Part shown: positions 1 to 64,000 of the stretch, piece by piece
Numbering within the stretch: position 1 is the first letter of the stretch
How the letters are laid out: each line of letters opens with the position of its first letter
DNA from: Candidatus Raskinella chloraquaticus
Lineage (GTDB): Bacteria > Pseudomonadota > Alphaproteobacteria > Rhizobiales > UBA4765
Length of the DNA: 64,000 nt
Direction of reading: 5' to 3'
NCBI GenBank assembly: GCA_002365175.1
Contig: DEZK01000012.1
Span: 3,330 to 67,329, forward strand
Notes under the pieces: model-generated
What the model saw: only the letters and a program-made list of their open reading frames with translations
Told to the model about the DNA's origin: nothing
Database searches by the model: none
Made by a program: the position numbers and the translations under genes

Positions 1-208
1 ACCGCCCATGCCGGGTTGATACGATAAGCCCGGCACGATCTAGCTCCTTGAGGTGGAACGACGCTCCGGTGGGGCTGATCCCGACGGCTGCGGCAATATC
101 CGAAGACGGAACGCCAGATGGCCCTGCCATGACCAAAAGACGGAATATCTTGATGCGATGCTCGTGCGCCAGCGCGCCCAGCATTTCAACGGCGAGATGG
201 TCTTCCAT
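1..208 (-). CDS. ArsR/SmtB-family winged-helix transcriptional regulator. The N-terminal part is present and the C-terminus lies beyond the window start.
   Basis: This ORF is open to the window edge and absent from the supplied track. The ATG at 208-206 (minus) translates MEDHLAVEMLGALAHEHRIKIFRLLVMAGPSGVPSSDIAAAVGISPTGASFHLKELDRAGLIVSTRHGR, a typical ArsR HTH pattern. The supplied ORF 40..243 is a different frame of the same DNA. Confidence 0.75.
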   Translation of the reverse strand, partial: MEDHLAVEMLGALAHEHRIKIFRLLVMAGPSGVPSSDIAAAVGISPTGASFHLKELDRAGLIVSTRHGR

Positions 209-223
209 ACTGCAATAATACAA

Positions 224-249
224 CAATAATTGTAATATTGCAATTATTT
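224..249. promoter_or_regulatory. AT-rich imperfect inverted repeat just upstream of the ArsR-family gene, a candidate autoregulatory operator
   Basis: CAATAATTG (224-232) and CAATTATTT (241-249) match 8/9 as an inverted repeat with an 8-nt spacer. It sits in a local AT-rich patch 16 nt upstream of the ATG. Confidence 0.35.
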
Positions 250-596
250 TGTCACATGGCGAACCTCGGACTCGTTCGCACAGGCAGTCGGGGCGGCGTC
301 GTGGTCAGTCGATCAGGCTTCCTGCACAGTGAACCCGGCTCCGCCTGCTTGGCCCGCCCGGCCTGATCATTCCAGGATCGGCCCCTCAGGCCCGCCGTGA
401 AGGCGGGCGCAACTGTCGCACCCCGATACAGGTCCGGCGCCGATACATGACCTTGCTTCCCAACGCCGTTTGGGTGGATAGATAGAGACAGGGCGTTGGC
501 TGAAAGGAAACGGGCTTGCGCGATAACCGCATGAGGGTTGGTGGCAGGCGGCCTTGGTTTGTAAGGTGCGCCAGTGTCCGCTCGAGCCATCGCTGG

Positions 597-1427
597 ATGC
601 GGCTGTCAATTGCGCTTCAGGCCGCCCTGCTTGCCGCCTCATGCGCGCAATCACCGCTAACGCGTAGCGGTTCGCTGTCGTCTTACGAGGGGCTTGAGCG
701 CAGCGATGGGGTACTCACCCAGACCAAATTCCGCGTCAGCAAGGAACCCGTTCTCGCCGCCCGCACGGTAAACCTCCTGCCGGTGGTGATTTCCGATGCG
801 GCCCGCAGTTCCGGGTTGAGCGCCGAACAATACGCGCTTGTCAGCAACACCATCAATCGGGCGCTGTGCGCGGGCTTGAGCGAGCGCTTCCGCGTGGTGC
901 TGTCATCCGAGCCGGCCGATCTGACGGTCCAGTCATTCGTCACCGCCCTCAGCCCGACCGATGTAGCAGCCGCAGGCGTCTCCAGCATCGCCAGCATTGG
1001 CGGCTCGGTCGCGGGCGCGGTCATCGGCGTGCCGCTGCGCGTTCCCCGCCTGCCGATCGGCCTCGGCGGTCTGTCGGTGGAAGCACAGGCCGTGACGAGC
1101 ACCAAGCGCCAGCTCGCGGCCATGACCTGGGCGCGCGGCGCTGACGTCATCACCACGCGGGCGCGGGCCTCCGAGGAGGCCGACGCCTATGCGCTTGCCG
1201 CCGAGTTCGGCGGGGATTTCTCCTATTTGCTGGTGACGGGCGATGATCCGATCAAGCGCCCCGCTTTGGCGCTTCCCAGTGCAGCGAGCGTTGGTGAATT
1301 CCTCGGCTCTGATCCCAAGGAAGCGCTGTGCGGAACCTTCGGCCGCAATCCCGGCATTTCAGGCGTGCTTGGTGGCATTGTCGGCTTGCCGCCGAGCGCG
1401 ACCGATGCCGGCGCCACCCGGCGATAG
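597..1427 (+). CDS. Exported lipoprotein, DUF3313-like
   Basis: The internal ATG at 597 gives MRLSIALQAALLAASC with a lipobox (LAAS-C). The following SGSLSSYEGLERSDG... resembles the N-terminus of DUF3313 lipoproteins (family recalled from memory). The longer track ORF starting at 516 lacks a signal peptide. Confidence 0.6.
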   Translation: MRLSIALQAALLAASCAQSPLTRSGSLSSYEGLERSDGVLTQTKFRVSKEPVLAARTVNLLPVVISDAARSSGLSAEQYALVSNTINRALCAGLSERFRVVLSSEPADLTVQSFVTALSPTDVAAAGVSSIASIGGSVAGAVIGVPLRVPRLPIGLGGLSVEAQAVTSTKRQLAAMTWARGADVITTRARASEEADAYALAAEFGGDFSYLLVTGDDPIKRPALALPSAASVGEFLGSDPKEALCGTFGRNPGISGVLGGIVGLPPSATDAGATRR

Positions 1428-1736
1428 AGCAGGGTTGGCCGATCAGTTCGCGGATTTTTGATCGCACCGGCGATTTTTATTAACCATGGCAGGCAAAGCA
1501 TTAAACCGCGCTGATACCGCGCCCTGATCGAGTTTAGGCGCACTCTTTCTCGTCAAAACGCTGCGTTTGGAGCGATTCTGGACGGGCTATCCGACCTGTT
1601 TTCATAAAACCGTCGTTTGTTCCCTGACGAAAAAATAGCCCCGATTGCAAAGAGCCGCTTGCTAGCGGCCGGAAGCCGGCCTAATAGCCACAGTCTGGGA
1701 TATGCTAAGCCCAGGCAAGGTCATGAGGAGACTATT

Positions 1737-1949
1737 ATGGCTACAGGTACGGTTAAGTGGTTTAATTCGCAAAAGGGCTTTGGCTTTATTCAGCCCGATG
1801 GCGGTGGACCGGATGTTTTTGTGCATATTTCTGCGGTCGAACGCGCCGGTCTGCCGGGGCTCAATGACGGACAGAAGATTTCATATGAACTTGTTGCGGA
1901 TCGTCGCACGGGCAAATCTGCGGCGGACCAGCTTGTTGCAGTTCGCTAA
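1737..1949 (+). CDS. cspA: Cold-shock protein, CspA family
   Basis: MATGTVKWFNSQKGFGFIQPDGGGPDVFVHISAV carries the RNP1/RNP2 motifs. GAGGAG lies 6 nt upstream of the ATG at 1737. About 300 nt of upstream non-coding DNA is consistent with a long csp leader. Confidence 0.95.
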   Translation: MATGTVKWFNSQKGFGFIQPDGGGPDVFVHISAVERAGLPGLNDGQKISYELVADRRTGKSAADQLVAVR

Positions 1950-2202
1950 TATCTAATCTGACCTTGCCGGCTAAAACTATCTTTCAGGGCTGAGACCAAT
2001 GTCTCGACCCTGGAAGACCTGATATACAAGGCAATCGTCCGCGCGCCGGCTGGCTGAGTTCTGTTCTTTTCGCCAGCCCGCACGCTTCACTTTCATCACG
2101 CAATACCCTGCCGCTGCTCGTCACGAGTGGCGTCAGAGTTGCGCTGAACAAGCGCCACGACACCGTCGTGCGAGGCTCGCAAGCGCCGGGCGCTCTTGAG
2201 AG

Positions 2203-2246
2203 CATGCTGCGGAAAAGTGAAAACCGGTTTTTCCGATAACAGCATG
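2203..2246. repeat. Nested palindromic intergenic element
   Basis: CATGCTG (2203-2209) and CAGCATG (2240-2246) enclose the perfect 12-nt palindrome AAAACCGGTTTT (2220-2231). It resembles short repeated intergenic elements of Bradyrhizobiaceae-like genomes (recollection only). Confidence 0.4.
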
Positions 2247-2298
2247 TGAAAGCCATAAGACAAGAACAGTCTTCGCTGCCGCTTCAGCGCAATCTGCT

Positions 2299-4002
2299 CT
2301 AGCCGATCTCGCCCTTCAGCGAAGCCGCCATCACCATGGCGATGTCCGTGTCCGACAGACCGTAAAGCGCTCTTGCCATGTCTTCCGAAATGTAACCCAG
2401 CGCCAGATCGCGGCGGATGGCGGCTCTGTCGCGGCGTGTCACATCGCCATACCCGGCTCCACCCGGAAAGGCCATGACAACACGTCGGCCGCTCGGCACG
2501 AACTGTTTGCCCTTGCCCTTCATCGCCGTCCCGTCATCACGAACGATGGTGGTGGGCGCGCCTGGCGCTCCGCCGCGACGCCCGCGGGCGGGATGGTGGA
2601 CGCGGTCGAACATCGCCTGAAAATCGAATTCATGTCCCTCGCGCGCGCCGACCTCCATGTATTGGCCAAGGCCGCCGCGAAACTGCCCCGCCCCGCCGCT
2701 GTCGGGGCGTAATTCCTTGCGCCAGATGATGACGGGGCCAACCTGTTCGGTGGCCTCGACCGGCATCGTCATCACGCCTGAAGGAAAGGCGGTCGCCGAC
2801 ATGCCGTCAAGCGTCGGGCGGGCACCGGTCCCGCCGGAATTGAAGGTCAGCACTTCGGCCCGCCCCGCCCCCTCCGCCGCCGGCTGATCGCTGCGCGGGC
2901 GCAGCGAGAGCTGGAAATTGCACAGGCAGCCCGCCCCTTCCGCCGGCACCACTGCGGGCAAAATCTTGTCCAGCGCGTCATAGACCGTATCGGGCACCAT
3001 ATGGCCGATGATGTGGCGCAGCGCGACAGGCGCCGGATGCAGGGCGTTGACGATGGAATGTTCGGGTGCGGTGACATGAAAGGGCGCCAGAGACGCCGTG
3101 TTGTTAGGAATATCCGGCGCAATCGCGCATTTCAGCGCATAGCAGGAATAGGCCTTGGTATAGACCAGAGGGACGTTGATCCCCTTCTTGTCAAGGCCGC
3201 TGGTGCCCTCCCAGTCGCACAACACATGGTCACCGTTGAACGACACCTTGACGGCCAGAAGGATCGGCCTGTCATACCCATCGATCATCATGCTGCCGCT
3301 GGCTTCAGCCCTCGGCAGGGCACCGATGCGCGCCAGCGTCGCTTCACGCGAGTTCGTGAGGATGAATTCGGAAATACCGGTGAGATCAGCCAGCTGGAAT
3401 TCGGTCATCATATCGCTGAGCCGCCGATGGCCGATATCGTTGCAGGTGGCGAGGGCGTAGATGTCGCCGACCAGCTGATCAGGCTCACGCACATTGCCGC
3501 GGATGAGCCGGATGAGCGTCTGATCGACCGCGCCGCGCACCATCAGCTTCATGATCGGGATATAGAGCCCTTCCTCATAGACGGAATTGGCGTCGGCCCC
3601 GAAGCCGCGCCCGCCAATGTCGACGATATGCGCGGTGCAGGCGAAAAACCCCACCAGTCGCCCGTGATGGAACGAGGGTGTGCAGACGGTGATGTCGTGC
3701 AGATGGCCGGTTCCCTCCCAAGGGTCATTGGTGATGTAGACATCGCCCTCATGGATATTGTCCCGGCCGATGCGGCGGATGAAATGCGGCACCGCGTCAG
3801 CCATGGCATTGACGTGGCCGGGCGTTCCGGTGACGGCCTGCGCCAGCATGTCGCCATGCTCGTTGTAGACGCCAGCGGAGAGATCGCCGGCTTCGCGCAC
3901 GCTGGTCGAAAAGGCCGTGCGCACCAGCGCCTGCGCCTGCTCCTCGACGACCGAGATCAGCCGGTTCCACATCACCTGATAGGCGATTGTCGCGAGGCTC
4001 AT
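2299..4002 (-). CDS. Hydantoinase B/oxoprolinase family protein
   Basis: MSLATIAYQVMWNRLISVVEEQAQALVRTAFSTSVREAGDLSAGVY is a typical HyuB N-terminus. The ATG at 4002 lies 5 nt after the upstream gene's stop. The track's longer start (4395) would overlap hyuA by about 390 nt. Confidence 0.9.
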   Translation of the reverse strand: MSLATIAYQVMWNRLISVVEEQAQALVRTAFSTSVREAGDLSAGVYNEHGDMLAQAVTGTPGHVNAMADAVPHFIRRIGRDNIHEGDVYITNDPWEGTGHLHDITVCTPSFHHGRLVGFFACTAHIVDIGGRGFGADANSVYEEGLYIPIMKLMVRGAVDQTLIRLIRGNVREPDQLVGDIYALATCNDIGHRRLSDMMTEFQLADLTGISEFILTNSREATLARIGALPRAEASGSMMIDGYDRPILLAVKVSFNGDHVLCDWEGTSGLDKKGINVPLVYTKAYSCYALKCAIAPDIPNNTASLAPFHVTAPEHSIVNALHPAPVALRHIIGHMVPDTVYDALDKILPAVVPAEGAGCLCNFQLSLRPRSDQPAAEGAGRAEVLTFNSGGTGARPTLDGMSATAFPSGVMTMPVEATEQVGPVIIWRKELRPDSGGAGQFRGGLGQYMEVGAREGHEFDFQAMFDRVHHPARGRRGGAPGAPTTIVRDDGTAMKGKGKQFVPSGRRVVMAFPGGAGYGDVTRRDRAAIRRDLALGYISEDMARALYGLSDTDIAMVMAASLKGEIG

Positions 4003-4006
4003 GGGT

Positions 4007-6091
4007 TCACCCTTCTGTGATGGTGATGTCGATGCAGCCGTCAGCGAGCGCGGTCGCGAAACGGCTTGCCGGTATGATGATGGTCGTTTCATCCTCGGTG
4101 ATGACCGCCGGCCCGGCGATGCGATGACCGGCAGCAAAAGCCGCACGGGAAAACACGCCTGCAGGGCCTGACCGGCCAAGCGCAGCATCAAACAGCGTGC
4201 GCTCATCGCTGCGCGCTGGCGCCCCGCCTGCCCGCACCGCCTCGACCCTGGTGATGCCAGGTGAGGGCGTGGCGGCGTTGACCGACCACACCGTGATCTC
4301 GACATCCATGCCGGCAACGGTACGCCCGAACAGATTCGCATAATCAGCCGTGAAGCGGGCAAGGAACGTCGCAGCATCTGCCGCCTTGACGTCATCTGGC
4401 GTCAGCGTGACCGGTATCTCCCAGCCCTGGCCGGCATAGCGCATATAGACCTTGAATTCAGCCGCGATCCGGGCGGTTGGCGCGCATAGGCGCACGAAGC
4501 GGGTAGCCTCGCTCTCCATCTCGGCAAAGAGCCGGCGGACCATGCCGGCATCGAACGCCGAGAGTTTCATGTAGGCGGTGCGGTTTGCTTCAAAGCTGAA
4601 CGGCGCCCGCAAAAAGCCGATCGCCGATCCAACGCCAGCCCCTGGCGGGACGAGGCAGCGCGAGACGCCGATTTTCTCGCACAGCCGCGCCGCATGGAGC
4701 GGGGCCGCCCCGCCAAAAGCGATCATGGTGTACTGGCTCAGATCCTCGCCATTTTCCACCGCGTGGACGCGGGCGGCATTCGCCATGTTTTCATCCACCA
4801 CTTCAGCAAGGCCGAAGGCAGCCTCCATTGTCGTGAGGGCAAGAGGCTCCCCCAGCACGCTGTCAAGGGCGCGCGCTGCCTGCTCGGGGTGAAGCGTCAT
4901 CGTCCCGCCGGCGAAATGCGCCGCCTCGAGCTTGCCGAGGAGGAGATCGGCATCAGTCACCGCAGGCCGCGTGCCGCCGCGCCCGTAACAGGCTGGCCCG
5001 GGCTCGGAGCCGGCACTTTCCGGCCCGACGCGGATCTGCTTCAGCCCGTCGATATGGGCAAGCGATCCGCCGCCGGCGCCAATCTCCACCATGTCGATCA
5101 CCGGGATCGAGATCGGCATGCCCGACCCCTTCTTGAAGCGGTAGGTGCGTGCCACCTCGAAGACCCGTGCCGTCTTCGGCGTCTGGTTCTTGATGAGGCA
5201 GATTTTCGCCGTCGTGCCGCCCATGTCGAAGGAGAGCACCTTGTCGAGGCCATGGCGCGCGGCGATATCAGCAGCAAACACAGCGCCGCCCGCCGGCCCG
5301 GATTCAACGAGGCGCACCGGGAATGCGGCCGCCGTCGCGATATCGATGATGCCACCACCCGAATGCATGAGAAACACCGGACAATCCGCGCCCTCCGCCC
5401 GCAAACGACCGGCGAGCCGCTCAAGATAGGACGCCATCAACGGTTTGATATAGGCGTTGGCAATCGTCGTGTTGAAGCGCTCATATTCGCGCATCTGGGG
5501 CGATACCTGCGATGACAGCGACACCATGACGCCGGGCAGGCGGGCGGCGAGAACTTCATGGATGAGCCGCTCATGGCTGTCATTCACATAGGCGTGCAGC
5601 AGGCCAACGGCGATGCTCTGGTAGCGCGCCGCGCGCAAGGTGTCGGCAAGGGCCTCGACTTCGGCGCGCGCAAGGGAAATCAGCACCTGGCCGCGCGCAT
5701 CCATGCGCTCGTTCACCACATAGCGACGGTTGCGCGCCAGCAGCGGCTCGGGAAGGGTGAGGTTGAGGTCATATTGCTCGAAGCGGCTTTCGGTCCGCAT
5801 CTCGATCACATCGCGGAACCCTTTGGTGGTGATGAGGGCCGTCCGCGCGCCGCGCCGCTCGATCAGCGCATTGGTCGCCAGCGTCGTGCCGTGGATGATC
5901 TGGCCAATCGATGAGGGCGTGAGGCCGGCCTTGGCGCAGACCATATGCATGCCGGCGATCATCGCCTCCTCGGGGGCTGCATAGGTGGTGAGCACCTTCG
6001 CCGAATAGCGCGCCGTGCCGATCTCCAGGACGACATCGGTAAACGTACCGCCGATATCAACGCCGAGCCGCGCCGTTTTATCCGTCATCAC
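4007..6091 (-). CDS. Hydantoinase A/oxoprolinase family protein
   Basis: The 694-aa product begins MMTDKTARLGVDIGGTFTDVVL (an ASKHA-type GGTFTD motif). It is tightly coupled to the HyuB-like gene downstream. Confidence 0.9.
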   Translation of the reverse strand: MMTDKTARLGVDIGGTFTDVVLEIGTARYSAKVLTTYAAPEEAMIAGMHMVCAKAGLTPSSIGQIIHGTTLATNALIERRGARTALITTKGFRDVIEMRTESRFEQYDLNLTLPEPLLARNRRYVVNERMDARGQVLISLARAEVEALADTLRAARYQSIAVGLLHAYVNDSHERLIHEVLAARLPGVMVSLSSQVSPQMREYERFNTTIANAYIKPLMASYLERLAGRLRAEGADCPVFLMHSGGGIIDIATAAAFPVRLVESGPAGGAVFAADIAARHGLDKVLSFDMGGTTAKICLIKNQTPKTARVFEVARTYRFKKGSGMPISIPVIDMVEIGAGGGSLAHIDGLKQIRVGPESAGSEPGPACYGRGGTRPAVTDADLLLGKLEAAHFAGGTMTLHPEQAARALDSVLGEPLALTTMEAAFGLAEVVDENMANAARVHAVENGEDLSQYTMIAFGGAAPLHAARLCEKIGVSRCLVPPGAGVGSAIGFLRAPFSFEANRTAYMKLSAFDAGMVRRLFAEMESEATRFVRLCAPTARIAAEFKVYMRYAGQGWEIPVTLTPDDVKAADAATFLARFTADYANLFGRTVAGMDVEITVWSVNAATPSPGITRVEAVRAGGAPARSDERTLFDAALGRSGPAGVFSRAAFAAGHRIAGPAVITEDETTIIIPASRFATALADGCIDITITEG

Positions 6092-6226
6092 CCGCTCCTG
6101 CCGCCTGGCGCCCGAACCTAACTATAGCAGCGCCGGTTCTGAAGCGGTAATTTGCGCGATCGCGCGCCAGCGGTGGAGTCGACCTGCCGGCAATCTGCGC
6201 TAGGCTGGTGGCTTGAGGAGCGCATC

Positions 6227-7429
6227 ATGAGTAATCCCCCGCCAGCCAAACGCGCCCGGCGCCAGGCCAATGACAACCCATGGTATGTGCTGGCGACGCT
6301 CCATGGCGAGCAGCCGAGGGGAGCGAAGCCCTTGGATAGTAACCTTCACATCAGAAACCGCCGGACATGGAACCGTTTCATGGCCGGGTTGATCGATGAC
6401 GATGAGCGACAGAGGCTGGCAGGTCTCAAGGATGGCGAGGGCAAGCCCCGCTTTTCGCCTGAGGAATTAAAGCCCTACAGCGACAAGGAAAAGGCCGGTC
6501 TTCTCTTGACGTTCAATGCTCGCCGCAACAAGGCACTTCCTGAAGGCCCTATCGACTTCCGCAATACGGATTTTCTGTGTATTTTTAGCGCCGCAGGCTT
6601 CCTGTTTTCCGACACGGTCAGTTTCAACGGTGCCATTTTTTCTAACTGGGCCACTTTCGAGGGCGCCATTTTTTCTGGCGCGGCCGATTTCGTAGGCGTC
6701 ACCTTTTCTCACTTTTCTCTTTTCTTCGGCGCCACCTTTTCTGACTCGGGCGATTTCGACGGCGTCACCTTTTCTGACGCGGCCAATTTCGCCGGCGTCA
6801 TTTTTTCTAGCCAGGCTCATTTCATCAACACCTCATTCACAGGCAGGACAAGCTTCGCAGACTGCAAGTTCAAAACCGACCCGCCCGATCTGCGCGGTGC
6901 TGATCTCCATGAGGCGAGCGAATGGCATGGCGTCACCTGGCCGCCGATCCCTGAGAACACAGAACAAGCGCAAGCGCATCTCTACGCTTATGAACATCTG
7001 AAGAAGGAGATGGAGCGCCTGAAAAAGCATGAGGACGAGCATGTCTTTTTTACCAGGGAACTCCGATGCCGCGAGGTGATTGCCGGCTTTCCGCGCCATC
7101 TCGTCTCGCGCCTTTATGGCGGACTGAGCGCCTATGGCTGGTCGATCCTGCGCCCGCTTCAGGCCATGCTGGCCCTGTGGGCGGCGGGGCTGATGGTGCT
7201 GTGGCCGCTCGGCGGGCCGGATTACAGCGCGCTTGCCCAGCACACCGCCATGGGGCTCAGCTTCGCCAATCTCTTTGCGCTGCTGCCGCTGCGCAAGGAG
7301 GTGTTCGCCACGACGCTTGAGACCCTGTCGCCGCTGGCGCATGTGGTCAGCGCCGGCCAGATGCTCGCCGGCATCGTCCTCCTTTTCCTGCTGGGTCTGG
7401 CGCTGCGCAATCGCTTCCGCATGAAATAG
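6227..7429 (+). CDS. Pentapeptide-like repeat protein with a C-terminal multi-helix membrane domain
   Basis: The ATG at 6227 is preceded by GAGGAG. The central region is G[AV]xFSxxAxFx repeated about 7 times. The C-terminus has hydrophobic helices (LQAMLALWAAGLMVLWPLG, GLSFANLFALLPL, QMLAGIVLLFLLGLAL). GC content is visibly lower than in the neighbours. Confidence 0.8.
   Translation: MSNPPPAKRARRQANDNPWYVLATLHGEQPRGAKPLDSNLHIRNRRTWNRFMAGLIDDDERQRLAGLKDGEGKPRFSPEELKPYSDKEKAGLLLTFNARRNKALPEGPIDFRNTDFLCIFSAAGFLFSDTVSFNGAIFSNWATFEGAIFSGAADFVGVTFSHFSLFFGATFSDSGDFDGVTFSDAANFAGVIFSSQAHFINTSFTGRTSFADCKFKTDPPDLRGADLHEASEWHGVTWPPIPENTEQAQAHLYAYEHLKKEMERLKKHEDEHVFFTRELRCREVIAGFPRHLVSRLYGGLSAYGWSILRPLQAMLALWAAGLMVLWPLGGPDYSALAQHTAMGLSFANLFALLPLRKEVFATTLETLSPLAHVVSAGQMLAGIVLLFLLGLALRNRFRMK
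6629..6859 (+). repeat. Seven consecutive 33-bp (11-codon) tandem units inside the repeat-protein gene
   Basis: The core GGYGYCAYYTTTTCT recurs at 6629, 6662, 6695, 6728, 6761 and 6794, exactly 33 bp apart. A degenerate seventh unit starts at 6827. Confidence 0.85.
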
Positions 7430-7512
7430 GCGGCGCGGCCGCGCCGATCATCGCCGGCGATTGACAACATAAAACGCCGCGCCGCAGGGTGCGCTCAACC
7501 GGAGGCTCAACC

Positions 7513-9009
7513 ATGACCGCCTATGTCGGCGCCATCGATCAGGGGACGACCAGCACCCGCTTCATGGTTTTCGACCGCAGCGGGCGGGTCATCGCCAGCG
7601 CCCGGAAGGAGCACCGGCAGATCTATCCGCAGCCGAGCCAGGTCGAACATGACGCAGAGGAAATCTGGCGCAACACGAAAACGCTCATCGCCGCTGCCCT
7701 GCGCAAATCTGGCCTGAAAGCGCGCGATCTTGCCGCCATCGGCATCACCAATCAGCGCGAGACGACGATGCTGTGGGACCGCCGCACCGGCCAGCCGCTG
7801 CACAATGCGCTGGTGTGGCAGGATACGCGCACCGATCAGCTGGTGGGGGCACTCGCGGCTGAGGGCGGCAAGGACCGGTTGCGGAAAAAGACCGGCCTGC
7901 CGCTTGCCACCTATTTCTCCGGCCTGAAGCTGCGCTGGCTGCTGGACCATATCCCCGGCGCGCGGGCGCGGGCGCAAGCAGGCGATATCCTCTTTGGCAC
8001 CATCGACAGCTGGCTTGCGTGGAACCTGACAGGCGGCGTTGCGGGCGGGCGCCACATCACGGACGTGACGAATGCCTCGCGCACCCAGATGATGAACCTG
8101 CATACGCTCGCCTGGGATGAAGATATCCTCACCCTCTTCGACATTCCGCGCGCCTGCCTGCCGGTCATCGTGTCATCAAGCGCTCTCCACGGCGAATGCG
8201 CGGGGGCGCTTGCCGGGGTCCCGCTTGCCGGCATGCTGGGTGATCAGCAGGCCGCCCTCTTCGGCCAGGCCTGCCTTGCGCCCGGCACCACCAAGAACAC
8301 CTATGGCACTGGCTGCTTCCTGCTGATGAACACAGGCGAGGCGCCCTCTGTTTCCAGGCACGGCCTGTTGACGACGCTGGCCTACAAGATCGGCGAGGCG
8401 CCGGCCATTTACGCGCTGGAAGGCGCGGTCGCCATCGCCGGCGCGCTCGTGCAATGGCTGCGCGATAATCTGAAACTCATCCATCGCTCCGCCGATATCG
8501 AGGCGCTCGCCGCCTCTGTTGCCGATAATGGCGATGTCTATGTCGTTCCGGCCTTTTCCGGGCTTTATGCGCCGCATTGGCAGGACAGCGCGCGCGGCAT
8601 TATCTGCGGGCTGACGCGCTATGCGACGAGCGCGCACATCGCCCGCGCGGCTCTGGAGGCAACCGCCTATCAGACGCGCGAGGTGATCGACGCCATGGCC
8701 GCCGATTCGCGCGTCGCCATCAGTGAGTTGCGGGTGGATGGCGGCATGGCGGTGAACGGTCTGCTGATGCAGTTCCAGGCCGATATCCTGAACGTGCCGG
8801 TGGTGCGCCCGCACATCATCGAGACGACGGCGCTCGGCGCTGCCTATGCAGCCGGGCTTGCGGTCGGCTACTGGCACTCAGGCGATGACATCATCACCAA
8901 TTGGGGCGTTGGCAAGCGCTTTGACCCGCAGATGGAACCAGCTCGGCGCGATCACCTGCAGCGGCGCTGGACGAAGGCTGTCCAGCGCTCGCTTGACTGG
9001 GTTGACTGA
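7513..9009 (+). CDS. glpK: Glycerol kinase
   Basis: [21 protein letters not shown] and full-length FGGY-kinase similarity. GGAGG lies 8 nt upstream of the ATG at 7513. Confidence 0.95.
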
Positions 9010-9025
9010 CCACGTCCGGTGGTCA
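9007..9025. terminator. Hairpin between the convergent glpK and tadG-like genes, a possible bidirectional terminator
   Basis: TGACCAC-gtccg-GTGGTCA forms a perfect 7-bp stem. Both stop codons (TGA at 9007-9009 plus strand, TCA at 9023-9025 minus strand) lie within the arms. There is no U-tract. Confidence 0.3.
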
Positions 9026-10384
9026 ATTCGTCAGCCGCACATTGTTGATGTCATTGGCGATCTTCTGGAAGGCTGCCTGAAGATCGCTCACCGTCGTTGA
9101 ATCGTAGTAATTGGGCGGCACCGACGCGCAATTGGCAAGAATGGTCTTGATCGTCGTGTCAGTGACGCTGAAAGCGACCGAATAGACCTCGATACCGGCG
9201 CTCTTGACGTTGGCGCAGGTCTTGGTCGTCAGTTCATTGGCAAGCGCCACGTCGCCACCCTCATGGTCAGGATAATTCGGCGATTTGGTGTTGGCGCCAT
9301 CCGTCATCACCACCATGATTTTGCGCGTCTTGCCGTCAAAGGCTGCACCATCGGCAAAGGGCTGGTTGGGCGACAGGAGACGCCAGCCCCACAGGACGCC
9401 CGGGGCGATATAGGTGTTGCCATTGGCGACCAGACCATCAATCTTCGTCTTCAGCGCGTTGCGGTCGTTCGTCAGGCGCTGCAAGGGGGCGCTGCAGCCA
9501 ACGTTGAGGATGGCGGGAACGGGATTGGCGGCGGTGACGGTATCGCCGAGATCAAGCGGCGAGGCGCGCGATCCGACGCAGCCATTCCATGTAAAATTGG
9601 CGGTGACAGGCCCGCATTGCTGCACGGCTGCGCCCAGGGTGACGTCATAATCAGTCCACGTGCAGGTGTAGGGCTGCCCGTCATTATAGCAGGTTCCCGA
9701 GCGCGGCCGCGGATTGGTGTAGGTGGCGGAAGGATAGGTATCCCAGCACTGGTTGGAGGTCGTCGAGTAATCGCTTGCCCCGTAGACCCAGGAAGCGGTG
9801 CGATATTGCGTGCCGATATTGACGTAATCGGTGAAGGGAACGATGCCGATTTTTAGCGAGTTGGCGGCGTTTGGCGACGAAAACAGCGTGGTGACGAAAT
9901 CATTGGCGGCTTGCTGCAGGCCGCTGATCTTGCTGCCGGCCATTGATCCGGTCGTGTCGAGGACAAGGATCACCTCAGCGTTGCCGGTTCCGTAGACAGC
10001 CGTCGAGGTGATCCGGATCGGCAGCGACGAAATGCCCATAACGCCCAGCAGGGTGGTCGGGACGTCACCGGTGAGTGTCGCCGTGATGCGGTTATCAGTC
10101 TTGGCGATCGTAATCGTCGGGGTGATGCCGTTGGGGATGCTGCGATCGACGTGGGCGTGTACAACCGTGTCAGCATTGGCGGTATAAAAAGACAGGGCCG
10201 CCGCCAGAACGCCTGAATCAACCGCCGCCTGCAATTTGGAGCGGATGCGAGCGGTTGTGCTGTAGTCAACGGCGGCGCCGGCAAGACCGATCAGCACTGT
10301 TGTAACAAGCCCGAAGGTCATGACGACATTGCCGCCGCTTTCACCCGCAAAACGTCGAATGAACGAGCCTAATGACATTTTCAT
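9023..10384 (-). CDS. TadE/TadG-like pilus-assembly protein with a von Willebrand factor A domain
   Basis: Start MKMSLGSFIRRFAGESGGNVVMTFGLVTTVLIGLAGAAVDYS is a TadE/G-like N-terminal helix. VILVLDTTGSMAG is a vWA MIDAS DxTxS motif. Confidence 0.8.
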   Translation of the reverse strand: MKMSLGSFIRRFAGESGGNVVMTFGLVTTVLIGLAGAAVDYSTTARIRSKLQAAVDSGVLAAALSFYTANADTVVHAHVDRSIPNGITPTITIAKTDNRITATLTGDVPTTLLGVMGISSLPIRITSTAVYGTGNAEVILVLDTTGSMAGSKISGLQQAANDFVTTLFSSPNAANSLKIGIVPFTDYVNIGTQYRTASWVYGASDYSTTSNQCWDTYPSATYTNPRPRSGTCYNDGQPYTCTWTDYDVTLGAAVQQCGPVTANFTWNGCVGSRASPLDLGDTVTAANPVPAILNVGCSAPLQRLTNDRNALKTKIDGLVANGNTYIAPGVLWGWRLLSPNQPFADGAAFDGKTRKIMVVMTDGANTKSPNYPDHEGGDVALANELTTKTCANVKSAGIEVYSVAFSVTDTTIKTILANCASVPPNYYDSTTVSDLQAAFQKIANDINNVRLTN

Positions 10385-10546
10385 GCGTGATCCCCTGCAC
10401 CGTTTCGGGGATAGCGCAGATAAATTTCCTCTCCGTGAAGTGCACGATTCAATTTTTAGCAAATGCGTATAAATGTCGAAGAGCGCGCCGCAAAGGGCCG
10501 CTGGAGCTGACCCCGGCGGCCCTCTGGTCATCGACCCTGCTAAGCG

Positions 10547-11998
10547 TTATTCAGCTGCCGCCTGGACGCTAGCCCCCGCACGCTTGGCAACGCCAGCGCC
10601 GTAGGCCGGATCGACCTTGGTAAAATGCGCCACCTGGCGGGCGATGATCTCGGCGGGCACGCCTTGCATCGCTGCGGCGATGTTGTCGAAGAGCGCTTCC
10701 TGCTGCGCCTTGCTCATGAGACGGAAGAGCGCGCGCGGCTGGCTGTAATCATCGTTTCCATCGCGATGGTTCCAGCGGTCGATGGCGCCCTCGTTCTTCA
10801 GCGGCGGTTCGCCAACGGACTTGTCCTCGACGGGCCCTGCAAACGAGTTGGGCTCGTAATAGGCGTTCCCGCGCTCGGGCACGCTCGCCAGCATCGAGCC
10901 ATCAGCATGGTAATGGTCGACCTTGTTGCGCGGAGCGTTCACCGGCAGGCTCTCATAATGCGTGCCGACGCGGTAGCGATGGGCATCCGCATAGGCGAAG
11001 ATGCGCGCCTGAAGCATTTTGTCGGGAGAAAAGCCAATGCCCGGCACAATGTTTGAAGGCGAGAAGGATGATTGCTCCACTTCGGCGAAATAATGCTTCG
11101 GGTTGCGGTTGAGTTCGAGCACGCCGACATCGATCAGCGGAAACTCACCATGCGGCCATACCTTGGTGAGATCGAAGGGGTTGTAGGACGTCTTCTCCGC
11201 CTGCTCTTCGCTCATGATCTGGACGCAGACTTTCCAGCGCGGGAAATCTCCCTTTTCGATCGCCTCGTAAAGATCGCGCTGGGCGCTCTCGCGATCATTG
11301 GCGATCACCGCATTGCCTTCAGCATTGGTCCAGTTCTTGATGCCCTGCTGGGTCTTGAAGTGAAATTTGACCCAATGGCGTTCATTGGCGGCGTTGATGA
11401 AGGAATAGGTATGCGACCCGTAGCCGTTCACATGGCGATAGCCCTGCGGCAGCCCGCGATCGGAAAACAGGATCGTCACCTGGTGGAGCGATTCAGGCGA
11501 CAGCGACCAGAAATCCCACATCGCGGTCGGCGAGCGCATATTGGTGGTGGGATGGCGCTTCTGGGTGCGGATGAAGTCGGGGAATTTCAAGGGATCGCGG
11601 ACGAAGAACACGGGCGTGTTGTTGCCAACAAGATCCCAATTACCCTCCTCGGTGTAGAATTTCAGCGCAAAGCCACGGACATCGCGCTCGGCATCTGCCG
11701 CGCCGCGCTCGCCCGCCACCGTTGAGAAACGCAGCAACGTGTCGGTTTTCTTGCCGATTTCGGAGAAAATCTTTGCTTTCGTGTACTTGCTGATGTCGTG
11801 GGTGATGGTGAGTGTACCGAAGGCCGCCGAACCCTTGGCGTGAACGACGCGCTCGGGGATACGCTCACGGTTCTGGTGCGCCAGCTTTTCCAGCAGCTGG
11901 TAGTCCTGCATCAGCACCGGACCACGCGGACCGGCGGTCTGTGAATTCTGGTTGTCGGCTACCGGCGCACCCGCCGTCGTCGTCAGTGTGCGTTTCAT
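10547..11998 (-). CDS. katA: Monofunctional haem catalase
   Basis: [61 protein letters not shown]. The ATG at 11998 has GGGAGA 7 nt upstream. An alternative ATG at 12013 would add 5 aa. Confidence 0.93.
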
Positions 11999-12093
11999 GT
12001 CGTCGTCTCCCATTTGTTGTCGTTCTCTTTTGACGTGTCGACGTCATAATGTCTAATTGTAATAATCCTCATCGTTCATAAGTTTTTCAAATC
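11999..12093. promoter_or_regulatory. Divergent katA/oxyR control region, the expected site of OxyR binding
   Basis: AT-rich 95-bp spacer between divergent catalase and OxyR genes. The exact OxyR tetrad was not resolved by eye. Confidence 0.4.
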
Positions 12094-12981
12094 ATGACGC
12101 CGACTTTCAAACAGCTAAAATATTTCGCCGCGCTCGCTCACCACCGTCATTTCGGGCGGGCGGCGGATGAATGCGCGATCAGCCAGCCAGCGCTCTCCCT
12201 GCAGATACAGGAACTGGAAAAGGCCCTGGGCGCATCACTCGTCGAACGAGGCCGTCACATGGTGACGCTGACACCTCTTGGCCAGGACGTCGAGGCGCGG
12301 GCAAGAACCATTCTGGCAAATGTGCGCGATCTGGTTGATCTGGCACAGCATCATAACGGCCTCCTGACCGGAGCGTTGCGTCTTGGCGTCATTCCCTCTT
12401 TGGCGCCCTACATCCTGCCACGGGCTTTGCCGCTGCTGCGCCGCGACTACCCTGCCCTCGTGCTGCATCTGCGCGAGGCACAGACACGCTATCTGACGGA
12501 CGAGCTTCTCGCGGGGCAGCTGGACGCTGTGCTGTTGTCGCGCCCCCTTGCCGATGACAGGGTGGAGATCAAGGATCTTTTCGATGACCGCCTTTTGCTG
12601 GTGACCGCACCTGATGGCGGGGAGGACAAGCCGGCGCAGCTGAGCGACATCAAGGCGGACTCGCTTCTGCTGCTGGATGAGGGGCATTGCCTGCGTGATC
12701 AGGCCCTTGCCTATTGCGGAGCGGATGACGTTTCGCGCCCACGCCCGGGGGTGGCGAGCCTTGCCACCATCATTCATATGGTTGCCAATGGCTATGGCTC
12801 GACGCTGCTGCCGGAGATCGCCCTTGATACCGAATTGCGCGGCAAGCCGCCGGTGAGGGTACGTTCCTTTGTCAATCCGCAGCCAAGCCGTCAGGTGGCG
12901 CTTGCGTGGCGCGCGACCTCGCCGCGCCGCGGCGATTTTTTATCCCTTGCCGACAGCCTGGTCAAAGCCATGAAGCGGTGA
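12094..12981 (+). CDS. oxyR: LysR-family peroxide-sensing regulator OxyR
   Basis: N-terminal LysR HTH (FKQLKYFAALAHHRHFGRAADECAISQPALSLQIQELE). The redox cysteine context is LLLLDEGHCLRDQALAYC. The gene is divergent from the catalase. Confidence 0.88.
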   Translation: MTPTFKQLKYFAALAHHRHFGRAADECAISQPALSLQIQELEKALGASLVERGRHMVTLTPLGQDVEARARTILANVRDLVDLAQHHNGLLTGALRLGVIPSLAPYILPRALPLLRRDYPALVLHLREAQTRYLTDELLAGQLDAVLLSRPLADDRVEIKDLFDDRLLLVTAPDGGEDKPAQLSDIKADSLLLLDEGHCLRDQALAYCGADDVSRPRPGVASLATIIHMVANGYGSTLLPEIALDTELRGKPPVRVRSFVNPQPSRQVALAWRATSPRRGDFLSLADSLVKAMKR

Positions 12982-13000
12982 ACGGCGCCAACGATGCATG

Positions 13001-13618
13001 CTACGCTGCGGCAGCCTCACGGATCGTCACCTTGATCGGCGTCGGATTGAAGCCATTGCACGGATTATTCACTTGCGGGCAATTTGAAATCACAAACAGC
13101 ACATCTGTGTCCATGGTGATGTCGACGTGATTGCCGGGCGCCGAGATGCCGTCGACAACGGTGAAATTGCCGGAAGGATCGATCGGCACGTTCATGAAGA
13201 AATTGAGATTGGCGGGAATGTCACGCTTGCCCAGCCCGTATTTTGACAGCTCAAGGACGAAGTTCTCCCGGCAGGCATGCTGATATTTGGTTGCCTCGCC
13301 AAAGCGCACCGCATTGCTCTCACACGAGCAGCAGCCGGCAGACGTGTCATGGCGCCCGCAGCTGTCTGCCGTAATCCGCGCCATCACGCGGCCGCGATTC
13401 GATATGAGCCTGGTGCCAAGTTCGATATAGGCAGCCCCCTGAACGCGCATGGTGTCCTGGGCGCTGTAGCGTTCCTCCATATCGCTTGCATCGTAAAGAA
13501 GCGCATCAACCGCCTGCTGGCCTTCGCTGTCGATGATGCGCAGCGTCTGCCCGCGCTTGATGATGCAGGACCACGGGCGCTCGGCGGGAATATCGAAAGA
13601 ATAGATCAGCTCTGACAT
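13001..13618 (-). CDS. DUF1989 protein, urea-carboxylase-associated protein 2 / CgdB-like
   Basis: MSELIYSFDIPAERPWSCIIKRGQTLRIIDSEGQQAVDALLYD...NLNFFMNVPIDPSGNF...VLFVISNCPQ. The ATG at 13618 lies 10 nt after the previous stop. Confidence 0.8.
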   Translation of the reverse strand: MSELIYSFDIPAERPWSCIIKRGQTLRIIDSEGQQAVDALLYDASDMEERYSAQDTMRVQGAAYIELGTRLISNRGRVMARITADSCGRHDTSAGCCSCESNAVRFGEATKYQHACRENFVLELSKYGLGKRDIPANLNFFMNVPIDPSGNFTVVDGISAPGNHVDITMDTDVLFVISNCPQVNNPCNGFNPTPIKVTIREAAAA

Positions 13619-13628
13619 GGGGCAATCC

Positions 13629-14450
13629 TCAGGCAAACAGGCGGTCGGTGAAGGTGAAGGCACGCATCGCTTCCGCCGACCCGGTCCGGCAGGGGTCATC
13701 GCTACTGGCAGCGGGCGCCCGGTAATGGACAAGCTCGATGGCGTTTGCGCCGGCAGGGCGGGCGGGATCAAGCGGATGCGGACAATTTGATACGACCAGA
13801 ACCAGGTTCATTTCAGCGCGCAAATCGACAAAATCCCCTGCCTTCTTGCGCGCCTTGTTCCATTTGAACCGCCCTGCCTTGTCGAGCGAAACGGGCGCGA
13901 AAAAGGTGATGCAGCCGGGGATGTCGCCAAGCCCCAGGCCGAGCTTCGCAGCAGCGGCCAGAAAATTCTCATGGCTGTTGCGCGCATAGTCAACGCCGTA
14001 GGCGGCCTGTGTTGACGCCGGCGTGGAGGCGCCCATCAGCAGATCATGGGCGCCGCTGGTATCTTCGATCAGAGACAGAAAGACGCGGCCCATATCGGTG
14101 AGCAGGACGCGCCCCTTTGCCATCGTTGCCGTCCACTGGATCTTGGCTGTATCGGCGCAATTGAGCCGCTCGCTCATATCCTCCTGGCGCCAGCCGATCA
14201 GGGCAGCGCTGGCGGCGCCCGACGGGTCCTTGATGCGCAGCGCTTCCCCCCGCTTCAACGTCAGCGTCGTATACCAGCCAGCCGGCACCGTTTCGCTGCG
14301 CACGATCATGTCTTTGGTGATACCGGCACTGTCGCGCGGTGTGGCCTTCGGTAAACTTTTGGGCGTTGCCTCCTGTCCGGCGGCACGAAGTTCTTCATAG
14401 CGGCGCCGATTGGCCTCGGCGATGGTCTGTTTCTGCTGCGATGGTTTCAT
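13629..14450 (-). CDS. DUF1989 protein, urea-carboxylase-associated protein 1 / CgdA-like
   Basis: The 273-aa product contains VPAGWYTTLTLKRGEALRIKDPSGAASAALIGW...ITFFAPVSLDKAGRF...NLVLVVSNCPHPLDP. Confidence 0.8.
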   Translation of the reverse strand: MKPSQQKQTIAEANRRRYEELRAAGQEATPKSLPKATPRDSAGITKDMIVRSETVPAGWYTTLTLKRGEALRIKDPSGAASAALIGWRQEDMSERLNCADTAKIQWTATMAKGRVLLTDMGRVFLSLIEDTSGAHDLLMGASTPASTQAAYGVDYARNSHENFLAAAAKLGLGLGDIPGCITFFAPVSLDKAGRFKWNKARKKAGDFVDLRAEMNLVLVVSNCPHPLDPARPAGANAIELVHYRAPAASSDDPCRTGSAEAMRAFTFTDRLFA

Positions 14451-14470
14451 GGTGCGTTACTCTCGGCGAT

Positions 14471-15067
14471 TCAGCTGATGGTGAAATGGGCTTCGACGGG
14501 GCGCCCGGCCGTGCCGTTGATTGGCAGAATATCCTGCGGGCAGGCTGAAAAGGCGATGACCAGATCCATTTCGGCGCGCAGGCGGACATAGCCGCCGGGC
14601 AGAGGCGCCGGTGGAGCGGCAAAGCGCAACGTGCCGTCATTCTGCCAGGGGATATTCATGAACAGATTGAGCGGGCTTGGCACTTCCGGCGGGGTGAGGC
14701 CGAGTTCAGCCATGCCGGCGAACAGATTGTCCTCGCAATTGTCATGATGGCCCTCGACCCCGAGGAAGGCATAGCGATGCCTGTCGCAGGCCGCGATAAG
14801 CGTGTCGTGGACACCGCCCGACGTGTCTTCAATCAATGTCAGCATCGGGCGCCGGCGATTACTGCGCAGGATATCGCCGGGGCGTGGGCTGAGATGCAGC
14901 GAGTGTGCTCTCGTATGCTCGTTCGACATGAATTCGCCAAGATCAGCCCGGCTGAACGCCCAGGTGTCGACAACCTGCTCGCCATGCGTGTTGATGACCG
15001 TGATGATCTGACCAAAATCGACAAGGGCCGCCTTGCCGCGCCGCGCCGGGATTTCGATCTGGTCCAT
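14471..15067 (-). CDS. Third DUF1989-family paralog
   Basis: MDQIEIPARRGKAALVDFGQIITVINTHGEQVVDTWAF...LNLFMNIPWQNDGTL...DLVIAFSACPQD shows the same fold signature as the two genes downstream. Confidence 0.75.
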   Translation of the reverse strand: MDQIEIPARRGKAALVDFGQIITVINTHGEQVVDTWAFSRADLGEFMSNEHTRAHSLHLSPRPGDILRSNRRRPMLTLIEDTSGGVHDTLIAACDRHRYAFLGVEGHHDNCEDNLFAGMAELGLTPPEVPSPLNLFMNIPWQNDGTLRFAAPPAPLPGGYVRLRAEMDLVIAFSACPQDILPINGTAGRPVEAHFTIS

Positions 15068-15072
15068 GGCTG

Positions 15073-15465
15073 TCAGCTCCGCACCGCGATCATATCGATT
15101 TCAACGATGCCCCCGCGCGCCAGTCCGGTGACGCCGATAGTGGTGCGCGCCGGGCGCCGATCAGCCTTGAAGTAGCTTGCATAGATCGTGTTCATGGCCG
15201 GGTAGTCGCGGTCGAAAGCGGTGAGAAAAATACGCGCCTGCACGACGTCGTCGAAGCCAAGCCCGCAGCCCTTGAGCACGCGTGCCAGATTATCCATCAC
15301 CTTGACCGTCTGCGCTTCGATCCCGGCGGGCACGGGCAGGCTGTCATTATCCGGGTCGGTGGCAAGCTGCCCGGTGATGAACACGAAGCCGCTTGCCTCC
15401 ACCGCATGGCTGTAGGGGGCGACCGGCTTCGGGGCGTCAGGCAGAAGGTGGAAGATCGGATGCAT
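15073..15465 (-). CDS. ridA: RidA/YjgF-family reactive-intermediate (enamine/imine) deaminase
   Basis: MHPIFHLLPDAPKPVAPYSHAVEASGFVFITGQLA...PARTTIGVTGLARGGIVEIDMIA. The track's longer N-terminus (start 15660) overlaps the upstream ABC ATPase gene (15494-16270) and is rejected. Confidence 0.85.
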   Translation of the reverse strand: MHPIFHLLPDAPKPVAPYSHAVEASGFVFITGQLATDPDNDSLPVPAGIEAQTVKVMDNLARVLKGCGLGFDDVVQARIFLTAFDRDYPAMNTIYASYFKADRRPARTTIGVTGLARGGIVEIDMIAVRS

Positions 15466-15493
15466 GGTAAACCTCAAGGCGGTTGGCGGAACG

Positions 15494-16270
15494 TCAGGCG
15501 GCTGCAACGCCGGCGTAACGCTGGATGAACAGGCGGGCGCGCTCGGTCTGCGGCCTGGTGAAGAAATCCGCAGGCGTCCCGCTTTCAATGAGCCTGCCCT
15601 GATCAAGAAAGAGAATACGGCTGGCGACATCGCGGGCAAACGCCATTTCGTGGGTGACAATCACCATCGTCATTCCTTCGCTGGCAAGCGCACGCATCAC
15701 CAGCAACACCTCGCCGACAAGCTCGGGGTCAAGGGCGCTCGTCGGCTCATCGAACAGCAGGACATCCGGTTTCATGGCGAGCGCGCGGGCGATGCCGACG
15801 CGCTGCTTCTGCCCGCCCGAGAGCCGCGCGGGGAAGACATCGCGCTTGTCCGACAGGCCGACCTTGGCAAGGAGTGCCAGGGCCTCGGCCTCTACTTCCG
15901 CTTTCGCCCGCTTCTGCACCTGGACCGGCGCCTCCATGACATTTTGCAACACGGTGAGATGCGGCCACAGGGCGAAATGCTGGAACACCATGCCCATGCG
16001 GGTGCGCAGCTTGGACAATTCACTGTCCTTCATCACCAGCCCGTGGCCGGTGACGCCGATCTCGCTGCCATTGAGATAGATGCGCCCCGCATTGGGTCGC
16101 TCCAGCCAGTTGATGCAGCGCAGAAGCGTCGACTTGCCGGAGCCTGATGGCCCCAGCAGGCAGATCGTCTCGCCGCGCTCGACCGAAAACGAGATATCGC
16201 TCAAAACCTGCAGCTTGCCGAAACTCTTCGACAGGCCGGCAATATAGAGGATTTTCTGCGGATCATTCAT
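15494..16270 (-). CDS. Polar amino-acid ABC transporter ATP-binding protein
   Basis: Walker [10 protein letters not shown], signature [15 protein letters not shown] and Walker [12 protein letters not shown] are all present. Confidence 0.93.
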
Positions 16271-16279
16271 GACATTGTC

Positions 16280-16936
16280 CTAACGTCTGGCCTCCGCCAC
16301 CCGCCCCACGACACTGACGCCGGCTTCAACCAGAAGGCATAGCCCCCAATAGAGCAGAACAGCGCTGATGAAGGCGGCAAACGGCACGTAATGGCGTGAC
16401 TGGATCGAGCTTGCGGCATGGGTCAGCTCGGGCAGGGCGATGATGGTGAGAAAAGCGCTGTCCTTGATGATCTGGATCATCTGATTGCCGATGATCGGGC
16501 TGACATTGAGGAGGAGCGGCGGCAGGATGATGCGGCGGAAAAGCAGAAAATCGGAAAAGCCGAAGGCGCTCCCCGCTTCGATCGGCTCACGCGGTTGCGC
16601 CACCCAGGCGCCGCGCAGGATTTCAGCCATGTAGGCGGCATTGTAGATCGTCAGCGCCAGCAGGCCCGAACTCCAATTGTCAAAGCGCAACCCGAGCGAG
16701 GGCAGGCCATAATAGACGATATAGGCAAAGAGCAGGAAGGGGACGCAGCGCATGCCGTCGACAAAAAACCGCATGGCAGCTGCAATCGCCTTGCGCTTGG
16801 ACATCAGCCCGGGCACCAGAATGATCCCCAATGCCAACGCCATGATAGCCGACAGGACCGACAGGATGGTCGTATTGGCAAGCCCGCTCAACAGCAGGCC
16901 TCGCTCGCTCCACACCACGAGGAAATCGTGAATCAT
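16280..16936 (-). CDS. Amino-acid ABC transporter permease (His/Glu/Gln/Arg/opine family)
   Basis: The 218-aa multi-pass membrane protein has the EAA-type loop (IEAGSAFGFSDFLLFRRIILP). Its start overlaps the upstream stop in ATGA. Confidence 0.88.
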   Translation of the reverse strand: MIHDFLVVWSERGLLLSGLANTTILSVLSAIMALALGIILVPGLMSKRKAIAAAMRFFVDGMRCVPFLLFAYIVYYGLPSLGLRFDNWSSGLLALTIYNAAYMAEILRGAWVAQPREPIEAGSAFGFSDFLLFRRIILPPLLLNVSPIIGNQMIQIIKDSAFLTIIALPELTHAASSIQSRHYVPFAAFISAVLLYWGLCLLVEAGVSVVGRVAEARR

Positions 16937-17580
16937 GTGCTCGCCTCCGCCGCAGCACGCCGCTTTTCAATGAAGCGCTGGAGCGCAACCAGCGCGTAGA
17001 CGATGGGCGCATAGATGGCCACGGCTACCAGAAAGGGCGGCAGGGGTTCATACGTCTGCGCGCCGATGCGGACCGCTGCCCGCGTGATGTCGACGACACC
17101 GACAACAGCCAGCACCGGCGTCACCTTGATGAGGAGCGACATTTCGTTGACGAGGCCCGGCAGGCTGTCGTGAATGATTTGCGGCAGGATGATGCGCCGG
17201 AAGCGCTGGCCGGCCTGCATGCCGAAGGATTGCGCTGCCTCGTACTGGTCTTTCGGAAAATTGACGAGTGAGGAGCGCCATACTTCACAGTTGAATGCTG
17301 ATGTGTTCATCGTCAGTGCCAGGATCGCCGCCGAGATCGGCCCGAGCGGGATGCCGATATTGGGCAGGGCGAAGAAGAGCAGCAGCAACAGGGTCACCAG
17401 CGGTGTCGCCCGCAGCACGCTGACATAGACGGCAACGATGCCAGACAGGACCGGCACCCTGGCCCAGCGGATGAGGGCCAGTCCCAGACCGATCGGCAGA
17501 CCGATCAGGATGCCGATGGCAGACAGCGTCACTGTCGCCAGGGCACCCTGAAGGATCGCCAGGACGTCATTGAGGCTCAT
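16933..17580 (-). CDS. Amino-acid ABC transporter permease
   Basis: The 215-aa product contains YEAAQSFGMQAGQRFRRIILPQ, a permease EAA loop. Confidence 0.88.
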   Translation of the reverse strand: MSLNDVLAILQGALATVTLSAIGILIGLPIGLGLALIRWARVPVLSGIVAVYVSVLRATPLVTLLLLLFFALPNIGIPLGPISAAILALTMNTSAFNCEVWRSSLVNFPKDQYEAAQSFGMQAGQRFRRIILPQIIHDSLPGLVNEMSLLIKVTPVLAVVGVVDITRAAVRIGAQTYEPLPPFLVAVAIYAPIVYALVALQRFIEKRRAAAEAST

Positions 17581-17621
17581 GGCCGTTCCTGCGGTTGCGA
17601 AAGGTCACGAGCCACGGAGTT

Positions 17622-18488
17622 TCAGAACTCCGGATCGAAGGATACCGGCAGATCGGTGAAGGCTTCGCCAAACCACGTCTTCTGCAGCTCGTAGAATTTG
17701 CCGCTGGCCTTCTGCTTGGCGATGAACTCGTTGAGGAAGGCCTGCAGCGACGTATTGTCCTTGGCGATCGCCCAGGCCGGATATGACTTGCCGGAAACTG
17801 CCTGACCGATCTCGAAGACGTCCGGCTTTTCGCCGACCAGCGCCTTCAGATTGATGATAGTGTTGACGACGTAATCGGTGCGCCCGAGCGCGAGGTCCTG
17901 ATAGGCTTCCGGGTAGGAGGTATATTCCACCACCTTGCCGAGCTTGCCGCCCTGCTTTTCCAGCATCGCTGCCAGTTCAGGAAGGCGTCCGAGAAGCGCC
18001 GAGCCCGATTGCACGCCAACCGTCTTGCCGCTCAGATCCTTGATCGACGTGATCGAGGTGTCCTTCTTGCGCTTCACGTAAAAATGCGTCGCATCCGCGA
18101 TCGGGCTGGTGAAGCTCAGCGATTTGGTACGCTCCTTGGTGATGATCGCCGCCGTGATCGCCACATCATATTTGCCGGTGCTGACGCCAGCCAGAATTCC
18201 CGTCCAGGGCAGAATTTCCTGGCGGATTTCGAAAGGCGCGAATTTGCGCAGCTCCGCCACCAGATCATTGTCAAAGCCGGTTGGCTTGCCATCCTTGACG
18301 AATTCGAAGGGGCGGAAATCGTCTTCGGTGGCGACGATCAGGTAGCCGCGCTTCTTGATTTCCTCAAGCGTCGCGGCCTTGGCGCTGGTAACCATGCCGG
18401 CAAGGCCCATGAGCGGCAGCGCAACGGCTGCCGCCACAAGGCCGGTTGTGACGCGGCGGGTAAGGTGACGGGTCAGATAGTCAATCAT
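17622..18488 (-). CDS. Periplasmic substrate-binding protein, family 3 (polar amino-acid type)
   Basis: A signal peptide is followed by TLEEIKKRGYLIVATEDDFRPFEFVKDGKPTGFDNDLV. Confidence 0.88.
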   Translation of the reverse strand: MIDYLTRHLTRRVTTGLVAAAVALPLMGLAGMVTSAKAATLEEIKKRGYLIVATEDDFRPFEFVKDGKPTGFDNDLVAELRKFAPFEIRQEILPWTGILAGVSTGKYDVAITAAIITKERTKSLSFTSPIADATHFYVKRKKDTSITSIKDLSGKTVGVQSGSALLGRLPELAAMLEKQGGKLGKVVEYTSYPEAYQDLALGRTDYVVNTIINLKALVGEKPDVFEIGQAVSGKSYPAWAIAKDNTSLQAFLNEFIAKQKASGKFYELQKTWFGEAFTDLPVSFDPEF

Positions 18489-18518
18489 CGCATATCCTTT
18501 CAGTCAGGGTGGGAAACG

Positions 18519-19352
18519 TCAGGAAAAATCAAATCCGTGGGCAAGCAGGTATTTTGGAAAGGCCGCGCCCTCGCCCTCGCAGGCATGGCGCGTCTTGTCT
18601 TCCGACCAGCCGTAGAACGCGGCCTCGCCGAAACGGGCCTTGGCACGTTGCTGGTCGGGAGCGATGGCGCGGATCGCGGCGCGGCGTCGGTCGTAATCGT
18701 CGATCGCCCCGGGGAGCGCTTCATCGTCATAGCGGTCGCGATGGATTGTGATCTGACGTGGCAGACGCAAGCTGATATGCGCTTCGCCCGAAGGGTAGCC
18801 AAGGCACAGGCCGGCAACCGGAAAGACAAGATCAGGAAGTGAGAGGATAGCGGCGACGGTATCGATCTTGTTGCGCAATACCGAGATGGGGCAGGTGCCA
18901 AGGCCACAGGCTTCGGCAGCCAGGATCATCGTCTGCAAGGCAAGGGCGGCGTCGACACTGGCGTTGAAAAAACCTTCAAGACTGCCATTGCGCACCGGCT
19001 TGCCGCGCATCGCTCCCAGACGCTGGAGGCGCCGCGCATCAGCGAGAAAAACATAGAAGACCGGCGCAGCGCCAATCCATGGCATGGCCGGAAACAGGGC
19101 GGCCAGGGCGGTGCGCTGGGCGACATCCCTCAAGCGCAGCAGCGAGACCTGCTGATAGTCCGACTTCGACGAGGCGCTGAGGGCAGCGGCGGCCAGCACG
19201 TCGAGCAGCGCTTCGTCGGGCAACCGGGCCTCAAAGCGCCTGATGGTCCGCCGCGACAGTATTGCCACGACAGCATCCGGCACCGATGAGCCTGTCAATG
19301 CCGGGCCATTATCGCCAAAGCGCTGGTCAATCAGATGGTCGAATGTGCTCAC
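18519..19352 (-). CDS. Nitroreductase-family flavoprotein
   Basis: GTG start. ILSRRTIRRFEARLPDEALLDVLAAAALSASSKSDYQQ...AEACGLGTCPIS is typical of the nitroreductase fold. This is the first gene of the nine-gene operon. Confidence 0.8.
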   Translation of the reverse strand: MSTFDHLIDQRFGDNGPALTGSSVPDAVVAILSRRTIRRFEARLPDEALLDVLAAAALSASSKSDYQQVSLLRLRDVAQRTALAALFPAMPWIGAAPVFYVFLADARRLQRLGAMRGKPVRNGSLEGFFNASVDAALALQTMILAAEACGLGTCPISVLRNKIDTVAAILSLPDLVFPVAGLCLGYPSGEAHISLRLPRQITIHRDRYDDEALPGAIDDYDRRRAAIRAIAPDQQRAKARFGEAAFYGWSEDKTRHACEGEGAAFPKYLLAHGFDFS

Positions 19353-19570
19353 CTGGCCTCGCTACTCAACGACCCCGGAGACCGGTTAAGCCTCTTGATC
19401 AGGGCGTGCCTTTCCACGACTGGTGAAGCAAGGCGTGTGCCAAGCAGCGCTCGCCGTGCGTTGCGGCAATCGGCAGGTTATTTTCATGAAAAACAGCATT
19501 ATGCCTTGTCGGTAAGCAGGATGGTGTGCCCGTTCTGCCCGCTGTCGCGACGTCCCGCGATCCTGGAGCC

Positions 19571-19614
19571 TTAAATTGTATGCAATTTAATTTTATGTGC
19601 CTATTATATAGGCA
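19571..19614. promoter_or_regulatory. Two adjacent perfect palindromes in an AT-rich patch upstream of the nitroreductase operon, candidate operators or promoter
   Basis: TTAAATTG-tatg-CAATTTAA spans 19571-19590 and TGCCTAT-tat-ATAGGCA spans 19598-19614. On the minus strand the second palindrome contains TATAAT. Confidence 0.4.
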
Positions 19615-19720
19615 ACATTCGATCTGCAGTGGGCGAAGCCCTGGTTCGGGAGAAACGGCTCGCCATATCCCGCGCTCGATTTGGCTTTGGTGAACGATGG
19701 CGCTGCCCATTCGCTCTTCC

Positions 19721-22700
19721 TCAATGAAAATCGCGGCTTTTTGGCAGAAGCCGGGCATCGCGCGGATGGCGGTTGCGTGGCGGCGGGGCCAGATGAAGAG
19801 GAGGCGGGAGGAGGACGCCTGTGCTCGTCCCCGCTCCGGCAGGCGAATGGAGGGTCGCGCCCTCATCGCCCGGCGACAGCAGGGAGGCGGTAAGGGTCTG
19901 GCCGCTGCCATGGTCCTCCCACAGGCGTTCAAGCATGGCCGAGCGATCGATGATGTTGCTTGCCATCAGATGCACCACGCCTTCAGGGCTTTTCTGCACC
20001 CGCCCCTCCACCAGCATCAATCGCGCCGCCATCACCGGGCGGCGCAGGCTTTCAAACTGACGCGCCCATAACACGCAATTGGTGACACCGGTCTCATCCT
20101 CGATGGTGATGAAGATGGCATTGCCCTTGCCGGGACGCTGGCGCACCAGAACAAGGCCGGCCGTCCGCGTGAAGCGCCCATCGCTGCGTGCCGAAGTCTC
20201 AGCGCAGGAGCACACATCGCGCGCTGGAAAAAACCGGCGCAGCAACGCCATCGGATGAGCTTTGAGCGAGAGCCTCATCGTCTGGTAATCATTGGCGACC
20301 TGCTCGCCAAGCCCCATCACCGGCAGCCGGGCATCAGGTTCGACCCCCAGTTCGCGCGCTTCCTGGACCGCAAAAAGCGGAAGCGGATCGTCTTCAGGCA
20401 GCCGCCGCACCTCCCAGAGCGCGGCGCGTCGGTCAAGGCTGAGTGAGCCAAACGCATCCGCCTCCGCCAGCGCCCGCATGGGTCGCCCATGAAGTTTTGC
20501 CCGCCGTGCCACCTCCTCGATCGTTGCATAGCCCTCACGCCGTCCAGCCGTCAGCCGTGTGGCTTGCGCTTCATGAATGGCGGCCGCCTGGCGAAATCCA
20601 AGACGCAACGCCAGCCTCGCGCGCCCCGTTTCTGCCGGCTGGCCGGGCGCGGCCGGTTCAAGCGTATTGTCCCAGAAGCTGTGGTTGACATCGACAGGGC
20701 GCACCTCCACCCCATGGTCTCTTGCATCGCGCACGATCTGGGCTGGCGCATAAAACCCCATGGGTTGCGCATTCAGGAGAGCGGCGGCGAAGATGTCCGG
20801 GTAGTGGCATTTGAGCCACGATGAAATATAGACCAGCTTGGCAAACGAGGCGGCATGGCTTTCCGGGAAGCCGTAGGAGCCGAAACCCTTGATCTGGTTG
20901 TAGCAGTTTTGCGCAAAATCCCGTGTGTAGCCACGCGCGACCATGCGCTCCACCATCATTGCCTCGAAGCGATGAATGGTGCCGGTATGGCGGAAGGTTG
21001 CCATGGCGCGGCGCAGCTGGTTGGCTTCGACGTCGGAAAATGTCGCAGCCACCATCGCAAGCTGCATCGCCTGCTCCTGGAAAAGCGGCACGCCCATCGT
21101 CTTGCCAAGCACGGCACGCAGCTCATCCGCCGGCCCGTGCTGGGGCGCAGGCGCAGGATAGCTCACCTTTTCCGCGCCCGAGCGTCGCCGCAGATAGGGG
21201 TGCACCATATTGCCCTGGATGGGGCCGGGGCGGACGATCGCCACCTGGATCACGAGATCGTAGAATACGCGCGGCTTGAGACGCGGCAGCATGTTGATCT
21301 GCGCCCGGCTTTCCACCTGAAAGACGCCAATCGAATCGCCACGCCGCAGCATGGCGTACGTATCAGGATCGTCCGCCGGCACATCGGCAAGAGCCATATC
21401 GATCCCGTGGTGATCGCGCATGAGATCGAAAGCCTTGCGGATGCAGGTCAGCATACCAAGTGCCAGGATATCGACCTTCATCAGGCCCAGCGCATCGATA
21501 TCGTCCTTGTCCCATTCGATGAAGGTGCGCTCCGCCATCGCCGCATTGCCAATCGGCACCAGCTCATCAAGACGCCCGCGCGTCAGCACAAACCCGCCGA
21601 CATGCTGCGACAGATGGCGGGGAAAGCCGATCAGGCGCTTGGCAAAGGCAACCGCCCGCGCGATTGCCGGACTGTCGGGATCAAGACCTGCCTGCCTCAC
21701 CTGCGCCCGGGTGATGTCAGACCCCCAGCTTCCCCATTGCGTGCCGGCGAGGGCGGTGGTGATGTCTTCCGACAGGCCGAGGACCTTGCCAACCTCGCGG
21801 ATGGCGCTTTTGGGCCGGTAATGGATGACGGTGGCGGCAAGCCCTGCCCGCTCGCGGCCATAGCGCGCATAGATATGCTGGATGATCTCCTCGCGCCGCT
21901 CATGCTCGAAATCGACATCGATATCCGGCGGTTCCCGCCGCTCCTCCGAGATGAAGCGCGCAAACAGCACATTATGCTCGGCCGGATCGACGCAGGTGAT
22001 ACCAAGCACATAGCAGACGGCGGAATTGGCGGCTGAGCCCCGCCCCTGGCAGAGAATACCCTTGTCGACAGCCACCCGCACGATGTCATAGACGGTGAGG
22101 AAATAACGCGCGTAATCAAGCTTGGCGATGAGCGCCAGTTCGCGGTGCAGCAGGGCCTCCACCTTGTGTGGAACGCCGTCTGGATAGCGCATCGCCGCAT
22201 GGCGCAATGTCAGCTCTTCCAGCCAGCTCTGCGCCTGCCAGCCCGGCGGCACCGGTTCCTCGGGATAATCATAGGTGAGCTCGCCAAGATCGAAATCAAG
22301 ACGGGCAAGAAGCGCCTGTGTTTCGCTGATCGCCTCCGGGCAATCGCCAAACAGGCGTGCCATCTCGGCTGGATGCTTGAGGTGGCGCTCGGCATTGATC
22401 TCAAGGGCACGTCCGGCGCTTTCAATCGTCATGCCCTGGCGGATACAGGCGAGAATATCCTGCAGATCGCGTGCATCAGGCGTGGCATAGAGAACATCAT
22501 TGCTGGCAATGAGCGGCACGCAAGCTGCCTGTGCCCTCTCCCTGAGCTTTACCAGCCGGCGCCGGTCATCGCCGCGCCGGGGCATGGTGGCACCAAGCCA
22601 GAGCGCGCCGGGGAAGGCATCGCCCAGCTGCGCCAGCAAGGCGGGGAGAGGCGCCAGATTGCGCTCTGGCATGACGATCACCAGCAGATCGCCGGCATGC

Positions 22701-23197
22701 GACAGAAGATCGCCGAGGCTCAGATGAAAATCGCCTTTTGCAGCCCGCCTGTTCCCCGTTGTCAGCAGGCGGCACAGACGCGCCCAGCCCGTGCGGTTTT
22801 GCGCATAGGCGACGATGTCGGGCGTGCCATCGCCAAAGGCTAGACGGACGCCGGTTGCCAGTTTGAAGCGTTGCGCCCGCTGCCGCACCTGGGCGCGTAA
22901 CGCCTCCATCGCCGGCGTGTCGTCATCAAGCGCAGAGGAGATGTAATGATATTCGCCCGGCCCCGCTCCCTGGCGCTGCTTCACCGCAGGCAGGATCCCG
23001 CCCGCGCGCAATTCCCTGAGCGCTGACCACGCCCTGACCACCCCGGCCAGCGTGTTGCGATCAGCAATGCCAAGACCGGTATGTCCGAGCAGCAGCGATG
23101 TCAGCACCAGATCGGCGGCAGGAGAGGCGCCGCGCAGGAATGAGAAATTTGTTGCCGCGACCGGTTCGGCATAAGGCGGCACCGGGTGATCCTTCAT
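19721..23197 (-). CDS. dnaE2: Error-prone DNA polymerase DnaE2 (ImuC)
   Basis: MKDHPVPPYAEPVAATNFSFLRGAS... with PHP and pol III alpha core motifs throughout. The C-terminus ...HPRDARLLPKSRDFH is a DnaE2 hallmark. The start overlaps the imuB stop in ATGA. Confidence 0.95.
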   Translation of the reverse strand: MKDHPVPPYAEPVAATNFSFLRGASPAADLVLTSLLLGHTGLGIADRNTLAGVVRAWSALRELRAGGILPAVKQRQGAGPGEYHYISSALDDDTPAMEALRAQVRQRAQRFKLATGVRLAFGDGTPDIVAYAQNRTGWARLCRLLTTGNRRAAKGDFHLSLGDLLSHAGDLLVIVMPERNLAPLPALLAQLGDAFPGALWLGATMPRRGDDRRRLVKLRERAQAACVPLIASNDVLYATPDARDLQDILACIRQGMTIESAGRALEINAERHLKHPAEMARLFGDCPEAISETQALLARLDFDLGELTYDYPEEPVPPGWQAQSWLEELTLRHAAMRYPDGVPHKVEALLHRELALIAKLDYARYFLTVYDIVRVAVDKGILCQGRGSAANSAVCYVLGITCVDPAEHNVLFARFISEERREPPDIDVDFEHERREEIIQHIYARYGRERAGLAATVIHYRPKSAIREVGKVLGLSEDITTALAGTQWGSWGSDITRAQVRQAGLDPDSPAIARAVAFAKRLIGFPRHLSQHVGGFVLTRGRLDELVPIGNAAMAERTFIEWDKDDIDALGLMKVDILALGMLTCIRKAFDLMRDHHGIDMALADVPADDPDTYAMLRRGDSIGVFQVESRAQINMLPRLKPRVFYDLVIQVAIVRPGPIQGNMVHPYLRRRSGAEKVSYPAPAPQHGPADELRAVLGKTMGVPLFQEQAMQLAMVAATFSDVEANQLRRAMATFRHTGTIHRFEAMMVERMVARGYTRDFAQNCYNQIKGFGSYGFPESHAASFAKLVYISSWLKCHYPDIFAAALLNAQPMGFYAPAQIVRDARDHGVEVRPVDVNHSFWDNTLEPAAPGQPAETGRARLALRLGFRQAAAIHEAQATRLTAGRREGYATIEEVARRAKLHGRPMRALAEADAFGSLSLDRRAALWEVRRLPEDDPLPLFAVQEARELGVEPDARLPVMGLGEQVANDYQTMRLSLKAHPMALLRRFFPARDVCSCAETSARSDGRFTRTAGLVLVRQRPGKGNAIFITIEDETGVTNCVLWARQFESLRRPVMAARLMLVEGRVQKSPEGVVHLMASNIIDRSAMLERLWEDHGSGQTLTASLLSPGDEGATLHSPAGAGTSTGVLLPPPLHLAPPPRNRHPRDARLLPKSRDFH

Positions 23198-24837
23198 GCA
23201 AAAAGCCCGTGCAGAAACCAGCGCGGATGAGTGGTGCTGTCCTCGTAAAGCCCTTCGCGAAAAATCCAGAAACGTTGACCCGTGGCATCTTCCACCCGGT
23301 AATAATCGCGGACGGCCGGCGGGTGATCGCCGCCAGCGATGTGGCTGTGCCACCATTCAGGGGCGATCCGCTCGGGTCCCTCCGCAAGGGCCACCTCGTG
23401 GAGCTGACGGCGCCAGCGAAATCTGCGGGGAGGGCTGTCTGGCACCTCGGCCAGCGCCTCGATGAGCTGCGGGCGCTCAAAGAGCGTCAGCGGGCGAAGC
23501 GGCGGATGGCCGGGCTCAAGGGGCGGCCAGGAGGCGGAAGAGGCCGGTGAGAGATAGGGCACGACCCCTCCGGCCTCCCCCGGATCATGGGTCGCGCGCG
23601 CTACAAACCGCTGGACATGGTCACGCCCGAACCGCGCCACCAGCCGGTCGACGAGATCGGCAAGACCGCGCTTCTCCTCATCCGCCACCTGCCCGCCGGA
23701 GAGATGATGCTGACGCTCGTCAAGCGTCTCGCCCCATGTCACGGCAAGGCGCAGGGCGTCAAACCCGAAGCCGGGATCGAGAGGATCGGCGAGTGTGGTG
23801 ATCTTCAGTGCGATGAGGCGCATCAGCCGGGCGCCATCGCGCATGGCTTGCGCTGTTTCAATTGTCAGCCGCCGCACGGCCCCATCGGCACGAAAGAAGA
23901 TGACCTCAAACCCCCGCCCGCCCGCGCCGCGCCGCTCCAGCAGGCTCATCACATCGCCCGCCAGCCTTGCCAGCTCTGCCAGCAATCCCTCCATGGCGGT
24001 GATGGGCGTGGCAAAATGCTTGTCTGCCATGATCTCCGGCGGTGGCCGAAGCGGCGTGATGCGGATATCGTCGCGCCCCAGAATCCGCTGCAGGATGTCC
24101 ACCAGCCCTGCGCCGAAGCGTGCCGCCAGCAAGGAAGACGGGCGGTCGGCAAGATCGCCCAGCGTTCTGAGCCCCGCCCGCGTCAGGGCCAGCGTGATAT
24201 GTCTTTCCTGCTCAAGGGCTGCCACCGGCAACGCCCGCGCCGCCCTCTCCTCTGTGGCGGGTGGCAGGCGTTCGGTGGATGAGAAACGAGCGAACGCCCA
24301 TGCCGCATCAGGAGTATTGGCAAGGGCAGCACGCGTCGCCAGCCCGAGGCGATTGAGGTTGCGCCGGGCCTGGATCAGAAGCGCTTCCTCGCCGTCGAAA
24401 AGATGGGCGCAGCCGGTAATGTCGAGGATGAGGCCCTCTCTTCCCCTGAGAGTCACCAGCGGCGTAAATTTCTCGCAGACCGCCGCAGCTGCCAGCAGAT
24501 AATCTGCATCAGCGGCATGGTCCATGGCCGCTGTCATCAGGTTCGGGACCAGGGCGCGCGCCTCGGCAAGGGCCATGTCGAGGGCAAGTTTGCAGCGCCT
24601 GGCAAGCGGGTCGAGGGCAGCAATCCGCAGCGCGCCCCGCTCTTTCTGCGTGAGAACAAAGGGCGGCTCATCAGCTGTGCCGCTGCGCGGCCGGTTCAAT
24701 GCCCGGCATGCCCGGTCGGTTGACAGGAAGGGCAGCCACAGCCCGAGATAGCGGCGCGGTTCCGTCAATGCCGGTGCGATCGTCAATGAGGGAATCGGCG
24801 ATGGTAACAACGGAATGGATGACGAGGTCTCGGACAT
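23194..24837 (-). CDS. imuB: ImuB, Y-family-polymerase-like SOS mutagenesis protein
   Basis: It contains RRYLGLWLPFLSTDR near the N-terminus. Position is between imuA and dnaE2. The start is uncertain (ATG 24837, ATG 24879 or an internal TTG), and every option overlaps the imuA 3' end. Confidence 0.85.
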   Translation of the reverse strand: MSETSSSIPLLPSPIPSLTIAPALTEPRRYLGLWLPFLSTDRACRALNRPRSGTADEPPFVLTQKERGALRIAALDPLARRCKLALDMALAEARALVPNLMTAAMDHAADADYLLAAAAVCEKFTPLVTLRGREGLILDITGCAHLFDGEEALLIQARRNLNRLGLATRAALANTPDAAWAFARFSSTERLPPATEERAARALPVAALEQERHITLALTRAGLRTLGDLADRPSSLLAARFGAGLVDILQRILGRDDIRITPLRPPPEIMADKHFATPITAMEGLLAELARLAGDVMSLLERRGAGGRGFEVIFFRADGAVRRLTIETAQAMRDGARLMRLIALKITTLADPLDPGFGFDALRLAVTWGETLDERQHHLSGGQVADEEKRGLADLVDRLVARFGRDHVQRFVARATHDPGEAGGVVPYLSPASSASWPPLEPGHPPLRPLTLFERPQLIEALAEVPDSPPRRFRWRRQLHEVALAEGPERIAPEWWHSHIAGGDHPPAVRDYYRVEDATGQRFWIFREGLYEDSTTHPRWFLHGLFA

Positions 24838-25447
24838 CACGGTCCCACTCCACAAGATAGCGCAGACCTTCCCGGCCATGGCGGGTGCGCAACAGGGTCA
24901 GATCAAAAAGCGGGTGGCCAGGGGCACGTGCTGCCAAGGCCCGCGATGGTGCCGGGTGGATCAGCCAACGCGTCTCGGCCGCGCTGGCATGGGGCGTGGC
25001 GGCCATCCGCGTGATGAAAACGCCGATGCCTGAAGCCTTCGCCGCCAGCACCAGACGCCGGCTTGCGGTCAGATCATAGGCTTTTGCCTCGCCCCATAAT
25101 TCGATCATCACCGCCCCGAGGCCGTGGCAGCGTGCGCCTTCAAGCCCTGCCTGGAGCGCGCCGGTGACATCAGGCGTCCGCACCAGGATCACCTGCGCCG
25201 GATCAACACCGAATTCCGCAAGGCCCGCCGCATAGGGCGCGCCATGTTCCCGATCAAGGGCGGCGTGGCGAACCCACAGCTTCGGGCCGCGTTTGGCCAG
25301 GTGCATCAGGGCCAGGACCCCGCCTGTCATGGCCATGCTCCGGATGCCGGTGCCGGCATAGAACTCATGCACCGCCTCGCCCGCCAGCGTGAATTGGGGC
25401 CGTGCATCCGGGTCGGCATGGGGTAACGGTCTTGGCATGAGGGTCAT
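24671..25447 (-). CDS. imuA: ImuA, RecA/SulA-like SOS mutagenesis protein
   Basis: It is the first gene of the cassette. HEFYAGTG...LWVRHAALDREHGAPYAAGLAEFGVDP...LRYLVEWD matches ImuA organisation. A LexA box lies 17 nt upstream. Confidence 0.85.
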   Translation of the reverse strand: MTLMPRPLPHADPDARPQFTLAGEAVHEFYAGTGIRSMAMTGGVLALMHLAKRGPKLWVRHAALDREHGAPYAAGLAEFGVDPAQVILVRTPDVTGALQAGLEGARCHGLGAVMIELWGEAKAYDLTASRRLVLAAKASGIGVFITRMAATPHASAAETRWLIHPAPSRALAARAPGHPLFDLTLLRTRHGREGLRYLVEWDRDVRDLVIHSVVTIADSLIDDRTGIDGTAPLSRAVAALPVNRPGMPGIEPAAQRHS

Positions 25448-25463
25448 GACAGCACGATCAAAT

Positions 25464-25478
25464 GTTCATGGTACGTTC
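25464..25478. promoter_or_regulatory. Alphaproteobacterial LexA (SOS) box
   Basis: GTTCatggtacGTTC is an exact GTTC-N7-GTTC match immediately upstream of imuA. Confidence 0.85.
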
Positions 25479-25503
25479 TTATCATCAGCACCCCGCTCCA
25501 AGA

Positions 25504-25535
25504 GTCAAGCGCGGATATGGTCAAGCGTGGATATG
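25504..25535. repeat. Tandem 16-bp direct repeat in the imuA upstream region
   Basis: GTCAAGCGCGGATATG and GTCAAGCGTGGATATG are adjacent and match 15/16, followed by GATGG...GGATGG. On the minus strand each copy carries CTTGAC (-35-like). Confidence 0.7.
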
Positions 25536-25656
25536 GATGGAAACGATAAGGATGGTTAAGACCGCGTGATGCCGCGTCTCGATCGGCGTGCTCAGTCGCT
25601 CCGCCGCCTCGCCTCCTGCCAGCGGGCGGTGCACCAAAAAAGGATGGGTTTGGGCT

Positions 25657-25854
25657 CTACACTTCGCCCGAACGTCGCGGCATGGTGGCGTTCTCCAGCA
25701 AAAACGCCTCAAGATCCTTGTGAGCAACCCGCCATTCCCGCCCGAATTTGATCGCCCGGATCTGGCGCTGCGCAATCCAGCTGCGCACGGTCGCTTCCTT
25801 GACCTTCAACAGTTCTGCAACCTCGTGAAGAGTGAGCAAGGGTCGAGACAACAT
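25657..25854 (-). CDS. Excisionase-family (MerR-like) helix-turn-helix DNA-binding protein
   Basis: The ATG at 25854 gives MLSRPLLTLHEVAELLKVKEATVRSWIAQRQIRAIKFGREWRVAHKDLEAFL, the canonical HTH_17 pattern. Confidence 0.8.
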   Translation of the reverse strand: MLSRPLLTLHEVAELLKVKEATVRSWIAQRQIRAIKFGREWRVAHKDLEAFLLENATMPRRSGEV

Positions 25855-26192
25855 CGCGGAATTCTCCCGTTTTGCTCGTTTCGGTACGCGTACACGCCGA
25901 TCGAACCAAGATGACACCGCCTCAGCGTATCATACCCGTCGCCAAACCGCTGTCATCGCATCCACCGCATCGCATCCACAGCATAACGCCGTTCTGCCAG
26001 CTCAATATAGGCGATATTACTGGCGTTATAAGATCGTTTGTATTGGTTTGTATCTGTTTAAAAATGTTTATAGTTGTCAAGATATCTCCATATGTGTATG
26101 AAAATTTTTACGCAGAGCTCCTCAAGCAGGAGAGTGCCAACAAAATCCAGCCTGAAGGCTGGCCGAGGATGCTGACAGGGAGGGTATTAATC

Positions 26193-27938
26193 ATGACCGA
26201 TACAACCATCGCCGGGGCGGGTGCTGCCGAGCGGGCCCGGCCGATGACACGAGAGGAACGCAAGGTTATCGCTGCGTCCTCCGCCGGTACTATTTTTGAA
26301 TGGTATGATTTCTATCTTTATGGATCGCTGGCGGCGATTATCGCCAACCAGTTCTTTTCGCCTTTCCCCGAAGCAACCCGCAATGTTTTCGCCCTGCTGG
26401 CGTTTGCTGCCGGCTTCCTCGTACGCCCTTTCGGCGCCCTCTTCTTTGGCCGTCTTGGTGATATCGTCGGGCGCAAATATACCTTCCTCCTCACCATCAT
26501 GATCATGGGCATTTCGACCTTCATTGTCGGCTTGCTGCCAACCTATGCCTGGCTCGAAAGCAATTTCGCTATTGGTTGGCTGGCGCCCGTCATCCTGATC
26601 GTTCTGCGCATGTTGCAGGGCCTGGCGCTCGGCGGTGAATATGGTGGCGCCGTTGTCTATGTGGCCGAACATGCGCCTCACGGTCGCCGCGGCTATTTCA
26701 CCAGCTGGATCCAGACCACAGCCACACTTGGTTTGCTCCTTTCGCTCATGGTCATCCTCGGTGTTCGCACCTGGACCGGTGAGAAGGAGTTCGCCGAATG
26801 GGGTTGGCGCATCCCCTTCCTGCTGTCGATCTTCCTGCTGGCAATTTCCGTGTGGATTCGCTTGCAAATGGAAGAAAGCCCGATCTTCAAGAAGATCAAG
26901 GATGAGGGCAAGCAGTCAAAAGCGCCGCTCAGCGAAGCTTTCGGGCAATGGAAGAACGCCAGGTTTGCGCTCATCGCTCTCTTGGGACTTGTCGCTGGCC
27001 AAGCGGTCGTGTGGTATACGGGACAGTTCTACGCCCTGTTCTTCCTGCAAAGCATCTTGCGTGTTGATCCCTTCACCGCCAACGTGCTGATTGCCTGGTC
27101 GCTCATCCTGGGTACGGCAGGGTTTGTGATCTTTGGTTCGCTGTCCGATCATATCGGTCGCAAGCCGATCATTCTGGCTGGCATGGTCCTGGCTGTCCTC
27201 ACCTATTTCCCGGTGTTTCAGTTCATTACCGCCACCGCCAACCCGCAGCTTGACCGGGCCCAGCAGACAACCAAGGTAACGGTCATCGCCGCCAAGGATG
27301 ACTGCTCGTTCCAGTTCAACCCGACGGGTACGTCCAAATTCACCAATTCCTGTGATGTGGCGAAGGCTCTGCTGGCCCGCAACTCAGTGAATTACTCGGT
27401 CGAACCTGCACCCGCTGGCTCAATCGCGAAAATCAAGGTCGGCAATACCGAAGTACCGGCTTATGATTTGAGCAAGCTGACGGGGGACGCGGTCCGCACC
27501 ACACCTGCGGCCTTCACCAAGTCTGTCAATGAAGCGCTTGCGGCGGGTGGCTATCCGATGGCAGGCCAGCCCAATCCGGAGCTGGTGAAGATGTCTGGCT
27601 TCTTTGACATCTTCCGCGCCCAGACCTTCGGGCTTGTCCTGGTTCTGACCTATCTCGTCATCCTGGTAACCATGGTCTACGGACCAATTGCTGCAGCCCT
27701 GGTCGAGCTCTTCCCGACCCGCATCCGCTACACCGGTATGTCGCTGCCCTACCACATCGGCAATGGCTGGTTCGGCGGATTGATGCCGGCAACGGCCTTT
27801 GCCATGATCGCCCAGACTGGCGACCCCTATTTCGGTCTCTGGTATCCGCTGGTGATTGCTGCCGGATGCTTCGTGATCGGTCTGTTCTTCTTCACTGATA
27901 ATTACAAGAAGGACATCTTCGCCGAAGACAACAAGTAA
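26193..27938 (+). CDS. MFS transporter, metabolite:H+ symporter-like, with a large extra loop domain
   Basis: The ATG at 26193 follows GGGAGGG. FEWYDFYLYGSLAA and GRLGDIVGRKYTF are MHS-family motifs. I count 12 TM segments, with about 125 aa inserted between TM9 and TM10. Confidence 0.88.
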   Translation: MTDTTIAGAGAAERARPMTREERKVIAASSAGTIFEWYDFYLYGSLAAIIANQFFSPFPEATRNVFALLAFAAGFLVRPFGALFFGRLGDIVGRKYTFLLTIMIMGISTFIVGLLPTYAWLESNFAIGWLAPVILIVLRMLQGLALGGEYGGAVVYVAEHAPHGRRGYFTSWIQTTATLGLLLSLMVILGVRTWTGEKEFAEWGWRIPFLLSIFLLAISVWIRLQMEESPIFKKIKDEGKQSKAPLSEAFGQWKNARFALIALLGLVAGQAVVWYTGQFYALFFLQSILRVDPFTANVLIAWSLILGTAGFVIFGSLSDHIGRKPIILAGMVLAVLTYFPVFQFITATANPQLDRAQQTTKVTVIAAKDDCSFQFNPTGTSKFTNSCDVAKALLARNSVNYSVEPAPAGSIAKIKVGNTEVPAYDLSKLTGDAVRTTPAAFTKSVNEALAAGGYPMAGQPNPELVKMSGFFDIFRAQTFGLVLVLTYLVILVTMVYGPIAAALVELFPTRIRYTGMSLPYHIGNGWFGGLMPATAFAMIAQTGDPYFGLWYPLVIAAGCFVIGLFFFTDNYKKDIFAEDNK

Positions 27939-27958
27939 CTCCTGCACCTATCGTCATT

Positions 27959-27999
27959 GCGGGCGTCAGGACGTCGATCCTGACGCCCGCACCTGTTTT
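27959..27999 (+). terminator. Rho-independent terminator of the MFS gene
   Basis: GCGGGCGTCAGGA-cgtcga-TCCTGACGCCCGC forms a perfect 13-bp stem, followed by ACCTGTTTT. Confidence 0.8.
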
Positions 28000-28349
28000 G
28001 TCGCATTGTTTCCGGCCAACCGTTATTCACCTGGCCGCAAAAGGCTCTGGCGCCGGTGCTGATGGCCGAGTGTCATCGAAGCACCCCGACCAGGCTGAAC
28101 TCTCTTTGGCCGCGCTCGTGGCCTGAAGGCGACGCAGGCAGTCGAAAGCCGCCATCCCGTTAATTCAAGACAGCGATGACAGGCGCGGGCATCATCGCCC
28201 CGGCCATTGATGCTCTCGACGCACCCGGTTACGTTTGGCACAGTCGACTGATGCCGCTAGCCTGCTTCTCCGACCACGGACCTGAAACCACTGATGATGA
28301 CACATGCAACGGTAACACGGGTTGACGGGCACCATGTGAGCAGAGGCCC

Positions 28350-29171
28350 GTGACCGGGATATCCATCCGTTTCTGGGGCGTTGGCGGCTCGATGCCGGCG
28401 CGCGCTTCCAGGCGCCGCATGTTTGGCGTGCAGACATGCTGTTTTGAAATCCGCGCCGGCCATCAGCGTCTTATCATCGATGCCGGCACCGGCATTGCCG
28501 ATCTCGGCCACAGCCTGGCGGACGATGACGCCGCCGCGCTCGACATTCTGCTCACCCATTGTCATTGGGACCATATCTTCGGCTTGACCGGCTTTTCGCC
28601 CATGTTCGCCAGCGGGCGGAAGATCAATCTGCGCTTTGCCGCCCTGTCGGGCGAAAGTCCTGCGGATGTTCTCGATGCCTTGTTCAAGCCGCCCTATTTT
28701 CCGCTTGCCCCGGGTGATCTGCGCAGCACGATTTCACTGCAGACGATCGCGCCTGCAATCCCCTTCACCCTGGATGCCCTGACGGTGCGCCCCATCGCGC
28801 TCAATCATCCAAACGGGGCCAGCGGATTTCGGATCGACAGCAGCGATGCCGCGATCGCCATCATCACCGACCACGAACACGGCGTGGGGGCAATCGATGA
28901 CGAGATCGTCAAGCTGTGCGCCAATGTCGACCTGCTCATCTATGATGCCATGTGGGACGGCGATGTCGACTATCAGGCGCATCGCGGCTGGGGCCATTCG
29001 ACCTGGCAGGCCGGCCTTGACATCCTGCGGCGGGCAGGGGGCAAGCGGCTCGTCTGCGTCCATCACGATCCACGGCTGAGCGATGAGGACCTGTCCGCGC
29101 GCGAAAGGCGGCTGCAGAGCGAGCATCCGGACAGTCTGTTTGCGCGCGAAGGGATGACGTTGAGGACATGA
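28350..29171 (+). CDS. MBL-fold metallo-hydrolase, a candidate class-II-like cyclic-nucleotide phosphodiesterase
   Basis: GTG start. The metal motif is LLTHCHWDHIFGLTGFSP (HxHxDH). It ends 10 nt upstream of the cNMP-binding ABC-type gene. Confidence 0.75.
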   Translation: MTGISIRFWGVGGSMPARASRRRMFGVQTCCFEIRAGHQRLIIDAGTGIADLGHSLADDDAAALDILLTHCHWDHIFGLTGFSPMFASGRKINLRFAALSGESPADVLDALFKPPYFPLAPGDLRSTISLQTIAPAIPFTLDALTVRPIALNHPNGASGFRIDSSDAAIAIITDHEHGVGAIDDEIVKLCANVDLLIYDAMWDGDVDYQAHRGWGHSTWQAGLDILRRAGGKRLVCVHHDPRLSDEDLSARERRLQSEHPDSLFAREGMTLRT

Positions 29172-29181
29172 GCGCAGCGCG

Positions 29182-32100
29182 ATGAAACCATTGTTTGCCT
29201 ATATCTGGGAGCATTCAAGGCGCGAGCAATTGCTTATCCTGCTCGTGGTGCTTCTGTCGTTTCCGTTCTATTTCTATTCGCTCGATCTGCCGAAATATAT
29301 CGTCTCGGACGCCATTCAGGGCCGCGCCTTTGCGGCTGGAAAAACCGAAGCCGTTCTGTTCCATCTGGCGCTGACCCTGCCAGGTTTTCTGGGTGGCGCC
29401 CATGTCGAGCTTTTCTCCGGCATCAGCCTGTCGCGGCTGCCTTATCTCTTTGCCTTGAGCGCGCTCTTCCTGCTGCTTGTCGTTATCAACGGCGTGTTCA
29501 AATATATCATCAATATGCGCAAGGGGGCGCTCGGCGAGCGTCTGCTGCAATATCTGCGCTTTGATCTTTTTTCGCTCCTGCTGCGCTTCTCGCCCGAGGC
29601 TCTGCGCAACGTCAAGGCGTCGGAAGCCGCCACCATCATCAAGGACGAGGTCGAACCCATCGGTGGCTTTGTCGGCGATGCCTTCATTCAACCCGTCTTC
29701 CTCGGTGGTCAGGCGCTGACGGCTCTCACCTTCATCCTCCTGCAAAGCCCGATTCTTGGATTTCTGGCCGGGCTGATTGTCTTTGTTCAGGCAGCCGTCA
29801 TCCCGCGCTTGCGCCGCGAGCAGATACGGCTCGGCAAGGAGCGCCAATTGCGCTCACGCGCCCTGGCCGGGCGTATCGGCGAAGTGGTGGACGGCATCAG
29901 TGAGGTCGGCAATCACGGTACCAGCGCGTTTGAGCGCCAGCGCATCGGCGGCATGCTCGAACAACTCTTCACCATCCGCTACCGGCTCTACGGCCGCAAA
30001 TTCGCAGTCAAATTTGCCAATAATTTGCTGGCCCAGATGACGCCCTTCCTCTTTTACACGCTGGGTGGCGTCGCTGCCCTGCGGGGCGAGATCGATATTG
30101 GTCAGCTGGTCGCTGTCATTGCCGCCTATCGCGAATTGCCGCCACCCGTGAAAGAACTCATCGACTGGGACCAGCAGCGCCTCGATGTCGATGTCAAATA
30201 CCAGCAGGTCGTGGAACAATTCAGCGCCGGCGTGGCGCCGAGCGTCCCATCCCCCTCAACCGCCGACATGCCCGACCTCATCAACGGCTCGATCGTCATC
30301 CAGGGCCTGAAGGTGATGAGCGCAAGTGACGACGTTCTGGTCGATGGCATCAATCTTACTTTGCCGCTTGGCAAGCACGTCGTGCTGGCTGAGCGGGCTG
30401 GCGATGGCGCGCGCACCCTGGCGCAAATCCTTGGCCGCCGCCTCAGCCTGTACACAGGCTCGATCCGCATCAACGGTGCTGATCTGTCAACCCTGCCCGT
30501 CTCGCTCCACGGGCGCCACGTCGCCCACGCCATCCCTGATGCCGCCATCTTCGACGGCAGCATCCGCGACAATCTCATTTACAGTCTGCAGCAGCGGGTC
30601 AACGAGCCCGACATGCATGGTGTTGCGGTGGCGGCGGACTGTGTGGATTATTCACTGGCGGGCGTTGAGGACGCAGCCGGCCTTGATCACGCGATTGGCG
30701 AGGTTCTGCGCGATGTTGGTCTCGACGAGGCGGTCTTCCGCTTTGGTTTGGCCCGCAAGCTTGAGTCCGGTGGCGATGGGCTCGTGGAGCACATGGTGGA
30801 ATTGCGCGGCGATGTGCGCCGTCAACTTGATGAAAGCGGGCTTGCCGCGCTGGTCGAACCCTTCGATGCCGATGCCTACAACGACAATTCGACCATTGGC
30901 GAAAACCTGCTGTTCGGCGTTCCTCTCGGTGAAGCGATGCGTGACACCAACCTCGCCATGTTGCCGTTCACCCGCCAGCTGCTTGATCAATGCGGGTTAA
31001 GCGAAGGCCTGGCGCTGACCGGCCGGCGCATCGCGGTAACGATGGTCGAGATTTTCACCGGCGTCTCGTCCGACCATTTCCTGTTCGAGCAATTCTCCTT
31101 CATTTCGGCCGACGAACTCGACGATTTCCGCGACATGCTGGGCCGCACCGACGGTCCCGTCGCCACGTTCAGCAGCGCCGACCGTGACCGCCTGGTGGCG
31201 CTCGCTTTCCTTTACGTTGAACCGCGGCACCGCCTGGGTCTGCTTGATGCCGCGCTGCGCGACAAGATCCTGTTGGCCCGTCACCAGTTCCGCCGTGGCG
31301 CGCCAAGTGACCTGGCAACCAGCATCGAATTCTACGACAGCGAACGCTATTGCACGGCCGCGCCGCTGCGCGACAACCTGCTCTTTGGACGCATCACCTA
31401 CGGAGCGTCTGGCGCGGCGGAGAAAGTGACAACCGCCATTCGCCAGTTATTGATCAAGCGGGGCTTCGATGTCGCCGTCTTCCGCCTGGGCCTCGAACAG
31501 CCCTGCGGACACGCCGGGCGTCTGCTGTTCCCCGCCCAGCGCAGCGCCATTGCTCTTGCCCGCTGCCTGATGAAACGCCCGGATATTCTGATCATCAACG
31601 AAGGCGTTCTCAACGCCAGCGAACCTGATGGCGCTGCCCTGCTTGAGAGGCTTCGCCGGCGCATGGCGGGCAAGTCCCTGTTTGTCGTCCTGCGTGCCGG
31701 CGACCCGGCAACCGGCTTCGATGCGCGCATCGAGCTTGCCGCGGGCAAAGTCGTCAGTGGCCTTGCTGCCGCCGAACGCGACACGCCCGAACCAGCCGCG
31801 CGCGCCGCCAGTGACAGTGCCGAATTGGGAGCGCTGCAAGCAGTGCCTATGTTCGCTGATGTCGATCTTGCCCGTCTCAAGCTGCTGGCCTTCACCAGCG
31901 AGCGTTTGACCTATCGGGCGGGCGACGTCGTGTTCAGGCAGGGTGATCCATCCGATTCGGCCTATGTTCTGATTTCCGGGAGAGCCGACATCATCATCAA
32001 CACGGCCGACGGCCCGATGACCGTCAACACCGTCAGCCGCGGGGCGATCGTCGGTGAGATCGGTATCATTACCGGTGCGCCCCGTTCCGCAACCATCCGC

Positions 32101-32250
32101 GCGCTTGAGGATATCAGCGTGCTTTGCCTGCGCCAGGATATCTTCCTCAGCCTGATGAGCGAATTCCCTGAAATGTCGCTTGCCGTGACGCGCCTCGTCG
32201 TCCGCCGCCTGCAGGATAACATTGCCACCCTGCAATCACAGCGGCGGTGA
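29182..32250 (+). CDS. ABC-exporter-type membrane protein with a degenerate nucleotide-binding domain and a C-terminal cyclic-nucleotide-binding domain
   Basis: The N-terminal roughly 330 aa is an ABC transmembrane domain. The NBD motifs are altered: AERAGDGART for Walker A, LFPAQRSAIALARCL for LSGGQ, ILIINEG for Walker B. The C-terminal CNB domain reads FRQGDPSDSAYVLISGRADI...GEIGIITGAPRSATIRA. Confidence 0.8.
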   Translation: MKPLFAYIWEHSRREQLLILLVVLLSFPFYFYSLDLPKYIVSDAIQGRAFAAGKTEAVLFHLALTLPGFLGGAHVELFSGISLSRLPYLFALSALFLLLVVINGVFKYIINMRKGALGERLLQYLRFDLFSLLLRFSPEALRNVKASEAATIIKDEVEPIGGFVGDAFIQPVFLGGQALTALTFILLQSPILGFLAGLIVFVQAAVIPRLRREQIRLGKERQLRSRALAGRIGEVVDGISEVGNHGTSAFERQRIGGMLEQLFTIRYRLYGRKFAVKFANNLLAQMTPFLFYTLGGVAALRGEIDIGQLVAVIAAYRELPPPVKELIDWDQQRLDVDVKYQQVVEQFSAGVAPSVPSPSTADMPDLINGSIVIQGLKVMSASDDVLVDGINLTLPLGKHVVLAERAGDGARTLAQILGRRLSLYTGSIRINGADLSTLPVSLHGRHVAHAIPDAAIFDGSIRDNLIYSLQQRVNEPDMHGVAVAADCVDYSLAGVEDAAGLDHAIGEVLRDVGLDEAVFRFGLARKLESGGDGLVEHMVELRGDVRRQLDESGLAALVEPFDADAYNDNSTIGENLLFGVPLGEAMRDTNLAMLPFTRQLLDQCGLSEGLALTGRRIAVTMVEIFTGVSSDHFLFEQFSFISADELDDFRDMLGRTDGPVATFSSADRDRLVALAFLYVEPRHRLGLLDAALRDKILLARHQFRRGAPSDLATSIEFYDSERYCTAAPLRDNLLFGRITYGASGAAEKVTTAIRQLLIKRGFDVAVFRLGLEQPCGHAGRLLFPAQRSAIALARCLMKRPDILIINEGVLNASEPDGAALLERLRRRMAGKSLFVVLRAGDPATGFDARIELAAGKVVSGLAAAERDTPEPAARAASDSAELGALQAVPMFADVDLARLKLLAFTSERLTYRAGDVVFRQGDPSDSAYVLISGRADIIINTADGPMTVNTVSRGAIVGEIGIITGAPRSATIRALEDISVLCLRQDIFLSLMSEFPEMSLAVTRLVVRRLQDNIATLQSQRR

Positions 32251-32263
32251 TCGACGCGCGGCG

Positions 32264-34495
32264 TTACTTGTCGTCCATCGTCGTACTGCCATCCCAATCA
32301 GCAGGTGGTGGCGCAAGCAGCAGGGCGGTAGCCCGCTTGCTATAGACGTCATAAAGCCCGGCAAGCCGCAAAGGTGCTAGCGCGCGCGCCGCGTTCGCCT
32401 TGTCGATGACGGCCTCGAAGCGTCGTTCGCGATAGGCGTCAAGCACCTCGTGATGGGCAAGACGATACGCGGCGAAATCGCCGCGCGCGGCCTCTTCCTC
32501 GCTGCCCATCAGCGTGAAGAGACGCGTTGCCTGCACCTTGCCCTTGAGCCGCACGAGATCGACTTCGATCCACGGCAGGTCAGGCGCGAGATCGTGCGTG
32601 GTCTCCGCCGCCAGCAGATCAACGCCCAGATATTTGGTGGCCCCTTCCAGACGGGAGGCGACGTTGACTTCGTCCCCGATCGCTGAGTAGTCGAACCGCC
32701 GGGTTGACCCGAGATTGCCGACGCAGCACTCGCCCGTGTTCAGTCCGATACCGAAGCGGGCAATCGGGAAATGTCGCCCCTGGGCGCTTGCCTGCGCCTG
32801 CCAGCGCTGGTTCAGTTCCGCCAGCCGGTCGATCATCAAAAGCGCGGTCCGGCCTGCATTGATGGCGTGCTTGTCGTCATCAAGCGGCGCGTTCCAGAAC
32901 GCCATGATGGCGTCCCCCATATATTTGTCGACCGTGCCATTGTGATCGAGGACAAGGTCGGTCATCGGCGTCAGATAATCATTCATGAAGCGCGTCAGTT
33001 CCTGCGCGCTCATGCCTTCGGAGAGCGTGGTGAAGCTGCGCAGATCGCAGAACATGAGGGTGAGCGTGCGGTTCTCTCCGCCAAGGACAAGACGGCTTGG
33101 ATCACCCGCAAGCCGCTCGACGACGGCCGGCGCGACAAAGCGCTCAAAGGCTGAACGCACCTGCCGCTTCTGCGCCTGCTCCTGCCAGTAGAGGCACGAT
33201 AGCCCGGCGAGATAGATGACGCCCCCGGAGGCGCTCGGCACCACCGGGTCAACGAGGATGCCGCCTTGATGAAAAAGGTACCAGCTGCCGCCAACCAGCA
33301 CAGCAACAACGCCAGCCCCGAGAAGGCCAAGGATAATGGCCGGCGTGCGCGGCAGGAACACCATGAAAATGACGCAGGAAAGGATAGCCAGCGCCGCTTC
33401 AGCGCCCAGCGCCCAGTCCGGCCGGCTGAGTTGGCCGCCGGCGATGATGTGCTCGACCAGCTGGGCGTGAACTTCGACACCCGGGATGGTCGCGTCGATA
33501 GGTGTGGTGCGCTGGTCAAGCAGCCCTGCCGCGCTGGAGCCGATGAAGAAAATGCGCCCTTCGATCTCGTCTGGTTTGATCTCGTCGGCGAGGATCTGCC
33601 AGGCCGGCACGAAGCGTCGCGGTTCATGAGCGGAGAACCGCACCCGGACATCGCCGCTTGACCCCGTATCGATCACAAATTGCCCGATCTTGACGGCGTT
33701 GACACCGGTTGCAGCGCCAAAGGCGGTTTCCCCGCTGGCGTTGGATGATTTGACGATGACCGTATCGACGCCCTGCGCCACCCTGAGCGCTTCGGCGGCA
33801 AGTCCAAGAGCTAATTTTCCGCCAACTCCGAGAAGGACCGGCACCCGCCTGATCGTCTGATCGCGATCAGGCAACCAGTTGAGCATGCCGATGCCGCTGG
33901 CCTGCGCCGCGAAGTCGGGCAGTGGCAGAACGGCAGAGGCGAACCGTGGCACGAACTGCGCCGGATCATCGCCCGCCGTTACCCATCCATGCTTTTGCGG
34001 CAAGGTGATCGTGAGCGGCGAGGCGGTGGCAATAGCCCCAAGAACGACGGGCTTGCCGGCGATGGCCGCAGCAAACACCGCATCATTGGTCGGCAGATCA
34101 ACGATATCGCGCGCCACCGCGTCACGTGCAGCCGATGGCGGCAGGAGCGACAATATCTGGTCAGGGCTCGTGCGATCGCCCTCGGCAAGCGCGATGTCGA
34201 AGGCGACCACGGCAGCGCCCATCGCCGACAGCTTGTCGACCAGTTGCGCCATGCGGGTGCGCGGCCAAGGCCACTGGCCGATGCGGGTAAGCGAAGCATC
34301 ATCGATATCGATGATGCGCACCGGGGCGTCCGCATCCCATTGTCGCGGCGACAGGCGCTGGTAGCTGTCGAATACCAGATCGCGCAGCGGCGCGAGGGCG
34401 TGCGGTGCGGCGATCTCGAAAAAGACAATAAGGGCAAAGGGAATGCCGACCGCCAGCCAGTATAATCGGTTCGCGTAGCGCATGCCCGGCTTCAA
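32264..34495 (-). CDS. CHASE2 sensor domain-containing class III adenylate/guanylate cyclase
   Basis: CHASE2 is seen in VRIIDIDDASLTRIGQWPWPRTRMAQLVDKL...AFDIALAE, followed by TM helices. The cyclase core is LTLMFCDLRSFTTLSE...VDKYMGDAIMAFWNAP...GLNTGECCVGNLGS...YSAIGDEVNVASRLE. The TTG start at 34495 overlaps the upstream stop; an ATG at 34483 is an alternative. Confidence 0.9.
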   Translation of the reverse strand: MKPGMRYANRLYWLAVGIPFALIVFFEIAAPHALAPLRDLVFDSYQRLSPRQWDADAPVRIIDIDDASLTRIGQWPWPRTRMAQLVDKLSAMGAAVVAFDIALAEGDRTSPDQILSLLPPSAARDAVARDIVDLPTNDAVFAAAIAGKPVVLGAIATASPLTITLPQKHGWVTAGDDPAQFVPRFASAVLPLPDFAAQASGIGMLNWLPDRDQTIRRVPVLLGVGGKLALGLAAEALRVAQGVDTVIVKSSNASGETAFGAATGVNAVKIGQFVIDTGSSGDVRVRFSAHEPRRFVPAWQILADEIKPDEIEGRIFFIGSSAAGLLDQRTTPIDATIPGVEVHAQLVEHIIAGGQLSRPDWALGAEAALAILSCVIFMVFLPRTPAIILGLLGAGVVAVLVGGSWYLFHQGGILVDPVVPSASGGVIYLAGLSCLYWQEQAQKRQVRSAFERFVAPAVVERLAGDPSRLVLGGENRTLTLMFCDLRSFTTLSEGMSAQELTRFMNDYLTPMTDLVLDHNGTVDKYMGDAIMAFWNAPLDDDKHAINAGRTALLMIDRLAELNQRWQAQASAQGRHFPIARFGIGLNTGECCVGNLGSTRRFDYSAIGDEVNVASRLEGATKYLGVDLLAAETTHDLAPDLPWIEVDLVRLKGKVQATRLFTLMGSEEEAARGDFAAYRLAHHEVLDAYRERRFEAVIDKANAARALAPLRLAGLYDVYSKRATALLLAPPPADWDGSTTMDDK

Positions 34496-35625
34496 GCCCC
34501 TCGTCTGGCGATGTCCGTCTGGCGCAAGGCATCCTTGATCCCGGGTGCGCGCTCGATTACCGCTGCAAGATCACGCTTGGAGAGCGATAACAATTTCGTC
34601 CGGCCCTTTGCATTCACCGTCGCGCTCCGTGGCTCGTCGGTGAGCAGGGCATGTTCACCGAAATAATCACCGCTGTCGAGACGGATCGGTCCCCCTTCGG
34701 TTGCAACCTCGACGCTGCCGCCAAGGATGAAATACATGCGCTCACCCGGTTCGCCACGACGGATGATGACCGCGCCGTCTTCAAATGATTCTGCATTGAG
34801 CTGCTCGGCGATAGCCGCGATGGCGGCGGCCGGCAGGCTCCTGAACAGCGGGACGCGCGCCACCATGTTCCACGTCACCACGAAGCTGCGCTTTGCCAAT
34901 GTCGCGTCAAACGCGGACGCAATGACGCCCATGGGGAGCGCCAGCACGAGAAAGCCGCTGATACTGAGAATGACATAGAGCACTTGCCCGAGGCGGGTAT
35001 CGGGCGTGCTGTCATCGCCGCTGGCACCCGTCACGGTGCTGATCGTCCACCAGATGACACTGGTCAGATGGCCGAATTCCTCTGGCTGACCGGCCCGCTC
35101 AAGCAGGAAAATCGCACTGCCGAAGATCATCCCGATCATGCCAACGATGATGGCGCTGGCAAAGAGGGCTTGGCGACCCAGCATCAGCGCCTGGCCAAGC
35201 GCGCTCAGCATCGGCGAATAACGCACCAGTTTGAGGCAGCGCGGCAGGGCGAGCGCCGTGGCGCGTTCAAGCGAAAGAGAGCCCGTGAGGAAGGCAAGAA
35301 TGCCGGCCAGAATATAAAGATCGAGCAGGGCACCGGCCGATGAGGCATGCATCCATCGCGCCGCGACAGGTCCCATCGCCGCAAAACGGGGATTGTCGGG
35401 TGCCGCCCACAGGCGAAAGCCGTATTCGCTGCCAAGAACGATCAGCATGAGGGTTTCGCTGAAGGGCGGCACCCGGGAGGAAATGCCAAGGTCAGGCTCG
35501 ATTGCCAGAACCAGAATGAGCAGGCTGACGATGATCGAGGCTGCCAGAAAATGATGAAGCCTGCCGCCCCAGGCACCCGCAAGGGCTCCATCCTCCAGCA
35601 ACGTGAAATACTGCGCCCTGGTCAT
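34492..35625 (-). CDS. Cyclic-nucleotide-gated ion-channel homolog (MloK1-like: 6-TM ion-transport domain plus C-terminal CNB domain)
   Basis: The S4-like segment is LPRCLKLVRYSPML. The pore region WWTISTVTGASGDDSTPDT lacks a TxGYG filter. The CNB domain reads GEPGERMYFILGGSVEV...FGEHALLTDEPRSATVNA. The ATG at 35625 is preferred over the TTG at 35658. Confidence 0.85.
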   Translation of the reverse strand: MTRAQYFTLLEDGALAGAWGGRLHHFLAASIIVSLLILVLAIEPDLGISSRVPPFSETLMLIVLGSEYGFRLWAAPDNPRFAAMGPVAARWMHASSAGALLDLYILAGILAFLTGSLSLERATALALPRCLKLVRYSPMLSALGQALMLGRQALFASAIIVGMIGMIFGSAIFLLERAGQPEEFGHLTSVIWWTISTVTGASGDDSTPDTRLGQVLYVILSISGFLVLALPMGVIASAFDATLAKRSFVVTWNMVARVPLFRSLPAAAIAAIAEQLNAESFEDGAVIIRRGEPGERMYFILGGSVEVATEGGPIRLDSGDYFGEHALLTDEPRSATVNAKGRTKLLSLSKRDLAAVIERAPGIKDALRQTDIARRGA

Positions 35626-35688
35626 CGCCACATTCCGGGTTAGCCAGCCGCCAGCCAATAAGGCGACGTCGACAGAAGGGCGCGCCGT

Positions 35689-38133
35689 CTAGCGCCGCGC
35701 CGCAAAGATGCCGGCGGCGTTGTAAACCCCCGGCCCGCTTGGCGGCGTGCCGGTGATGGTAAATTGTCCGCCCTGTTCAAGCGGTGCGGTGCCAGCCCCG
35801 GTATTGGGGCCGAAGAACGAGCCCTGGAGCGATCCGCTGGCAGGGACAGGACTTCCACTCGTGGCGAAACTGCCGTTGAAATTGGCCCGGTTGGCTGAGT
35901 TCAGCGTACTCGTCCCGGCATAATTGCGCTGGTCGAAGGTGAAGGCGAGACTGCCCGTTCCCTGGCCGAAATTGACGGTATGATTGAAGGTGCCGCCCGC
36001 GACGTAATTGGTGCCCGTATTGGTCACAGGCGCGCTGGTACTGCCTGGTCCGAATTGCACGTTGCCGATGATGTGGCCGTTATAGGTAGCACTGCCGGTC
36101 GTCGGGATAAGCGAGCGATCAGACAATTGTCCGGCGACCCACGTCAGAAGATGTCCGCGCTCCTGATCATTGCCGCCACCAGCATTGTCGCGGACCGCGC
36201 GAGTTGACCAGAAGCCCCATTTGGTGAATTCGCACTGGCAAGGCGTGATGTCGGTCGCGGCGATGACAGCCTGTGCCGCTGCCGGATTGGTGCCGGTGAT
36301 CGTATCCCAGCTGGTCAATCCCGATTGAATGTTTCGATAGGTGCCACTGCCGGTGGAACTGATGTAAGGGGCCGGCGAATCGGTTTGGGGGGCCGTTGTG
36401 TTTGGATCGCGGACCGTGCGATCACGAAGGGCAAAGGTATTTGTGTCGATATAGGTGCTGCGCGCTGCCTGTGTCGTGTTGAGATTGCCAAATTGATAGG
36501 TGCCGTTCACCAACCGAGAGCCAGCCGTACGGCTGGCCAGTTGAATATCGGCCGAGGCGCGCGATGTGCCGCCATCTAAAACGAGCGCAACATCGCTGCC
36601 ATCTCCGTTTCGTCCCGTCACAGTCACAAACTGCGTGGCGATGCGATTGCCCGAGGCATCAAATGTTCCCGTCTCCAGGATTCCGCCCGCATAGCCGGCG
36701 AGCGACAGATTTGGTCGGTTTGCTCCAAGGCTGGCGGGAACCGAGGTCGAAGCAACTGATTGAGTGAAGGTATAATTTTGTCCATTGCCAGGTATGGTAC
36801 CACCGAACTGGGAGGCAACATCGGCAACGGGCTGGTTGGCGCGATTGTAATCGTTTTGATCAATGGTCAAAGATACGGGAATGCGGCTGCCATCGCTCGC
36901 TAATTGCACGCTTCCTGGAACAGACGAGATAGCTGAAACCGCGAAGGCTGCTCGTTGTGTTGCTGATTGCCGCGAAGACGCTTGAATCCCGCCATTATAG
37001 ATCGTTTCCTGTCCTGCCGTGAAGAACGCTTCGGTCACGACCGAGAACACCGAGGTCTGCGCTGCGCCGCGCCCGGTGATGCCAAAGCCGACCTGCAGGG
37101 TGCGGATGGTTTCGCTGGAGGCTAAATTGTCAGCACCGCCAACTCTGTAACCAAGAAGGGGCGTGGTGGTAACTTGCGTTGGGCCGACAAAAAGCGCGGT
37201 CAGATAAGGGACAGAGGACCCAGCTCCCGCACTCACACTGTAGGCGAGGGCGCGCGGGGCAAGAGAAGCTTGGATGTTTTGAACAAGTGGCGCTGCTGCT
37301 GTCGTCGTCGATGTTACCTGCGTTGACTGGCGGGTGTCGGTGACGCTTTGATTGGTGGAGCCGGTTTGCTGCGCCACCTGATTGGTCGATTGTGTCGTCG
37401 ACAGCACCACATTTGACTGCGAGCGATCGCCTGCCAGCTGCGTGTTGGCTGTGGTGTCGCTGGGGGGCGTGGCGCTGCCGCCTGTTTGTCCTGACTGGCT
37501 CGTCGTCTGGCCGGTTGCGGTTGCCAGCACCTGCGGGGGGGTGCGTGTTGGCTGCGAGGGCGACTGGCCCTGGCCAACGGTTGTCGTATAGCCCTGCACC
37601 ATCGTCACCGTGCCGCCGGCAAGGCCGGTGACGGTCGCAGAGCCAACGATGCTGGACGTGGTCTGCGTCTGGCTCTGCGGGTTGAACGACGTGGTGGCGA
37701 CCGCCCCGCGCAGGCCGATGGTGGCGACCGGTGTCTTGATTTCGGCATTGCCATTATGGCTGATCTGCCCGCCGACGAAGCGCAGCGCCCCCTTGGCAAG
37801 GCCGATGCTCATTTTGCCGTCGCGCTTTGCTGGATCATAGACGTATTCATTGATCACAACATCGCTGTTGGGGCCGATATTGAGCGTCGATTTATCAAGA
37901 AACACCAGCTGCAGCGAGCCTGCGCCTGAGGTGACAAAGCGCTCCTTGAAGATGACCTGACTGCCTAGCGTCACCTGTTTTGTCCCACCGCCCGGCGGCG
38001 TGCTTTGGGTGAGCGGATTGACCGCGCCGGTGGTGCCGACATTCTGTGCCAACCCGTTGCTGGCAAGCGCACACACGCTCGCCCCCATCAGGAGAACGGC
38101 GTGACGGGTTTTAATCATGGATGAGCTTGCCAT
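35689..38133 (-). CDS. Secreted FecR-domain protein with a T/S/Q-rich linker and a C-terminal TbpB-type (Slam-cargo-like) beta-barrel domain
   Basis: The ATG at 38133 has GGGGAAAG upstream. The signal peptide MASSSMIKTRHAVLLMGASVCALASNGLAQ has no canonical lipobox. The FecR region reads GSQVIFKERFVTSGAGSLQLVFLDKSTLNIGPNSDVVI. The C-terminus reads GSATYNGHIIGNV...FNHTVNFGQGTGSLAF...FNGSF...LQGSFFGPNTGAGTAPLEQGGQFTI...AAGIFAARR. Confidence 0.8.
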   Translation of the reverse strand: MASSSMIKTRHAVLLMGASVCALASNGLAQNVGTTGAVNPLTQSTPPGGGTKQVTLGSQVIFKERFVTSGAGSLQLVFLDKSTLNIGPNSDVVINEYVYDPAKRDGKMSIGLAKGALRFVGGQISHNGNAEIKTPVATIGLRGAVATTSFNPQSQTQTTSSIVGSATVTGLAGGTVTMVQGYTTTVGQGQSPSQPTRTPPQVLATATGQTTSQSGQTGGSATPPSDTTANTQLAGDRSQSNVVLSTTQSTNQVAQQTGSTNQSVTDTRQSTQVTSTTTAAAPLVQNIQASLAPRALAYSVSAGAGSSVPYLTALFVGPTQVTTTPLLGYRVGGADNLASSETIRTLQVGFGITGRGAAQTSVFSVVTEAFFTAGQETIYNGGIQASSRQSATQRAAFAVSAISSVPGSVQLASDGSRIPVSLTIDQNDYNRANQPVADVASQFGGTIPGNGQNYTFTQSVASTSVPASLGANRPNLSLAGYAGGILETGTFDASGNRIATQFVTVTGRNGDGSDVALVLDGGTSRASADIQLASRTAGSRLVNGTYQFGNLNTTQAARSTYIDTNTFALRDRTVRDPNTTAPQTDSPAPYISSTGSGTYRNIQSGLTSWDTITGTNPAAAQAVIAATDITPCQCEFTKWGFWSTRAVRDNAGGGNDQERGHLLTWVAGQLSDRSLIPTTGSATYNGHIIGNVQFGPGSTSAPVTNTGTNYVAGGTFNHTVNFGQGTGSLAFTFDQRNYAGTSTLNSANRANFNGSFATSGSPVPASGSLQGSFFGPNTGAGTAPLEQGGQFTITGTPPSGPGVYNAAGIFAARR

Positions 38134-38144
38134 CGTCTTTCCCC

Positions 38145-39525
38145 TCAGAACCGTAACGTCGGACCGACCACCACCGTCCAATTGTGGTAGCGGAAATTGG
38201 GCAGGGTGGAGGCGTTGTTCTGCAACAAGACCTGAGCCGCAAACCCGAGATTTTCAGTAAGCGGCGCATCAAGCGACAGACCGACGCGGAATTCGCGATC
38301 CCGACGGTTGGTCGCCGGATCAATCAGCTGGTTGGGCAGCCCGTATCGTGTCCAGATCTGGCCGACAGTCGGTGTCAATGTCCAGCGCAAGGGGGCATCA
38401 ATAAACGGCGCGCGGAACTCCCACTGAATGCCGATATCATAGGATTGCTGGACAAAAGCATTATAGGCAAAGAGCGAATTCGTCGCGTTATCGGCATAAG
38501 CGATACGACCAAACACCCTGAGCCCGTCGACGACCGGAACGAGAGCCGATAGCGACCCCGTCGACAGCACGCCCGTCTGCTCTCCAGCGACCGGGAATTT
38601 GTTTGAATTCTCAAAGGCGCGACGCCGCGAATCACCCACCGCTTCGAAGCTCACCCAGGGCGTCGGGATGGTGATGGCCGCGCCATAGCCGGTCGCCGTC
38701 TGGTAGCCCGTGCGGCCGAGACTTGTCACATTCACCAGCCCATAGGGGCGCACCGTCACACCGGGAAAAACATCGGGTGCCACATTGATGCGTGGCCCGG
38801 AGGTAATCTCAACCAGACCGATATCGAATTCAGGGTTGCGGTTCTGGCGTGAGATATAGCCCGACACTGTCGTCTCGAGCGTGTCGCCGCGCCCGTTCTC
38901 GATGGTCTGGACATGGCGCACGCCACCGAGGAAAAAACTGTTCCAGTCATTGCGCCGGCCGAATTGCTGATTGAGCACGGCATCAAAGCCAAGCGCTCTG
39001 ACGTTCAGCGATGATGGCCCGGCATTGACGTTGGACTGATAGCGCGCGCCAGACTGGAAATAGCCTGAAAACTGGCTGGGATTATCGCGACGATCGATCT
39101 CCTGGATGAAGGCCTGGGCGCGCGCGCACTTCTTCCGGCACGCCCTCGCCCTCGACCGCGCTGGTGAAGTAGACGCGTGCCTGGCCGTAGGCTTTGAGCT
39201 TGTAATAAAGAACGCCGAGTTCGAGCCGCACGCGCGACAATTTCGGATTGTAGAAGAGCAGGCGTTCAAGCGCGCCAATCGCCGCTTCGTCCTCGTCAAG
39301 CGCGGCGGCCACCTGGGCAAACCTGAACGACGCGTCAAGATCCGACGGGTTTTTCAGCGTGATCAGAAAGAGTTGTTCGTATTGCTCGCGCGATGGCGGG
39401 GCCGTGGCCGTTTGCGCCTGCGCAGAGGATATCGTGGCAACAACGGCGCACAGGCCGGCCACAAGCCAGTTTCGGTGACCGAACCGGCGCCGTCCCCCAC
39501 CCTGCCTGAAATTTGCAATCACCAT
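38145..39525 (-). pseudogene. Slam-like (surface lipoprotein assembly modifier, DUF560-type) outer-membrane protein with a signal peptide, TPR region and beta-barrel, interrupted by a frameshift at a (GC)5 tract
   Basis: The N-terminal frame (track ORF 39082..39621) gives MVIANFRQGGGRRRFGHRNWLVAGLCAVVATISSAQA plus TPR-like helices and stops just after ...VPEEVRAR. The barrel continues in the +1 frame (track ORF 38145..39338) as AQAFIQEIDRRDNPSQFSGYFQSGARYQSN... and ends ...VVVGPTLRF (terminal aromatic). The junction is at 39116-39127. Confidence 0.7.
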
Positions 39526-40116
39526 GACCACCAAAACTCCGGATGAAGCGGATCGACACATTTCAAAACTCTTCGAAACCGTCTCGGCCTGCAAAAAAGA
39601 CCGCAATGGATCGGATCGCATACAAATTTCGTAAATCCATACTCCAATCCGGGGAAATTGCCTCGTTTCTTACGAAATTGTAAACGCCCGGGCAGGCGCG
39701 GAAAAACTGCTGAAATCGTCGTCAACGTCGAAGTGATGAAAAGTTTGAAGAATTTATAACAACTTACGAGCGTAAATTGAGCGCGCAAGAAATGCCACAC
39801 CTATGACGTAACGGAAGATTTGTGCGAATTGTTGCAAAATAAGCACAATGAATCGAGCCTTCGGCGCAACAAAAAGGGCGGCAAATCGCGACCGGAGCCC
39901 GGCTGTTTGGTCAGCCTGGCCGTATCTCAAGCGGCGTGTTGCTTGACAGCGACACCGGCATACCGTGAAGGCGCTAAAGCGCATATTGCTCTTGCGTTGC
40001 CGGCGCGATCTACTAAAAGTGCTTTTTCATGAGCAAAGGATCAGCCGGATCACCGCATTTGGTTTGTCGTCGTGCCAAGGTTCAGGGCCAAAGTTCAGGA
40101 TAGAGATACGCAACCA

Positions 40117-40722
40117 ATGAAAAAGACAGCCTTTGCGGTTCTGTTGATGTGCCAGCTGATGGTCTTTGGGCGCCCAGTTCATGCAGCCGACCTTCTGAAC
40201 ACCACGCCTGCGCCGCCACCGGCGGCGCCAGTCGCGCTATCGCCCTTTTCCGGCTTCGAGGCCCGCTTCGGCGGTATCGCGCATTCCCTGCTGCACCGCG
40301 CCGAGCAGAGCGCCGACATCAATCTCGAAATCCTCAGCCCGCGCTACGGAAACGCTTCCGGCAATCCCTTTCTTGATTTTGTCATTCGCCCGCGCCTCGT
40401 CGCCGGTGGCAACATCAACCTCGACCGTTTCCGCAATCAGGCTTATGCCGGTCTCGTCTGGACCTTCGACTTCAATGATCGTTTTGCCTTTGAACTGGGC
40501 TGGAACGCTCTCGTCCATGACGGGCCGAACAATCCCGGGGTCGGATCAAACCAGCTTGCCCTGGGTTGCAGTCTCCTTTTTCGTGAATCCTTCGCCTTCA
40601 CCTACAAATTTGCCGATAACTGGAAAGTTGTCGCCTCCTTCGATCACGGTTCGAATGCAGGATTCTGCCGGCGCAATGTCGGCATCAACAATGCCGGCGT
40701 AAAGATCGGCTATACGTTCTAG
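40117..40722 (+). CDS. Acyloxyacyl hydrolase / lipid A 3-O-deacylase (PagL-like) outer-membrane protein
   Basis: Signal peptide MKKTAFAVLLMCQLMVFGRPVHA, catalytic-type FDHGSNAG (HxSN) and C-terminal ...GVKIGYTF. Confidence 0.7.
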   Translation: MKKTAFAVLLMCQLMVFGRPVHAADLLNTTPAPPPAAPVALSPFSGFEARFGGIAHSLLHRAEQSADINLEILSPRYGNASGNPFLDFVIRPRLVAGGNINLDRFRNQAYAGLVWTFDFNDRFAFELGWNALVHDGPNNPGVGSNQLALGCSLLFRESFAFTYKFADNWKVVASFDHGSNAGFCRRNVGINNAGVKIGYTF

Positions 40723-40779
40723 TTTTTGCCATGGCGGCTGAGGTCGGTGATCGGACGCCAGGCCTCGCGATTGCTTCCG

Positions 40780-41133
40780 TCAGGGGGCCATGGTGAGTGC
40801 GAGATTATCGCTGTAGGTATTCACAAGCAGTGTGAACGGGTCGCCTGATCGCAACAAATCGACCTTGAGGCGATTCCAGATAACCTGGTCGCGGATAAGC
40901 CGCGCCACCTCGCGCCCCGGGTCGGTCATGTGCCTGACACGCCACGAGCGATTGCCATCCCAGTCAGAATGCAAAACGATATCGATGGCACCGGCAGCGT
41001 CAAGCTGATGGATGGCGGTGGTTGCGGCAGGTGTATCGAATAACGGGGGCGTTGTTGCCAGCGCCGAGGATCCGAGCTGGTCGGCCTCGGCAATCGCCAA
41101 CAGCGTCAGGCGCGTCATATCCATCTGGTGCAT
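40780..41133 (-). CDS. Hypothetical protein with no recognisable family
   Basis: The roughly 117-aa ORF (MHQMDMTRLTLLAIAEADQLGSS...) has host-like codon usage. The start is ambiguous (GTG 41139, or ATG 41133, 41124 or 41118). Confidence 0.4.
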   Translation of the reverse strand: MHQMDMTRLTLLAIAEADQLGSSALATTPPLFDTPAATTAIHQLDAAGAIDIVLHSDWDGNRSWRVRHMTDPGREVARLIRDQVIWNRLKVDLLRSGDPFTLLVNTYSDNLALTMAP

Positions 41134-41327
41134 TGACACAAGGTATCCTTCCTTGCGGAAAAGCGCAGGTTGAAGCCCTGGTTAAACCAGCTGCGCCCTA
41201 AAGCTGATCTAACCCGTTCATTCAAATGCGTTGCAATCGCCACTTTCCAGCGCTGGCGTGGTTGTTCGCTGGCGCCGCTTCGGCTAAAGCGCGTGCTTCC
41301 TTATACCTTTGAGGGCATCCTGCAGCG

Positions 41328-43085
41328 ATGACGCCGACAGCCGCCGACAAAGCCTCACCCACTGCGCCCCTGCGCCGGCTTTGGCATGGCTGGCTGAAAC
41401 CCTATTCCGGGTGGATTGCTCTCAACCTGGTGGCCATTGCCGGTGTCGCCGCCAGCACGTCGGGTTATCCGCTGCTGATCAACTGGGCCTTCGAGCGCGT
41501 CGCCGTGGCTGATGCGTCAGCCCTCCTCTTCACGCCGCTCTGGGTGATCATGCTGACGAGCGGCAAGGGCATCAGCCTCTACGCCCACAACGCGCTCACC
41601 AACCTCGTTGCATCCCGCGTTGTCCGTGACCTGCAGATCGCCATGTTCGGGCATCTCATCCGCGCTGACCTGCTTGATCTGCGCCACGAGGGGACGAACG
41701 CCCTGACCCAGCGCTTCTCGACCGACCTCGTCTTTGTGCAGAATGCCGTCAGCCGCACCATCACCAGCCTCGTTCGCGACGTGCTGATGATCATCGGGCT
41801 CGTTGGCGCCATGTTCTGGCTCGATTGGCAATTATCTCTTGTCGGCCTGCTCATCCTGCCGATTGCCGCCTGGCCTGTCGCGGAAATCGGCCGGCGTTTG
41901 CGCCGCACCGCGCGGCGTACCCAGGAACGCATGGGCGAGATGGCCGGGATCATCGGCGAAAGCCTGTCCGGCGCCCGCATGGTGAAAACCTACCAGCTGG
42001 AGGATTATGTCGATCATCGTGCCCGCGATTCCTTCGAGGCTCTGCATCATTTGCGCGTGAGCGCCGCCAATCAGTTTGGACGCGTCGAGCCCATACTTGA
42101 GGCGCTGGGCGGCTTTGCGGTGGCGGGCATCCTCATTCTCATCGGCTGGCGTCTGTCGTCAGGCGGATCGACGATCGGACAATTCACCGGGTTTGTCTCT
42201 GCCTTGCTGATCGCTGCCCAGCCCATGCGCTCCTTGGGGTCGATCAACGCCGTTTTGCAGGAAGGCAGTGCCGCGCTTGACCGTATTTTCCAGCTCATTG
42301 ATCGCCCGCCAGCCATCACCGACGCGCCAGGCGCCCGACCGTTGGCGATCAGCGACGGACGCCTCGTTTTCTCCGCCGTCTCGCATCGCTTCGCCGATAA
42401 CACGCAGGCACTCGATGATGTGTCGTTTGCGGTTCCAGGCGGCACCACGCTTGCCCTCGTCGGTCGGTCGGGCGCGGGCAAATCAACGATCTTCAATCTT
42501 ATTCCCCGCCTTTATGATGCAAGCGCCGGCTCGATCACCATCGACGGACAGGCTGTCATGGCGGTAACCCTTGCCTCCCTGCGCTCGCAGATTGCGCTGG
42601 TGAGCCAGGACGCGGTGATTTTCGACGATACCATCGCCGCCAACATCGCATTCGGCAGACCGGGCGCGGCGATGGCGGATATCGAAGCGGCCGCACGGGC
42701 CGCGGCAGCCCATGATTTCATCATGGCATCATCGCAAGGGTATCAGACACCGCTCGGCGAGGGCGGCGCCCGATTGTCAGGCGGCGAGCGTCAGCGGCTG
42801 GCGCTGGCCCGTGCCATTCTCAAGGACGCGCCGATCCTGCTTCTCGATGAAGCGACATCAGCGCTTGACGCGGCGTCCGAGCAATTGGTGCAGGATGCCT
42901 TGAAGAAACTGACCGCCGGGCGCACGACGCTCATTATTGCCCATCGTCTGGCAACGATACGTGATGCTGATGCCATCGTCGTGCTTGATGAGGGCAGGGT
43001 GGTTGAAAGCGGCACGCATGAGACGCTGCTTGCCGCCGATGGCGCTTACGCGGCGTTCCATCGCCTGCAGTTTCGCATCGACTGA
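41328..43085 (+). CDS. ABC transporter permease/ATPase fusion, MsbA-like lipid exporter
   Basis: The 585-aa product has six N-terminal TM helices. Walker A is GRSGAGKST, signature LSGGERQRLALARAI, Walker B LLLDEATSALD, H-loop TLIIAHRL. Confidence 0.88.
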   Translation: MTPTAADKASPTAPLRRLWHGWLKPYSGWIALNLVAIAGVAASTSGYPLLINWAFERVAVADASALLFTPLWVIMLTSGKGISLYAHNALTNLVASRVVRDLQIAMFGHLIRADLLDLRHEGTNALTQRFSTDLVFVQNAVSRTITSLVRDVLMIIGLVGAMFWLDWQLSLVGLLILPIAAWPVAEIGRRLRRTARRTQERMGEMAGIIGESLSGARMVKTYQLEDYVDHRARDSFEALHHLRVSAANQFGRVEPILEALGGFAVAGILILIGWRLSSGGSTIGQFTGFVSALLIAAQPMRSLGSINAVLQEGSAALDRIFQLIDRPPAITDAPGARPLAISDGRLVFSAVSHRFADNTQALDDVSFAVPGGTTLALVGRSGAGKSTIFNLIPRLYDASAGSITIDGQAVMAVTLASLRSQIALVSQDAVIFDDTIAANIAFGRPGAAMADIEAAARAAAAHDFIMASSQGYQTPLGEGGARLSGGERQRLALARAILKDAPILLLDEATSALDAASEQLVQDALKKLTAGRTTLIIAHRLATIRDADAIVVLDEGRVVESGTHETLLAADGAYAAFHRLQFRID

Positions 43086-43088
43086 CGC

Positions 43089-43811
43089 CTATTCACGCCG
43101 CAGGATCTTGTCGACGATGAAGCTGCCGATGGCGGCTGGCTTGAAGGAGGCCTTCAACGCCTTCTGATCATAGACGGTGTCAACCCAGTGCATGAAGTCC
43201 ATCGGTTGCTCGTGCGTGTCGCTGAGATAGCGCGCGAAGAACGCATCGAGCACACCTGTCGGCCCGGCCTTCATATGGCCGTTTCCTGATAATTGGCGCG
43301 CTGCGGCTGCGACCGGTACTCCCTCGCGCAGGATCAGATAAAGCGCCGAGGCGATACCGGCACGATCCGCCCCCGATTTACAATGGAAGAGGGCGGGATA
43401 GGTAATCCGCTCGATGATCGCTTTGAAGGCATGAATCTGTTCGCGGGTCGGCGGGTCGCGCGACCATAGAATGCAGTTCTCGAGGCTGATGCCCCGCCGC
43501 TCGCAGGCCTCCCGCTCAAGCGCGTAGGAGCCAAATTCAGTCGCTCCCCGCAAATTGACGATCGTTCGTATGCCATAGCGCCATTTGAGATAGGCTATCT
43601 GCACGGGGTTGGGCTGCGGACCGCGGACAACCTTGTCGCCTACTTTGGCGACATTCCAGTAGACGGGCCGGATGAAGCCATGATCAGCGAATGTCAGGCT
43701 GAGCCAGGCGCGGATACGCCGCCCCGGGCTGTCGATGGGCTGCGCCCAACGTTGCCGTGCCGCTTCCACGCGGGTGAGGGGCGGTGAGATCTGGCGGTCA
43801 GGCGCGTTCAA
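43089..43811 (-). CDS. Cys-based protein tyrosine/dual-specificity phosphatase family protein
   Basis: The CX5R active site is HCKSGADRAG. The start is TTG, with no in-frame ATG near the 5' end. Confidence 0.75.
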   Translation of the reverse strand: MNAPDRQISPPLTRVEAARQRWAQPIDSPGRRIRAWLSLTFADHGFIRPVYWNVAKVGDKVVRGPQPNPVQIAYLKWRYGIRTIVNLRGATEFGSYALEREACERRGISLENCILWSRDPPTREQIHAFKAIIERITYPALFHCKSGADRAGIASALYLILREGVPVAAAARQLSGNGHMKAGPTGVLDAFFARYLSDTHEQPMDFMHWVDTVYDQKALKASFKPAAIGSFIVDKILRRE

Positions 43812-43901
43812 GCAAAAATCCCGTTCAGCCCCGGCAAGACGGCGGGACTGATTAGAGGTCTATCGCCGCCAAGGCAACCGCGCCGTGGCGGCCGCGTTGT
43901 C

Positions 43902-44477
43902 TCAATCACGCACCATCGTCATATATTCCTTGTTCGGGCGCATGTCGCTTGCGCTTGCCAAACGGTTGGTCATGTTGAAGAAACCGGCGACGGCAGACAT
44001 ATCCCAGATATCCCGATCGCTGAAGCCGGCAGCGCGAAGCGCTTGGCGATCCGCTTCCTCGATCAACTCGGGTGATTTGCTGAGCTTCCACGCGAAATCG
44101 AGCATGGCACGCTGGCGCGGCTCAAGGTCGGCGGCGCGATAATTCATCACCAGCTGTTCGCCGAGCGCCGGTGATTTGGCCAGCCGCCGCACTGCAGCCC
44201 CGTGCGCCGTCAGGCAGTAATAGCAATGATTGGCACTTGATACGACGACCGCGATCATTTCGCGCTCCAGCTTGCTGAGGCCCGATGGGCCGATCATCAG
44301 CTCGTCGTGGAAAGCGACAAAATTTTTCAGCTTTTGCAGATCGAAGGCATAGGCCTGCAGAACATTGGGAATGAAGCCCAGTTTCTCCTGGCACTTGGCG
44401 AAATAACCCTCCATGTCGGCATCCAGCGCCGCCTGGCCGCCAAGTTCAAGGGCAATTACATCCTGCGAATCCGTCAT
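43902..44477 (-). CDS. Carboxymuconolactone decarboxylase / AhpD-like peroxidase-related protein
   Basis: The ATG at 44477 follows GGGGAGAGGAAG. MTDSQDV...EREMIAVVVSSANHCYYCLTAHG contains the CxxC of the AhpD-like family. Confidence 0.8.
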   Translation of the reverse strand: MTDSQDVIALELGGQAALDADMEGYFAKCQEKLGFIPNVLQAYAFDLQKLKNFVAFHDELMIGPSGLSKLEREMIAVVVSSANHCYYCLTAHGAAVRRLAKSPALGEQLVMNYRAADLEPRQRAMLDFAWKLSKSPELIEEADRQALRAAGFSDRDIWDMSAVAGFFNMTNRLASASDMRPNKEYMTMVRD

Positions 44478-44568
44478 CTTCCTCTCCCCGCTGCCGTCTT
44501 TCTCGGCTAGAGCTAGCAGAAGGCCGCCATTTGTCGAAGCGAGCACGGCCATATCAGGGGAGGCTCCC

Positions 44569-47500
44569 ATGCGGGACGACGAAGCAAGCAAGGTCAAACT
44601 GATCGCCGACAGCAGCAAGTTGGCCGCAAAGCTGTGCGACGCCCCGCCAGCCTTTGTCCGAACGCTTTTCAAGAGAGCTGCGGCCGAAGACATCCTGGTT
44701 TATTCGCCGCAGGACCTCGCCTCCCTCATCGCCACCAGCTGGCGAAATCTCAAGAAGCGCACGGCTGGAAAGCCGGTGATTTCCGTTTTCAACACCGGAG
44801 CCGAGGGCAGCCCGCTCGCGGCGGTGACGGTCATCGAGATCCTCAACGACAACATGCCCTTCCTGCTCGATTCGCTGATGGCCGAGATCACGGAAGCAGG
44901 CCATGAAATCCGCTTTGTTGTGCATCCTATTCTGCGCGTTGGACGCAGCGAATCAGGCGTTTTGAAGCGGCTTGCCGGCAGCGATGACGAGACGCCCGAT
45001 ATCCGGCAGGAAAGCCTCATTCATCTCCATATCGAGCGCCTTGACGAGGCGGCGCTGACGCGCCTGCGCGATGAGCTGGCAACCACGCTGCGCGATGTGC
45101 GCCTTGTCGTCACCGACTGGAAGCCGATGATGGGTCGCGTCCAGCGCGTCGTTGAAGAACTCAAACGCGTACCACCACCCTTGCCGGTCGGCGAATTGAG
45201 CGAGGCCATTCATTTTCTCGAATGGCTGATCGGCAATAATTTCACCTTCCTTGGTCTGCGCGAATACGTCGTCGATGGCCGCGGTGCGCGCAGCAAGCTT
45301 GCGCCCATGAACAATAGTGGCCTTGGCCTGCTGCGCGATCCAGCCGTCGGCCTGCTGCGACGGGGCCGCGAACCGGTGACGATGACACCTGAATTGCGTG
45401 ATTTCCTCAGCCAGCCGCGCTCGCTCATCATCACCAAGGCCAATCTGCGCTCGCGTGTGCACCGCCGCACCCATCTCGATTATGTCGGCGTCAAGCTTTT
45501 CGACCCCAAGGGCAATCTCACCGGCGAGTTGCGTATCTGCGGCCTCTTCACCTCAACCGCCTATACCGGCGCCGCTCACGCCATCCCCTATCTGCGGCGC
45601 AAGGTCGAGAAGGTGATTTCGCAGAGCGGTTTTGATCCGCAGAGCCATTCGGGCAAGGCGCTGGTCAACATTATCGAGCAATTTCCCCGCGATGAGCTGT
45701 TCCAGATCGACGAGGAAACGCTGTCGACCTTCGCCCAGCGCATTCTCCAGCTCGATGAGCGCCCGCGCGTGCGCGTGCTGCTGCGTGCCGACAAATTCGA
45801 CCGCTTCCAGTCTGTCCTCGTCTACCTGCCGCGTGACCGCTACACGACAACGACACGCCTGGAGATCGGCAAGATGCTGGCAGAACGGCTGAGCGGGCGC
45901 GTGTCATCGTGGACGGCCGATTATCCCGAAGGCCCGCTCGCCCGACTGCATTTCATTATCGGCCGGCGCGATGTGCCGTTCACCACCAGCGATGCCGGTA
46001 CACTTGAGACGGCGATCTCGGCGATCCTTAAAACCTGGCGTGACAGCCTCGCCGACGATCTCATGGCGCAATACCCGCCAGCCCGGGCCCGCGCCCTGCG
46101 CGCCCGCTATCAGGATGCGTTCGGTGCCGCCTACAGCGATATCCATACGCCCGCTGAAGCGGTCGACGATATCCGTATCCTCGAGCGTCTGCATGAGGGC
46201 AGGGAACTGGCGATCAGCTTCTACAAGCCGGACGGCGCGCCTGCCCACGAGCTTGGCCTGAAGCTTTTCCATCGCGGCGGGGCGATCGCGCTGTCAACGC
46301 GCGTGCCGCTGCTCGAAGCGATGGGGTTCAAGTCAATCGAGGAATATTCGGTCGACATCATGCCGCAGGGCGACACCAAGGACCCGGTGACGCTTCACGA
46401 TGTGCGCCTGTCGCGCGGCAGCGACCAGACAAGCGACTTCGCGCCATATTATGACAAGCTCGAAGCCCTGTTCATGGCTGTATGGCAGGGTCGCGCCGAA
46501 AGTGATGGCTTCAACGAACTGGTGGTGACAGCCGGCCTCTCCTGGCGGGAGATTGCGCTTGTGCGCGCCATTGCCCGTTATCTGCGGCAGGCACGCCTCC
46601 TCTATTCTCAGGACTATATGTGGGCGACCCTGGTCAAGCATGCGGTCGTTGCGGCCGATCTCGTCGCGCTCTTTTCAACCCGCTTCGGGCCGCTGCCCGG
46701 CGCCAGCCTGAACGCCCGCTCAGCCCGCCAGGAGGCGATCACGGCGCGCATTCTGGGTCGACTTGCCCATGTCGACAGCCTGGACGAGGACCGCATCCTG
46801 CGCCGCTTCCTCAACGTCATTCAATCGATGCTGCGCACCAATTACTACCAGCTCGACGACAACGGCCTGCCCAAGGCGACGATTGCCTTCAAGCTCGATT
46901 CGCAGAAGCTTGATCAGCTTCCAGCCCCGCGCCCGTTGGTGGAGATTTCCGTCTATTCGCCGCGCGTCGAGGGCGTTCACCTGCGCTTTGGCAAGATCGC
47001 CCGCGGCGGCATCCGCTGGTCCGACCGTCCGCAGGATTTCCGCACCGAGGTCCTGGCGCTGGTGAAAGCCCAGCAGGTGAAGAACGCGGTGATCGTTCCC
47101 GTCGGCGCCAAGGGCGGCTTTGTTCCCAAGCATTTGCCACCAGCCTCGGACCGCCAGGCCTGGCTTGCCGAGGGCACGGGCGCCTATCAGGATTTCATCG
47201 CCGCCCTCCTCGACCTCACCGATAATATCGATGTCAGCGGCAAGACGGTTGTCCGCCCCAATATCGTCCGCTGGGACGGCGATGATCCCTATCTCGTGGT
47301 TGCAGCCGACAAGGGCACCGCCACCTTCTCCGATACGGCAAACGCCATTTCGGCGCGCTATAACCACTGGCTGGGCGATGCCTTCGCCTCGGGTGGCTCG
47401 GTTGGCTATGATCACAAGAAAATGGGCATCACCGCGCGTGGCGCCTGGGAAGCGGTGAAGCGCCATTTCCGTGAAGGCGATGTCGATATCCAGTCAACAC

Positions 47501-49377
47501 CCTTCACCGTCGCCGGCGTGGGCGACATGTCGGGGGACGTCTTCGGCAACGGTATGTTGCTGTCAACCAAGATCAGGCTGGTGGCCGCCTTCGACCACCG
47601 CGACATCTTCCTCGATCCGTCCCCCGACCCGGCCAAAAGCCATGCCGAGCGCCAGCGTCTGTTCAATCTGCCGCGCTCCTCATGGGCCGATTATGACAAG
47701 CGCCTCATCAGTGCGGGCGGCGGCATCTTTCCGCGCAGCGCCAAATCAATCTCGCTGTCGCCGGAAATCCGCGCGCTGCTTGATATCGCCAAGGCGGAGG
47801 CGACCCCCCAGGAGGTGATGACCGCCATCCTGCGCGCCCGCGTTGACCTCCTGTGGTTTGGCGGTATCGGCACCTACATCCGTGCCGCCGGCGAGAGCAA
47901 TGAGGAAGCGGGTGATCGCGCCAATGATGCGATCCGCATCCTTGCAACTGACTTGCGCTGCAAGGCGATCGGCGAGGGTGCCAATCTCGGCATGACACAG
48001 CGTGCCCGCATCGAGGCGGCAGGTCAGGGTATCCGGCTCAATACCGACGCCATCGACAATTCAGCCGGCGTCAACACCTCCGACGTCGAGGTCAACATCA
48101 AGATCGCGCTGGGAGCGGTCGTGCGTGCGGGCAAATTGACCGAGAAGACCCGCAACACGCTTCTGGCCAGCATGACCGATGAAGTTGGCGCGCTGGTGCT
48201 GCGCAACAACTACCTGCAATCGCTCGCGCTCTCCCTGGCCGAGCGGCGTGGTGCAGAGGACCTTGGCTTTGCCCGCCGCCTGATGCGCAATCTCGAACAG
48301 GAGGGACGGCTCGACCGGGCCGTTGAATACCTGCCGCAGGACTGGGTGATCGATGAGCGCGCGAGACAGGGCAAGGGGCTGACGCGGCCTGAACTCGCGG
48401 TGCTTCTGGCCTATGCCAAATTATCGCTCTTTGACCGTCTGCTGGATAGCCCGGTGCCTGATGACGCCTATCTTGGCAAGGAGCTGGCGCGTTATTTTCC
48501 CGTTGACCTCACGCAGCGCTACGCAAGCTTCATTGAAGGTCACCGGCTGCGTCGCGAAATCATCGCCACCATGCTGTCGAACTCGATCATCAATCGCGGA
48601 GGGCCAACGCTGGTGCCGCGGATCGTCGACCAGACCGGTGCCAGCGCTGCCGATATCGCCGCAGCCTTCGCTGCAGTGCGCGATTCCTTCAAGTTCACGG
48701 CTCTTAACACCGACATTGATCGTCTCGACACGATCATCCCCGGCCAGTTGCAACTCGGCCTTTATGCCGACATTCAAAGCGTCATGATCGATCGCATCGT
48801 CTGGTTCCTGCGCAACGCTGCGCTCGACAGGGGATTGACGATTGTGATCGACCGCTTCGGCAAGGCGGTTGATGCGGGCGCTGGTTTTCTTGCGAAAATT
48901 CTGCCCGAGGCGGATGCCGAGCGGTTCAGTGCCCGCAAGGCGGAACTGGTCGGCTATCACGTGCCGCCCGTGCTCGCTGCACGGCTCGCCGCCTTGCCCT
49001 ACCTTGCCCTTATGCCCGACGTCGTGCTGGTTGCCGATGCAACCCGCAAGGATCTGGACGTGGCCGCGCGCACGTTCTTTGCCGTCAGCGCCCATTTCCG
49101 TCTGGGTGAGATCGCTGCCCGCGCCGGAACGCTGGCGACCCCGGATTACTACAGCCGCCTGGCGCTTGATCGCGCTTTGTCGGATCTCTCAACCGCCGCG
49201 CGGCGCATCGCGGCCGCGGTGCTGAAAGCCGGCGGTATGGCAGGCTGGGCAAAACGCACCGGCCCGGCGGTCGAACGCACCCACAATGCCGTGAGCGACA
49301 TTGCCGGAGGCGGCGATCTGTCGGTCGCCAAGCTTGCTGTCGCCGCCGGTCTGCTGGGGGATCTCGCCGGGAACTGA
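44569..49377 (+). CDS. gdhB: NAD-specific glutamate dehydrogenase, large (about 180 kDa) class
   Basis: The 1602-aa product starts at ATG 44569 after GGGGAGG. Similarity to Bac_GDH extends along the whole length (..RGGIRWSDRPQDFRTEVLALVKAQQVKNAVIVPVGAKGGF..). Confidence 0.92.
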   Translation: MRDDEASKVKLIADSSKLAAKLCDAPPAFVRTLFKRAAAEDILVYSPQDLASLIATSWRNLKKRTAGKPVISVFNTGAEGSPLAAVTVIEILNDNMPFLLDSLMAEITEAGHEIRFVVHPILRVGRSESGVLKRLAGSDDETPDIRQESLIHLHIERLDEAALTRLRDELATTLRDVRLVVTDWKPMMGRVQRVVEELKRVPPPLPVGELSEAIHFLEWLIGNNFTFLGLREYVVDGRGARSKLAPMNNSGLGLLRDPAVGLLRRGREPVTMTPELRDFLSQPRSLIITKANLRSRVHRRTHLDYVGVKLFDPKGNLTGELRICGLFTSTAYTGAAHAIPYLRRKVEKVISQSGFDPQSHSGKALVNIIEQFPRDELFQIDEETLSTFAQRILQLDERPRVRVLLRADKFDRFQSVLVYLPRDRYTTTTRLEIGKMLAERLSGRVSSWTADYPEGPLARLHFIIGRRDVPFTTSDAGTLETAISAILKTWRDSLADDLMAQYPPARARALRARYQDAFGAAYSDIHTPAEAVDDIRILERLHEGRELAISFYKPDGAPAHELGLKLFHRGGAIALSTRVPLLEAMGFKSIEEYSVDIMPQGDTKDPVTLHDVRLSRGSDQTSDFAPYYDKLEALFMAVWQGRAESDGFNELVVTAGLSWREIALVRAIARYLRQARLLYSQDYMWATLVKHAVVAADLVALFSTRFGPLPGASLNARSARQEAITARILGRLAHVDSLDEDRILRRFLNVIQSMLRTNYYQLDDNGLPKATIAFKLDSQKLDQLPAPRPLVEISVYSPRVEGVHLRFGKIARGGIRWSDRPQDFRTEVLALVKAQQVKNAVIVPVGAKGGFVPKHLPPASDRQAWLAEGTGAYQDFIAALLDLTDNIDVSGKTVVRPNIVRWDGDDPYLVVAADKGTATFSDTANAISARYNHWLGDAFASGGSVGYDHKKMGITARGAWEAVKRHFREGDVDIQSTPFTVAGVGDMSGDVFGNGMLLSTKIRLVAAFDHRDIFLDPSPDPAKSHAERQRLFNLPRSSWADYDKRLISAGGGIFPRSAKSISLSPEIRALLDIAKAEATPQEVMTAILRARVDLLWFGGIGTYIRAAGESNEEAGDRANDAIRILATDLRCKAIGEGANLGMTQRARIEAAGQGIRLNTDAIDNSAGVNTSDVEVNIKIALGAVVRAGKLTEKTRNTLLASMTDEVGALVLRNNYLQSLALSLAERRGAEDLGFARRLMRNLEQEGRLDRAVEYLPQDWVIDERARQGKGLTRPELAVLLAYAKLSLFDRLLDSPVPDDAYLGKELARYFPVDLTQRYASFIEGHRLRREIIATMLSNSIINRGGPTLVPRIVDQTGASAADIAAAFAAVRDSFKFTALNTDIDRLDTIIPGQLQLGLYADIQSVMIDRIVWFLRNAALDRGLTIVIDRFGKAVDAGAGFLAKILPEADAERFSARKAELVGYHVPPVLAARLAALPYLALMPDVVLVADATRKDLDVAARTFFAVSAHFRLGEIAARAGTLATPDYYSRLALDRALSDLSTAARRIAAAVLKAGGMAGWAKRTGPAVERTHNAVSDIAGGGDLSVAKLAVAAGLLGDLAGN

Positions 49378-49392
49378 CACGACCGGGTCAGC

Positions 49393-50985
49393 TCAATGCC
49401 GGAAGTGACGGGTGCCTGTGAAGACCATGGCAAGCCCGGCGGCATCGGCAGCAGCGATCACGTCTTTGTCGCGGATCGATCCACCAGGCTGGATGACGGC
49501 TGTCACGCCCGCTTGAATGAGGACATCAAGCCCGTCGGCGAAGGGGAAGAAGGCGTCGGATGCGGCAACAGACCCGCGCGTTGACAACGCCTCGTCACGA
49601 GCCGCGCTCACCGCATCGCGCGCTTTGCGAACGGCGCTCAGGGCCGAATCAACCCGGCTCATCTGCCCGGCGCCGATGCCGACCGTCGCGCCGTCCTTCG
49701 CATAGACGATAGCGTTCGATTTCACGTGCTTGGCGACGCGGGCAGCAAACACAAGATCGATCGTTTCACTGGTCGTTGGCGCGCGCCTCGTCACGACTTT
49801 AAGCCCATCGGCCTGCGCCGAGAGATGATCTCGCGTCTGCACCAGCATGCCGCCGGCGACCGATTTGAAACTTGTGCCGGCGGCGGCGGGATCGGGAAGC
49901 GCATCGGTGATCAGAAGGCGCAGATCCTTGCGGGTGGCAATGATGCGCCGCGCTTCCTCATCAGCACCCGGCGCGATGATGACCTCGGTGAAAATCTTGA
50001 TCATGGCGCTCGCCGCCGCGCCGTCGAGCGGGCGGTTGGCGGCGATGATGCCGCCGAAGGCCGAGACCGGATCGCAGGCAAGGGCCCGCTGATAGGCCTC
50101 CGCCAAAGTAGCACCCTGCGCCACGCCGCACGGATTGGCATGCTTGACGATGACAATCGCCGCAGTGCTGGCAGCGTCGAATTCAGCGACGCATTCGAAC
50201 GCAGCGTCCGTATCGTTGAGGTTGTTGTAGGACAGCTCCTTGCCATGGAGCTGGATGGCGCTTGCCACCCCGGCGCGAACCTCGCCAGTGCGGTAGAAGC
50301 CTGCCTGCTGGTGGGGATTTTCGCCATAGCGTAATTTCTGGATCAGCGGCCCGCCGAAAACGCGGCGCGAAGGCTCTGTGACGCCCAGCGCCGCATGCAT
50401 CCATTCGCCGATACGCGCATCGTAATGGGCGGTGCGGGCAAAGGCCTTGGCGGCCATCTCCTTGCGAAAGACGAGGCTCGTCCTGCCATGATGGGCATCC
50501 ATCTGCACTAGCAGTGCCTGATAATCCTCGATATCCGTCAAAACGACGACATGGTCATGATTTTTGGCTGCGGCGCGGATCATTGCCGGCCCGCCAATGT
50601 CGATATTCTCGACGATGTCGTCATAGGCCGCGCCCCGTGCCAGCGTCGCCTCGAAAGGATAAAGATCAATCACGGCCAGATCGATGGGGCGGATCCCGTG
50701 GTCCACCATCGCTGCCTCATGCGTGGCCTGCCCGCGTCTTGCCAGCAGGCCGCCATGGATCGCCGGGTGCAGGGTCTTCACCCGTCCATCCATCATTTCA
50801 GCCATCCCGGTGAGGTCGCTCACATCAGCAACGCTGAGCCCGCCTTCAATCAGGGCGCGGCGCGTGCCCCCCGTGGATACCAGCTCGACTCCCCGCTGCG
50901 ACAGACCCAGCGCCAATGCCAGCAGGCCATTCTTGTCGGACACCGACAAGATCGCCCGCCTGAGCGCAACCAAATCATCAGCCAT
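49393..50985 (-). CDS. purH: Bifunctional AICAR formyltransferase / IMP cyclohydrolase
   Basis: [25 protein letters not shown]...; the C-terminus ...[10 protein letters not shown] is canonical. The ATG at 50985 has AAGAGGTGG upstream. Confidence 0.95.
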
Positions 50986-51061
50986 CACCACCTCTTTCAC
51001 CAATCCTGTGTCGCTAACACGCTGTCATCGGGTTGCAAACCGGGCGCCCGGCTGCTGCCAG

Positions 51062-52762
51062 CTAGCTCGCCGATCCGGCCTTGAGCAGTGCAAAAAACCA
51101 TGAGATCGCCACATCGCGCCCGCTTTCGCCACGAATAACCAGCTGGGCACTGCGCGGCGCGCGGCCCATTTCACCGAGAAAGGCGGATTCCTCGATTTCC
51201 ACCCGCCCGCCAGGCACCCTGAACGCCCAGTAACTGCCGCCAGGCGTGGCAAGAATGACCGTGTCACCGGTATCAGCGAGGCTTGGACGGATATCGGGAT
51301 GGAGATGAAAGCGGATGGCGAAGGGATGGGTGTTTCGTCCCGACCAGGCGTTCAGCGCCTCCAGCCGGTCCTCGCCATCGAGCCGCCGCCCGTCCTGCGC
51401 GAGCCACAGGGTGCGCTGATGAATGAGGCCGAAGAGTTTGGCGTAGCCATCATGCGAGGCCGACACCATGGTGATTTCGCCATCCTTGGCCCTGACGACG
51501 GGAATATGGGTCGGACCGGCGTCAAGAATTTCGCGCCCGGCGAAGCGGATGATCCGGCTTGAGGTCCGGTCATCGACGGTCAATGTCGAATGGGCGGCTG
51601 TGCGCCGCGTGAAATGGCGCCAGGGCGCGCGCTGATAAGCGGGAATGCCGCAATTGACGACCAGCCTTTCACCCTGGGCTGAAAATTCGAAGGCAAGCGT
51701 GCCGGCATGCGCCTCCGCCGCATTGCGCGCCGGTGGCGTAAAGCCACAATCGAGGATGAGGGCACCGCCGGGTGCTTCCAGACGCTGATAGCCCGAACCC
51801 TGCGCTTCGAGCGCCGGGCGCCCCCCTACATCATCGCTTCCCAGCACATTGGCGAGCGTCTCGCTGTCAGTTGGCCCCATGCCGTTCATCATCACCAGCG
51901 CCCCATCGGGATGGCTGAAGAAACGCAGCATCGGCAGCATGCGCTCGACCGCCAGCAGCAGCCCGCTCGGTGGCGGCACTTCGCGTGTCACATAAAGATC
52001 GCGCAGGGGAATGAGGGCAACCAGCAACTCCAGCACTGCTTCGGGGTTGCGCGACACATGACCGCCATCGGTATAGAGATCGCGACCCAGCACACGCTCG
52101 AGCTTTTTGCTGAAATAGGCAAGCGAGGCTGGCAGGGGGTCGATGACGAGGTGTGCCTGGGTGACGGCGACAAGCGCCAGAATCTCGTCGCGGCTTGAAC
52201 TTGCAAGCCCAAGCCAAACCCCGTTGCGCAGATAGGCCACATGATCGGCGATCATGTGACGAAATCGCGTATAGAAGCTGCGGTCAGCCCCGCCCAGAAG
52301 GAGGGGCGCGTCGCTGAGGATGGCAATCAGGCGGGTTGACGCGAGCGGCAATGTCCACGCCTTGCTGCGGACGTTCATGCGCACCCAGCTGTCGACGAGA
52401 AGGCGAGCCATGCTCTCCGCCTCGCCGCCCTCGATTGCCGCGAGGTCGCGCAGCCATGCAAAGCCATGGATATAGCTTGCCCAATCGGCAGTCGGCGGGG
52501 CGAGCGCCAGAGCTTCGCTCGCTTCATTCTCGATGATCCGGCCGGCAACCGTGAATTTGCCGGCAAGCAACGACTCGCCGCGCCGCAAATTTCCCGCCCG
52601 CAGCGGATTGGGAACCGCGACCATCGGCGCCGACGGCGACCAGCCATGCATCATGCGCCGCAGCGGGCCTTGTGCCGCTGCCGCCACGAACCCGCGCACG
52701 ACATCCCCCAGCACCTGGCGGCGAACGCTCCTCGCCCCTGCTTCGCTCTTTGCCCTTGCCAT
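51062..52762 (-). CDS. Heparinase II/III-family protein
   Basis: NPLRAGNLRRGESLLAGKFTVAGRII... and FAWLRDL motifs. Its position between rsmB and purH recurs in alphaproteobacteria (recollection). The ATG at 52762 is preferred to the TTG at 52780. Confidence 0.75.
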   Translation of the reverse strand: MARAKSEAGARSVRRQVLGDVVRGFVAAAAQGPLRRMMHGWSPSAPMVAVPNPLRAGNLRRGESLLAGKFTVAGRIIENEASEALALAPPTADWASYIHGFAWLRDLAAIEGGEAESMARLLVDSWVRMNVRSKAWTLPLASTRLIAILSDAPLLLGGADRSFYTRFRHMIADHVAYLRNGVWLGLASSSRDEILALVAVTQAHLVIDPLPASLAYFSKKLERVLGRDLYTDGGHVSRNPEAVLELLVALIPLRDLYVTREVPPPSGLLLAVERMLPMLRFFSHPDGALVMMNGMGPTDSETLANVLGSDDVGGRPALEAQGSGYQRLEAPGGALILDCGFTPPARNAAEAHAGTLAFEFSAQGERLVVNCGIPAYQRAPWRHFTRRTAAHSTLTVDDRTSSRIIRFAGREILDAGPTHIPVVRAKDGEITMVSASHDGYAKLFGLIHQRTLWLAQDGRRLDGEDRLEALNAWSGRNTHPFAIRFHLHPDIRPSLADTGDTVILATPGGSYWAFRVPGGRVEIEESAFLGEMGRAPRSAQLVIRGESGRDVAISWFFALLKAGSAS

Positions 52763-52786
52763 ACTCTTCCGTTTCGGCAACCCGGC

Positions 52787-54112
52787 TCAATCCTGCGCTA
52801 TTTTGCGCAGCCGGGCGACAAAGAATCCATCGATACCCCCATCCTCTTTGAGCATATCGGGGCGGCTGCGCAGCGTGCCCACGCCGGCAACCATGTCGCT
52901 AAAGCCGCCGATCTCGTCCGGCGCGATCGGGTCAAGGGCAAAGCCACGGTTGCGGACGAGAAAGGATGTCACCTGCTGCTCACCCTCTTCCGGTTCAAGC
53001 GAACAGGTGGAATAAATCAGCAGGCCGCCATCGCCGACCTGCGCCGCCGCGCGATCCAGCATTGCCGCCTGCTGGCGCGCGAGCGTGGCGATATCGCTTT
53101 CGCGCTTCAGCCATGCGACGTCGGGATGGCGGCGCAGCGTACCCGTTGCCGAGCACGGCGCGTCGAGAAGAACGACATCGTAAGGCCCGCCAAGGTCGAC
53201 CTCCATCATGTCGCGCACCACCGGCTGAACCTTGAGGTGCAGCCGGTCCATATTACGCATGAGGCGCGCCAGCCGCGCCGGGTCGCGGTCAACCGCCGTT
53301 ACTTTGGCGCCCCGGGCAGCCAGCGCCGCAGTCTTGCCGCCGGGTGCAGCACACAGATCAAGGACGCTCGCGCCCTTGAGCGCGCCTGCCGCCAGCACCA
53401 CCAGCAAGGCTGCCGCGTCCTGCACCCACCACGCGCCCTCCTCATAACCCGGGAGCGCTGAAATCGGACCTGAATGGCTGGTGAGGCGGATGGTCCCCTG
53501 CGGCAGGAGTTTGCCACCGAGTGTGTCGGCCCATGCTTTGGCGTTGGAGCGCGCCGTCACATCAAGTGGTGGCTCGCTCAGTTGAGCGGCGGCCATCGCC
53601 TCGGTGACGTCCGCCCCGTAGGCCCTCATCCACCGCGCCATCAGCCATGGCGGGAGATTGGCCAGGGGTTGTGCCGCCGGCTTCTCCTCACGTGTGATGG
53701 CCCGCAAGACCGCATTGACAAGGCCGGTGAAGTGGCCTGCGTCCTTGTCCTCGCGGGCAAGGCGCACCGCCTGGTCAACGGCGGCGTGTTCGGCGACATC
53801 CATATACAAAAGCTGGGCAGCGGCACAGGCGAGAATGGCCTTGAGCGGCCCACCGCGCGACGGCCAGCCGCGCGCCAGATGGCCTTCCACAAGGGCAAGG
53901 ACCTCGCCAAGACGCTGCATGGTGGTCCGCGCAAGGGCGGTTGCAAAGGCGCGGTCGCGGGGCTCGAGCCGTGCCAGCCCGGGGTCGCTTTCCATAGCCT
54001 CATCCAGGCGCTCATGCCGGTTCAGCACCGCGTCGATGGCGCCAACCGCCACCCGGCGCGCGGCAAGGCCCGGTATTTCGGGTAATTGATGACGTTCGGC
54101 CTTGATGCGCAT
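52787..54112 (-). CDS. rsmB: 16S rRNA (cytosine-C5)-methyltransferase RsmB/Sun
   Basis: The NusB-like N-terminus is followed by SAM motifs VLDLCAAPGGKT and LLDAPCSATGTLRRHPD. The ATG is at 54112. Confidence 0.9.
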   Translation of the reverse strand: MRIKAERHQLPEIPGLAARRVAVGAIDAVLNRHERLDEAMESDPGLARLEPRDRAFATALARTTMQRLGEVLALVEGHLARGWPSRGGPLKAILACAAAQLLYMDVAEHAAVDQAVRLAREDKDAGHFTGLVNAVLRAITREEKPAAQPLANLPPWLMARWMRAYGADVTEAMAAAQLSEPPLDVTARSNAKAWADTLGGKLLPQGTIRLTSHSGPISALPGYEEGAWWVQDAAALLVVLAAGALKGASVLDLCAAPGGKTAALAARGAKVTAVDRDPARLARLMRNMDRLHLKVQPVVRDMMEVDLGGPYDVVLLDAPCSATGTLRRHPDVAWLKRESDIATLARQQAAMLDRAAAQVGDGGLLIYSTCSLEPEEGEQQVTSFLVRNRGFALDPIAPDEIGGFSDMVAGVGTLRSRPDMLKEDGGIDGFFVARLRKIAQD

Positions 54113-54167
54113 GTCGATCGCCCCTGCCCTGCTTGACTTGCGTGAGTGGCGAGGCTTATCCCCAATC

Positions 54168-54383
54168 ATGGACAATGGAAACGTCAAAGACACACCGTCC
54201 GCAACTCCGGCGCGGTCCGTAAACCCGACGCCAGCCGCCCAACGCGCCCTTGCCGAGGCCGAAGCCCGCCGCCGTGAGGCAGCACTCGTGCCCTCCGCGC
54301 CAGGCGAGATCAATGGCCGAGGTGGTCTTGATCCGGCCCGCTTTGGCGATTGGGAAGTGAACGGTATCGCCTGTGATTTCTAG
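54168..54383 (+). CDS. DUF1674-family small protein (SDHAF4-like)
   Basis: The C-terminus ...EINGRGGLDPARFGDWEVNGIACDF matches the DUF1674 signature (GP.GxEPTRYGDWExKGRxxDF). Confidence 0.75.
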   Translation: MDNGNVKDTPSATPARSVNPTPAAQRALAEAEARRREAALVPSAPGEINGRGGLDPARFGDWEVNGIACDF

Positions 54384-54536
54384 CTGCGTCATTTTTGCAA
54401 CAAATTTATTTTCACACACGCCCCGCCGACGTCTAATCGCCGGCATTTGATCCTGATCAATTTCTTTTGTCGCCACCGGCTTCATGAATGCGACACGTCG
54501 TCGCGATGACATGCACTGTCGGCAAAGGAAAGCATC

Positions 54537-55232
54537 ATGAAAGCTGATTGGGTCGTAACCACCGCGCTGTTGGGCGCGCTCGCCACGACGCAGGCCATTG
54601 CGGCTGATCTTGCTGCCGGGCCGGAGGTTCCAGCAGCCGTCAAGGCCGAACCCGGACCCTGGCAGGTGCGCCTGCGCGGTATCTATGTGTTGCCGGAATT
54701 CAGCAACAGGACCTTGACGGTGAACGCAGCCCCGCTGGCCGGCGCGCGCATCGGGGTGACCGACAGCATCATCCCCGAACTCGACATCACCTACTATTTC
54801 ACCAAGAACATCGCCGCTGAATTGATCCTTGCCGTCACGCGCCACACCGCTTACGGCGCCGGCTCGATCTCTGCCCTTGGATCACTGGGCCGCTCCTGGC
54901 TGCTGCCACCGACGCTGACGCTGCAGTATCATTTCACTGATTTCGGAGCCTTCAAGCCCTATATCGGCGGTGGTATCAACTATACCTGGTTCTTCAATAC
55001 CAACTCGAACGCGCTGAGCAATTTCAGCCTGCGCGACAATGTCGGCTATGTCGCCCAATTTGGCTTCGACTACGCGCTCGATGATCATTGGGGATGGAAT
55101 GTCGATGTCAAGCGCGTATTCCTGCTGACGACCGCCAGTGGCAATCTGGGAGCCTCTAACGGGCCGCGGGTTACCGCACCTTTGCGCCTTGATCCCTGGC
55201 TGATCGGCACGGGTTTGACATATCGCTTCTAG
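54537..55232 (+). CDS. ompW: OmpW-family outer-membrane protein
   Basis: A signal peptide ends AIAA. Motifs are WQVRLRGIYV, PTLTLQYHF and YIGGGINYTWFF, with C-terminal GTGLTYRF. Confidence 0.9.
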   Translation: MKADWVVTTALLGALATTQAIAADLAAGPEVPAAVKAEPGPWQVRLRGIYVLPEFSNRTLTVNAAPLAGARIGVTDSIIPELDITYYFTKNIAAELILAVTRHTAYGAGSISALGSLGRSWLLPPTLTLQYHFTDFGAFKPYIGGGINYTWFFNTNSNALSNFSLRDNVGYVAQFGFDYALDDHWGWNVDVKRVFLLTTASGNLGASNGPRVTAPLRLDPWLIGTGLTYRF

Positions 55233-55272
55233 CCCACCCGGCAAAAATTGCGGCGCGAGCCGGTCAGCCGGT

Positions 55273-56169
55273 CTATCCGCGCAGCCAGGCGGAGCGCGGA
55301 AGGCGCAGACGTGCTTCTGCCGCATTCAGCGTATTGGCAAGAAGGCAGGCAACCGTCATCGGCCCCACACCGCCCGGCACGGGCGTGATGGCGCCGGCCA
55401 CATCTGCAACGCTCGCAAAGTCCACATCGCCGACGAGCCGGCTTTTGCCCTCACGCTCGATACGGTTGATCCCCACATCGATAATGGTGGCGCCGGGCTT
55501 GACGAAGTCCGCCGTGACAAATTCCCGCCGGCCGACGGCGGCAACCAGAATATCCGCGCGCTGGCATAGCTGCGCCAGGCCGCGGGTGCGCGAATGCGCC
55601 ATGGTAACGGTGGCGTTCTGCTGCAGCAGAAGAAGGGAAAGCGGTTTGCCGACCAGTGTGGAGCGACCGATGACAACGGCGTCCAGCCCGTCAAGCGTCG
55701 GATGGATCTGCGCCAGCAGCATCATCGCTCCAAGCGGCGTGCAGGGCACCAGCCCGGGCTGATCGGCAACCAGCCGCCCGGCGTTGATGGGATGAAGCCC
55801 GTCCACGTCCTTGGCTGGATCGATGGCGGCGATGAACTCCTGGGTACGCGCTCTCAGGCTGTCGGGCAGCGGCAATTGCAGCAAGATGCCGTCGACCGCT
55901 TCATCGCTGTTCAGCATCGCGATCTGCGCCAGAAGCGCTGCCGCGCTGACATCGGATGGCAGGCGGTACTCGAACGAGCGCATGCCAGCTTCAATCGTCT
56001 GTTTGCTTTTCGAGGCGACATAGACCTGGCTCGCCGGGTCATCGCCAACCAGAATGACCGCCAGTCCGGGCGCCCTGCCGCTGGCGGCGGTAAAGTTGTG
56101 AGCCGCCGCCGCAACCTGACGGCGCAGACGCTCGGCGAGGCTTTTTCCGTCGATCAGGCGGGCCGTCAT
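55273..56169 (-). CDS. folD: Bifunctional methylenetetrahydrofolate dehydrogenase/cyclohydrolase
   Basis: [16 protein letters not shown]...[18 protein letters not shown]...GGVGPMTVA. Confidence 0.95.
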
Positions 56170-56483
56170 GAGCGGGGTACCTTGAGGTGTTCGAGGGCGG
56201 ACAATATGGCGGGCGGATCACCGGCGATATCGACGAGCTTGCGCCGCGAGCTGGCGCCCTGCGCCAGGTCAAAACAGCGCCGCGGCAGGGCGAGCGCTTC
56301 GGCCAGAAGGCGCAGCAGGGCGTCATTGGCCTTGCCATCCTCAGGCGCAGCACGCACCCGCACCTTCTGCATGTGCCCGCCATCGCCAGCGATGATGCCG
56401 CCGATCGCGTCGCGGTCAGCCTTCGGTGTCAGGCGAACTGCCAGCCTCACGCCGTCGGCTGTGACATTCCAGGCATTTTGCAA
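56166..56483 (-). CDS. DUF167 (YggU) family protein
   Basis: [16 protein letters not shown]...[22 protein letters not shown]. The start is TTG. The stop overlaps the folD start. Confidence 0.8.
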
Positions 56484-56486
56484 ACC

Positions 56487-56834
56487 TCAGAGCCCGGCGC
56501 TGGCCACTGCCGGAATAAAATACCGGCCAATCAGGTCCTGGAGGAACCAGATGGCAAAAAGCGCCACCACCGGCGACAGATCAAGCCCGCCAAGATTGGG
56601 GATGACGCGCCGCAAGGGCCGCAATACCGGTTCGGTCAGACGATAGAGCAGATCGACAATCGAAGCGACGACGCGGTTATGCGTGTTGACGATATTGAAA
56701 GCGATCAGCCAGCTGGCGACCGCCGAAATAATCAGGATCCACGCATAGAACCCGAGAATCATATTGATCAGCAGAAGGACGGAAACCACGGACGGCTCCT
56801 TTTCGCGGTGAAACCATGGCGGTTCTATCTGCAT
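56487..56834 (-). CDS. yggT: YggT-family membrane protein
   Basis: ILIISAVASWLIAFNIVNTHNRVV...LTEPVLRPLRRVIPNLGGLDLSP is the YggT signature. The start is uncertain (ATG 56834, or a shorter GTG start). Confidence 0.8.
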   Translation of the reverse strand: MQIEPPWFHREKEPSVVSVLLLINMILGFYAWILIISAVASWLIAFNIVNTHNRVVASIVDLLYRLTEPVLRPLRRVIPNLGGLDLSPVVALFAIWFLQDLIGRYFIPAVASAGL

Positions 56835-56908
56835 GGCTCCCCAGCGGCAAGTCGCAAGCATCCTTGACACCTCGCCAATGCGCAACCTAAATGCCGCCTG
56901 TTCGGATC

Positions 56909-56984
56909 GGGGCTGTAGCTCAGTTGGGAGAGCGCCGCAATCGCACTGCGGAGGTCAGGGGTTCAAATCCCCTCAGCTCCACCA
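56909..56984 (+). tRNA. tRNA-Ala, anticodon CGC
   Basis: The cloverleaf was resolved by hand: acceptor GGGGCTG/CAGCTCC with the G3:U70 alanine identity pair, D arm GCTC-AGTTGGG-AGAGC, anticodon stem CCGCA/TGCGG with loop ATCGCAC, T arm AGGGG-TTCAAAT-CCCCT, and an encoded CCA. Confidence 0.95.
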
Positions 56985-57199
56985 CCGCTTCCGACCTATG
57001 ATTGACGCTGATACCGCGTGCTGACGCACGGCAGTGCTTCATGATCAGCACTGGTCAGCGCCCTGTGATGGTTCTACAAAATATCCAGAGCTTGTTCAGC
57101 GAAGTGCACTTTTCCACTCCTGGCGGCGGACAGGTGACCGGCCCAGACGGTGCAAGGGCCGTGGAAATGACAAGACGTGAACGGCAAACAGGATTGGTC

Positions 57200-57661
57200 A
57201 TGGGGTTCGACAAGACATTTTCGCTCCTGTCCCGGCTCATCGGTGGCAGCAGTGCGACTTTCGCGGACGACGACCCCCGCACGATATCCACCGCCCTGCT
57301 GTTGCGCGTCGCGGAAGCCGACGGCGTTGTCGCGGCAAGCGAGAACGCTGTCATACTCAATGTCATTCGCCGCGATTTCGGGCTCAGCGCCAGAGCTGCG
57401 AACGCGCTTGCGCTAGCCGGCGACAAGCTTGCGGCAGAAACCGATGACATCGCCCTTCTCGTGGAGCAGGCAAATCGCGGGCTTGATGCGCCAGGCCGCC
57501 TTCACCTCCTTGATCGTCTGTGGCAGGTGACGGTTGTCGATGATCGTGTCCACGAATTCGAGGATAATCTCGTCTGGCGCATTTCGGATCTCCTCGGTGT
57601 GCCGGTGCATGAACGCCTCGCCGCGCGCCAGCGCGCCGGCAAAGCGCGGCAGCCGCGTTGA
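57200..57661 (+). CDS. TerB-family (tellurite-resistance-like) protein
   Basis: MGFDKTFSLLSRLIGG...ALLLRVAEADGVVAASENAVILNVIRRDFGLS...HLLDRLWQVTVVDDRVHEFEDNLVWRISDLLGV. An alternative start lies at 57167. Confidence 0.7.
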   Translation: MGFDKTFSLLSRLIGGSSATFADDDPRTISTALLLRVAEADGVVAASENAVILNVIRRDFGLSARAANALALAGDKLAAETDDIALLVEQANRGLDAPGRLHLLDRLWQVTVVDDRVHEFEDNLVWRISDLLGVPVHERLAARQRAGKARQPR

Positions 57662-57696
57662 GACAGCGTTGAGAATTGGCGGTTAAGATAGGTCGG

Positions 57697-58482
57697 ATGT
57701 CGAAAATATTGATCATTCTCCATCAGGAAAATTCCTCGCCCGGTCGCGTTGGGCTGGCGCTGGAGGCGCGTGGTTACAGTCTCGATATCCGCCGCCCGCG
57801 CTTTGGCGATGCCTTGCCCTCGACCATGAGCGAGCATGCCGGCGCGGTGATTTTCGGCGGGCCGATGAGTGCCAACGACAATGATGATTTCCTCAAAACG
57901 GAAACCGACTGGATCGGCATTCCCCTGAAGGAGAACAAGCCCTATCTCGGCCTTTGTCTGGGGGCCCAGATGCTGGCGCGCCATCTCGGCGCCCGCGTCT
58001 ACAAGCACGCCGAAGGGCGCGTCGAGGTCGGCTATCATCCCATCCGCCCGACCACCATCGGCGCTGAAATGATGAGTTGGCCGGAGCGCGTCTATCAATG
58101 GCACAATGAGGGGTTCGACTGCCCGCACGGGGCAACGCTGCTGGCTGAGGGGGACGAATTTCCCGTTCAGGCGGTCCGCGTCGGTGCGGCAGCCTACGGG
58201 CTGCAGTTCCACCCCGAGCTGACCCACGCCATGATGTATCGCTGGACAGTCCGTGGCGCTCATCGTTTTTCCTCGCCTGGCGCGCAGGATCGCGACCAGC
58301 AATTAGCGTTGCGCTATGAGTATGATCCGCCGCTGGTACAGTTTCTCGGCGCGTTTCTTGATCTCTGGCTGCACCCTCAAAAGGCGCAGGCGGCAGCGAG
58401 CGCCGGTGCCGGCGCGCCGGCGCAGCGTGCCTTCAGCGCCACTTGCGATGAAGCCACAGCCATTGCCCGGGATATTCGCTGA
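57697..58482 (+). CDS. Class I glutamine amidotransferase-like protein
   Basis: MSKILIILHQENSSPGRVG...PYLGLCLGAQMLARHLGA (nucleophile elbow GxCxGxQ)...LQFHPE. Confidence 0.85.
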   Translation: MSKILIILHQENSSPGRVGLALEARGYSLDIRRPRFGDALPSTMSEHAGAVIFGGPMSANDNDDFLKTETDWIGIPLKENKPYLGLCLGAQMLARHLGARVYKHAEGRVEVGYHPIRPTTIGAEMMSWPERVYQWHNEGFDCPHGATLLAEGDEFPVQAVRVGAAAYGLQFHPELTHAMMYRWTVRGAHRFSSPGAQDRDQQLALRYEYDPPLVQFLGAFLDLWLHPQKAQAAASAGAGAPAQRAFSATCDEATAIARDIR

Positions 58483-59362
58483 TCCAGCTTTCAAAGCGTC
58501 GGTTCATCACGTCGACCGCGCCCGCAGGATCAATACGCCCGCTCTGATCGCGCGGGAGCGCCAGCGGCTCCGATAATTCAACGCGAAACCTGTAGCCGGG
58601 CAGGCGCACCACGCGCACCGCATGGACTGGACAATCATGGAGGCGGGCCAGCCGCGCGAATGCCTGATTATTCAGCGTTTCAATACCGAAAAAGGCTGAC
58701 CGGATACCCGCATAGAAATATTGATCCGTCAGCATGCCAAGATGCACGCCCCTCTCCAGCACCGCGCTCAGAGCGTGCATCGAGCCGTGGCGCGAGGCGA
58801 TGAGTTCGCCCATCGTCACCTCGCGCTGGGCATAGACCCAGCGGGCGATCCAGCGATTATTCGGCGCGCGGAAGAGGGCCGCCGCCTCCAGCCCGTGGGC
58901 GCTGGCCGCGACCATCGGCAATTCCCAATTGCCGAGATGGGCGGAGATGATGATCGCCGGCTTGTTATCATCGCGCAGCGCGTAAAAATGCTCAGTGCCG
59001 ACAATGTCGATCCGGCCGGCCGCCGGGTCTTCAGGACGAAGGTCCCAGATATGATCGAGATGGCAATATTCGACAGCGACCCGGCCGAGATTGTCCCAGC
59101 ATTCGCTCAGCACGGCGCGGTGCCACGCCTCATCCTTGTGGGGAAAGGCGCGCCGCAGATTGGCCATGCCGACCCGCTCCGACACCGGCAGCATCCGCCC
59201 GATTTTTCGTGCGATGAAACCACCCCATCCCGCCGCTTTCTCCGCCGGCACCAGGCGGACGACATGAAAAACGGCGGCGACGGCTAACGCAGCAGAAAAA
59301 TCGCGAAGGTCGCGGCTCCAGCGGTAAAGCCGCGCCAGGATGCGGCGCAGGACCGGTGTCAC
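58433..59362 (-). CDS. lpxXL: Lipid A very-long-chain acyltransferase (LpxL/HtrB family)
   Basis: IISAHLGNWELP (HX4-type acyltransferase motif) and C-terminus ...YPGQWLWLHRKWR. The GTG start overlaps the upstream stop. It is the last gene of the acpXL cluster. Confidence 0.8.
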   Translation of the reverse strand: MTPVLRRILARLYRWSRDLRDFSAALAVAAVFHVVRLVPAEKAAGWGGFIARKIGRMLPVSERVGMANLRRAFPHKDEAWHRAVLSECWDNLGRVAVEYCHLDHIWDLRPEDPAAGRIDIVGTEHFYALRDDNKPAIIISAHLGNWELPMVAASAHGLEAAALFRAPNNRWIARWVYAQREVTMGELIASRHGSMHALSAVLERGVHLGMLTDQYFYAGIRSAFFGIETLNNQAFARLARLHDCPVHAVRVVRLPGYRFRVELSEPLALPRDQSGRIDPAGAVDVMNRRFESWISEYPGQWLWLHRKWR

Positions 59363-60381
59363 AGCTTCACAACAACCTTGCCGAAGACGCGTCGGCTTTC
59401 CAGCCGCTCAAGTCCGACGCCGAAATCGTCAATGGCAATTTCAGTATCAATTGTCGGCTTGAGACCGATTGCCATCTTCTGCAGCCCGTCGGCGATGTTG
59501 CGCATGGACGCGCCGAAGGAGCCGAAGATGTGATATTGCTGCTGGAAGAGCTGCATCAGATTCATCTGCGTGGAAATGCCCGATGTCGAGCCGCAGGTCA
59601 CCAGCCGTCCACCGCGCTTCAGGGACAGGAGCGACCCGTTCCACGTATCAACACCCGTATGCTCGAAGACAACGTCGACACCCTTCTTAGCCGTAAGCCG
59701 CCTGACTTTGCTCTCGAAGCGATCCTCGCGGTAATTGATGACATGGTCAGCGCCAAGCGCCCTTGCCTTGGCGGCTTTTTCGTCATCGCCAACGGTCGTG
59801 ATGACGGTCGCTCCTATCGCCTTGGCAAGCGTGATGGCGGCCGTGCCGATGCCCGACCCTCCCGCCTGCACGAGGATCGTCTCGCCGCGCTCCAGCCGGG
59901 CATTGTCAAACAGCATGTGCTCGACGGTGGAGAAGGTGATCGGCGCACAGGCAGCATCAACCGCGCTGACGCCCTTGGGTACCGGTATGGCAAGGCGCGC
60001 CGGCATGTTCAGAACGTCCCGGGCAAAACCGTCGATGTGGAAGCCCATGATGCCGGCGACATTCTCGCACAGATTGTCGCGACCCGCCCGGCAGGCCTTG
60101 CAGGTACTGCAGGTGATTGCACCATACATGACGACAAGATCGCCCTGCGCAAAACCGTCCACCCCGACACCAAGGGCTACAATTTCGCCCGAGGCTTCCG
60201 CCCCCACGACAATCGGCAGCGTGCGCTTGGCGAACGCCATGCCGCGAAAACCCCAGACGTCAATGTGGTTGAGCGCAATCGCCTTGATGCGAATTTGGAC
60301 CTCGCCGGCGGCAGGCGGCGGCGGCGCTGGGATATCGACCAGTTCAAGCTGACGTTCGGCAATGAGGCGAAGGGCGCGCAT
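59359..60381 (-). CDS. adhA2XL: Zinc-dependent alcohol dehydrogenase family protein of the acpXL cluster
   Basis: MRALRLIAERQLELVDIPAPPP...GHEASGEI-like GAEASGEIVALG, a CSTCKAC zinc site and GGSGIG Rossmann motif. Its position matches the rhizobial cluster. Confidence 0.75.
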   Translation of the reverse strand: MRALRLIAERQLELVDIPAPPPPAAGEVQIRIKAIALNHIDVWGFRGMAFAKRTLPIVVGAEASGEIVALGVGVDGFAQGDLVVMYGAITCSTCKACRAGRDNLCENVAGIMGFHIDGFARDVLNMPARLAIPVPKGVSAVDAACAPITFSTVEHMLFDNARLERGETILVQAGGSGIGTAAITLAKAIGATVITTVGDDEKAAKARALGADHVINYREDRFESKVRRLTAKKGVDVVFEHTGVDTWNGSLLSLKRGGRLVTCGSTSGISTQMNLMQLFQQQYHIFGSFGASMRNIADGLQKMAIGLKPTIDTEIAIDDFGVGLERLESRRVFGKVVVKL

Positions 60382-60405
60382 GGGAGGTACCTGCTGTTGG
60401 CTCGT

Positions 60406-61680
60406 TCACACCGGTTCGCCGGCAAGCACGAGCGCGACATTCTGTCCGCCAAAGCCGAAGGAATTCGACATGACGCGCCTGACGCGGGCGGCTCGTGCGG
60501 AGTTGGGAACAACGTCGAGGCTGATCGTCGGGTCCGGCAGAGCATAATTGATTGTGGGTGGCAGTGTCTGGTTGGCAATCGTCATCAGCGAGATCACCGC
60601 CTCGACAGCGCCAGCTGCCGTCAACGTATGGCCGATCATCGATTTGTTCGACGAGATCGGCACGCTCGCCATATGATCGCCGAAGACGGCGCTGCAGGCC
60701 AGCGCCTCCATCTTGTCGTTTTCCGGTGTGCTGGTGCCGTGCGCGTTGATGTAATCGATATCACCTGCCGTGACGCCGGCATCCTCGAGCGCCAGCGTCA
60801 TCGACGCCATCATCGCCTTGCCGTCGGGATTGGGCCGGGTGCGGTGGAAGCTTTCCGCCCGCTCGCCGCAGCCCTCAACCACGCCGAGAATGGTGGCGCC
60901 CCGCGCGCGGGCTGATGACAGGCTTTCCAGGACCAGCGCCGCCGCGCCCTCGGCCATGACAAAGCCGCCACGGTTTTTCGAAAAGGGACGGGAGGCTCCC
61001 TCCGGCGGATCATTCTGGGTGGACAGCGCCGACAGCAGCGAAAAGCGGACGAGGGTTTCGGGATGGATCGAGCCATCCGTGCCGACCGTCAGCGCGGCGT
61101 CCGTTTCACCGCGCCGGATCGCCTCGACGCCAAGCTGTATGGCGGTCGCCCCTGACGCGCAGGCGGTCGACAGCGAGATCGGCGAGCCGAGCGTCCCGAA
61201 GCGATCAGCGATACGCTCCGCAACCCCGCCATAAAGAAAGAGAGGGTGCCAGTCGCCGTGACGCCCGGCAACATTGCGCCACAGATCGGGATAGGTGATG
61301 GGCCCGTCCGCGTTCAGTTCGCGCGCCAGGGTTTCACGATGCGGCCATTCAACCTCGACCGGGGGAACGGCGATGAACAAGGGGCCGGGGAAACGCCCCG
61401 GTGCGCCGATCTTCGCCTGCACGATGGCCTCGTCTGCCGCCGTTTCGGCCAGCGCATGTGACAGTTCAGGGCTGGAGACTGCCTCCTTGAGCAAAAAGTC
61501 GACGGTGCCGCCAATCCGCGTCTTGAGCCCGTCGGTGGGAAAGCGTTCGATAAGCTTGATGCCTGATTGTCCGGCGGCAAGCTGGCGCCAGTTCTCGTGC
61601 TTTCCGGCGCCAAGCGAGGTGATCATGCCAGCGCCGGTGACGACGACGATCGGACGACCTTGTGAATCATGATCCTTCAT
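60406..61680 (-). CDS. fabF1XL: Beta-ketoacyl-ACP synthase II-like
   Basis: The ATG at 61680 follows GAGGAGA. MKDHDSQGRPIVVVTGAGMITSLG..., active-site STACASG, and HGTSTP...IGHTLTAAG...SNSFGFGGQN. Confidence 0.8.
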   Translation of the reverse strand: MKDHDSQGRPIVVVTGAGMITSLGAGKHENWRQLAAGQSGIKLIERFPTDGLKTRIGGTVDFLLKEAVSSPELSHALAETAADEAIVQAKIGAPGRFPGPLFIAVPPVEVEWPHRETLARELNADGPITYPDLWRNVAGRHGDWHPLFLYGGVAERIADRFGTLGSPISLSTACASGATAIQLGVEAIRRGETDAALTVGTDGSIHPETLVRFSLLSALSTQNDPPEGASRPFSKNRGGFVMAEGAAALVLESLSSARARGATILGVVEGCGERAESFHRTRPNPDGKAMMASMTLALEDAGVTAGDIDYINAHGTSTPENDKMEALACSAVFGDHMASVPISSNKSMIGHTLTAAGAVEAVISLMTIANQTLPPTINYALPDPTISLDVVPNSARAARVRRVMSNSFGFGGQNVALVLAGEPV

Positions 61681-61690
61681 TGCCGTCTCC

Positions 61691-62890
61691 TCAGGCTTTG
61701 CCAACCATGATCAGGCCTTCGCCACGCCAATGCCCAACGCTTGTCACCAGGATATGCGATGGCGTTGCAGCAGCGGTTTCGATGACGTCGTTTCCAAAAG
61801 CCGGCAGGAAATCGTCGCGCGACAGGGCAAGCGCTGCAAGCGCCACATTGGCTGGCGCGCTGGCTTCGAACGAATGGCCAAGACGTGAGCCGGTGGCGCG
61901 CACCGCAATCGCGCGTTCCCTGGCAAGTGTCGTGAGAAAGGCATGCTCCTCGGTGGTTGCGGTCGCGATACCGCTGGCGCCCGAAAGGACGCCCATGGTC
62001 TCGTTCGTCATCGCCGGCGCCACGCCCCGCCACAGCCGTGACAGCCGGTCGGCAGTGGCGCCCGGTGAGCGCGCGCCACGATCAACCGCAATGGCGCCGA
62101 GACTGGCGAGCACCCGCATGTTACGCGCCTCGGCATGTTCGCGCGCCTCGATGACCAGAAATGCGCCCACCCCGCCCATGATCATGCCACCACCCTGTGC
62201 CGCCCGCTCCCATACGGGCACATAGTGATCCTTGATCAGCCCGTTGGCGAAGGCATAGATGATGCTCATATCCGGGCGATGCGCCGAATAGGAGCCGCCG
62301 ACGAGCCCAAGATCGGCCTGGCCGGCGCGGATGCGTGCCGCCATGATGCGCAGGGCATCGAACCCCGCCGGTTCTTCCCCCATGAAGGTCCGCGACGAGC
62401 CGACGACGCCGTGCACGATCGAGATGTTGCCAGCCAGCAGGTTTGACAATTGTGCCAGAAAGAGCGTCGGGCGCAGATCATTGGCCAGCCGCTCATTGAG
62501 ATAGGCACCCTTGTTCTGCGCCTGGCGCATGCCCGACATGATCGCTTCATCAACCGCGATATCGCGCTCGCCGCCACCTGCTGCCGTCACCATATGCGTG
62601 CGGCCCAGAAGCTCGCCATTGCCAGCAACGCCCGCATCCTGCAGGGCAAGTCCCGCCGCATAGACGCCGATGCGCTGCCACGGCTCCATCTGCCGCTGAT
62701 CACCCTTGCGCGGAATCTGCTGATCATAGTCAATGGGCGCGATGGGGTGGACGGGAAAAGGTGGCGTCACGGCGAGATCGATCACCGGCGCCACGCCCGC
62801 GCGCAAGGCCTGCCAGTTGGCGTCATTGCCAACCCCCAGAGATGTCACCAGACCGATCCCGGTGATGACCACGTCACGCGGATGTCTCAT
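61691..62890 (-). CDS. fabF2XL: Beta-ketoacyl-ACP synthase-like partner subunit
   Basis: MRHPRDVVITGIGLVTSLG... shows the KAS fold, with a divergent active-site region compared with the downstream paralog. Confidence 0.75.
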   Translation of the reverse strand: MRHPRDVVITGIGLVTSLGVGNDANWQALRAGVAPVIDLAVTPPFPVHPIAPIDYDQQIPRKGDQRQMEPWQRIGVYAAGLALQDAGVAGNGELLGRTHMVTAAGGGERDIAVDEAIMSGMRQAQNKGAYLNERLANDLRPTLFLAQLSNLLAGNISIVHGVVGSSRTFMGEEPAGFDALRIMAARIRAGQADLGLVGGSYSAHRPDMSIIYAFANGLIKDHYVPVWERAAQGGGMIMGGVGAFLVIEAREHAEARNMRVLASLGAIAVDRGARSPGATADRLSRLWRGVAPAMTNETMGVLSGASGIATATTEEHAFLTTLARERAIAVRATGSRLGHSFEASAPANVALAALALSRDDFLPAFGNDVIETAAATPSHILVTSVGHWRGEGLIMVGKA

Positions 62891-63357
62891 GAGCTGCCTG
62901 CCTCTGTGAGCAGGCGCAGTTGCTGCGCCCGCTTGCGCATCACACCTGCAAACGCGTCATCGGGAAACGGCATGATACGAAAGAGGATTTCCGCGTCGCA
63001 CACTTTCTTGCCGCCGCTGGCAATCGCCGTTTTGGCAATCGAATAGCCCGACCCCTCGTGGATGAGGCGCGCGTCGATATCGAGCATCTGGCCGGGCTCA
63101 ACGAAGGAGCGCAGCTTTGCTTCCTTCACGCCGGACAGAAAAGGCATGCGGGTAAATCCGTTGAGCGCGAGAATGAGATAGCCCGCCGCTTGCGCCTGCG
63201 TCTCGATCAGCATAACGCCCGGCATCAGGGGATAGCCCGGAAAATGGCCCTCGAATACCGGGCTCGTGAGCGGCACTGTCGCCCGCGAACGCGACGTGGC
63301 GGCCGCCTGATCAAGCGCCACCACTTCGTCGATCATCTGGAAATATTCAAGTTCCAT
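62887..63357 (-). CDS. fabZXL: 3-hydroxyacyl-ACP dehydratase (FabZ/FabA hot-dog fold)
   Basis: FEGHFPGYPLMPGVMLIETQAQ is the catalytic His motif. The ATG at 63357 is preferred to the TTG at 63363. Confidence 0.85.
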   Translation of the reverse strand: MELEYFQMIDEVVALDQAAATSRSRATVPLTSPVFEGHFPGYPLMPGVMLIETQAQAAGYLILALNGFTRMPFLSGVKEAKLRSFVEPGQMLDIDARLIHEGSGYSIAKTAIASGGKKVCDAEILFRIMPFPDDAFAGVMRKRAQQLRLLTEAGSS

Positions 63358-63403
63358 GGTCAACGAGCCTCAAGCGCAGCGACGGCCCGGCGCTGGAACC
63401 GGC

Positions 63404-63682
63404 TCATGCCGTTTTGGCGGCGACCAGCCTGTCGATTTCAGCCGACAGATTTCCAAGCACGAAATATTGTTCGGTCTTGGCCCGACCATCCGAGATATCC
63501 TGCGTCCATTGCTCGACCGGCAGCTTGATGCCGAATTTCTTGTCGATAGCATAGGTGACATCGAGGAAATCCAGGCTATCAATGCCAAGCTCATCGATGG
63601 CATGGCTCGCCGGCGTGATCTTGTCACGCTCGAGACTGCATGTCTCGGCAATGATGTCGGCGATGGTTTCGAAAGTCGACAT
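63404..63682 (-). CDS. acpXL: Specialised acyl carrier protein for lipid A very-long-chain fatty acid
   Basis: The 92-aa product has the phosphopantetheine site [11 protein letters not shown]. It is the first gene of the cluster. Confidence 0.85.
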
Positions 63683-63846
63683 GCGAACTCCTGATAGAGG
63701 CTTTGTGGCGACGCCAGAATGCGCCCTGCCCCGTTGACGGGAAGCATTTAACCAAGGTCGCGCTTTGGCGCAACGCTTGATCGATCGGAAGGCCGGGCAT
63801 CCGAAACAGCGTGCGCGTCGTATTGTCAGATAACCGGGAGAAAGTC

Positions 63847-64000
63847 ATGAAGCAAATGAACCTTGGCCGTTGGCGCTGGAAAGAGACGTGCCTTGCCCTC
63901 ACTGTGCTGGCGGGCAGCTTCAGCGCGCTGACGCCGGCGAATGCTGCGCCGCTTGTCCTTGAGCGCTGGTTTGCGGGTCAGACCATTGGCGAAGGGACGG
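63847..64000 (+). CDS. Exported protein of unknown function. Only the N-terminal 51 aa lie within the window.
   Basis: The ATG at 63847 gives MKQMNLGRWRWKETCLALTVLAGSFSALTPANAAPLVLERWFAGQTIGEGT. A signal peptide is evident and the ORF is open to the window end. Confidence 0.5.
   Translation, partial: MKQMNLGRWRWKETCLALTVLAGSFSALTPANAAPLVLERWFAGQTIGEGT

Follow-up and report, generated by a model that had tools for sequence, protein, structure and literature searches.

Architecture of the nine-gene operon

The window, the whole 64-kb stretch of DNA analysed here, carries nine co-directional open reading frames (g1–g9) between positions 13001 and 19352 of its minus strand (Table 1). Consecutive genes are separated by 30, 41, -4, 9, 28, 5, 20, and 10 nt, with g4 sharing 4 nt with g3, and these computed distances bear out the spacing of -4 to 41 nt given in the first-pass annotation. 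The same reading frames were called independently on identical metagenome contigs.

Table 1. Genes and upstream elements of the nine-gene unit
Feature	Positions	Strand	Details
g1, NfsA/NfrA/Frp-like FMN nitro/flavin reductase	18519..19352	-	277 aa, GTG start; PF00881 5e-17
g2, periplasmic binding protein SBP_bac_3	17622..18488	-	288 aa; PF00497 4e-31
g3, ABC permease	16933..17580	-	215 aa; BPD_transp_1, TIGR01726 above cut-off
g4, ABC permease	16280..16936	-	218 aa; BPD_transp_1, TIGR01726 above cut-off
g5, ABC ATPase	15494..16270	-	258 aa; PF00005 7e-38
g6, RidA-subfamily imine/enamine deaminase	15073..15465	-	130 aa; PF01042 6e-32
g7 (DUFa), stand-alone 3ORU-type DUF1989	14471..15067	-	198 aa; PF09347 9e-49
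g8 (DUFb), UAAP1/CgdA-type DUF1989	13629..14450	-	273 aa; PF09347 2e-49
g9 (DUFc), UAAP2/CgdB-type DUF1989	13001..13618	-	205 aa; PF09347 6e-66
Sigma-54 (-24/-12) promoter TGGCACACGCCTTGCT	19427..19442	-	75–90 nt upstream of g1 start
AT-rich perfect palindrome TGCCTATATAATAGGCA	19597..19613	.	~165 bp upstream of sigma-54 promoter

Domains were assigned to g1–g9 with Pfam and NCBIfam profiles. The best solved homologues of g1 are NfrA2, NfrA1, YcnD, NfsA, and Frp, and its score against NF008033 (119.6 bits) lies under the cut-off of 223. The RidA protein g6 exceeds the TIGR00004 cut-off (109.8 against 106.25); its ATG start at 15465 is preceded by a GAGG ribosome-binding site, and its translation contains the "PAR" arginine of 2-imino-acid deaminases. 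The RidA gene is missing in three orthologous loci, and a Casimicrobiaceae locus is devoid of both nitroreductase and RidA, so neither is strictly required. The co-occurrence of these two families recalls the Rut pyrimidine pathway, in which RutB (isochorismatase), RutC (RidA family), and RutE (nitroreductase family) process aminoacrylate/imine after C–N cleavage. The likeness is an analogy only: unlike the Rut pathway, the operon has no RutA/RutF monooxygenase, and Rut-related families appear here as NCBIfam side matches far under the Rut equivalog cut-offs.

Two kinds of DUF1989 protein

All three distal genes belong to the DUF1989 family, as first annotated, although the trio does not consist of equivalent paralogs. 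In the phylogenetic placement that the annotation had suggested, g8 and g9 nest within the carboxylase-linked CgdAB clade, sister to the canonical Rhizobiaceae pairs and with g9 on a short branch, while g7 falls outside it and forms its own clade. The profile scores follow the same division: g8 exceeds the cut-off of TIGR03425 (UAAP1; 254.6 against 205.95) and g9 that of TIGR03424 (UAAP2; 304.1 against 284.7), while g7 scores under both. The g9 protein is 68% identical to its UAAP2 counterpart in the canonical operon of Rhizobium lentis, and its active-site columns are those of canonical CgdB. In g8, Cys1 is replaced by Ser and Cys2 is missing, the same loss of two of the three zinc cysteines as in canonical CgdA. 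On sequence grounds, g8 and g9 are a bona fide CgdA/CgdB-type pair, in which g8 is the probable non-catalytic partner and g9 the probable catalytic subunit.

The g7 protein aligns end to end (E = 3e-62) with PDB 3ORU/3SIY, a structural-genomics entry in which a Ruegeria (Silicibacter) sp. TM1040 protein is labelled "DUF1989 family protein", and shares its three zinc cysteines and the flanking Asp/His residues. Of 89 family members, 87 retain all of Asp34, His87, Asp88, Cys94, Cys111, Cys176, and Asp179, and relatives of g7 are present in 449 species genomes. The 3-Cys zinc chemistry of the DUF1989 fold is known from structures of the TMAO demethylase Tdm (PMC13619132; PDB 9Q59 and 9Q5L), which bears such a site on its DUF1989 core, as g7 does, and whose Asp220 and Asp367 correspond to Asp34 and Asp179. 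Unlike Tdm, g7 lacks the GCV_T/THF domain and the N-terminal pseudo-DUF1989 domain, and it scores 94 bits against NF053776 (cut-off 1100). These features assign g7 to a separate, very conserved, stand-alone DUF1989 subfamily with a 3-Cys zinc site.

Sigma-54 promoter and Guanidine-I riboswitch

Two regulatory features are new here, the sigma-54 promoter and the Guanidine-I riboswitch ahead of the orthologous operons. The promoter matches TGGCAC-N5-TTGCW perfectly, as no other site in the 64 kb does (0.12 expected). Among 59 orthologous loci, 53 carry the motif ahead of the nitroreductase gene (background rate, 0.015 per 480 nt). The functional leader is thus probably the ~65–75 nt following this promoter and not the ~220 nt previously proposed. 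The accompanying statement that no guanidine riboswitch could be recognised in the leader holds: the Rfam scan of the window returned one tRNA and no other family, and positions 12900–19900 yielded nothing even at E ≤ 5, hence no riboswitch match at the operon. Since the window's copy of the operon has no riboswitch, control would rest on sigma-54 and an enhancer-binding protein. The upstream palindrome is a candidate site for the latter; it overlaps a weak sigma-70-like match and is kept only in L069, a 98%-identical relative.

In 29 of the 59 orthologous loci, a Guanidine-I riboswitch occupies the stretch from the sigma-54 promoter to the nitroreductase gene. All 9 loci tested against the Rfam gathering threshold of 63 bits pass it, at 67.8–82.6 bits, among them L020 and L029, in which g8/g9 are absent. 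Together with its expression platform, the riboswitch is homologous to that of the canonical Rhizobiaceae guanidine operon; this resemblance concerns the Bradyrhizobium orthologues, not the window's copy. In a metagenome scan, a nitroreductase gene follows 31 of 120 riboswitches of the same type. Because the riboswitch precedes so many orthologous loci, the nine-gene operon is predicted to belong to the guanidine regulon, the window's copy being linked to it by orthology only. The first-pass annotation had proposed a distinct C–N bond-cleaving pathway. The riboswitches contradict a separation from guanidine metabolism, and together with the CgdAB-type pair they argue against an unrelated pathway, although the proposed C–N chemistry on an imported compound stands.

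Conservation and the missing carboxylase

Context mining, also suggested in the first-pass annotation, recovered the identical nine-gene order in 43 of 80 retrieved species-representative genomes, across genera and in each case with no carboxylase within 10 kb, and partial versions in ~15 more. Such repetition indicates that the arrangement is not due to chance. In the window, Pfam scans of the large reading frames detected no biotin carboxylase or allophanate hydrolase, and tblastn with urea carboxylase, two allophanate hydrolases, and the AtzE amidase gave no match, in agreement with the reported absence of both enzymes from the 64 kb.

The classical guanidine carboxylase operon, exemplified by Rhizobium lentis plasmid p1 (L087), Pantoea vagans pPag3 (L088), and Paraburkholderia sprentiae (L092), comprises a Guanidine-I riboswitch, an NMT1-type ABC importer, CgdA, CgdB, guanidine (urea) carboxylase, and allophanate hydrolase. 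It has in common with the nine-gene unit the adjacent UAAP1/UAAP2 pair, the UAAP2 catalytic columns, and an upstream importer. In contrast, the nine-gene unit contains an SBP_bac_3 importer instead of the NMT1-type system, adds the nitroreductase, RidA, a third DUF1989 protein, and the sigma-54 promoter, and is without carboxylase/allophanate hydrolase within 10 kb in all 54 cluster-type loci, whereas an adjacent carboxylase is found at 6 of 6 canonical loci.

The unit might nonetheless be one part of a split classical pathway, in which free guanidine is imported, carboxylase and allophanate hydrolase are co-induced from elsewhere, and g8/g9 serve as CgdAB. The nitroreductase, RidA, and g7 would then be accessory, acting for example on side products, or g7 would be a second, homomeric carboxyguanidine deiminase. 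Riboswitches normally control genes acting on their own ligand; this favours free guanidine, which the riboswitch senses, as the substrate and counts against the explanation that we prefer below. The indistinguishable catalytic columns of g9 and CgdB and the short branch of g9 point the same way. In enterobacteria, moreover, the importer with CgdAB and the carboxylase with allophanate hydrolase form separate riboswitch-controlled units (PMC12186494), and the annotation of Bradyrhizobium arachidis lists genes for both a urea carboxylase and an allophanate hydrolase (PMC9927569). We nevertheless consider a split pathway unlikely, given the lack of a carboxylase within 10 kb and the NMT1-type importers of canonical systems (found with 70 of the 120 riboswitches of the metagenome scan). 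In addition, the riboswitch is retained in L020 and L029 although g8/g9 are absent, which implies that the core must act on its own, and g7-type genes are repeatedly accompanied by amide and guanidino hydrolases at sites remote from any carboxylase. In other taxa, these genes adjoin SBP_bac_3 importers lacking the equivalent of HisJ Asp161 and occur with agmatinase-family enzymes, creatininase, M20 carbamoylase, or cog3964 amidohydrolases.

The neighbouring genes raise a different prospect, namely carboxylase-free catabolism of a nitrogen-rich heterocycle or acyl-guanidine (guanylurea, triazine, or a ring derived from 2-aminopyrimidine or purine). In 44–46 Bradyrhizobium loci, the operon is flanked by genes for a divergent CoxLMS-type molybdenum hydroxylase and for a cog3964 amidohydrolase that exceeds the NF006689 cut-off (430 bits against 371); the hydroxylase also lies beside one betaproteobacterial locus, and the amidohydrolase adjoins g7 in L056 and L061. 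In the lineage of L072, L076, and L094, the neighbours encode allophanate hydrolase, AtzE, AtzG-like, AtzH-like, and BiuH-like isochorismatase proteins, and no carboxylase gene precedes that of the allophanate hydrolase. This lineage thereby has homologues of all five proteins of the cyanuric acid/biuret lower pathway (AtzE, AtzG, AtzH, BiuH, and AtzF), which converts N-carboxylated ureas to allophanate hydrolytically, without ATP. Ring hydroxylation and hydrolytic opening would yield N-acyl- or N-carboxy-guanidines, g7 and g8/g9 would deiminate these to carboxy-urea compounds, and AtzEGH-like enzymes with allophanate hydrolase would complete the route, guanidine arising as a signal only via spontaneous decarboxylation. 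As a chemical parallel, cytidine and guanine deaminases use a cysteine-ligated zinc site to deaminate cyclic acyl-guanidines/amidines; the DUF1989 zinc site has been likened to theirs (PMC13619132). Such a pathway appears quite improbable, since its substrate is entirely hypothetical and the operon itself encodes no ring-opening enzyme. None of these neighbour genes lies in the window, the Atz/BiuH proteins are absent from the Bradyrhizobium loci as well and stand outside the nine-gene unit, and the association comes mostly from one genus and is inflated by shared ancestry.

Importer and proposed function

The permeases g3 and g4 carry BPD_transp_1 with the HEQRo 3TM domain, and the top NCBIfam matches of g5 (TcyN, HisP, GlnQ, and EhuA) are each under their cut-offs. 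The nearest structure to g2 is the Thermotoga arginine-binding protein 6SVF. The ligand site of g2 is non-canonical: Arg77 of HisJ is retained, while Ser72 and Asp161, the residues that bind a free alpha-amino group, are replaced by Ile and Thr in all 59 orthologues. The "amino-acid-like" cargo first annotated is therefore better described as a carboxylate without a free alpha-ammonium.

This substitution weighs against the use of canavanine or hydroxyguanidine, in which an arginine analogue would be imported and cleaved, the nitroreductase would convert hydroxyguanidine to guanidine, RidA would quench the enamine of the amino-acid moiety, and CgdAB would assimilate the guanidine. Every operon gene gets a role in this scheme, and nitroreductases do reduce N–O bonds. 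The operon is abundant in the legume symbiont Bradyrhizobium, and hydroxyguanidine formed by canavanine gamma-lyase is excreted, its fate being unknown (PMC9533460). However, neither the operon nor its surroundings encode a PLP lyase, the scheme does not dispense with a carboxylase, and the operon occurs equally in non-symbiotic peat/soil MAGs, Methylobacterium, and a betaproteobacterium. Overall, this scheme is highly improbable.

The best explanation, to which we assign somewhat better than even confidence, is a single sigma-54-driven nitrogen-scavenging operon of the guanidine regulon, constituting a variant guanidine/guanidino-compound module. The ABC system would import a carboxylate-bearing guanidino/ureido-type compound without a free alpha-ammonium, guanidine itself being a less likely cargo. 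The invariant core of nitroreductase, RidA, and g7 may convert this cargo by hydrolytic/redox C–N chemistry at the g7 zinc site; on chemical reasoning, RidA would hydrolyse an imine intermediate and the flavoenzyme g1 would supply or remove reducing equivalents. Free guanidine, produced or co-occurring, would be the signal sensed by the riboswitch in relatives. Where present, the optional g8/g9 pair would carry out the classical reaction, converting carboxyguanidine, or a very close N-carboxy/acyl-guanidine, to allophanate and ammonia. The carboxylase would lie outside the unit. It may act in trans, as it does where enterobacteria split the pathway, or it may be bypassed through hydrolases supplying guanidine that already bears the carboxyl group. 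The bypass is suggested because BiuH-like, AtzEGH, and allophanate-hydrolase genes adjoin the operon in one lineage.

Organization of the nine-gene operon

The operon comprises nine ORFs arranged head to tail, which are separated, from g1 to g9, by 30, 41, −4, 9, 28, 5, 20, and 10 nt. Identical contigs in three metagenomes yield gene calls that match the nine genes of the window. The Pfam and NCBIfam profiles confirm the families named in the first-pass annotation, whose description of nine co-directional ORFs with gaps of −4 to 41 nt is accurate. The nitroreductase g1 scores 119.6 bits against the NfsA equivalog NF008033, which demands at least 223 bits; g1 belongs to the NfsA/NfrA/Frp structural group and is not an NfsA orthologue. 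The importer genes g2–g5 exhibit, at the family level, the domain architecture of a polar amino-acid ABC importer. The g6 product reaches 109.8 bits with TIGR00004 (cut-off, 106.25), which places it in the RidA subfamily. Its start codon is preceded by a GAGG ribosome-binding site, and its translation carries the RPARTT motif with the arginine that binds the carboxylate of 2-imino acids. Neither a urea/guanidine carboxylase nor an allophanate hydrolase was detected in the 64-kb window, either by Pfam analysis of the large ORFs or by tblastn with one carboxylase, two allophanate hydrolases, and one AtzE amidase as queries, so the earlier statement that both enzymes are missing from the window holds.

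Features of the window and assignment of the operon genes (g1–g9) from Pfam and NCBIfam
Feature	Position (strand)	Assignment	Basis or detail
Operon	13001–19352 (−)	nine ORFs, head to tail	
g1		NfsA/NfrA/Frp-like nitroreductase	Pfam/NCBIfam
g2		SBP_bac_3 binding protein	PF00497
g3, g4		two HEQRo-type permeases	PF00528 and TIGR01726, each
g5		ABC ATPase	PF00005
g6	ATG at 15465	RidA-subfamily protein	TIGR00004 above cut-off
g7, g8, g9		three DUF1989 proteins	Pfam/NCBIfam
Predicted sigma-54 site	19427–19442 (−)	TGGCAC-N5-TTGCT	75–90 nt before g1
Sigma-70-like match	19575–19603	rejected as control element	9/12 positions
Palindrome	19597–19613	TGCCTATATAATAGGCA	perfect, 17 bp, AT-rich
Error-prone polymerase cassette	19721–25447 (−)	imuA-like, imuB, dnaE2	imuB, IMS family; dnaE2, error-prone polymerase
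OxyR gene	12094–12981	rejected as operon regulator	
Hyu pair	2299–6091 (−)	HyuB and HyuA	ATP-dependent hydantoinase/oxoprolinase family
Cyclic-nucleotide signalling cluster	29182–35658		
ABC-type protein	within 29182–35658	C-terminal cNMP-binding domain	1022 aa
Cyclase	within 29182–35658	CHASE2 adenylate/guanylate cyclase	743 aa
Ion-transport protein	within 29182–35658	cNMP-gated	388 aa
Glutamate dehydrogenase	44413–49377 (+)	large, NAD-specific	1654 aa, all Bac_GDH domains

The flanks of the operon are unrelated to it: the imuA–imuB–dnaE2 cassette lies directly upstream in the same orientation, and an OxyR–catalase pair lies downstream. OxyR was rejected as the operon regulator because its gene is divergent from the catalase gene, convergent with g9, and missing in other loci. 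The HyuB/HyuA pair, located 7 kb from g9, was set aside as a possible part of the pathway, since it stands behind unrelated genes and is missing from the orthologous loci. These two proteins are 46% and 33% identical to the fused HyuAB of three Acetobacteraceae loci (L073, L075, and L081), in which the fused gene adjoins DUF1989 genes of the g7 type and an OPT transporter. The same window also contains a cyclic-nucleotide signalling gene cluster and a large glutamate dehydrogenase gene.

A CgdAB-type pair and a separate DUF1989 protein

The three DUF1989 proteins had been presented as tandem paralogs. All three indeed belong to DUF1989, but they are not alike, as both the profile scores and the phylogeny separate g7 from g8 and g9. 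g8 is a UAAP1 (CgdA-type) protein, with 254.6 bits for TIGR03425 (cut-off, 205.95), and g9 is a UAAP2 (CgdB-type) protein, with 304.1 bits for TIGR03424 (cut-off, 284.7); together they form the adjacent UAAP1–UAAP2 pair that marks CgdAB. g7 falls below both cut-offs, at 107 and 65 bits. The placement relative to CgdA and CgdB that the first-pass annotation had proposed as a check was obtained from a neighbour-joining tree built on 209 DUF1989 sequences, covering all loci retrieved. This tree resolves three clades, namely the g7 type, the UAAP1/CgdA type including g8, and the UAAP2/CgdB type including g9. The operon-type g8 and g9 sequences each cluster tightly as a monophyletic group, with the canonical Rhizobiaceae pairs as its sister, while the canonical pairs of Novosphingobium, Pantoea, Skermanella, and Paraburkholderia, which are directly adjoined by a urea carboxylase gene, branch outside both. 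The operon-type g8 and g9 are thereby nested among carboxylase-linked pairs. g9 shares 68% identity with UAAP2 from the canonical operon of Rhizobium lentis, and its active-site columns (D-H-D-C-C-E-N-N-S-C-P-Q-V) equal those of canonical CgdB throughout the columns examined, among them the three zinc cysteines. g8 lacks Cys1 and Cys2 of the zinc site, as does canonical CgdA. Because the UAAP scores, the tree position, and the catalytic columns agree, g8 and g9 are, by sequence, a CgdAB pair with one catalytic and one non-catalytic subunit. Their reaction most probably remains the deimination of carboxyguanidine or of a closely similar N-carboxy- or N-acyl-guanidine.

g7 is an orthologue of the structural-genomics protein 3ORU/3SIY (E = 3e-62) and carries, by sequence, a 3-Cys zinc site. 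Its Asp34 and Asp179 correspond to the two aspartates that line the active site of TMAO demethylase. Asp34, His87, Asp88, Cys94, Cys111, Cys176, and Asp179 are invariant in 87 of 89 g7-type members. Identities among the g7-type proteins of Bradyrhizobium, Acetobacteraceae, Azospirillaceae, and a Solirubrobacterales MAG amount to 70–88%, a conservation that spans different orders and even phyla. A literature search found no function assigned to this 3ORU-type subfamily. Membership of the DUF1989 proteins in the TMAO demethylase family Tdm (NF053776) was rejected, as they score 94, 43, and 84 bits against a required 1100 and possess no GCV_T domain; membership in the Rut pathway was likewise rejected on scores and missing domains.

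Further DUF1989 genes occur in two other loci. In Jiella endophytica (L083:9989–12600), four tandem copies follow an importer and an agmatinase-like gene, and all four are nearest to the g7 type (71, 40, 38, and 49% identity). In L020 (12091–13316), two deep-branching extra copies adjoin a gene resembling AllG, an oxamate carbamoyltransferase subunit.

Conservation of the operon

In a scan of one genome per species, relatives of g7 were found in 449 genomes, and the best 80 of these were compared. The search for the same nine-gene arrangement suggested by the first-pass annotation recovered the exact order in 43 of these best 80 species genomes, mostly of Bradyrhizobium, together with Methylobacterium crusticola and several other alphaproteobacterial MAGs. 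A betaproteobacterial locus (Casimicrobiaceae) contains the importer and three DUF1989 genes. Among the same best 80, six loci end after g7 without g8 and g9, three are devoid of RidA, and one retains only a MarR gene, the nitroreductase, and g7. The six loci without g8 and g9 and the other partial loci therefore define a core of nitroreductase, importer, RidA, and g7, to which the CgdAB-type pair is an optional add-on. A carboxylase gene lies within 10 kb in none of 54 operon-type loci, compared with all six canonical loci, where it is adjacent. An allophanate hydrolase is found near the operon solely in one lineage (L072, L076, and L094). A protein search with the urea carboxylase of Allorhizobium returned Rhizobiaceae matches only. 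No paper describing the nine-gene operon was found in a literature search.

A conserved sigma-54 promoter motif

A predicted sigma-54 site precedes g1 and is the sole perfect match in the window to the consensus (TGGCAC-N5-TTGCW, with GG at −24 and GC at −12). Of 59 orthologous loci, 53 carry the motif ahead of the nitroreductase gene; the background frequency is 0.015 per 480 nt. This conservation suggests that the operon is under nitrogen-status control. Two other elements were considered. The sigma-70-like match was rejected as a weak one, of which four sites occur against 1.8 expected. The palindrome lies approximately 165 bp upstream of the sigma-54 promoter, a spacing usual for enhancer-binding-protein sites; it is kept only in a 98%-identical MAG (L069) and was rejected as a control element on this ground. 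The predicted sigma-54 site is thus the better-supported operon promoter. A MarR-family gene is located just upstream of the promoter in 33–34 Bradyrhizobium loci (L004–L055, at about 5100–5700); it is co-directional with the operon, and the amidohydrolase and molybdenum-hydroxylase genes diverge from it. No MarR homologue is encoded in the window.

Association with the Guanidine-I riboswitch

Guanidine had not been recognised as a genuine metabolite of bacteria until its riboswitches were discovered. The first-pass annotation had recognised no guanidine riboswitch in the leader of the operon, and the Rfam search bears this out: Guanidine-I (RF00442) has no match in the window at the gathering score or at E ≤ 5, positions 12900–19900 are empty even at E ≤ 5, and one tRNA is the only Rfam match in the whole window. 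In many Bradyrhizobium loci, the leader is 200–300 nt longer, and the extra stretch is a Guanidine-I riboswitch that begins approximately 14 nt past the −12 element. All nine orthologous loci tested score 67.8–82.6 bits for RF00442 (gathering score, 63), and a profile search with nhmmer locates the riboswitch in 29 of 59 orthologous loci. Both the aptamer and the expression platform are homologous to those preceding the canonical Rhizobiaceae guanidine operon. The window copy is a riboswitch-less variant, as are the loci of photosynthetic Bradyrhizobium and several others. In two loci (L020 and L029), the riboswitch is present though g8 and g9 are missing. Because the core stays behind the riboswitch in such loci, the nitroreductase–RidA–g7 core must, on this genomic evidence, have a guanidine-related role of its own.

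Metagenome contigs scanned for this alpha-rhizobial type of riboswitch yielded 120 instances. The riboswitch is followed by the NMT1-type canonical importer in 70, by the nitroreductase operon in 31, and directly by CgdA in two; the contig is too short to tell in the remaining 17. In ten of the 70 NMT1 cases, genes for a protein of the arginase family and for a His-rich one come next. These counts therefore make the nitroreductase operon one of the three gene sets that this riboswitch precedes in soil Alphaproteobacteria. The NMT1–arginase set is found in the metagenome loci L104, L118, L150, L166, L192, L211, L212, and L214, where the arginase/agmatinase-family protein has 402–413 residues with an N-terminal extension and the His-rich partner has 160–200. 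The set looks like a GdmH-like nickel guanidinase unit with its metallochaperone.

Clues to the substrate

The binding protein g2 was compared with HisJ, in which Ser72, Arg77, and Asp161 clamp the α-carboxylate and α-ammonium groups of a free amino acid. g2 keeps Arg77, the carboxylate-binding arginine, and Ser72 and Asp161, which hold the α-ammonium group, are replaced by Ile and Thr in all 59 g2 orthologues, leaving the free-amino-acid clamp incomplete. An alignment with 6SVF gives the same two substitutions. Binding proteins encoded beside g7-type genes in other taxa also lack Asp161. Canavanine is disfavoured as the substrate by the g2 binding-site residues and by the absence of a PLP lyase.

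The neighbours of the operon and of g7-type genes in other genomes offer further clues. In Klebsiella plasmids and Azospirillum, the importer and a g7-type gene occur with an amidase of the M20 hydantoinase/carbamoylase family. Agmatinase-family enzymes adjoin the g7-type gene and the importer in Mesorhizobium, Skermanella, and Jiella, and Skermanella sp. TT6 has a creatininase along with them. A cog3964 amidohydrolase is found near the operon or g7-type genes in Bradyrhizobium, a Reyranellaceae MAG, and another MAG, while a CoxLMS-type molybdenum hydroxylase adjoins the operon in Bradyrhizobium and a betaproteobacterial locus. In the L072/L076/L094 lineage, the divergent neighbours encode a BiuH-like isochorismatase, AtzE, AtzG-like and AtzH-like proteins, and an allophanate hydrolase, with no carboxylase in the 3.5 kb past the latter. 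The purine-type context of one locus (L093) was set aside as unrelated. The g7-type contexts with M20, agmatinase-family, fused HyuAB, and cog3964 enzymes share one theme, in which molecules bearing a carboxylate are hydrolysed at guanidino, ureido, or cyclic-amide groups. None of the amidohydrolase, hydroxylase, or Atz/BiuH-type neighbours is present in the window.

Proposed function and source of the carboxylated substrate

The nearest known system is the classical guanidine carboxylase operon. The nine-gene unit differs from it in the absence of the carboxylase and allophanate hydrolase, in a different importer family, in three added genes, and in its predicted sigma-54-driven expression, and the window copy lacks the riboswitch. 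We propose that the operon would scavenge nitrogen from guanidine or from a guanidino or ureido carboxylate. The most economical core chemistry would be a zinc-dependent C–N hydrolysis or rearrangement by g7 combined with imine hydrolysis by RidA.

The carboxylated substrate of g8 and g9 could be supplied by a carboxylase encoded elsewhere in the genome or by hydrolases acting without ATP. A carboxylase acting in trans has a precedent in enterobacteria, where one riboswitch governs the importer and CgdAB and another governs the carboxylase and allophanate hydrolase (PMC12186494); annotated carboxylase and allophanate hydrolase genes are also present in Bradyrhizobium arachidis (PMC9927569). 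For the hydrolytic source, the Atz/BiuH-type neighbours are suggestive, pointing to a possible ATP-free supply of the carboxylated substrate.

To our knowledge, only two routes of guanidine degradation are known, one through carboxylase, CgdAB, and allophanate hydrolase and the other through nickel guanidinase. There is a real chance, though less than an even one, that the core of flavoenzyme, RidA, and 3ORU-type protein constitutes a third route degrading guanidine or acyl- or otherwise substituted guanidines, which would be independent of both the ATP- and biotin-dependent carboxylase and the nickel guanidinase. Such a third route would provide the first function for a structurally solved and very widespread enzyme subfamily. 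The operon represents a third riboswitch-controlled gene set, common in soil Alphaproteobacteria, and holds a CgdAB-type pair uncoupled from the carboxylase together with a highly conserved zinc enzyme. Its elucidation would clarify the recovery of nitrogen from guanidino and ureido compounds in soil bacteria and legume symbionts, give the 3ORU-type DUF1989 subfamily a substrate, and test whether carboxyguanidine can be reached without the cost of ATP.

Many of the proteins annotated as allophanate hydrolase (P0243–P0360) are only 230–430 residues long and consist of the AH_C domain plus a residual piece of amidase domain, although their contigs reach 660 kb in length. In L093 (10001–10891) and L094, the amidase part is called as a separate adjoining gene, and the short proteins therefore reflect split genes, frameshifted genes, or an enzyme that is truly encoded by two genes.

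What the first reader, a model, noticed from the sequence alone, without database searches (positions are those of the whole stretch)
28350..39525. Two convergent operons form a self-contained cyclic-nucleotide signalling locus: envelope sensor, cyclase, hydrolase and two cNMP-binding membrane effectors
Seen in sequence: on the minus strand four genes run head to tail with gaps of about 11, about 63 and -4 nt. They are a Slam-like OMP, a secreted FecR/TbpB-barrel protein, a CNB-domain ion channel and a CHASE2 class III cyclase. Thirteen nt from the cyclase stop, a plus-strand pair converges: an MBL hydrolase followed 10 nt later by a 1022-aa ABC-type protein ending in a CNB domain. Both CNB domains keep the phosphate-binding Arg context (PRSAT). 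Established knowledge: CHASE2 is an extracytoplasmic sensor domain, class III cyclases make cAMP/cGMP, and CNB domains bind them. Inference: the locus encodes signal capture at the envelope, second-messenger synthesis, probable degradation and two membrane outputs, with no Crp-type transcription factor in the set. From memory, CHASE2 cyclases (CyaD1/CyaD2/CyaK) in Sinorhizobium meliloti need an outer-membrane beta-barrel protein (NsrA) to perceive a plant signal. This locus could be a more elaborate relative. I am not aware of this full combination having been described.
Basis: partly seen in the sequence, partly recalled or inferred. Interest (0 to 1): 0.85.

Follow-up and report, generated by a model that had tools for sequence, protein, structure and literature searches.

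The report
Envelope-sensing cAMP locus with secretion-type sensor
This is a real gene cluster in a soil-type alphaproteobacterium that most likely senses something outside the cell and answers with cyclic AMP; its core was already noted in other bacteria, but its sensor pair here looks like a protein-export system (Slam/type 11 secretion) and its cargo.

Summary
HMMs support CHASE2, class III cyclase, both cNMP-binding domains, Ion_trans, FecR, the MBL fold and an ABC membrane domain.

One point was missed. The outer-membrane protein (OMP) gene is broken in this window by loss of one CG unit in a (CG)n run. A 99.96%-identical sister assembly and a 94%-identical MAG have it intact.

The OMP models as a TPR domain plus a 14-strand barrel. 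The "FecR/TbpB" protein models as a FecR domain, a roughly 90-residue disordered linker and a TbpB-like body. This resembles a type 11 secretion (Slam) OMP with its cargo.

- OMP and cargo are adjacent in 11 of 11 and 33 of 39 independent loci.
- A CHASE2 cyclase flanks them in 7 of 11 and 6 of 34.
- The MBL gene and the ABC-cNMP gene recur beside this cyclase type in a relative whose cargo is 38% identical.
- ABC-cNMP homologues sit next to class III cyclases far more often than expected (24 observed, 3.2 expected).

S. meliloti NsrA is FecR+TPR+barrel next to CyaK, so it is an analogue, not an orthologue. A CHASE2 cyclase, phosphodiesterase, FecR OMP and TPR cluster was already noted in Campylobacterota in 2022.

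Verdict: real and coherent, a new variant of a known kind.

The parts
38145..39525 (-). Outer-membrane protein: signal peptide, periplasmic TPR domain and a 14-strand beta-barrel (Slam/type 11 secretion-like). It is interrupted in this window by a 2-nt deletion in a (CG)n run at about 39117-39129. The intact form is 460 aa counted from M33.
   Evidence: Two overlapping frames. Intact in L089 and L008. AF2 pLDDT 89, helices 46-148 and 14 long strands 151-459. Nearest solved folds are BcsC, PelBC, CymA, FadL and OmpG. Orthologue L003 hits PF04575 SlipAM at 26.7 bits against a cutoff of 22. SlipAM hits 4 of 50 family members and TPR_Slam 14 of 50.
35689..38133 (-). Secreted 814-aa protein: Sec-type signal peptide, FecR domain (about nt 37666-37935), a disordered S/T/Q-rich linker of about 90 residues, and a TbpB-like beta-rich body ending in an 8-strand barrel (about nt 35761-36108). 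Candidate cargo of the OMP.
   Evidence: Pfam FecR 6.9e-8 and TbpB_B_D 7.8e-5. NCBIfam slam_lipo 1.7e-9. AF2 pLDDT about 90 for residues 290-814, disordered 207-288. Foldseek matches TbpB 2e-7, PupR cell-surface signalling domain 2.6e-6, HphA, LbpB, fHbp and hemophilin. The linker is kept in 31 of 31 homologues.
34492..35625 (-). Six-TM cyclic-nucleotide-gated channel of the MloK1 type with a C-terminal cNMP-binding domain (about nt 34549-34791). It has a non-canonical pore filter, TVTGASGDD.
   Evidence: Pfam Ion_trans 3.4e-13 and cNMP_binding 1.1e-18. PDB 2zd9 MloK1 3e-43, with the filter aligned to TLSTTGYGD. The filter is identical in L008.
32264..34495 (-). Membrane receptor cyclase: periplasmic CHASE2 (about nt 33368-34423), transmembrane helices, and a class III catalytic domain (about nt 32537-33067) of adenylate-cyclase type.
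   Evidence: Pfam CHASE2 5.1e-53 and Guanylate_cyc 7.1e-16. The best solved relatives are adenylate cyclases, CyaB 3r5g at 1e-31 and CyaC 1wc1 at 5e-30, with the metal-binding Asp residues, Lys, Asn and Arg aligned.
28350..29171 (+). MBL-fold metallo-hydrolase of the RNase Z/PhnP/Apyc1-like phosphodiesterase branch. Candidate cNMP phosphodiesterase.
   Evidence: Lactamase_B_2 3.8e-19. HCHWDH motif. NF041851 'cyclic nucleotide-degrading phosphodiesterase' 2.5e-13 but 50 bits against a cutoff of 400; RNase Z 7e-17. Family profile against PDB: RNase Z 2e-15, PhnP 1.7e-7, Apyc1 0.004. Homologues lie next to cyclase or ABC-cNMP genes in L001, L091, L021, L033, L037, L040, L044 and L077.
29182..32250 (+). 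1022-aa membrane protein: ABC-exporter-type transmembrane domain, a degenerate and split nucleotide-binding domain (insert of about 300 aa), and a C-terminal cNMP-binding domain (about nt 31906-32163).
   Evidence: Pfam. Walker A ERAGDGART, signature LFPAQ and Walker B ILIINE, against GRSGAGKST, LSGGE and ILLLDE in the canonical ABC at 41328..43085. The degeneracy is conserved in the family consensus. More than 565 genome loci encode relatives.
27958..27991 (+). Terminator-like hairpin (14 pairs) after the upstream MFS gene. It marks the left boundary of the MBL/ABC-cNMP operon.

Best explanation
The locus is a cis-encoded cAMP signalling unit with an envelope-spanning sensor.

Shown:
- The domains and the gene layout.
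- The conservation of gene neighbourhoods.

Inferred:
1. The OMP (TPR plus 14-strand barrel) handles the adjacent secreted protein in the way Slam/type 11 secretion OMPs handle TbpB- or hemophilin-type cargo.
2. The TbpB-like body is presented at, or released from, the cell surface, where it captures an unknown ligand.
3. The FecR domain is joined to it by a conserved flexible linker of about 90 residues. It stays in or returns to the periplasm and contacts the CHASE2 domain of the inner-membrane cyclase. FecR domains do this with outer-membrane transducers in Fec/Pup signalling, and the FecR-TPR-barrel protein NsrA is proposed to do it for CyaK.
4. Ligand state changes cAMP synthesis.
5. cAMP is read directly at the membrane by an MloK1-type channel with an unusual pore and by a non-hydrolytic ABC-fold protein. 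Both carry an intact phosphate-binding Arg.
6. The MBL phosphodiesterase resets the signal.
For: - Domain HMMs.
- The cyclase is closest to solved adenylate cyclases and keeps the catalytic residues.
- The channel matches MloK1 at 3e-43.
- OMP model: TPR plus 14 strands at pLDDT 89.
- The cargo model matches TbpB, HphA, LbpB, fHbp and hemophilin, all known Slam cargo. Its N-terminal domain matches the PupR cell-surface signalling domain (rmsd 2.8 over 140 residues).
- The OMP is directly upstream of the cargo in 11 of 11 curated loci and in 33 of 39 evaluable metagenome loci.
- A CHASE2 cyclase directly flanks the pair in 7 of 11 and 6 of 34 loci.
- Different cNMP-binding effectors appear in cis in different genomes: ABC-cNMP (window, L001), patatin-cNMP (Paracoccus), and an NHLP exporter with a cNMP-binding protein (Shinella and Ensifer).
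- The MBL lies beside or overlapping the cyclase in three arrangements.
- ABC-cNMP genes are enriched next to cyclases, 24 observed against 3.2 expected, P about 1e-13.
- NsrA has FecR, TPR and a barrel and overlaps the start of cyaK (PMC7529298).
- FecR proteins sit beside other CHASE2 proteins (PMC5192318, PMC5498481, PMC9239204).
- The linker is conserved as a feature in 31 of 31 homologues.
Against: - The OMP is frameshifted in this very sequence.
- The window OMP gives no SlipAM hit, and only 4 of 50 relatives do. No solved Slam structure was available for comparison.
- In known type 11 secretion the whole cargo is thought to reach the surface. That would put FecR outside the cell, away from CHASE2.
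- Many OMP-cargo pairs have no adjacent cyclase (4 of 11 and 28 of 34). The pair can therefore function without a cis cyclase.
- Six loci have a cargo without a detectable OMP.
- The channel gene is found only in this lineage.
- The MBL scores no better against cNMP phosphodiesterases than against RNase Z.
- Nothing here was measured experimentally.
Confidence: 0.6

Rival explanations
1. The OMP-cargo pair is an ordinary type 11 secretion system for nutrient capture or adhesion. The TbpB- or hemophilin-like protein would bind a metal, haem or host molecule. It happens to lie next to, or is merely regulated by, a cAMP module, and does not act as the cyclase's sensor.
For: The body has a TbpB/HphA/fHbp-like fold. 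Most OMP-cargo pairs lack an adjacent cyclase. The family is very large, with 1,886 cluster representatives at E<=1e-30.
Against: Every full-length member carries a FecR domain, which is a periplasmic signalling and interaction domain. No TonB-dependent receptor is adjacent in the loci examined. When a CHASE2 cyclase is present it directly flanks the pair, far above the roughly 1% expected by chance. FecR proteins pair with CHASE2 proteins in unrelated systems (PMC5192318, PMC5498481).
Confidence: 0.2
2. The two convergent operons are functionally unrelated neighbours. MBL and ABC-cNMP would belong to another pathway.
For: Only 13 nt separate the convergent stops, with no shared promoter. Most ABC-cNMP homologues (Bosea, Microvirga and others) have no OMP, cargo or CHASE2 nearby. 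The MBL is adjacent in only about 8 of 81 ABC-cNMP loci.
Against: The same pair sits convergent on the same type of cyclase in L001, at 38-52% protein identity and with internal order swapped. An MBL homologue overlaps the cyclase gene in Ensifer. ABC-cNMP genes are strongly enriched next to class III cyclases of many architectures.
Confidence: 0.07
3. The locus is a Pycsar-like anti-phage system. A cyclase would make a cyclic nucleotide on infection, and membrane effectors with cNMP-binding domains would kill or arrest the cell.
For: PADLOC gives PycC hits for the cyclase domain (8.3e-27) and Pycsar-effector hits for both cNMP-binding domains. Apyc1-type MBL enzymes degrade such signals.
Against: The hits cover only the generic class III and cNMP-binding domains. 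The cyclase has an extracytoplasmic CHASE2 sensor and adenylate-cyclase-type relatives. One effector is a clear MloK1 homologue. There are no PADLOC hits for the MBL or the cargo. The sensor module is conserved with non-defence effectors.
Confidence: 0.03
4. In this organism the sensor arm is inactive. The OMP frameshift is real, so the cargo is not exported and the locus is decaying or phase-variable.
For: A 2-nt contraction of a (CG)n run splits the OMP gene. Such repeats are prone to slippage.
Against: A 99.96%-identical assembly from another sample has the intact gene, and all other genes are intact. An assembly or sequencing error at a GC-rich repeat is equally likely.
Confidence: 0.1

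Closest known systems
NsrA-CyaK (with CyaD1/D2) cAMP signalling of Sinorhizobium meliloti
   Same: A CHASE2 adenylate cyclase is immediately preceded by envelope protein(s) carrying a FecR domain, TPR repeats and an outer-membrane beta-barrel (PMC7529298, PMC13001267). The signal is perceived at the outer membrane and the output is cAMP.
   Different: NsrA is one 1219-aa polypeptide. Here the modules are split between two proteins, and the FecR protein has an added TbpB-like body. Only the FecR part aligns (hhalign probability 59%). The barrels show no detectable similarity. The S. meliloti output is the Crp-type regulator Clr, whereas here it is a membrane channel and an ABC-fold protein.
Conserved cluster of CHASE2 adenylate cyclase, cAMP phosphodiesterase, FecR-domain OMP and TPR protein, noted in Campylobacterota (PMC9239204, mBio 2022)
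   Same: The same four component types are clustered, and that paper also proposes that they form one pathway spread by horizontal transfer.
   Different: Homology to those proteins was not tested here. That paper gives no structure, no link to secretion systems and no cis-encoded cNMP-binding effectors.
Slam / type 11 secretion OMP with TbpB-, hemophilin- or fHbp-type cargo
   Same: A TPR domain plus a 14-strand barrel OMP lies directly upstream of a Sec-dependent protein that ends in a TbpB-type 8-strand barrel. The cargo has a soluble-type signal peptide, as hemophilin-class cargo does.
   Different: The OMP is at the edge of PF04575 detection. The cargo has an N-terminal FecR domain, which is absent from the roughly ten cargo architectures catalogued (PMC12282271). 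Known systems serve metal or haem acquisition or immune evasion, not second-messenger signalling.
FecA-FecR-FecI / PupB-PupR cell-surface signalling
   Same: The cargo's FecR-type domain is structurally similar to the PupR C-terminal cell-surface signalling domain. The logic of passing an outer-membrane event to an inner-membrane transducer is also shared.
   Different: There is no TonB-dependent transducer, no anti-sigma transmembrane segment and no ECF sigma factor. The proposed inner-membrane partner is a CHASE2 cyclase.
MloK1 (MlotiK1) cyclic-nucleotide-gated K+ channel of Mesorhizobium loti
   Same: Six-TM pore module plus a C-terminal cNMP-binding domain, 3e-43 to PDB 2zd9, with the PRSAT phosphate-binding cassette.
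   Different: The selectivity filter is TVTGASGDD rather than TTGYGD, so K+ selectivity is doubtful.
LysM-FecR protein with a CHASE2 histidine kinase ('BiofilmReg' operon, Burkholderia; PMC5192318), and cNMP-regulated NHLP bacteriocin exporters
   Same: A periplasmic FecR-domain protein is encoded next to a CHASE2 sensor. ABC-type membrane proteins are coupled to cNMP-binding domains near cyclases.
   Different: The output is a histidine kinase rather than a cyclase. The NHLP exporters have intact ATPase motifs and a separate cNMP-binding protein.

Membership tests
Slam / type 11 secretion OMP (DUF560, PF04575 SlipAM) | N-terminal periplasmic TPR domain | tested here: met
   TPR_9/16/19 hits. 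TPR_Slam PF24575 hits 14 of 50 relatives. AF2 helices 46-148.
Slam / type 11 secretion OMP (DUF560, PF04575 SlipAM) | C-terminal 14-strand beta-barrel | tested here: met
   AF2 pLDDT 89 with 14 long strands between residues 151 and 459. Best solved folds include the 14-strand barrels CymA, FadL and OmpG.
Slam / type 11 secretion OMP (DUF560, PF04575 SlipAM) | Sequence match to PF04575 above the curated cutoff | tested here: inconclusive
   The window OMP (repaired) has no hit even at E<=10. Orthologue L003 scores 26.7 bits against a cutoff of 22, and L001 scores 17 bits. 4 of 50 relatives hit at E<0.01.
Slam / type 11 secretion OMP (DUF560, PF04575 SlipAM) | Gene adjacent to a cargo gene with a TbpB-type barrel | tested here: met
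   11-nt gap in the window. Adjacent in 11 of 11 curated and 33 of 39 metagenome loci.
Slam / type 11 secretion OMP (DUF560, PF04575 SlipAM) | OMP-dependent surface exposure or secretion of the cargo | not testable with these tools
   Needs a co-expression and shaving or secretion assay.
Type 11 secretion cargo (TbpB / hemophilin / fHbp class) | C-terminal 8-strand barrel of TbpB_B_D or lipoprotein-C type | tested here: met
   Sequence evidence is sub-threshold: PF01298 23.6 bits against 26 and NF041636 38 bits against 80. Some homologues carry PF01298 or PF08794. Structural evidence is clear: TbpB 2e-7, TbpB C-lobe, HphA, LbpB, fHbp, hemophilin and NHBA.
Type 11 secretion cargo (TbpB / hemophilin / fHbp class) | Sec or lipoprotein signal peptide | tested here: met
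   By inspection of the sequence: MASSSMIKTRHAVLLMGASVCALASNGLAQ, followed by the conserved N/V-G-T, with no conserved lipobox Cys in the alignment. No predictor was run.
NsrA family (S. meliloti) | FecR, TPR and beta-barrel in a single outer-membrane polypeptide | tested here: not met
   The modules are split between two proteins.
NsrA family (S. meliloti) | Sequence homology beyond shared domain types | tested here: not met
   hhalign finds FecR only (probability 59%, E 9e-5) and TPR only (12%). The barrel does not align.
NsrA family (S. meliloti) | Encoded next to a CHASE2 adenylate cyclase | tested here: met
CHASE2 class III adenylate cyclase | CHASE2 and Guanylate_cyc domains with catalytic residues | tested here: met
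   5.1e-53 and 7.1e-16. Alignment to CyaB and CyaC keeps FxDxxxFT, K..GD and D/S..IG..VN.A.RLE. The product nucleotide was not measured.
MloK1-type cyclic-nucleotide-gated K+ channel | Six-TM pore module plus C-terminal cNMP-binding domain with the phosphate-binding Arg | tested here: met
   2zd9 at 3e-43; PRSAT present.
MloK1-type cyclic-nucleotide-gated K+ channel | Canonical K+ selectivity filter T-x-G-Y-G-D | tested here: not met
   TVTGASGDD aligned to TLSTTGYGD, conserved in L008.
ABC exporter (MsbA-like half-transporter) | ABC_membrane transmembrane domain | tested here: met
   PF00664 36.1 bits against a cutoff of 28.
ABC exporter (MsbA-like half-transporter) | Catalytic Walker A Lys, LSGGQ signature and Walker B Asp | tested here: not met
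   ERAGDGART, LFPAQ and ILIINE, against GRSGAGKST, LSGGE and ILLLDE. The family consensus is also degenerate.
MBL-fold cyclic-nucleotide phosphodiesterase (class II PDE / Apyc1-like) | HxHxDH and downstream metal ligands | tested here: met
   HCHWDH, LNHP, GWGHS and HHDP are invariant in the family alignment.
MBL-fold cyclic-nucleotide phosphodiesterase (class II PDE / Apyc1-like) | Family-level sequence match | tested here: inconclusive
   PF02112 13.5 bits against 23.7. NF041851 50 bits against 400, with RNase Z scoring higher. Family profile against PDB: RNase Z 2e-15, PhnP 1.7e-7, Apyc1 0.004. The source's precomputed Pfam lists PF23023 Apyc1 as weak.
Pycsar anti-phage system | Dedicated PycC cyclase with an adjacent cNMP-binding effector that causes abortive infection | tested here: inconclusive
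   Only generic domain hits. A CHASE2 sensor and an MloK1-type effector argue against membership. Defence was not testable.

The most novel reading that the evidence does not exclude
A type 11 secretion-like OMP does not simply release its cargo. It holds a TbpB-like receptor at the cell surface while the cargo's N-terminal FecR domain stays in the periplasm. A conserved flexible linker of about 90-130 residues passes through or alongside the barrel and connects the two. The pair would then be an outer-membrane-spanning signalling tether that switches a CHASE2 adenylate cyclase. That would be cell-surface signalling with cAMP as output instead of an ECF sigma factor. NsrA would be the fused, receptor-less version of the same device.
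Probability: 0.25. Interest if true: 0.85.

Novelty: new variant of a known kind. Interest (0 to 1): 0.58.

Why it matters
CHASE2 is a widespread sensor domain, and what it senses and how remain unknown. The only studied case, NsrA with CyaK/CyaD in S. meliloti, lacks a mechanism.

If the FecR proteins beside CHASE2 cyclases are TbpB-like cargo of Slam-type OMPs, three things follow:
- There is a concrete, testable route from an extracellular ligand to cAMP.
- Type 11 secretion gains a signalling role in free-living soil bacteria, beyond nutrient capture in pathogens.
- A very large unannotated family gets a working hypothesis. It has 1,886 cluster representatives and is currently labelled only "FecR domain-containing" or "TPR protein".

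The cis-encoded effectors also show cAMP acting directly at the membrane without a Crp-type regulator. One is a channel with a non-K+ filter and the other is a catalytically dead ABC-fold protein.

Tried and rejected
- Sequence search of the OMP family profile against PDB found only TPR proteins. Foldseek found generic 14- to 16-strand barrels and no Slam entry. A direct structural membership test was therefore impossible.
- The afdb50 fold library was unavailable.
- NsrA as an orthologue was rejected. Only FecR, and weakly TPR, align.
- The NsrA paper itself (PMC5952392) is not held. The NsrA domain content was derived from the pSymB sequence and from PMC7529298.
- The Pycsar reading was rejected as generic domain cross-hits.
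- The MBL could not be assigned as a cNMP phosphodiesterase by sequence. RNase Z, PhnP and Apyc1 all score at a similar superfamily level.
- Looser HMM thresholds did not recover an OMP in six metagenome loci that lack one.
- The type 11 secretion cargo papers contain no mention of FecR, CHASE2 or cyclase. Neither DUF560+FecR nor Slam+cyclase searches found relevant work.
- cNMP-binding hits near OMP-cargo pairs (4 of 34 loci) were not treated as evidence. Crp/Fnr-type proteins are common in the background.

Full report
**Source and layout**

The window is identical to JGI metagenome contig 3300011927 Ga0119947_100002. Its closest named relative is a Hyphomicrobiales MAG, JAIEPZ010000004.1, at 94% nucleotide identity over 23 kb with all six genes syntenic.

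- On the + strand, a 273-aa gene (28350..29171) is followed after 10 nt by a 1022-aa gene (29182..32250).
- Thirteen nt beyond its stop, the - strand operon ends.
- Read 5' to 3', that operon is OMP (..38145), an 11-nt gap, an 814-aa secreted protein (38133..35689), a 63-nt gap, a channel (35625..34492), a 4-nt overlap, and a 743-aa cyclase (34495..32264).
- A strong hairpin at 27958-27991 closes the upstream MFS gene.

**Domain checks**

Pfam supports the following:
- Lactamase_B_2 (3.8e-19).
- ABC_membrane (7.7e-9), a partial ABC_tran, and cNMP_binding (1.6e-22).
- CHASE2 (5.1e-53) and Guanylate_cyc (7.1e-16).
- Ion_trans (3.4e-13) and cNMP_binding (1.1e-18).
- FecR (6.9e-8).
- TbpB_B_D, sub-threshold at 7.8e-5.

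NCBIfam adds "Slam-dependent surface lipoprotein" for cargo residues 669-794 (1.7e-9, below cutoff). Both cNMP-binding domains read PRSAT.

The cyclase catalytic domain is closest to solved adenylate cyclases, P. aeruginosa CyaB at 1e-31 and Spirulina CyaC at 5e-30. The metal-binding aspartates, the Lys, and the Asn and Arg positions are all aligned.

The channel is a clear MloK1 homologue (3e-43). Its pore reads TVTGASGDD where MloK1 has TLSTTGYGD, and this is conserved in the MAG orthologue.

The OMP is not one ORF here.
- A 179-aa frame carries the signal peptide and TPR. A second frame carries the barrel.
- The cause is loss of one CG unit in a CG run at about 39117-39129. A second JGI assembly (L089) has (CG)5 and an intact 492-aa ORF. 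It differs from the window by 3 mismatches plus this indel over 13.6 kb.
- The MAG is also in frame.
- Whether this is an assembly error or a real slippage variant cannot be decided without reads.

**The OMP-cargo pair**

The OMP:
- The repaired OMP has no SlipAM hit of its own.
- A 46%-identical orthologue passes the Pfam cutoff (26.7 bits against 22). In a set of 50 relatives, 4 hit SlipAM and 14 hit TPR_Slam.
- AlphaFold2 gives pLDDT 89, with TPR helices 46-148 and 14 long strands.
- No Slam structure is in PDB. The nearest folds are BcsC, PelBC, CymA, FadL and OmpG.

The cargo:
- The model has a FecR domain (residues 62-187), a disordered stretch (207-288) and a confident beta-rich body (290-814, pLDDT about 90).
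- Foldseek returns full-length TbpB (2e-7, about 540 columns), HphA, LbpB N-lobe, fHbp, hemophilin and NHBA. These are the known Slam/type 11 secretion cargo.
- For the N-terminal domain it returns the PupR cell-surface signalling domain (2.6e-6, rmsd 2.8 over 140 residues) and an anti-sigma FecR protein.
- All 31 full-length homologues keep a linker of 87-133 residues that is 64-84% S/T/Q/A/P/G/N.
- The family is large, with 1,886 50%-identity cluster representatives at E<=1e-30.
- The type 11 secretion cargo surveys do not mention FecR, CHASE2 or cyclases.

**Neighbourhood conservation**

Eleven independent lineages were examined gene by gene.
- The OMP is directly upstream of the cargo in all eleven.
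- A CHASE2 cyclase directly flanks the pair in seven: the window lineage, L001, Tardiphaga L005, R. palustris L006, L095, Paracoccus pAMI5 L092 and Shinella L093.
- It is absent in four.

Eighty metagenome loci were also scanned.
- The OMP precedes the cargo in 33 of 39 evaluable cases.
- A CHASE2 cyclase is present in 6 of 34 loci with at least 3 kb of flank.

The pair is therefore a tight unit. Its link to a cyclase is frequent, and far above the roughly 1% expected by chance, but it is not obligatory.

**The second operon**

L001 has a cargo 38%, a cyclase 50%, an ABC-cNMP protein 52% and an MBL 43% identical to the window's. There the MBL and ABC-cNMP genes again converge on the cyclase, but in swapped order, and there is no channel.

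On an Ensifer plasmid, an MBL 34% identical to the window's (5e-48) overlaps the 3' end of a CHASE2 cyclase. That cyclase sits beside a small FecR protein, a TPR protein and an NHLP exporter with a cNMP-binding protein.

Other cyclase loci carry other cNMP-binding effectors: patatin-cNMP in Paracoccus and an NHLP exporter in Shinella.

Across 79 species-level loci that encode ABC-cNMP homologues:
- A class III cyclase domain lies within 2.5 kb 24 times, against 3.2 expected from the density further out (P about 1e-13).
- Those cyclases have many architectures.

The ABC-fold protein lacks the Walker A Lys, the LSGGQ signature and the Walker B Asp. It also has an insert of about 300 residues, and all these features are conserved in the family. 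It is unlikely to be an ATPase.

The MBL keeps all metal ligands. By sequence it is no closer to cNMP phosphodiesterases than to RNase Z or PhnP. Its substrate is inferred from context.

**Comparison with known systems**

On S. meliloti pSymB, the ORF that overlaps the start of the CHASE2 cyclase cyaK is 1219 aa long. It has FecR (2.3e-15), TPR repeats and an unassigned C-terminal half. PMC7529298 places the NsrA barrel at residues 600-1200.

The NsrA analogy therefore holds at the level of domain types. Only FecR aligns to the window cargo, and nothing aligns to the barrel.

FecR proteins also sit beside CyaD1 (PMC5498481) and beside CHASE2 histidine kinases (PMC5192318).

A 2022 survey had already noted a conserved cluster of CHASE2 adenylate cyclase, cAMP phosphodiesterase, FecR-domain OMP and TPR protein in Campylobacterota and beyond (PMC9239204). 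The core is thus known as a cluster, though uncharacterised.

Three things appear new in the literature I could search:
- The secretion-system character of the sensor pair.
- The TbpB-like body of the FecR protein.
- The two membrane effectors encoded in cis.

**Mechanism**

The best-supported reading (confidence about 0.6) is an envelope sensor, formed by the OMP and its FecR/TbpB-like partner, that controls a CHASE2 adenylate cyclase. cAMP would then act directly on a channel and on an ABC-fold membrane protein, and the MBL enzyme would degrade it.

Where the FecR domain sits, inside or outside the outer membrane, is the key unknown. The tether model is attractive but unproven (probability about 0.25).

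The rivals are:
- an independent nutrient or adhesin secretion pair (0.2);
- a locally inactivated sensor arm (0.1, and not exclusive of the others);
- a chance juxtaposition of the two operons (0.07);
- a Pycsar-like defence system (0.03).

Noticed in passing
window 39117-39129 (- strand); L089 8975-8990: The (CG)4 run in the window against (CG)5 in a 99.96%-identical assembly from another sample. This one-unit change decides whether the OMP gene is intact. It could be an assembly error or slipped-strand variation.
   Followed up: partly
L024 13169-14896; L042 13219-14916; L053 13255-14997; L071 3302-5014; L073 12705-14396: In many alphaproteobacteria the ABC-cNMP gene is followed directly by a 565-580-aa protein. 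It combines a multi-TM N-terminal domain (LNHAxGIFG motif), a 2Fe-2S ferredoxin-like CGGRGRCSTCRV motif and a class III cyclase. This is a recurrent, apparently uncharacterised redox-cyclase and effector pair.
   Followed up: partly
window 34990-35020 (channel pore, - strand): The MloK1-type channel has TVTGASGDD in place of the K+ filter TTGYGD. The change is conserved in the 94%-identical orthologue, which suggests altered ion selectivity.
   Followed up: partly
window 29182-32250: The ABC-fold protein has lost the Walker A Lys, the LSGGQ signature and the Walker B Asp, and carries an insert of about 300 aa in the nucleotide-binding domain. Even so it belongs to a large, well-conserved family (more than 565 genome loci). 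It is a conserved pseudo-ATPase.
   Followed up: partly
L073 and L080 (JBNOAI010000008.1 and JBNOAI010000006.1, labelled Leptospira interrogans LS0056): Contigs labelled Leptospira interrogans encode ABC-cNMP proteins 47% and 42% identical to the window's. One of them, L073, also has an alphaproteobacterial-type ferredoxin-cyclase neighbour; no cyclase was found in the L080 flanks. Contamination of that assembly is likely.
   Followed up: no
L005 12365-12781; L006 11766-12164; L095 14061-14426: A small ORF of 121-138 aa with no Pfam hit lies on the opposite strand between cargo and cyclase in three distant loci. It is absent from the window, where the channel gene occupies that position.
   Followed up: no
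window 40072-43811: Next to the locus are a PagL-like lipid A deacylase (40072..40722), a canonical MsbA-like ABC exporter (41328..43085) and a PTP-like phosphatase (43089..43811). This outer-membrane lipid theme may or may not be related.
   Followed up: no
L150 and L156 (Ga0209930 contigs of 392 kb and 290 kb), L108, L121, L148, L172: Six cargo homologues, including Nitrobacter-type ones of about 580 aa, have no detectable OMP upstream even at a permissive HMM threshold. L156 has an unrelated 339-aa ORF there.
   Followed up: partly
L001 19654-20844: A phage-type integrase lies about 1 kb beyond the ABC-cNMP gene in the distant syntenic locus. The module may travel on a genomic island.
   Followed up: no

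What the first reader, a model, noticed from the sequence alone, without database searches (positions are those of the whole stretch)
29182..32250. ABC-exporter scaffold with a degenerate ATPase site, a roughly 300-aa insertion and a fused cNMP-binding domain
Seen in sequence: the N-terminal transmembrane domain looks like a type-I ABC exporter. In the NBD, Walker A reads AERAGDGART with Ala where the catalytic Lys (GK[ST]) would sit. The LSGGQ signature reads LFPAQ and Walker B reads ILIINEG (Asp replaced by Asn). The stretch between the Q-loop region and the signature is about 300 aa rather than a few dozen. It contains three copies of a [ST]I[RG][DE]NL[IL][FY]-like motif (SIRDNLIY, TIGENLLF, PLRDNLLF). 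A canonical CNB domain closes the protein. Inference: this is probably not a conventional ATP-driven pump. It may be a cNMP-regulated membrane effector or a regulatory partner that needs a competent NBD elsewhere.
Basis: partly seen in the sequence, partly recalled or inferred. Interest (0 to 1): 0.6.

Follow-up and report, generated by a model that had tools for sequence, protein, structure and literature searches.

The report
cNMP-linked ABC-fold protein, dead ATPase
This gene encodes a membrane protein built like an ABC export pump whose ATP-burning motifs are all lost, whose ATPase domain carries two extra copies of one of its own segments, and which ends in an intact cyclic-nucleotide sensor; it belongs to a large, unstudied bacterial family that probably uses cAMP/cGMP rather than ATP hydrolysis to switch the transporter.

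Summary
ORF 29182-32250 (+) encodes 1022 aa: a six-helix ABC-exporter transmembrane domain, a split nucleotide-binding domain (NBD), and a C-terminal cyclic-nucleotide-binding (CNB) domain. Aligned to a canonical exporter in the same window, the Walker A Lys is Ala410, Q-loop Gln is Pro452, LSGGQ is LFPAQ, Walker B Asp is Asn806 and H-loop His is Arg838. None of the 120 closest homologues has the Walker A Lys or the H-loop His.

The roughly 270-aa "insertion" is two extra tandem copies of the Q-loop strand plus the start of the helical subdomain (profile-profile E about 1e-11).

The insert marks a family of at least 444 clusters, present in at least 576 species genomes, mostly Alphaproteobacteria. 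A CNB module is either fused or encoded by the next gene (6 of 7 unfused relatives checked). A few distant members keep near-canonical ATPase motifs.

Here and in Alsobacter the gene sits beside an MBL-fold phosphodiesterase-like gene and a CHASE2 cyclase.

Best reading: a cNMP-controlled, ATP-hydrolysis-independent ABC-fold effector, acting as a gated transporter or channel. The substrate is unknown. A partner with a competent NBD is unlikely, because both Walker A and signature are lost. No literature on this family was found.

The parts
29182..32250 (+). Whole gene: 1022-aa ABC-exporter-fold protein with a pseudo-NBD and a C-terminal CNB domain
   Evidence: ORF list; Pfam and NCBIfam; AF2 model pLDDT 82.4; Foldseek matches to PCAT1, BmrCD, TmrAB and MsbA, TM-score about 0.59 on the target
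29182..30216 (+). Transmembrane domain, aa 1-345: six long helices with a beta-hairpin loop between TM1 and TM2. It is the most conserved part of the protein.
   Evidence: PF00664 at aa 92-314; helices in the AF2 model; mean major-residue frequency 0.77, the highest of all regions; invariant motif I327-D-W-D-Q-x-R333
30289..30534 (+). N-terminal half of the pseudo-NBD, aa 370-451, including the degenerate Walker A (aa 403-412, nt 30388-30417, AERAGDGART)
   Evidence: PF00005 profile positions 2-80 only; column counts show K replaced by A in 95 of 121; 0 of 120 homologues with Lys
30535..30852 (+). Repeat unit A, aa 452-557: Q-loop position (P452), SIRDNLIYS helix, 'GLDEAVFRFGL' helices
   Evidence: hhalign vs canonical Q-loop region P=78%, E=1.8e-5; vs unit C P=97.4%, E=1.5e-11
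30853..31323 (+). Repeat unit B, aa 558-714: 'LVEPFD...TIGENLLFG...CGLSEGLALTG' followed by about 95 aa of family-specific helices
   Evidence: hhalign vs unit C P=97.7%, E=2.3e-12; no Pfam family; confident helices in the AF2 models; no PDB fold match for units A+B
31324..31581 (+). Repeat unit C plus degenerate signature, aa 715-800: 'IEFYD...PLRDNLLFG...GFDVAVFRLGL', LFPAQ at aa 782-786 (nt 31525-31539)
   Evidence: hhalign of aa 712-865 vs the canonical NBD P=97.5%, E=5e-12 over 127 columns; column counts
31582..31767 (+). C-terminal half of the pseudo-NBD, aa 801-862: Walker B ILIINE (N806, E807; nt 31585-31602) and H-loop position R838
   Evidence: Alignments to ABCB19 and to the in-window canonical exporter; column counts
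31822..32247 (+). CNB domain with C-terminal helix, aa 881-1022; phosphate-binding cassette GEIGIITGAPRSAT at aa 958-971 (nt 32053-32094). It is joined to the NBD by a poorly conserved, low-pLDDT linker, aa 863-880.
   Evidence: PF00027 E=1.6e-22; PBC residues invariant in 108 homologues; 31-53% identical to stand-alone CNB genes next to unfused relatives
28350..29171 (+). Upstream same-strand MBL-fold (ElaC/PhnP-like) phosphodiesterase-type gene; candidate cNMP phosphodiesterase
   Evidence: PF12706 E=3.8e-19; weak NF041851 cyclic-nucleotide-degrading phosphodiesterase hit, 50 bits against a cutoff of 400; PDB relatives ELAC1, PhnP, RNase Z; homologue within the 6-kb flank of the family gene in 10 of 83 loci (directly adjacent in most) and in L084, L085, L087
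32264..34495 (-). Convergent CHASE2 + class III nucleotidyl cyclase gene
   Evidence: PF05226 E=5e-53 and PF00211 E=7e-16; orthologues (41-42% identity over about 660-680 aa) in the same position relative to the family gene in Alsobacter L084 and L085; a cyclase domain within 6 kb in 23 of 83 loci
34492..35658 (-). Ion_trans + CNB channel gene (cyclic-nucleotide-gated channel type), overlapping the cyclase start by 4 nt
   Evidence: PF00520 and PF00027; conserved only in L004 and L008

Best explanation
Proposal. The protein is an inner-membrane, probably homodimeric, ABC-exporter-fold (type IV / MsbA-like) protein whose nucleotide-binding domain no longer binds or hydrolyses ATP.

What the sequence shows:
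- The NBD was enlarged by two extra tandem copies of its Q-loop/helical-subdomain segment, giving a cytoplasmic module of about 490 aa.
- That module is tethered to a cyclic-nucleotide-binding domain whose ligand-binding residues are intact.

Proposed mechanism (inferred):
- cAMP or cGMP is made by the neighbouring CHASE2 cyclase and removed by the neighbouring MBL-fold phosphodiesterase-like enzyme.
- The nucleotide binds the CNB domain and takes over the role ATP plays in ordinary ABC exporters. It drives association or rearrangement of the two cytoplasmic modules.
- Through the conserved coupling region, this switches the transmembrane domain between states.
- The output would be the gated, energetically downhill (or ion-gradient-coupled) passage of a polar solute.

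Shown here: the architecture, the loss of motifs and its conservation, the repeat origin of the insert, the conservation pattern (TMD and CNB highest), the fused/split CNB partnership, and the gene linkage to cyclase and phosphodiesterase-like genes.

Inferred, not shown: homodimer formation, cNMP as the ligand, the lack of ATP binding, the gating mechanism, and the existence and identity of a transported substrate.
For: ATPase motifs are lost and the loss is conserved:
- Registers: K to A410, Q to P452, LSGGQ to LFPAQ, D to N806, H to R838 (the Walker A register was read by eye against the in-window canonical exporter).
- Walker A Lys 0 of 120; H-loop His 0 of 120; signature Ser 7 of 120.

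The protein is under selection:
- Homologues at 38-56% identity over the full length in at least 576 species genomes.
- The TMD is the most conserved region (0.77) and the CNB next (0.70). This is the reverse of ordinary ABC exporters, where the NBD is most conserved (the comparison with ordinary exporters is from general knowledge).
- Invariant residues include polar ones in TM helices and the DWDQxR linker.

The CNB looks functional: PBC residues G958, E959, G961, R968 and A970 are invariant.

The CNB partnership is a family hallmark:
- It is fused here. It is a separate adjacent gene in 6 of 7 unfused relatives examined, including near-canonical distant ones.
- The stand-alone CNBs are 31-53% identical to the fused domain.

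Linkage to cNMP metabolism:
- A cyclase domain lies within 6 kb in 23 of 83 loci, often on the same strand directly downstream.
- An MBL homologue lies within the 6-kb flank in 10 of 83 loci, directly adjacent in most.
- The same four parts (ABC-like, CNB, MBL, CHASE2 cyclase) occur in Alsobacter.

No ABC partner gene recurs in the neighbourhood.

The fold is supported: AF2 pLDDT 82.4 with a confident insert, and exporter half-transporters as the best PDB matches.
Against: - There are no biochemical data of any kind.
- A glycine-rich loop survives in many homologues (consensus G-x-x-G-E-G-A-G), and E807 is kept in this protein. Some non-canonical nucleotide binding therefore cannot be excluded.
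- Some distant family members keep K, S/T, signature Ser and the Walker B D-E (P0193, P0263). The family as a whole is therefore not ATP-independent, and the insert and CNB partnership are compatible with a true ATPase.
- No substrate clue was found. Neighbourhoods apart from cyclase and MBL are variable.
- Contacts between CNB, insert and TMD could not be inspected, because no coordinates, PAE or multimer prediction were available.
- CNB-like domains can bind other ligands; HetC's binds ppGpp in vitro (PMC10986499).
Confidence: 0.5

Rival explanations
1. It is a cNMP-sensing signal transducer or scaffold that transports nothing. The ABC-fold membrane domain serves as an anchor or interaction surface, for example giving feedback on the membrane-bound CHASE2 cyclase or recruiting the phosphodiesterase. 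The pseudo-NBD and insert act as a docking platform.
For: - Loss of the ATPase motifs.
- Recurrent adjacency to cyclases and to an MBL-fold gene.
- The enlarged helical insert has no fold match and could be a protein-binding surface.
- ABC proteins acting as regulators are known (SUR; general knowledge).
Against: - The TMD is the most conserved region, with invariant polar residues (S26, Y30, N103, Q177, Q203, N280, Q285, Q308, Y316) that I place in the membrane helices by inference. This is more typical of a translocation path.
- About two thirds of related loci have no cyclase or MBL gene within 6 kb. A dedicated cyclase-regulator role does not fit all members.
Confidence: 0.2
2. It is still an ATP-dependent transporter. 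It would bind, and perhaps slowly hydrolyse, ATP through a non-canonical site, with cNMP only modulating activity as it presumably does in the near-canonical family members.
For: - Distant family members retain GSGK[ST], LSxxQRQ and LDE (P0263, P0193, P0139).
- A glycine-rich P-loop remnant and E807 persist.
- The overall NBD fold is predicted with confidence.
Against: - Five independent catalytic elements are replaced, with acidic residues (E404, D408) inside the P-loop.
- Walker A Lys 0 of 120 and H-loop His 0 of 120.
- The catalytic Glu is N, Q or D in most homologues.
- NBD parts are less conserved than the TMD.
Confidence: 0.12
3. It is the degenerate subunit of a heterodimeric ABC exporter, with the competent partner encoded elsewhere in the genome.
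For: - Heterodimeric exporters with one degenerate site are common (TM287/288, BmrCD, TmrAB; the review PMC7756269 appeared in the list).
- A canonical half-transporter lies 9 kb away in this window (41328-43085).
Against: - No ABC half-transporter recurs near the gene in 83 loci. The in-window exporter has a counterpart in only one other locus.
- Same-genome paralogues are also degenerate.
- Both Walker A and signature are lost, so both composite sites of any dimer would be defective (established ABC architecture). Known degenerate subunits keep the Walker A Lys (general knowledge).
Confidence: 0.07
4. It is the effector of an anti-phage cyclic-nucleotide defence system of the Pycsar type: a cyclase plus a CNB-containing membrane effector that damages the membrane on infection.
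For: - PADLOC hits of the CNB domain to PycTIR effector models, and of the cyclase domain to PycC, 92 bits.
- The general logic of a cyclase plus a CNB-membrane protein.
Against: - The hits cover only the generic CNB and cyclase domains.
- The cyclase carries a CHASE2 domain, described as an extracytoplasmic sensor (general knowledge), which fits environmental sensing.
- The gene is conserved across Alphaproteobacteria in housekeeping-type and varied contexts rather than defence islands.
- No cyclase lies within 6 kb in most loci.
Confidence: 0.03
5. It is a decaying, non-functional relic of an ABC exporter.
For: Loss of the catalytic motifs.
Against: - The 1022-codon ORF is intact.
- Full-length homologues at 38-56% identity occur in hundreds of species.
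- Many residues are invariant, the CNB cassette is invariant, and the insert is confidently folded.
Confidence: 0.02

Closest known systems
Type IV (formerly type I) ABC exporter half-transporters: MsbA, PCAT1, BmrCD, TmrAB, TM287/288, ABCB1
   Same: - Six-helix ABC_membrane domain followed by an NBD in one chain.
- Best sequence and fold matches.
- The order of NBD elements is preserved.
   Different: - All ATP-site motifs except the catalytic Glu are replaced.
- The Q-loop/helical-subdomain segment is present three times, adding about 270 aa.
- A CNB domain is fused at the C-terminus.
- The TMD is more conserved than the NBD.
HetC of Nostoc PCC 7120 (a peptidase-containing ABC exporter with a CNB-like domain; PMC10986499)
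   Same: An ABC exporter carrying a cNMP-binding-type regulatory domain that is required for function.
   Different: - HetC's CNB domain is N-terminal and binds ppGpp in vitro.
- HetC has a C39 peptidase domain.
- Its ATPase catalytic residue is essential.
- Here the CNB is C-terminal with a canonical cNMP cassette, there is no peptidase, and the ATPase motifs are lost.
CFTR and SUR (ABCC7, ABCC8/9): ABC proteins that act as a gated channel or a channel regulator
   Same: The concept only. An ABC exporter fold is used for gating or regulation rather than pumping, with degenerate ATP-site elements and an added regulatory domain (general knowledge).
   Different: - CFTR and SUR still bind ATP at both sites and keep the Walker A lysines.
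- They are regulated by phosphorylation or Mg-nucleotides, not by a CNB domain.
- They are eukaryotic full-length transporters.
- There is no evidence that this protein is a channel.
SbmA/BacA (SLiPT) transporters
   Same: A precedent for an ABC-exporter-type transmembrane fold working without ATP hydrolysis (proton-driven; general knowledge).
   Different: SbmA/BacA have no NBD at all. This protein keeps an enlarged pseudo-NBD and gives no SbmA_BacA Pfam match.
Bacterial cyclic-nucleotide-gated channels (MloK1 type). One is encoded at 34492-35658 in this window.
   Same: A C-terminal CNB domain with a 'PRSAT' cassette attached to a membrane transport domain. It shares a locus with the same cyclase.
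   Different: The membrane domains are unrelated: Ion_trans tetramer versus ABC-exporter fold. The CNB domains are only distantly related to each other.

Membership tests
ABC exporter half-transporter (ABCB/MsbA-like, type IV fold) | Six-helix ABC_membrane transmembrane domain N-terminal to the NBD | tested here: met
   PF00664 E=7.7e-9; six long helices in the AF2 model; Foldseek TM-score about 0.59 to PCAT1, BmrCD and MsbA
ABC exporter half-transporter (ABCB/MsbA-like, type IV fold) | Walker A GxxGxGK[ST] | tested here: not met
   AERAGDGART; by-eye ungapped register against GRSGAGKST of the in-window exporter: K to A410, S to R411, G to E404; the A410 assignment agrees with HMMER alignments to ABCB19; 0 of 120 homologues have Lys
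ABC exporter half-transporter (ABCB/MsbA-like, type IV fold) | Signature motif LSGGQ | tested here: not met
   LFPAQ at aa 782-786; signature Ser in 7 of 120, first Gly in 0 of 120
ABC exporter half-transporter (ABCB/MsbA-like, type IV fold) | Walker B hhhhD followed by catalytic E; Q-loop Gln; H-loop His | tested here: not met
   ILIIN806-E807 (Asp lost, Glu kept here; in the family D 43 of 120, E 12 of 120); Q to P452 (Gln in 2 of 120); H to R838 (His in 0 of 120)
ABC exporter half-transporter (ABCB/MsbA-like, type IV fold) | ATP binding and hydrolysis coupled to transport | not testable with these tools
   Requires purified protein
Cyclic-nucleotide-binding domain proteins (PF00027, CAP/PKA-R/CNG type) | Beta-barrel with the phosphate-binding cassette G-E-x-[AG]...R-[ST]-A | tested here: met
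   PF00027 E=1.6e-22, profile positions 2-88 of 89; GEIGIITGAPRSAT; G958, E959, G961, R968 and A970 invariant in 108 sequences
Cyclic-nucleotide-binding domain proteins (PF00027, CAP/PKA-R/CNG type) | Binds cAMP or cGMP | not testable with these tools
   Only inferred, from the cassette and from the linked cyclase and phosphodiesterase-like genes
Heterodimeric ABC exporters with one degenerate site (TM287/288, BmrCD, TmrAB type) | Partner half-transporter gene, usually adjacent; the degenerate subunit still has the Walker A Lys | tested here: not met
   No recurrent ABC partner in 83 loci; Walker A Lys absent
Insert-bearing, CNB-partnered ABC-like family (unnamed; defined here) | Triplicated Q-loop/helical-subdomain segment between Walker A and the signature | tested here: met
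   hhalign E=1.5e-11 and 2.3e-12. An insert-only search finds 714 cluster representatives (444 at E<=1e-10); most of the 150 listed hits (some of them fragments) cover nearly the whole insert
Insert-bearing, CNB-partnered ABC-like family (unnamed; defined here) | CNB module fused at the C-terminus or encoded by the next gene | tested here: met
   Fused here; adjacent in 6 of 7 unfused relatives; orthology of fused and free CNBs
Pycsar anti-phage system | Dedicated PycC cyclase paired with a CNB effector (TIR or short TM) in a two-gene defence operon | tested here: inconclusive
   Only domain-level PADLOC matches. The cyclase has a CHASE2 sensor, the effector is an ABC fold, and the contexts are not defence islands.
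SbmA/BacA (SLiPT) | SbmA_BacA-type TMD without any NBD | tested here: not met
   No SbmA_BacA Pfam hit; a pseudo-NBD is present

The most novel reading that the evidence does not exclude
A bacterial ABC-exporter-fold protein in which a second messenger has replaced ATP as the gating ligand. cAMP or cGMP binding to the CNB domain closes the enlarged pseudo-NBDs and opens an ATP-independent pathway through the membrane domain. This would be a prokaryotic, ligand-gated analogue of the pump-to-channel transition seen in CFTR.

One specific version is that the pathway releases the anionic cyclic nucleotide itself down the membrane potential. That would complete a synthesis (CHASE2 cyclase), degradation (MBL phosphodiesterase) and export module for cNMP homeostasis.

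The family would also offer living intermediates, from near-canonical ATPases with a separate CNB subunit to fully ATPase-dead fusions.
Probability: 0.3. Interest if true: 0.85.

Novelty: new variant of a known kind. Interest (0 to 1): 0.62.

Why it matters
ABC exporters are defined by ATP-powered alternating access. Documented exceptions are few: CFTR as a channel, SUR as a regulator, and the NBD-less SbmA/BacA.

This finding points to a large bacterial family, with at least 444 clusters at 50% identity and at least 576 species genomes. In this family:
- the ATPase domain was remodelled by internal triplication of the segment that normally talks to the membrane domain;
- a cyclic-nucleotide sensor is always fused or adjacent;
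- in a whole alphaproteobacterial clade, the ATP site has been erased on both sides of the dimer interface while the membrane domain stays highly conserved.

If cNMP gates this fold without ATP, it would be a new mode of operating the ABC exporter architecture and a new class of bacterial cAMP/cGMP effector. Known bacterial cAMP/cGMP effectors are dominated by CRP-type regulators, with only a few other classes such as an acetyltransferase and channels.

The graded series from near-canonical to degenerate members would make the evolutionary path directly testable. It also gives a concrete target for the many orphan cyclases of Rhizobiales-type genomes.

Tried and rejected
- **Foreign-domain insert.** Pfam finds nothing in the insert, and Foldseek of an insert-only AF2 model against the PDB finds nothing (best E=1.2). 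Profile-profile comparison shows instead that it is repeated self-sequence. The fold search therefore neither confirms nor contradicts that units A and B still fold like an ABC helical subdomain.
- **Adjacent ABC partner.** I looked for one with tblastn, using the in-window canonical exporter against 83 loci. Only self-hits and unrelated importer ATPases came up.
- **Channel and FecR-like neighbours as part of a conserved module.** They are conserved only in L004 and L008, so they are local context rather than a family feature.
- **Defence-system membership.** PADLOC gives only generic domain hits.
- **Literature.** Six full-text searches found no paper on this family. The only related items were HetC and a review noting that CNBD-transporter fusions are uncharacterised.
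- **Mycobacterial Rv0073/Rv2564.** I recalled these as CNB-ABC fusions, but the review I read does not mention a CNB domain. I dropped them as comparators.
- **Repeat register.** My first register for repeat unit 1 in the identity test was off by one and gave a false null. It was corrected.
- **Q-loop position.** My first reading placed the Q-loop glutamine at G451. The alignment to the canonical protein places it at P452.
- **cAMP versus cGMP.** I did not determine the cyclase's substrate-specifying residues.

Full report
**1. What is at the coordinates**

The finding corresponds exactly to one ORF, 29182-32250 on the + strand (1022 aa). Its ATG lies 10 nt after the stop of an upstream same-strand gene.
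- Pfam recognises an ABC exporter transmembrane domain (PF00664, aa 92-314).
- It also recognises only the first 80 of 137 profile positions of the ABC ATPase domain (PF00005, aa 388-474).
- It recognises a full cyclic-nucleotide-binding domain (PF00027, aa 909-994, E=1.6e-22).
- The missing second half of the ATPase domain is found much further along. NCBIfam places it at aa 738-821 and PDB sequences at aa 733-859.
- No NCBIfam model comes near its cutoff. The best is MsbA at 115 bits against a cutoff of 602, so the protein has no curated family.
- An AlphaFold2 model built on 66 homologues is confident (mean pLDDT 82.4, pTM 0.68). It shows six long TM helices, a beta-hairpin loop between TM1 and TM2, a folded insert and a flexibly linked CNB domain.
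- Its best PDB matches are exporter half-transporters: PCAT1, BmrCD, TM287/288, TmrAB, MsbA and Atm1, with TM-scores of about 0.59 normalised on the target.

**2. The ATP-site motifs are gone, and the loss is conserved**

The same window holds a canonical half-transporter at 41328-43085 with all motifs intact (GRSGAGKST, SQD, LSGGERQR, LLLDEAT, AHRL). I used it as an internal reference. Profile alignment of aa 712-865 to its NBD gives P=97.5%, E=5e-12 over 127 columns. The Q-loop region aligns at P=78%. The Walker A register was read by eye, ungapped, against the reference.

The registers are:
- Walker A 'AERAGDGART', with E404 at the first Gly, A410 at the Lys and R411 at the Ser.
- Q-loop Gln at P452.
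- Signature LSGGQ reads L782-F-P-A-Q786.
- Walker B reads ILIIN806-E807.
- H-loop His at R838.

HMMER alignments to ABCB19 give the same registers. By ungapped register with the reference, the A-loop aromatic position is S380; this last point is by eye only.

In an alignment with the 120 best homologues (46-98% identical), the states are conserved:

| Residue | Retained in close family |
|---|---|
| Walker A Lys | 0 of 120 (Ala in 95 of 121 aligned sequences incl. the query) |
| H-loop His | 0 of 120 (Arg in 92 of 121 aligned sequences incl. the query) |
| Q-loop Gln | 2 of 120 |
| Signature Ser | 7 of 120 |
| Walker B Asp | 43 of 120 |
| Catalytic Glu | 12 of 120 |

**3. The "insertion" is an internal triplication**

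The distance from the Q-loop position (452) to the signature position (783) is 331 aa, against about 60 in the reference. That leaves about 270 extra residues.

The three [ST]-h-R-[DE]-N-h-h-[FY]-G motifs (aa 460-467, 571-578, 728-735) each sit in a larger repeated unit:
- a short strand ('VAHAIPD', 'LVEPFDAD', 'IEFYDSE');
- the motif helix;
- some 30 residues later, a 'hh..h.GL....h..hGL' helix pair ('VLRDVGLDEAVFRFGL', 'LLDQCGLSEGLALTG', 'LLIKRGFDVAVFRLGL').

Evidence that these are true repeats:
- Profile-profile comparison of sub-alignments gives unit A (445-560) vs unit C (712-800) P=97.4%, E=1.5e-11.
- Unit B (556-716) vs unit C gives P=97.7%, E=2.3e-12.
- Unit A vs unit B gives P=57%, E=1e-4.
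- Reversed-profile controls give P<1%.
- Across the query plus 62 family representatives, the 24-residue cores are 37% (U2-U3), 25% (U1-U3) and 22% (U1-U2) identical within the same protein, against 7% after shuffling. The second conserved piece is 24-27% identical against 9-10%.

Unit A continues the Walker A half of the domain, and unit C runs directly into the signature helix and Walker B. The extra material is therefore best explained by tandem duplication of the Q-loop/helical-subdomain segment.

The rest of unit B, about 95 aa of helices, is family-specific. Pfam has no model for the insert. An insert-only AF2 model (pLDDT 80.8) has no significant PDB fold match (best Foldseek E=1.2). 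The repeat origin therefore rests on sequence profiles, not on fold comparison.

**4. A large family with a gradient of degeneration**

- Searching 1.84 billion cluster representatives with the insert alone returns 714 proteins (444 at E<=1e-10, 136 at E<=1e-30). Most of the 150 listed hits, some of which are fragments, cover nearly the whole insert.
- Full-length hits fall into about 820-950-aa forms and about 1030-1160-aa forms.
- A scan of one genome per species finds at least 576 genomes with a relative. They are mostly Alphaproteobacteria: Bosea, Ancylobacter, Labrys, Microvirga, Chelatococcus, Alsobacter, Rhizobium, Reyranella, Dongia and Kiloniellales.
- The window is 98% identical to a Hyphomicrobiales MAG contig (JAIEPZ010000004.1, L004).
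- Among the 62 full-length representatives, 20 keep the Walker A Lys, 29 the signature Ser, 19 the Walker B Asp, 14 the Glu and 5 the His.
- Only two (P0193, P0263) have Lys, Ser/Thr, signature Ser, Asp and Glu together. Almost none has the Q-loop Gln (3 of 62) or the signature Gly-Gly.

So the insert predates the loss of the ATP site. The clade containing this window is the fully degenerate end of the series.

**5. The CNB partnership is a family hallmark**

The roughly 880-aa relatives that seemed to lack a CNB domain are followed on the same strand by a separate 150-179-aa cNMP_binding gene. This holds for P0112 (Alsobacter), P0111, P0263, P0139, P0144 and P0184. Only P0217, the most eroded, lacks it, giving 6 of 7.

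These free CNB proteins are 31-53% identical to aa 865-1022 of the window protein (E 1e-30 to 1e-49). They are far less similar to the CNB of the neighbouring channel. This is a fused/split ("Rosetta stone") pair.

In 108 full-length homologues the phosphate-binding cassette is invariant at G958, E959, G961, R968 and A970, with S969 in 103 and T971 in 102.

Conservation by region:

| Region | Mean major-residue frequency |
|---|---|
| TMD | 0.77 |
| CNB | 0.70 |
| Unit C + signature | 0.67 |
| Unit B | 0.62 |
| NBD N-half | 0.60 |
| NBD C-half | 0.56 |
| Unit A | 0.53 |
| Linkers | about 0.3 |

This is the opposite of ordinary ABC exporters, where the NBD is the conserved part (general knowledge).

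**6. Gene neighbourhood**

In the window the gene is preceded by an MBL-fold gene (28350-29171, +). It has a PF12706 hit, PDB relatives ELAC1, PhnP and RNase Z, and a weak hit to a cyclic-nucleotide-degrading phosphodiesterase model.

It is followed, convergently, by a CHASE2 + class III cyclase gene (32264-34495, -). That gene overlaps by 4 nt an Ion_trans + CNB channel gene (34492-35658, -).

In Alsobacter and a related MAG the order is ABC-like, then CNB, then MBL, facing a convergent CHASE2 cyclase. The cyclase orthologues are 41-42% identical over about 660-680 aa.

Across 83 related loci with 6-kb flanks:
- A cyclase catalytic domain is present in 23. It is often on the same strand about 1.1-1.6 kb downstream (Microvirga, Chelatococcus, Hyphomicrobiaceae) or divergent upstream (Labrys).
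- An MBL homologue lies within the 6-kb flank in 10, directly adjacent in most.
- At least one of the two is present in 30. This is a lower bound, because many contigs are short.
- The channel and the FecR-like gene are shared only with L004 and L008.
- No ABC half-transporter recurs.

**7. How it most likely works**

In an ABC dimer, each ATP is sandwiched between Walker A, Walker B and the H- and Q-loops of one subunit and the signature of the other (established knowledge). This protein has lost both sides, so any dimer containing it, homo- or hetero-, has two defective sites. Same-genome paralogues are no better. Conventional ATP-driven pumping is therefore very unlikely, and a competent partner elsewhere would not rescue it.

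What is conserved instead is the membrane domain, the cytoplasmic coupling region (invariant E156-x-E158-P-x-G161 and I327-DWDQ-x-R333) and the CNB cassette.

My best explanation, at 0.5 confidence, has these steps:
- cNMP from the linked cyclase binds the CNB domain.
- Binding rearranges the enlarged pseudo-NBD. The two extra helical-subdomain copies plausibly form the docking and transmission surface, since insert and CNB always co-occur.
- This switches the membrane domain, giving ligand-gated, ATP-independent passage of a polar solute.

The substrate is unknown. Efflux of the anionic cyclic nucleotide itself is an attractive speculation, but nothing here supports it directly.

The main rival, at 0.2, is a non-transporting cNMP signal transducer or scaffold. 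Residual non-canonical ATP dependence (0.12), an obligate heterodimer (0.07), a Pycsar-like defence effector (0.03; only domain-level PADLOC hits) and a dead relic (0.02) are less likely.

**8. Comparison with what is known, and novelty**

The fold and ancestry are those of MsbA/ABCB-type half-transporters, but four defining catalytic motifs were tested and not met. I therefore do not file it as a functional ABC ATPase.

The nearest experimentally studied CNB-bearing ABC exporter I found is HetC of Nostoc. HetC has an N-terminal CNB-like domain that binds ppGpp in vitro, a C39 peptidase domain and an essential ATPase (PMC10986499). It differs from this protein in all three respects.

A 2023 review notes that CNBD-transporter fusions exist but are uncharacterised (PMC10710835). 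CFTR, SUR and SbmA/BacA are functional analogies only.

Six full-text searches found no paper on this family. Database names are generic: 'cyclic nucleotide-binding domain-containing protein' and 'putative ABC transport system ATP-binding protein'.

I rate it a new variant of a known kind, with interest 0.62. The anatomy is solid and unusual and the family is large. The function remains inferred, and fusions of CNB domains to transporters are not surprising in themselves.

Noticed in passing
window 34492-35658 (-) and 32264-34495 (-): A cyclic-nucleotide-gated-type channel gene (Ion_trans + cNMP_binding, 388 aa) ends 4 nt inside the TTG start of the CHASE2 cyclase gene. This suggests a translationally coupled cyclase-channel operon facing the ABC-like gene. 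The pairing is conserved only in L004 and L008.
   Followed up: partly
window 35689-38181 (-) and 38145-39338 (-): An 830-aa protein with a FecR domain and a C-terminal TbpB beta-barrel-like domain, followed by a 397-aa ORF with no Pfam match. The FecR-like gene is also next to the channel in L004 (89% identical) and L008 (35% identical). Its role is unknown.
   Followed up: partly
window 19721-25447 (-): An apparent imuA-imuB-dnaE2 type mutagenesis cassette: a 1211-aa DNA polymerase III alpha homologue, a 561-aa IMS (Y-family-like) protein, and a 258-aa ORF with no Pfam hit upstream.
   Followed up: no
window 41328-43085 (+): A canonical ABC exporter half-transporter (585 aa) with all ATPase motifs intact. 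I used it as the internal reference. It is not conserved next to the family gene in other genomes.
   Followed up: yes
L087 1-6911 and L088 1-5703 (loci of distant relatives P0139 and P0144): In two distant, near-canonical family members, the ABC-like gene plus its free CNB gene lies divergent from a cluster of three to four glycosyltransferase-type genes (Glyco_tran_28_C, Glycos_transf_1) and a double-NBD ABC protein. This may hint at a glycoconjugate substrate in that sub-clade.
   Followed up: no
window 25872-27938 (+): An MFS/Sugar_tr transporter ORF whose listed TTG start is probably far too early. The domain begins at about aa 133, and the N-terminal 110 aa look non-coding.
   Followed up: no
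L050 (JBNOAI010000006.1, labelled Leptospira interrogans): A 42%-identical full-length family member sits on a contig labelled Leptospira interrogans, among otherwise alphaproteobacterial hits. This could be assembly contamination or horizontal transfer.
   Followed up: no
window 44413-49377 (+): A very long ORF (1654 aa) that I did not examine.
   Followed up: no
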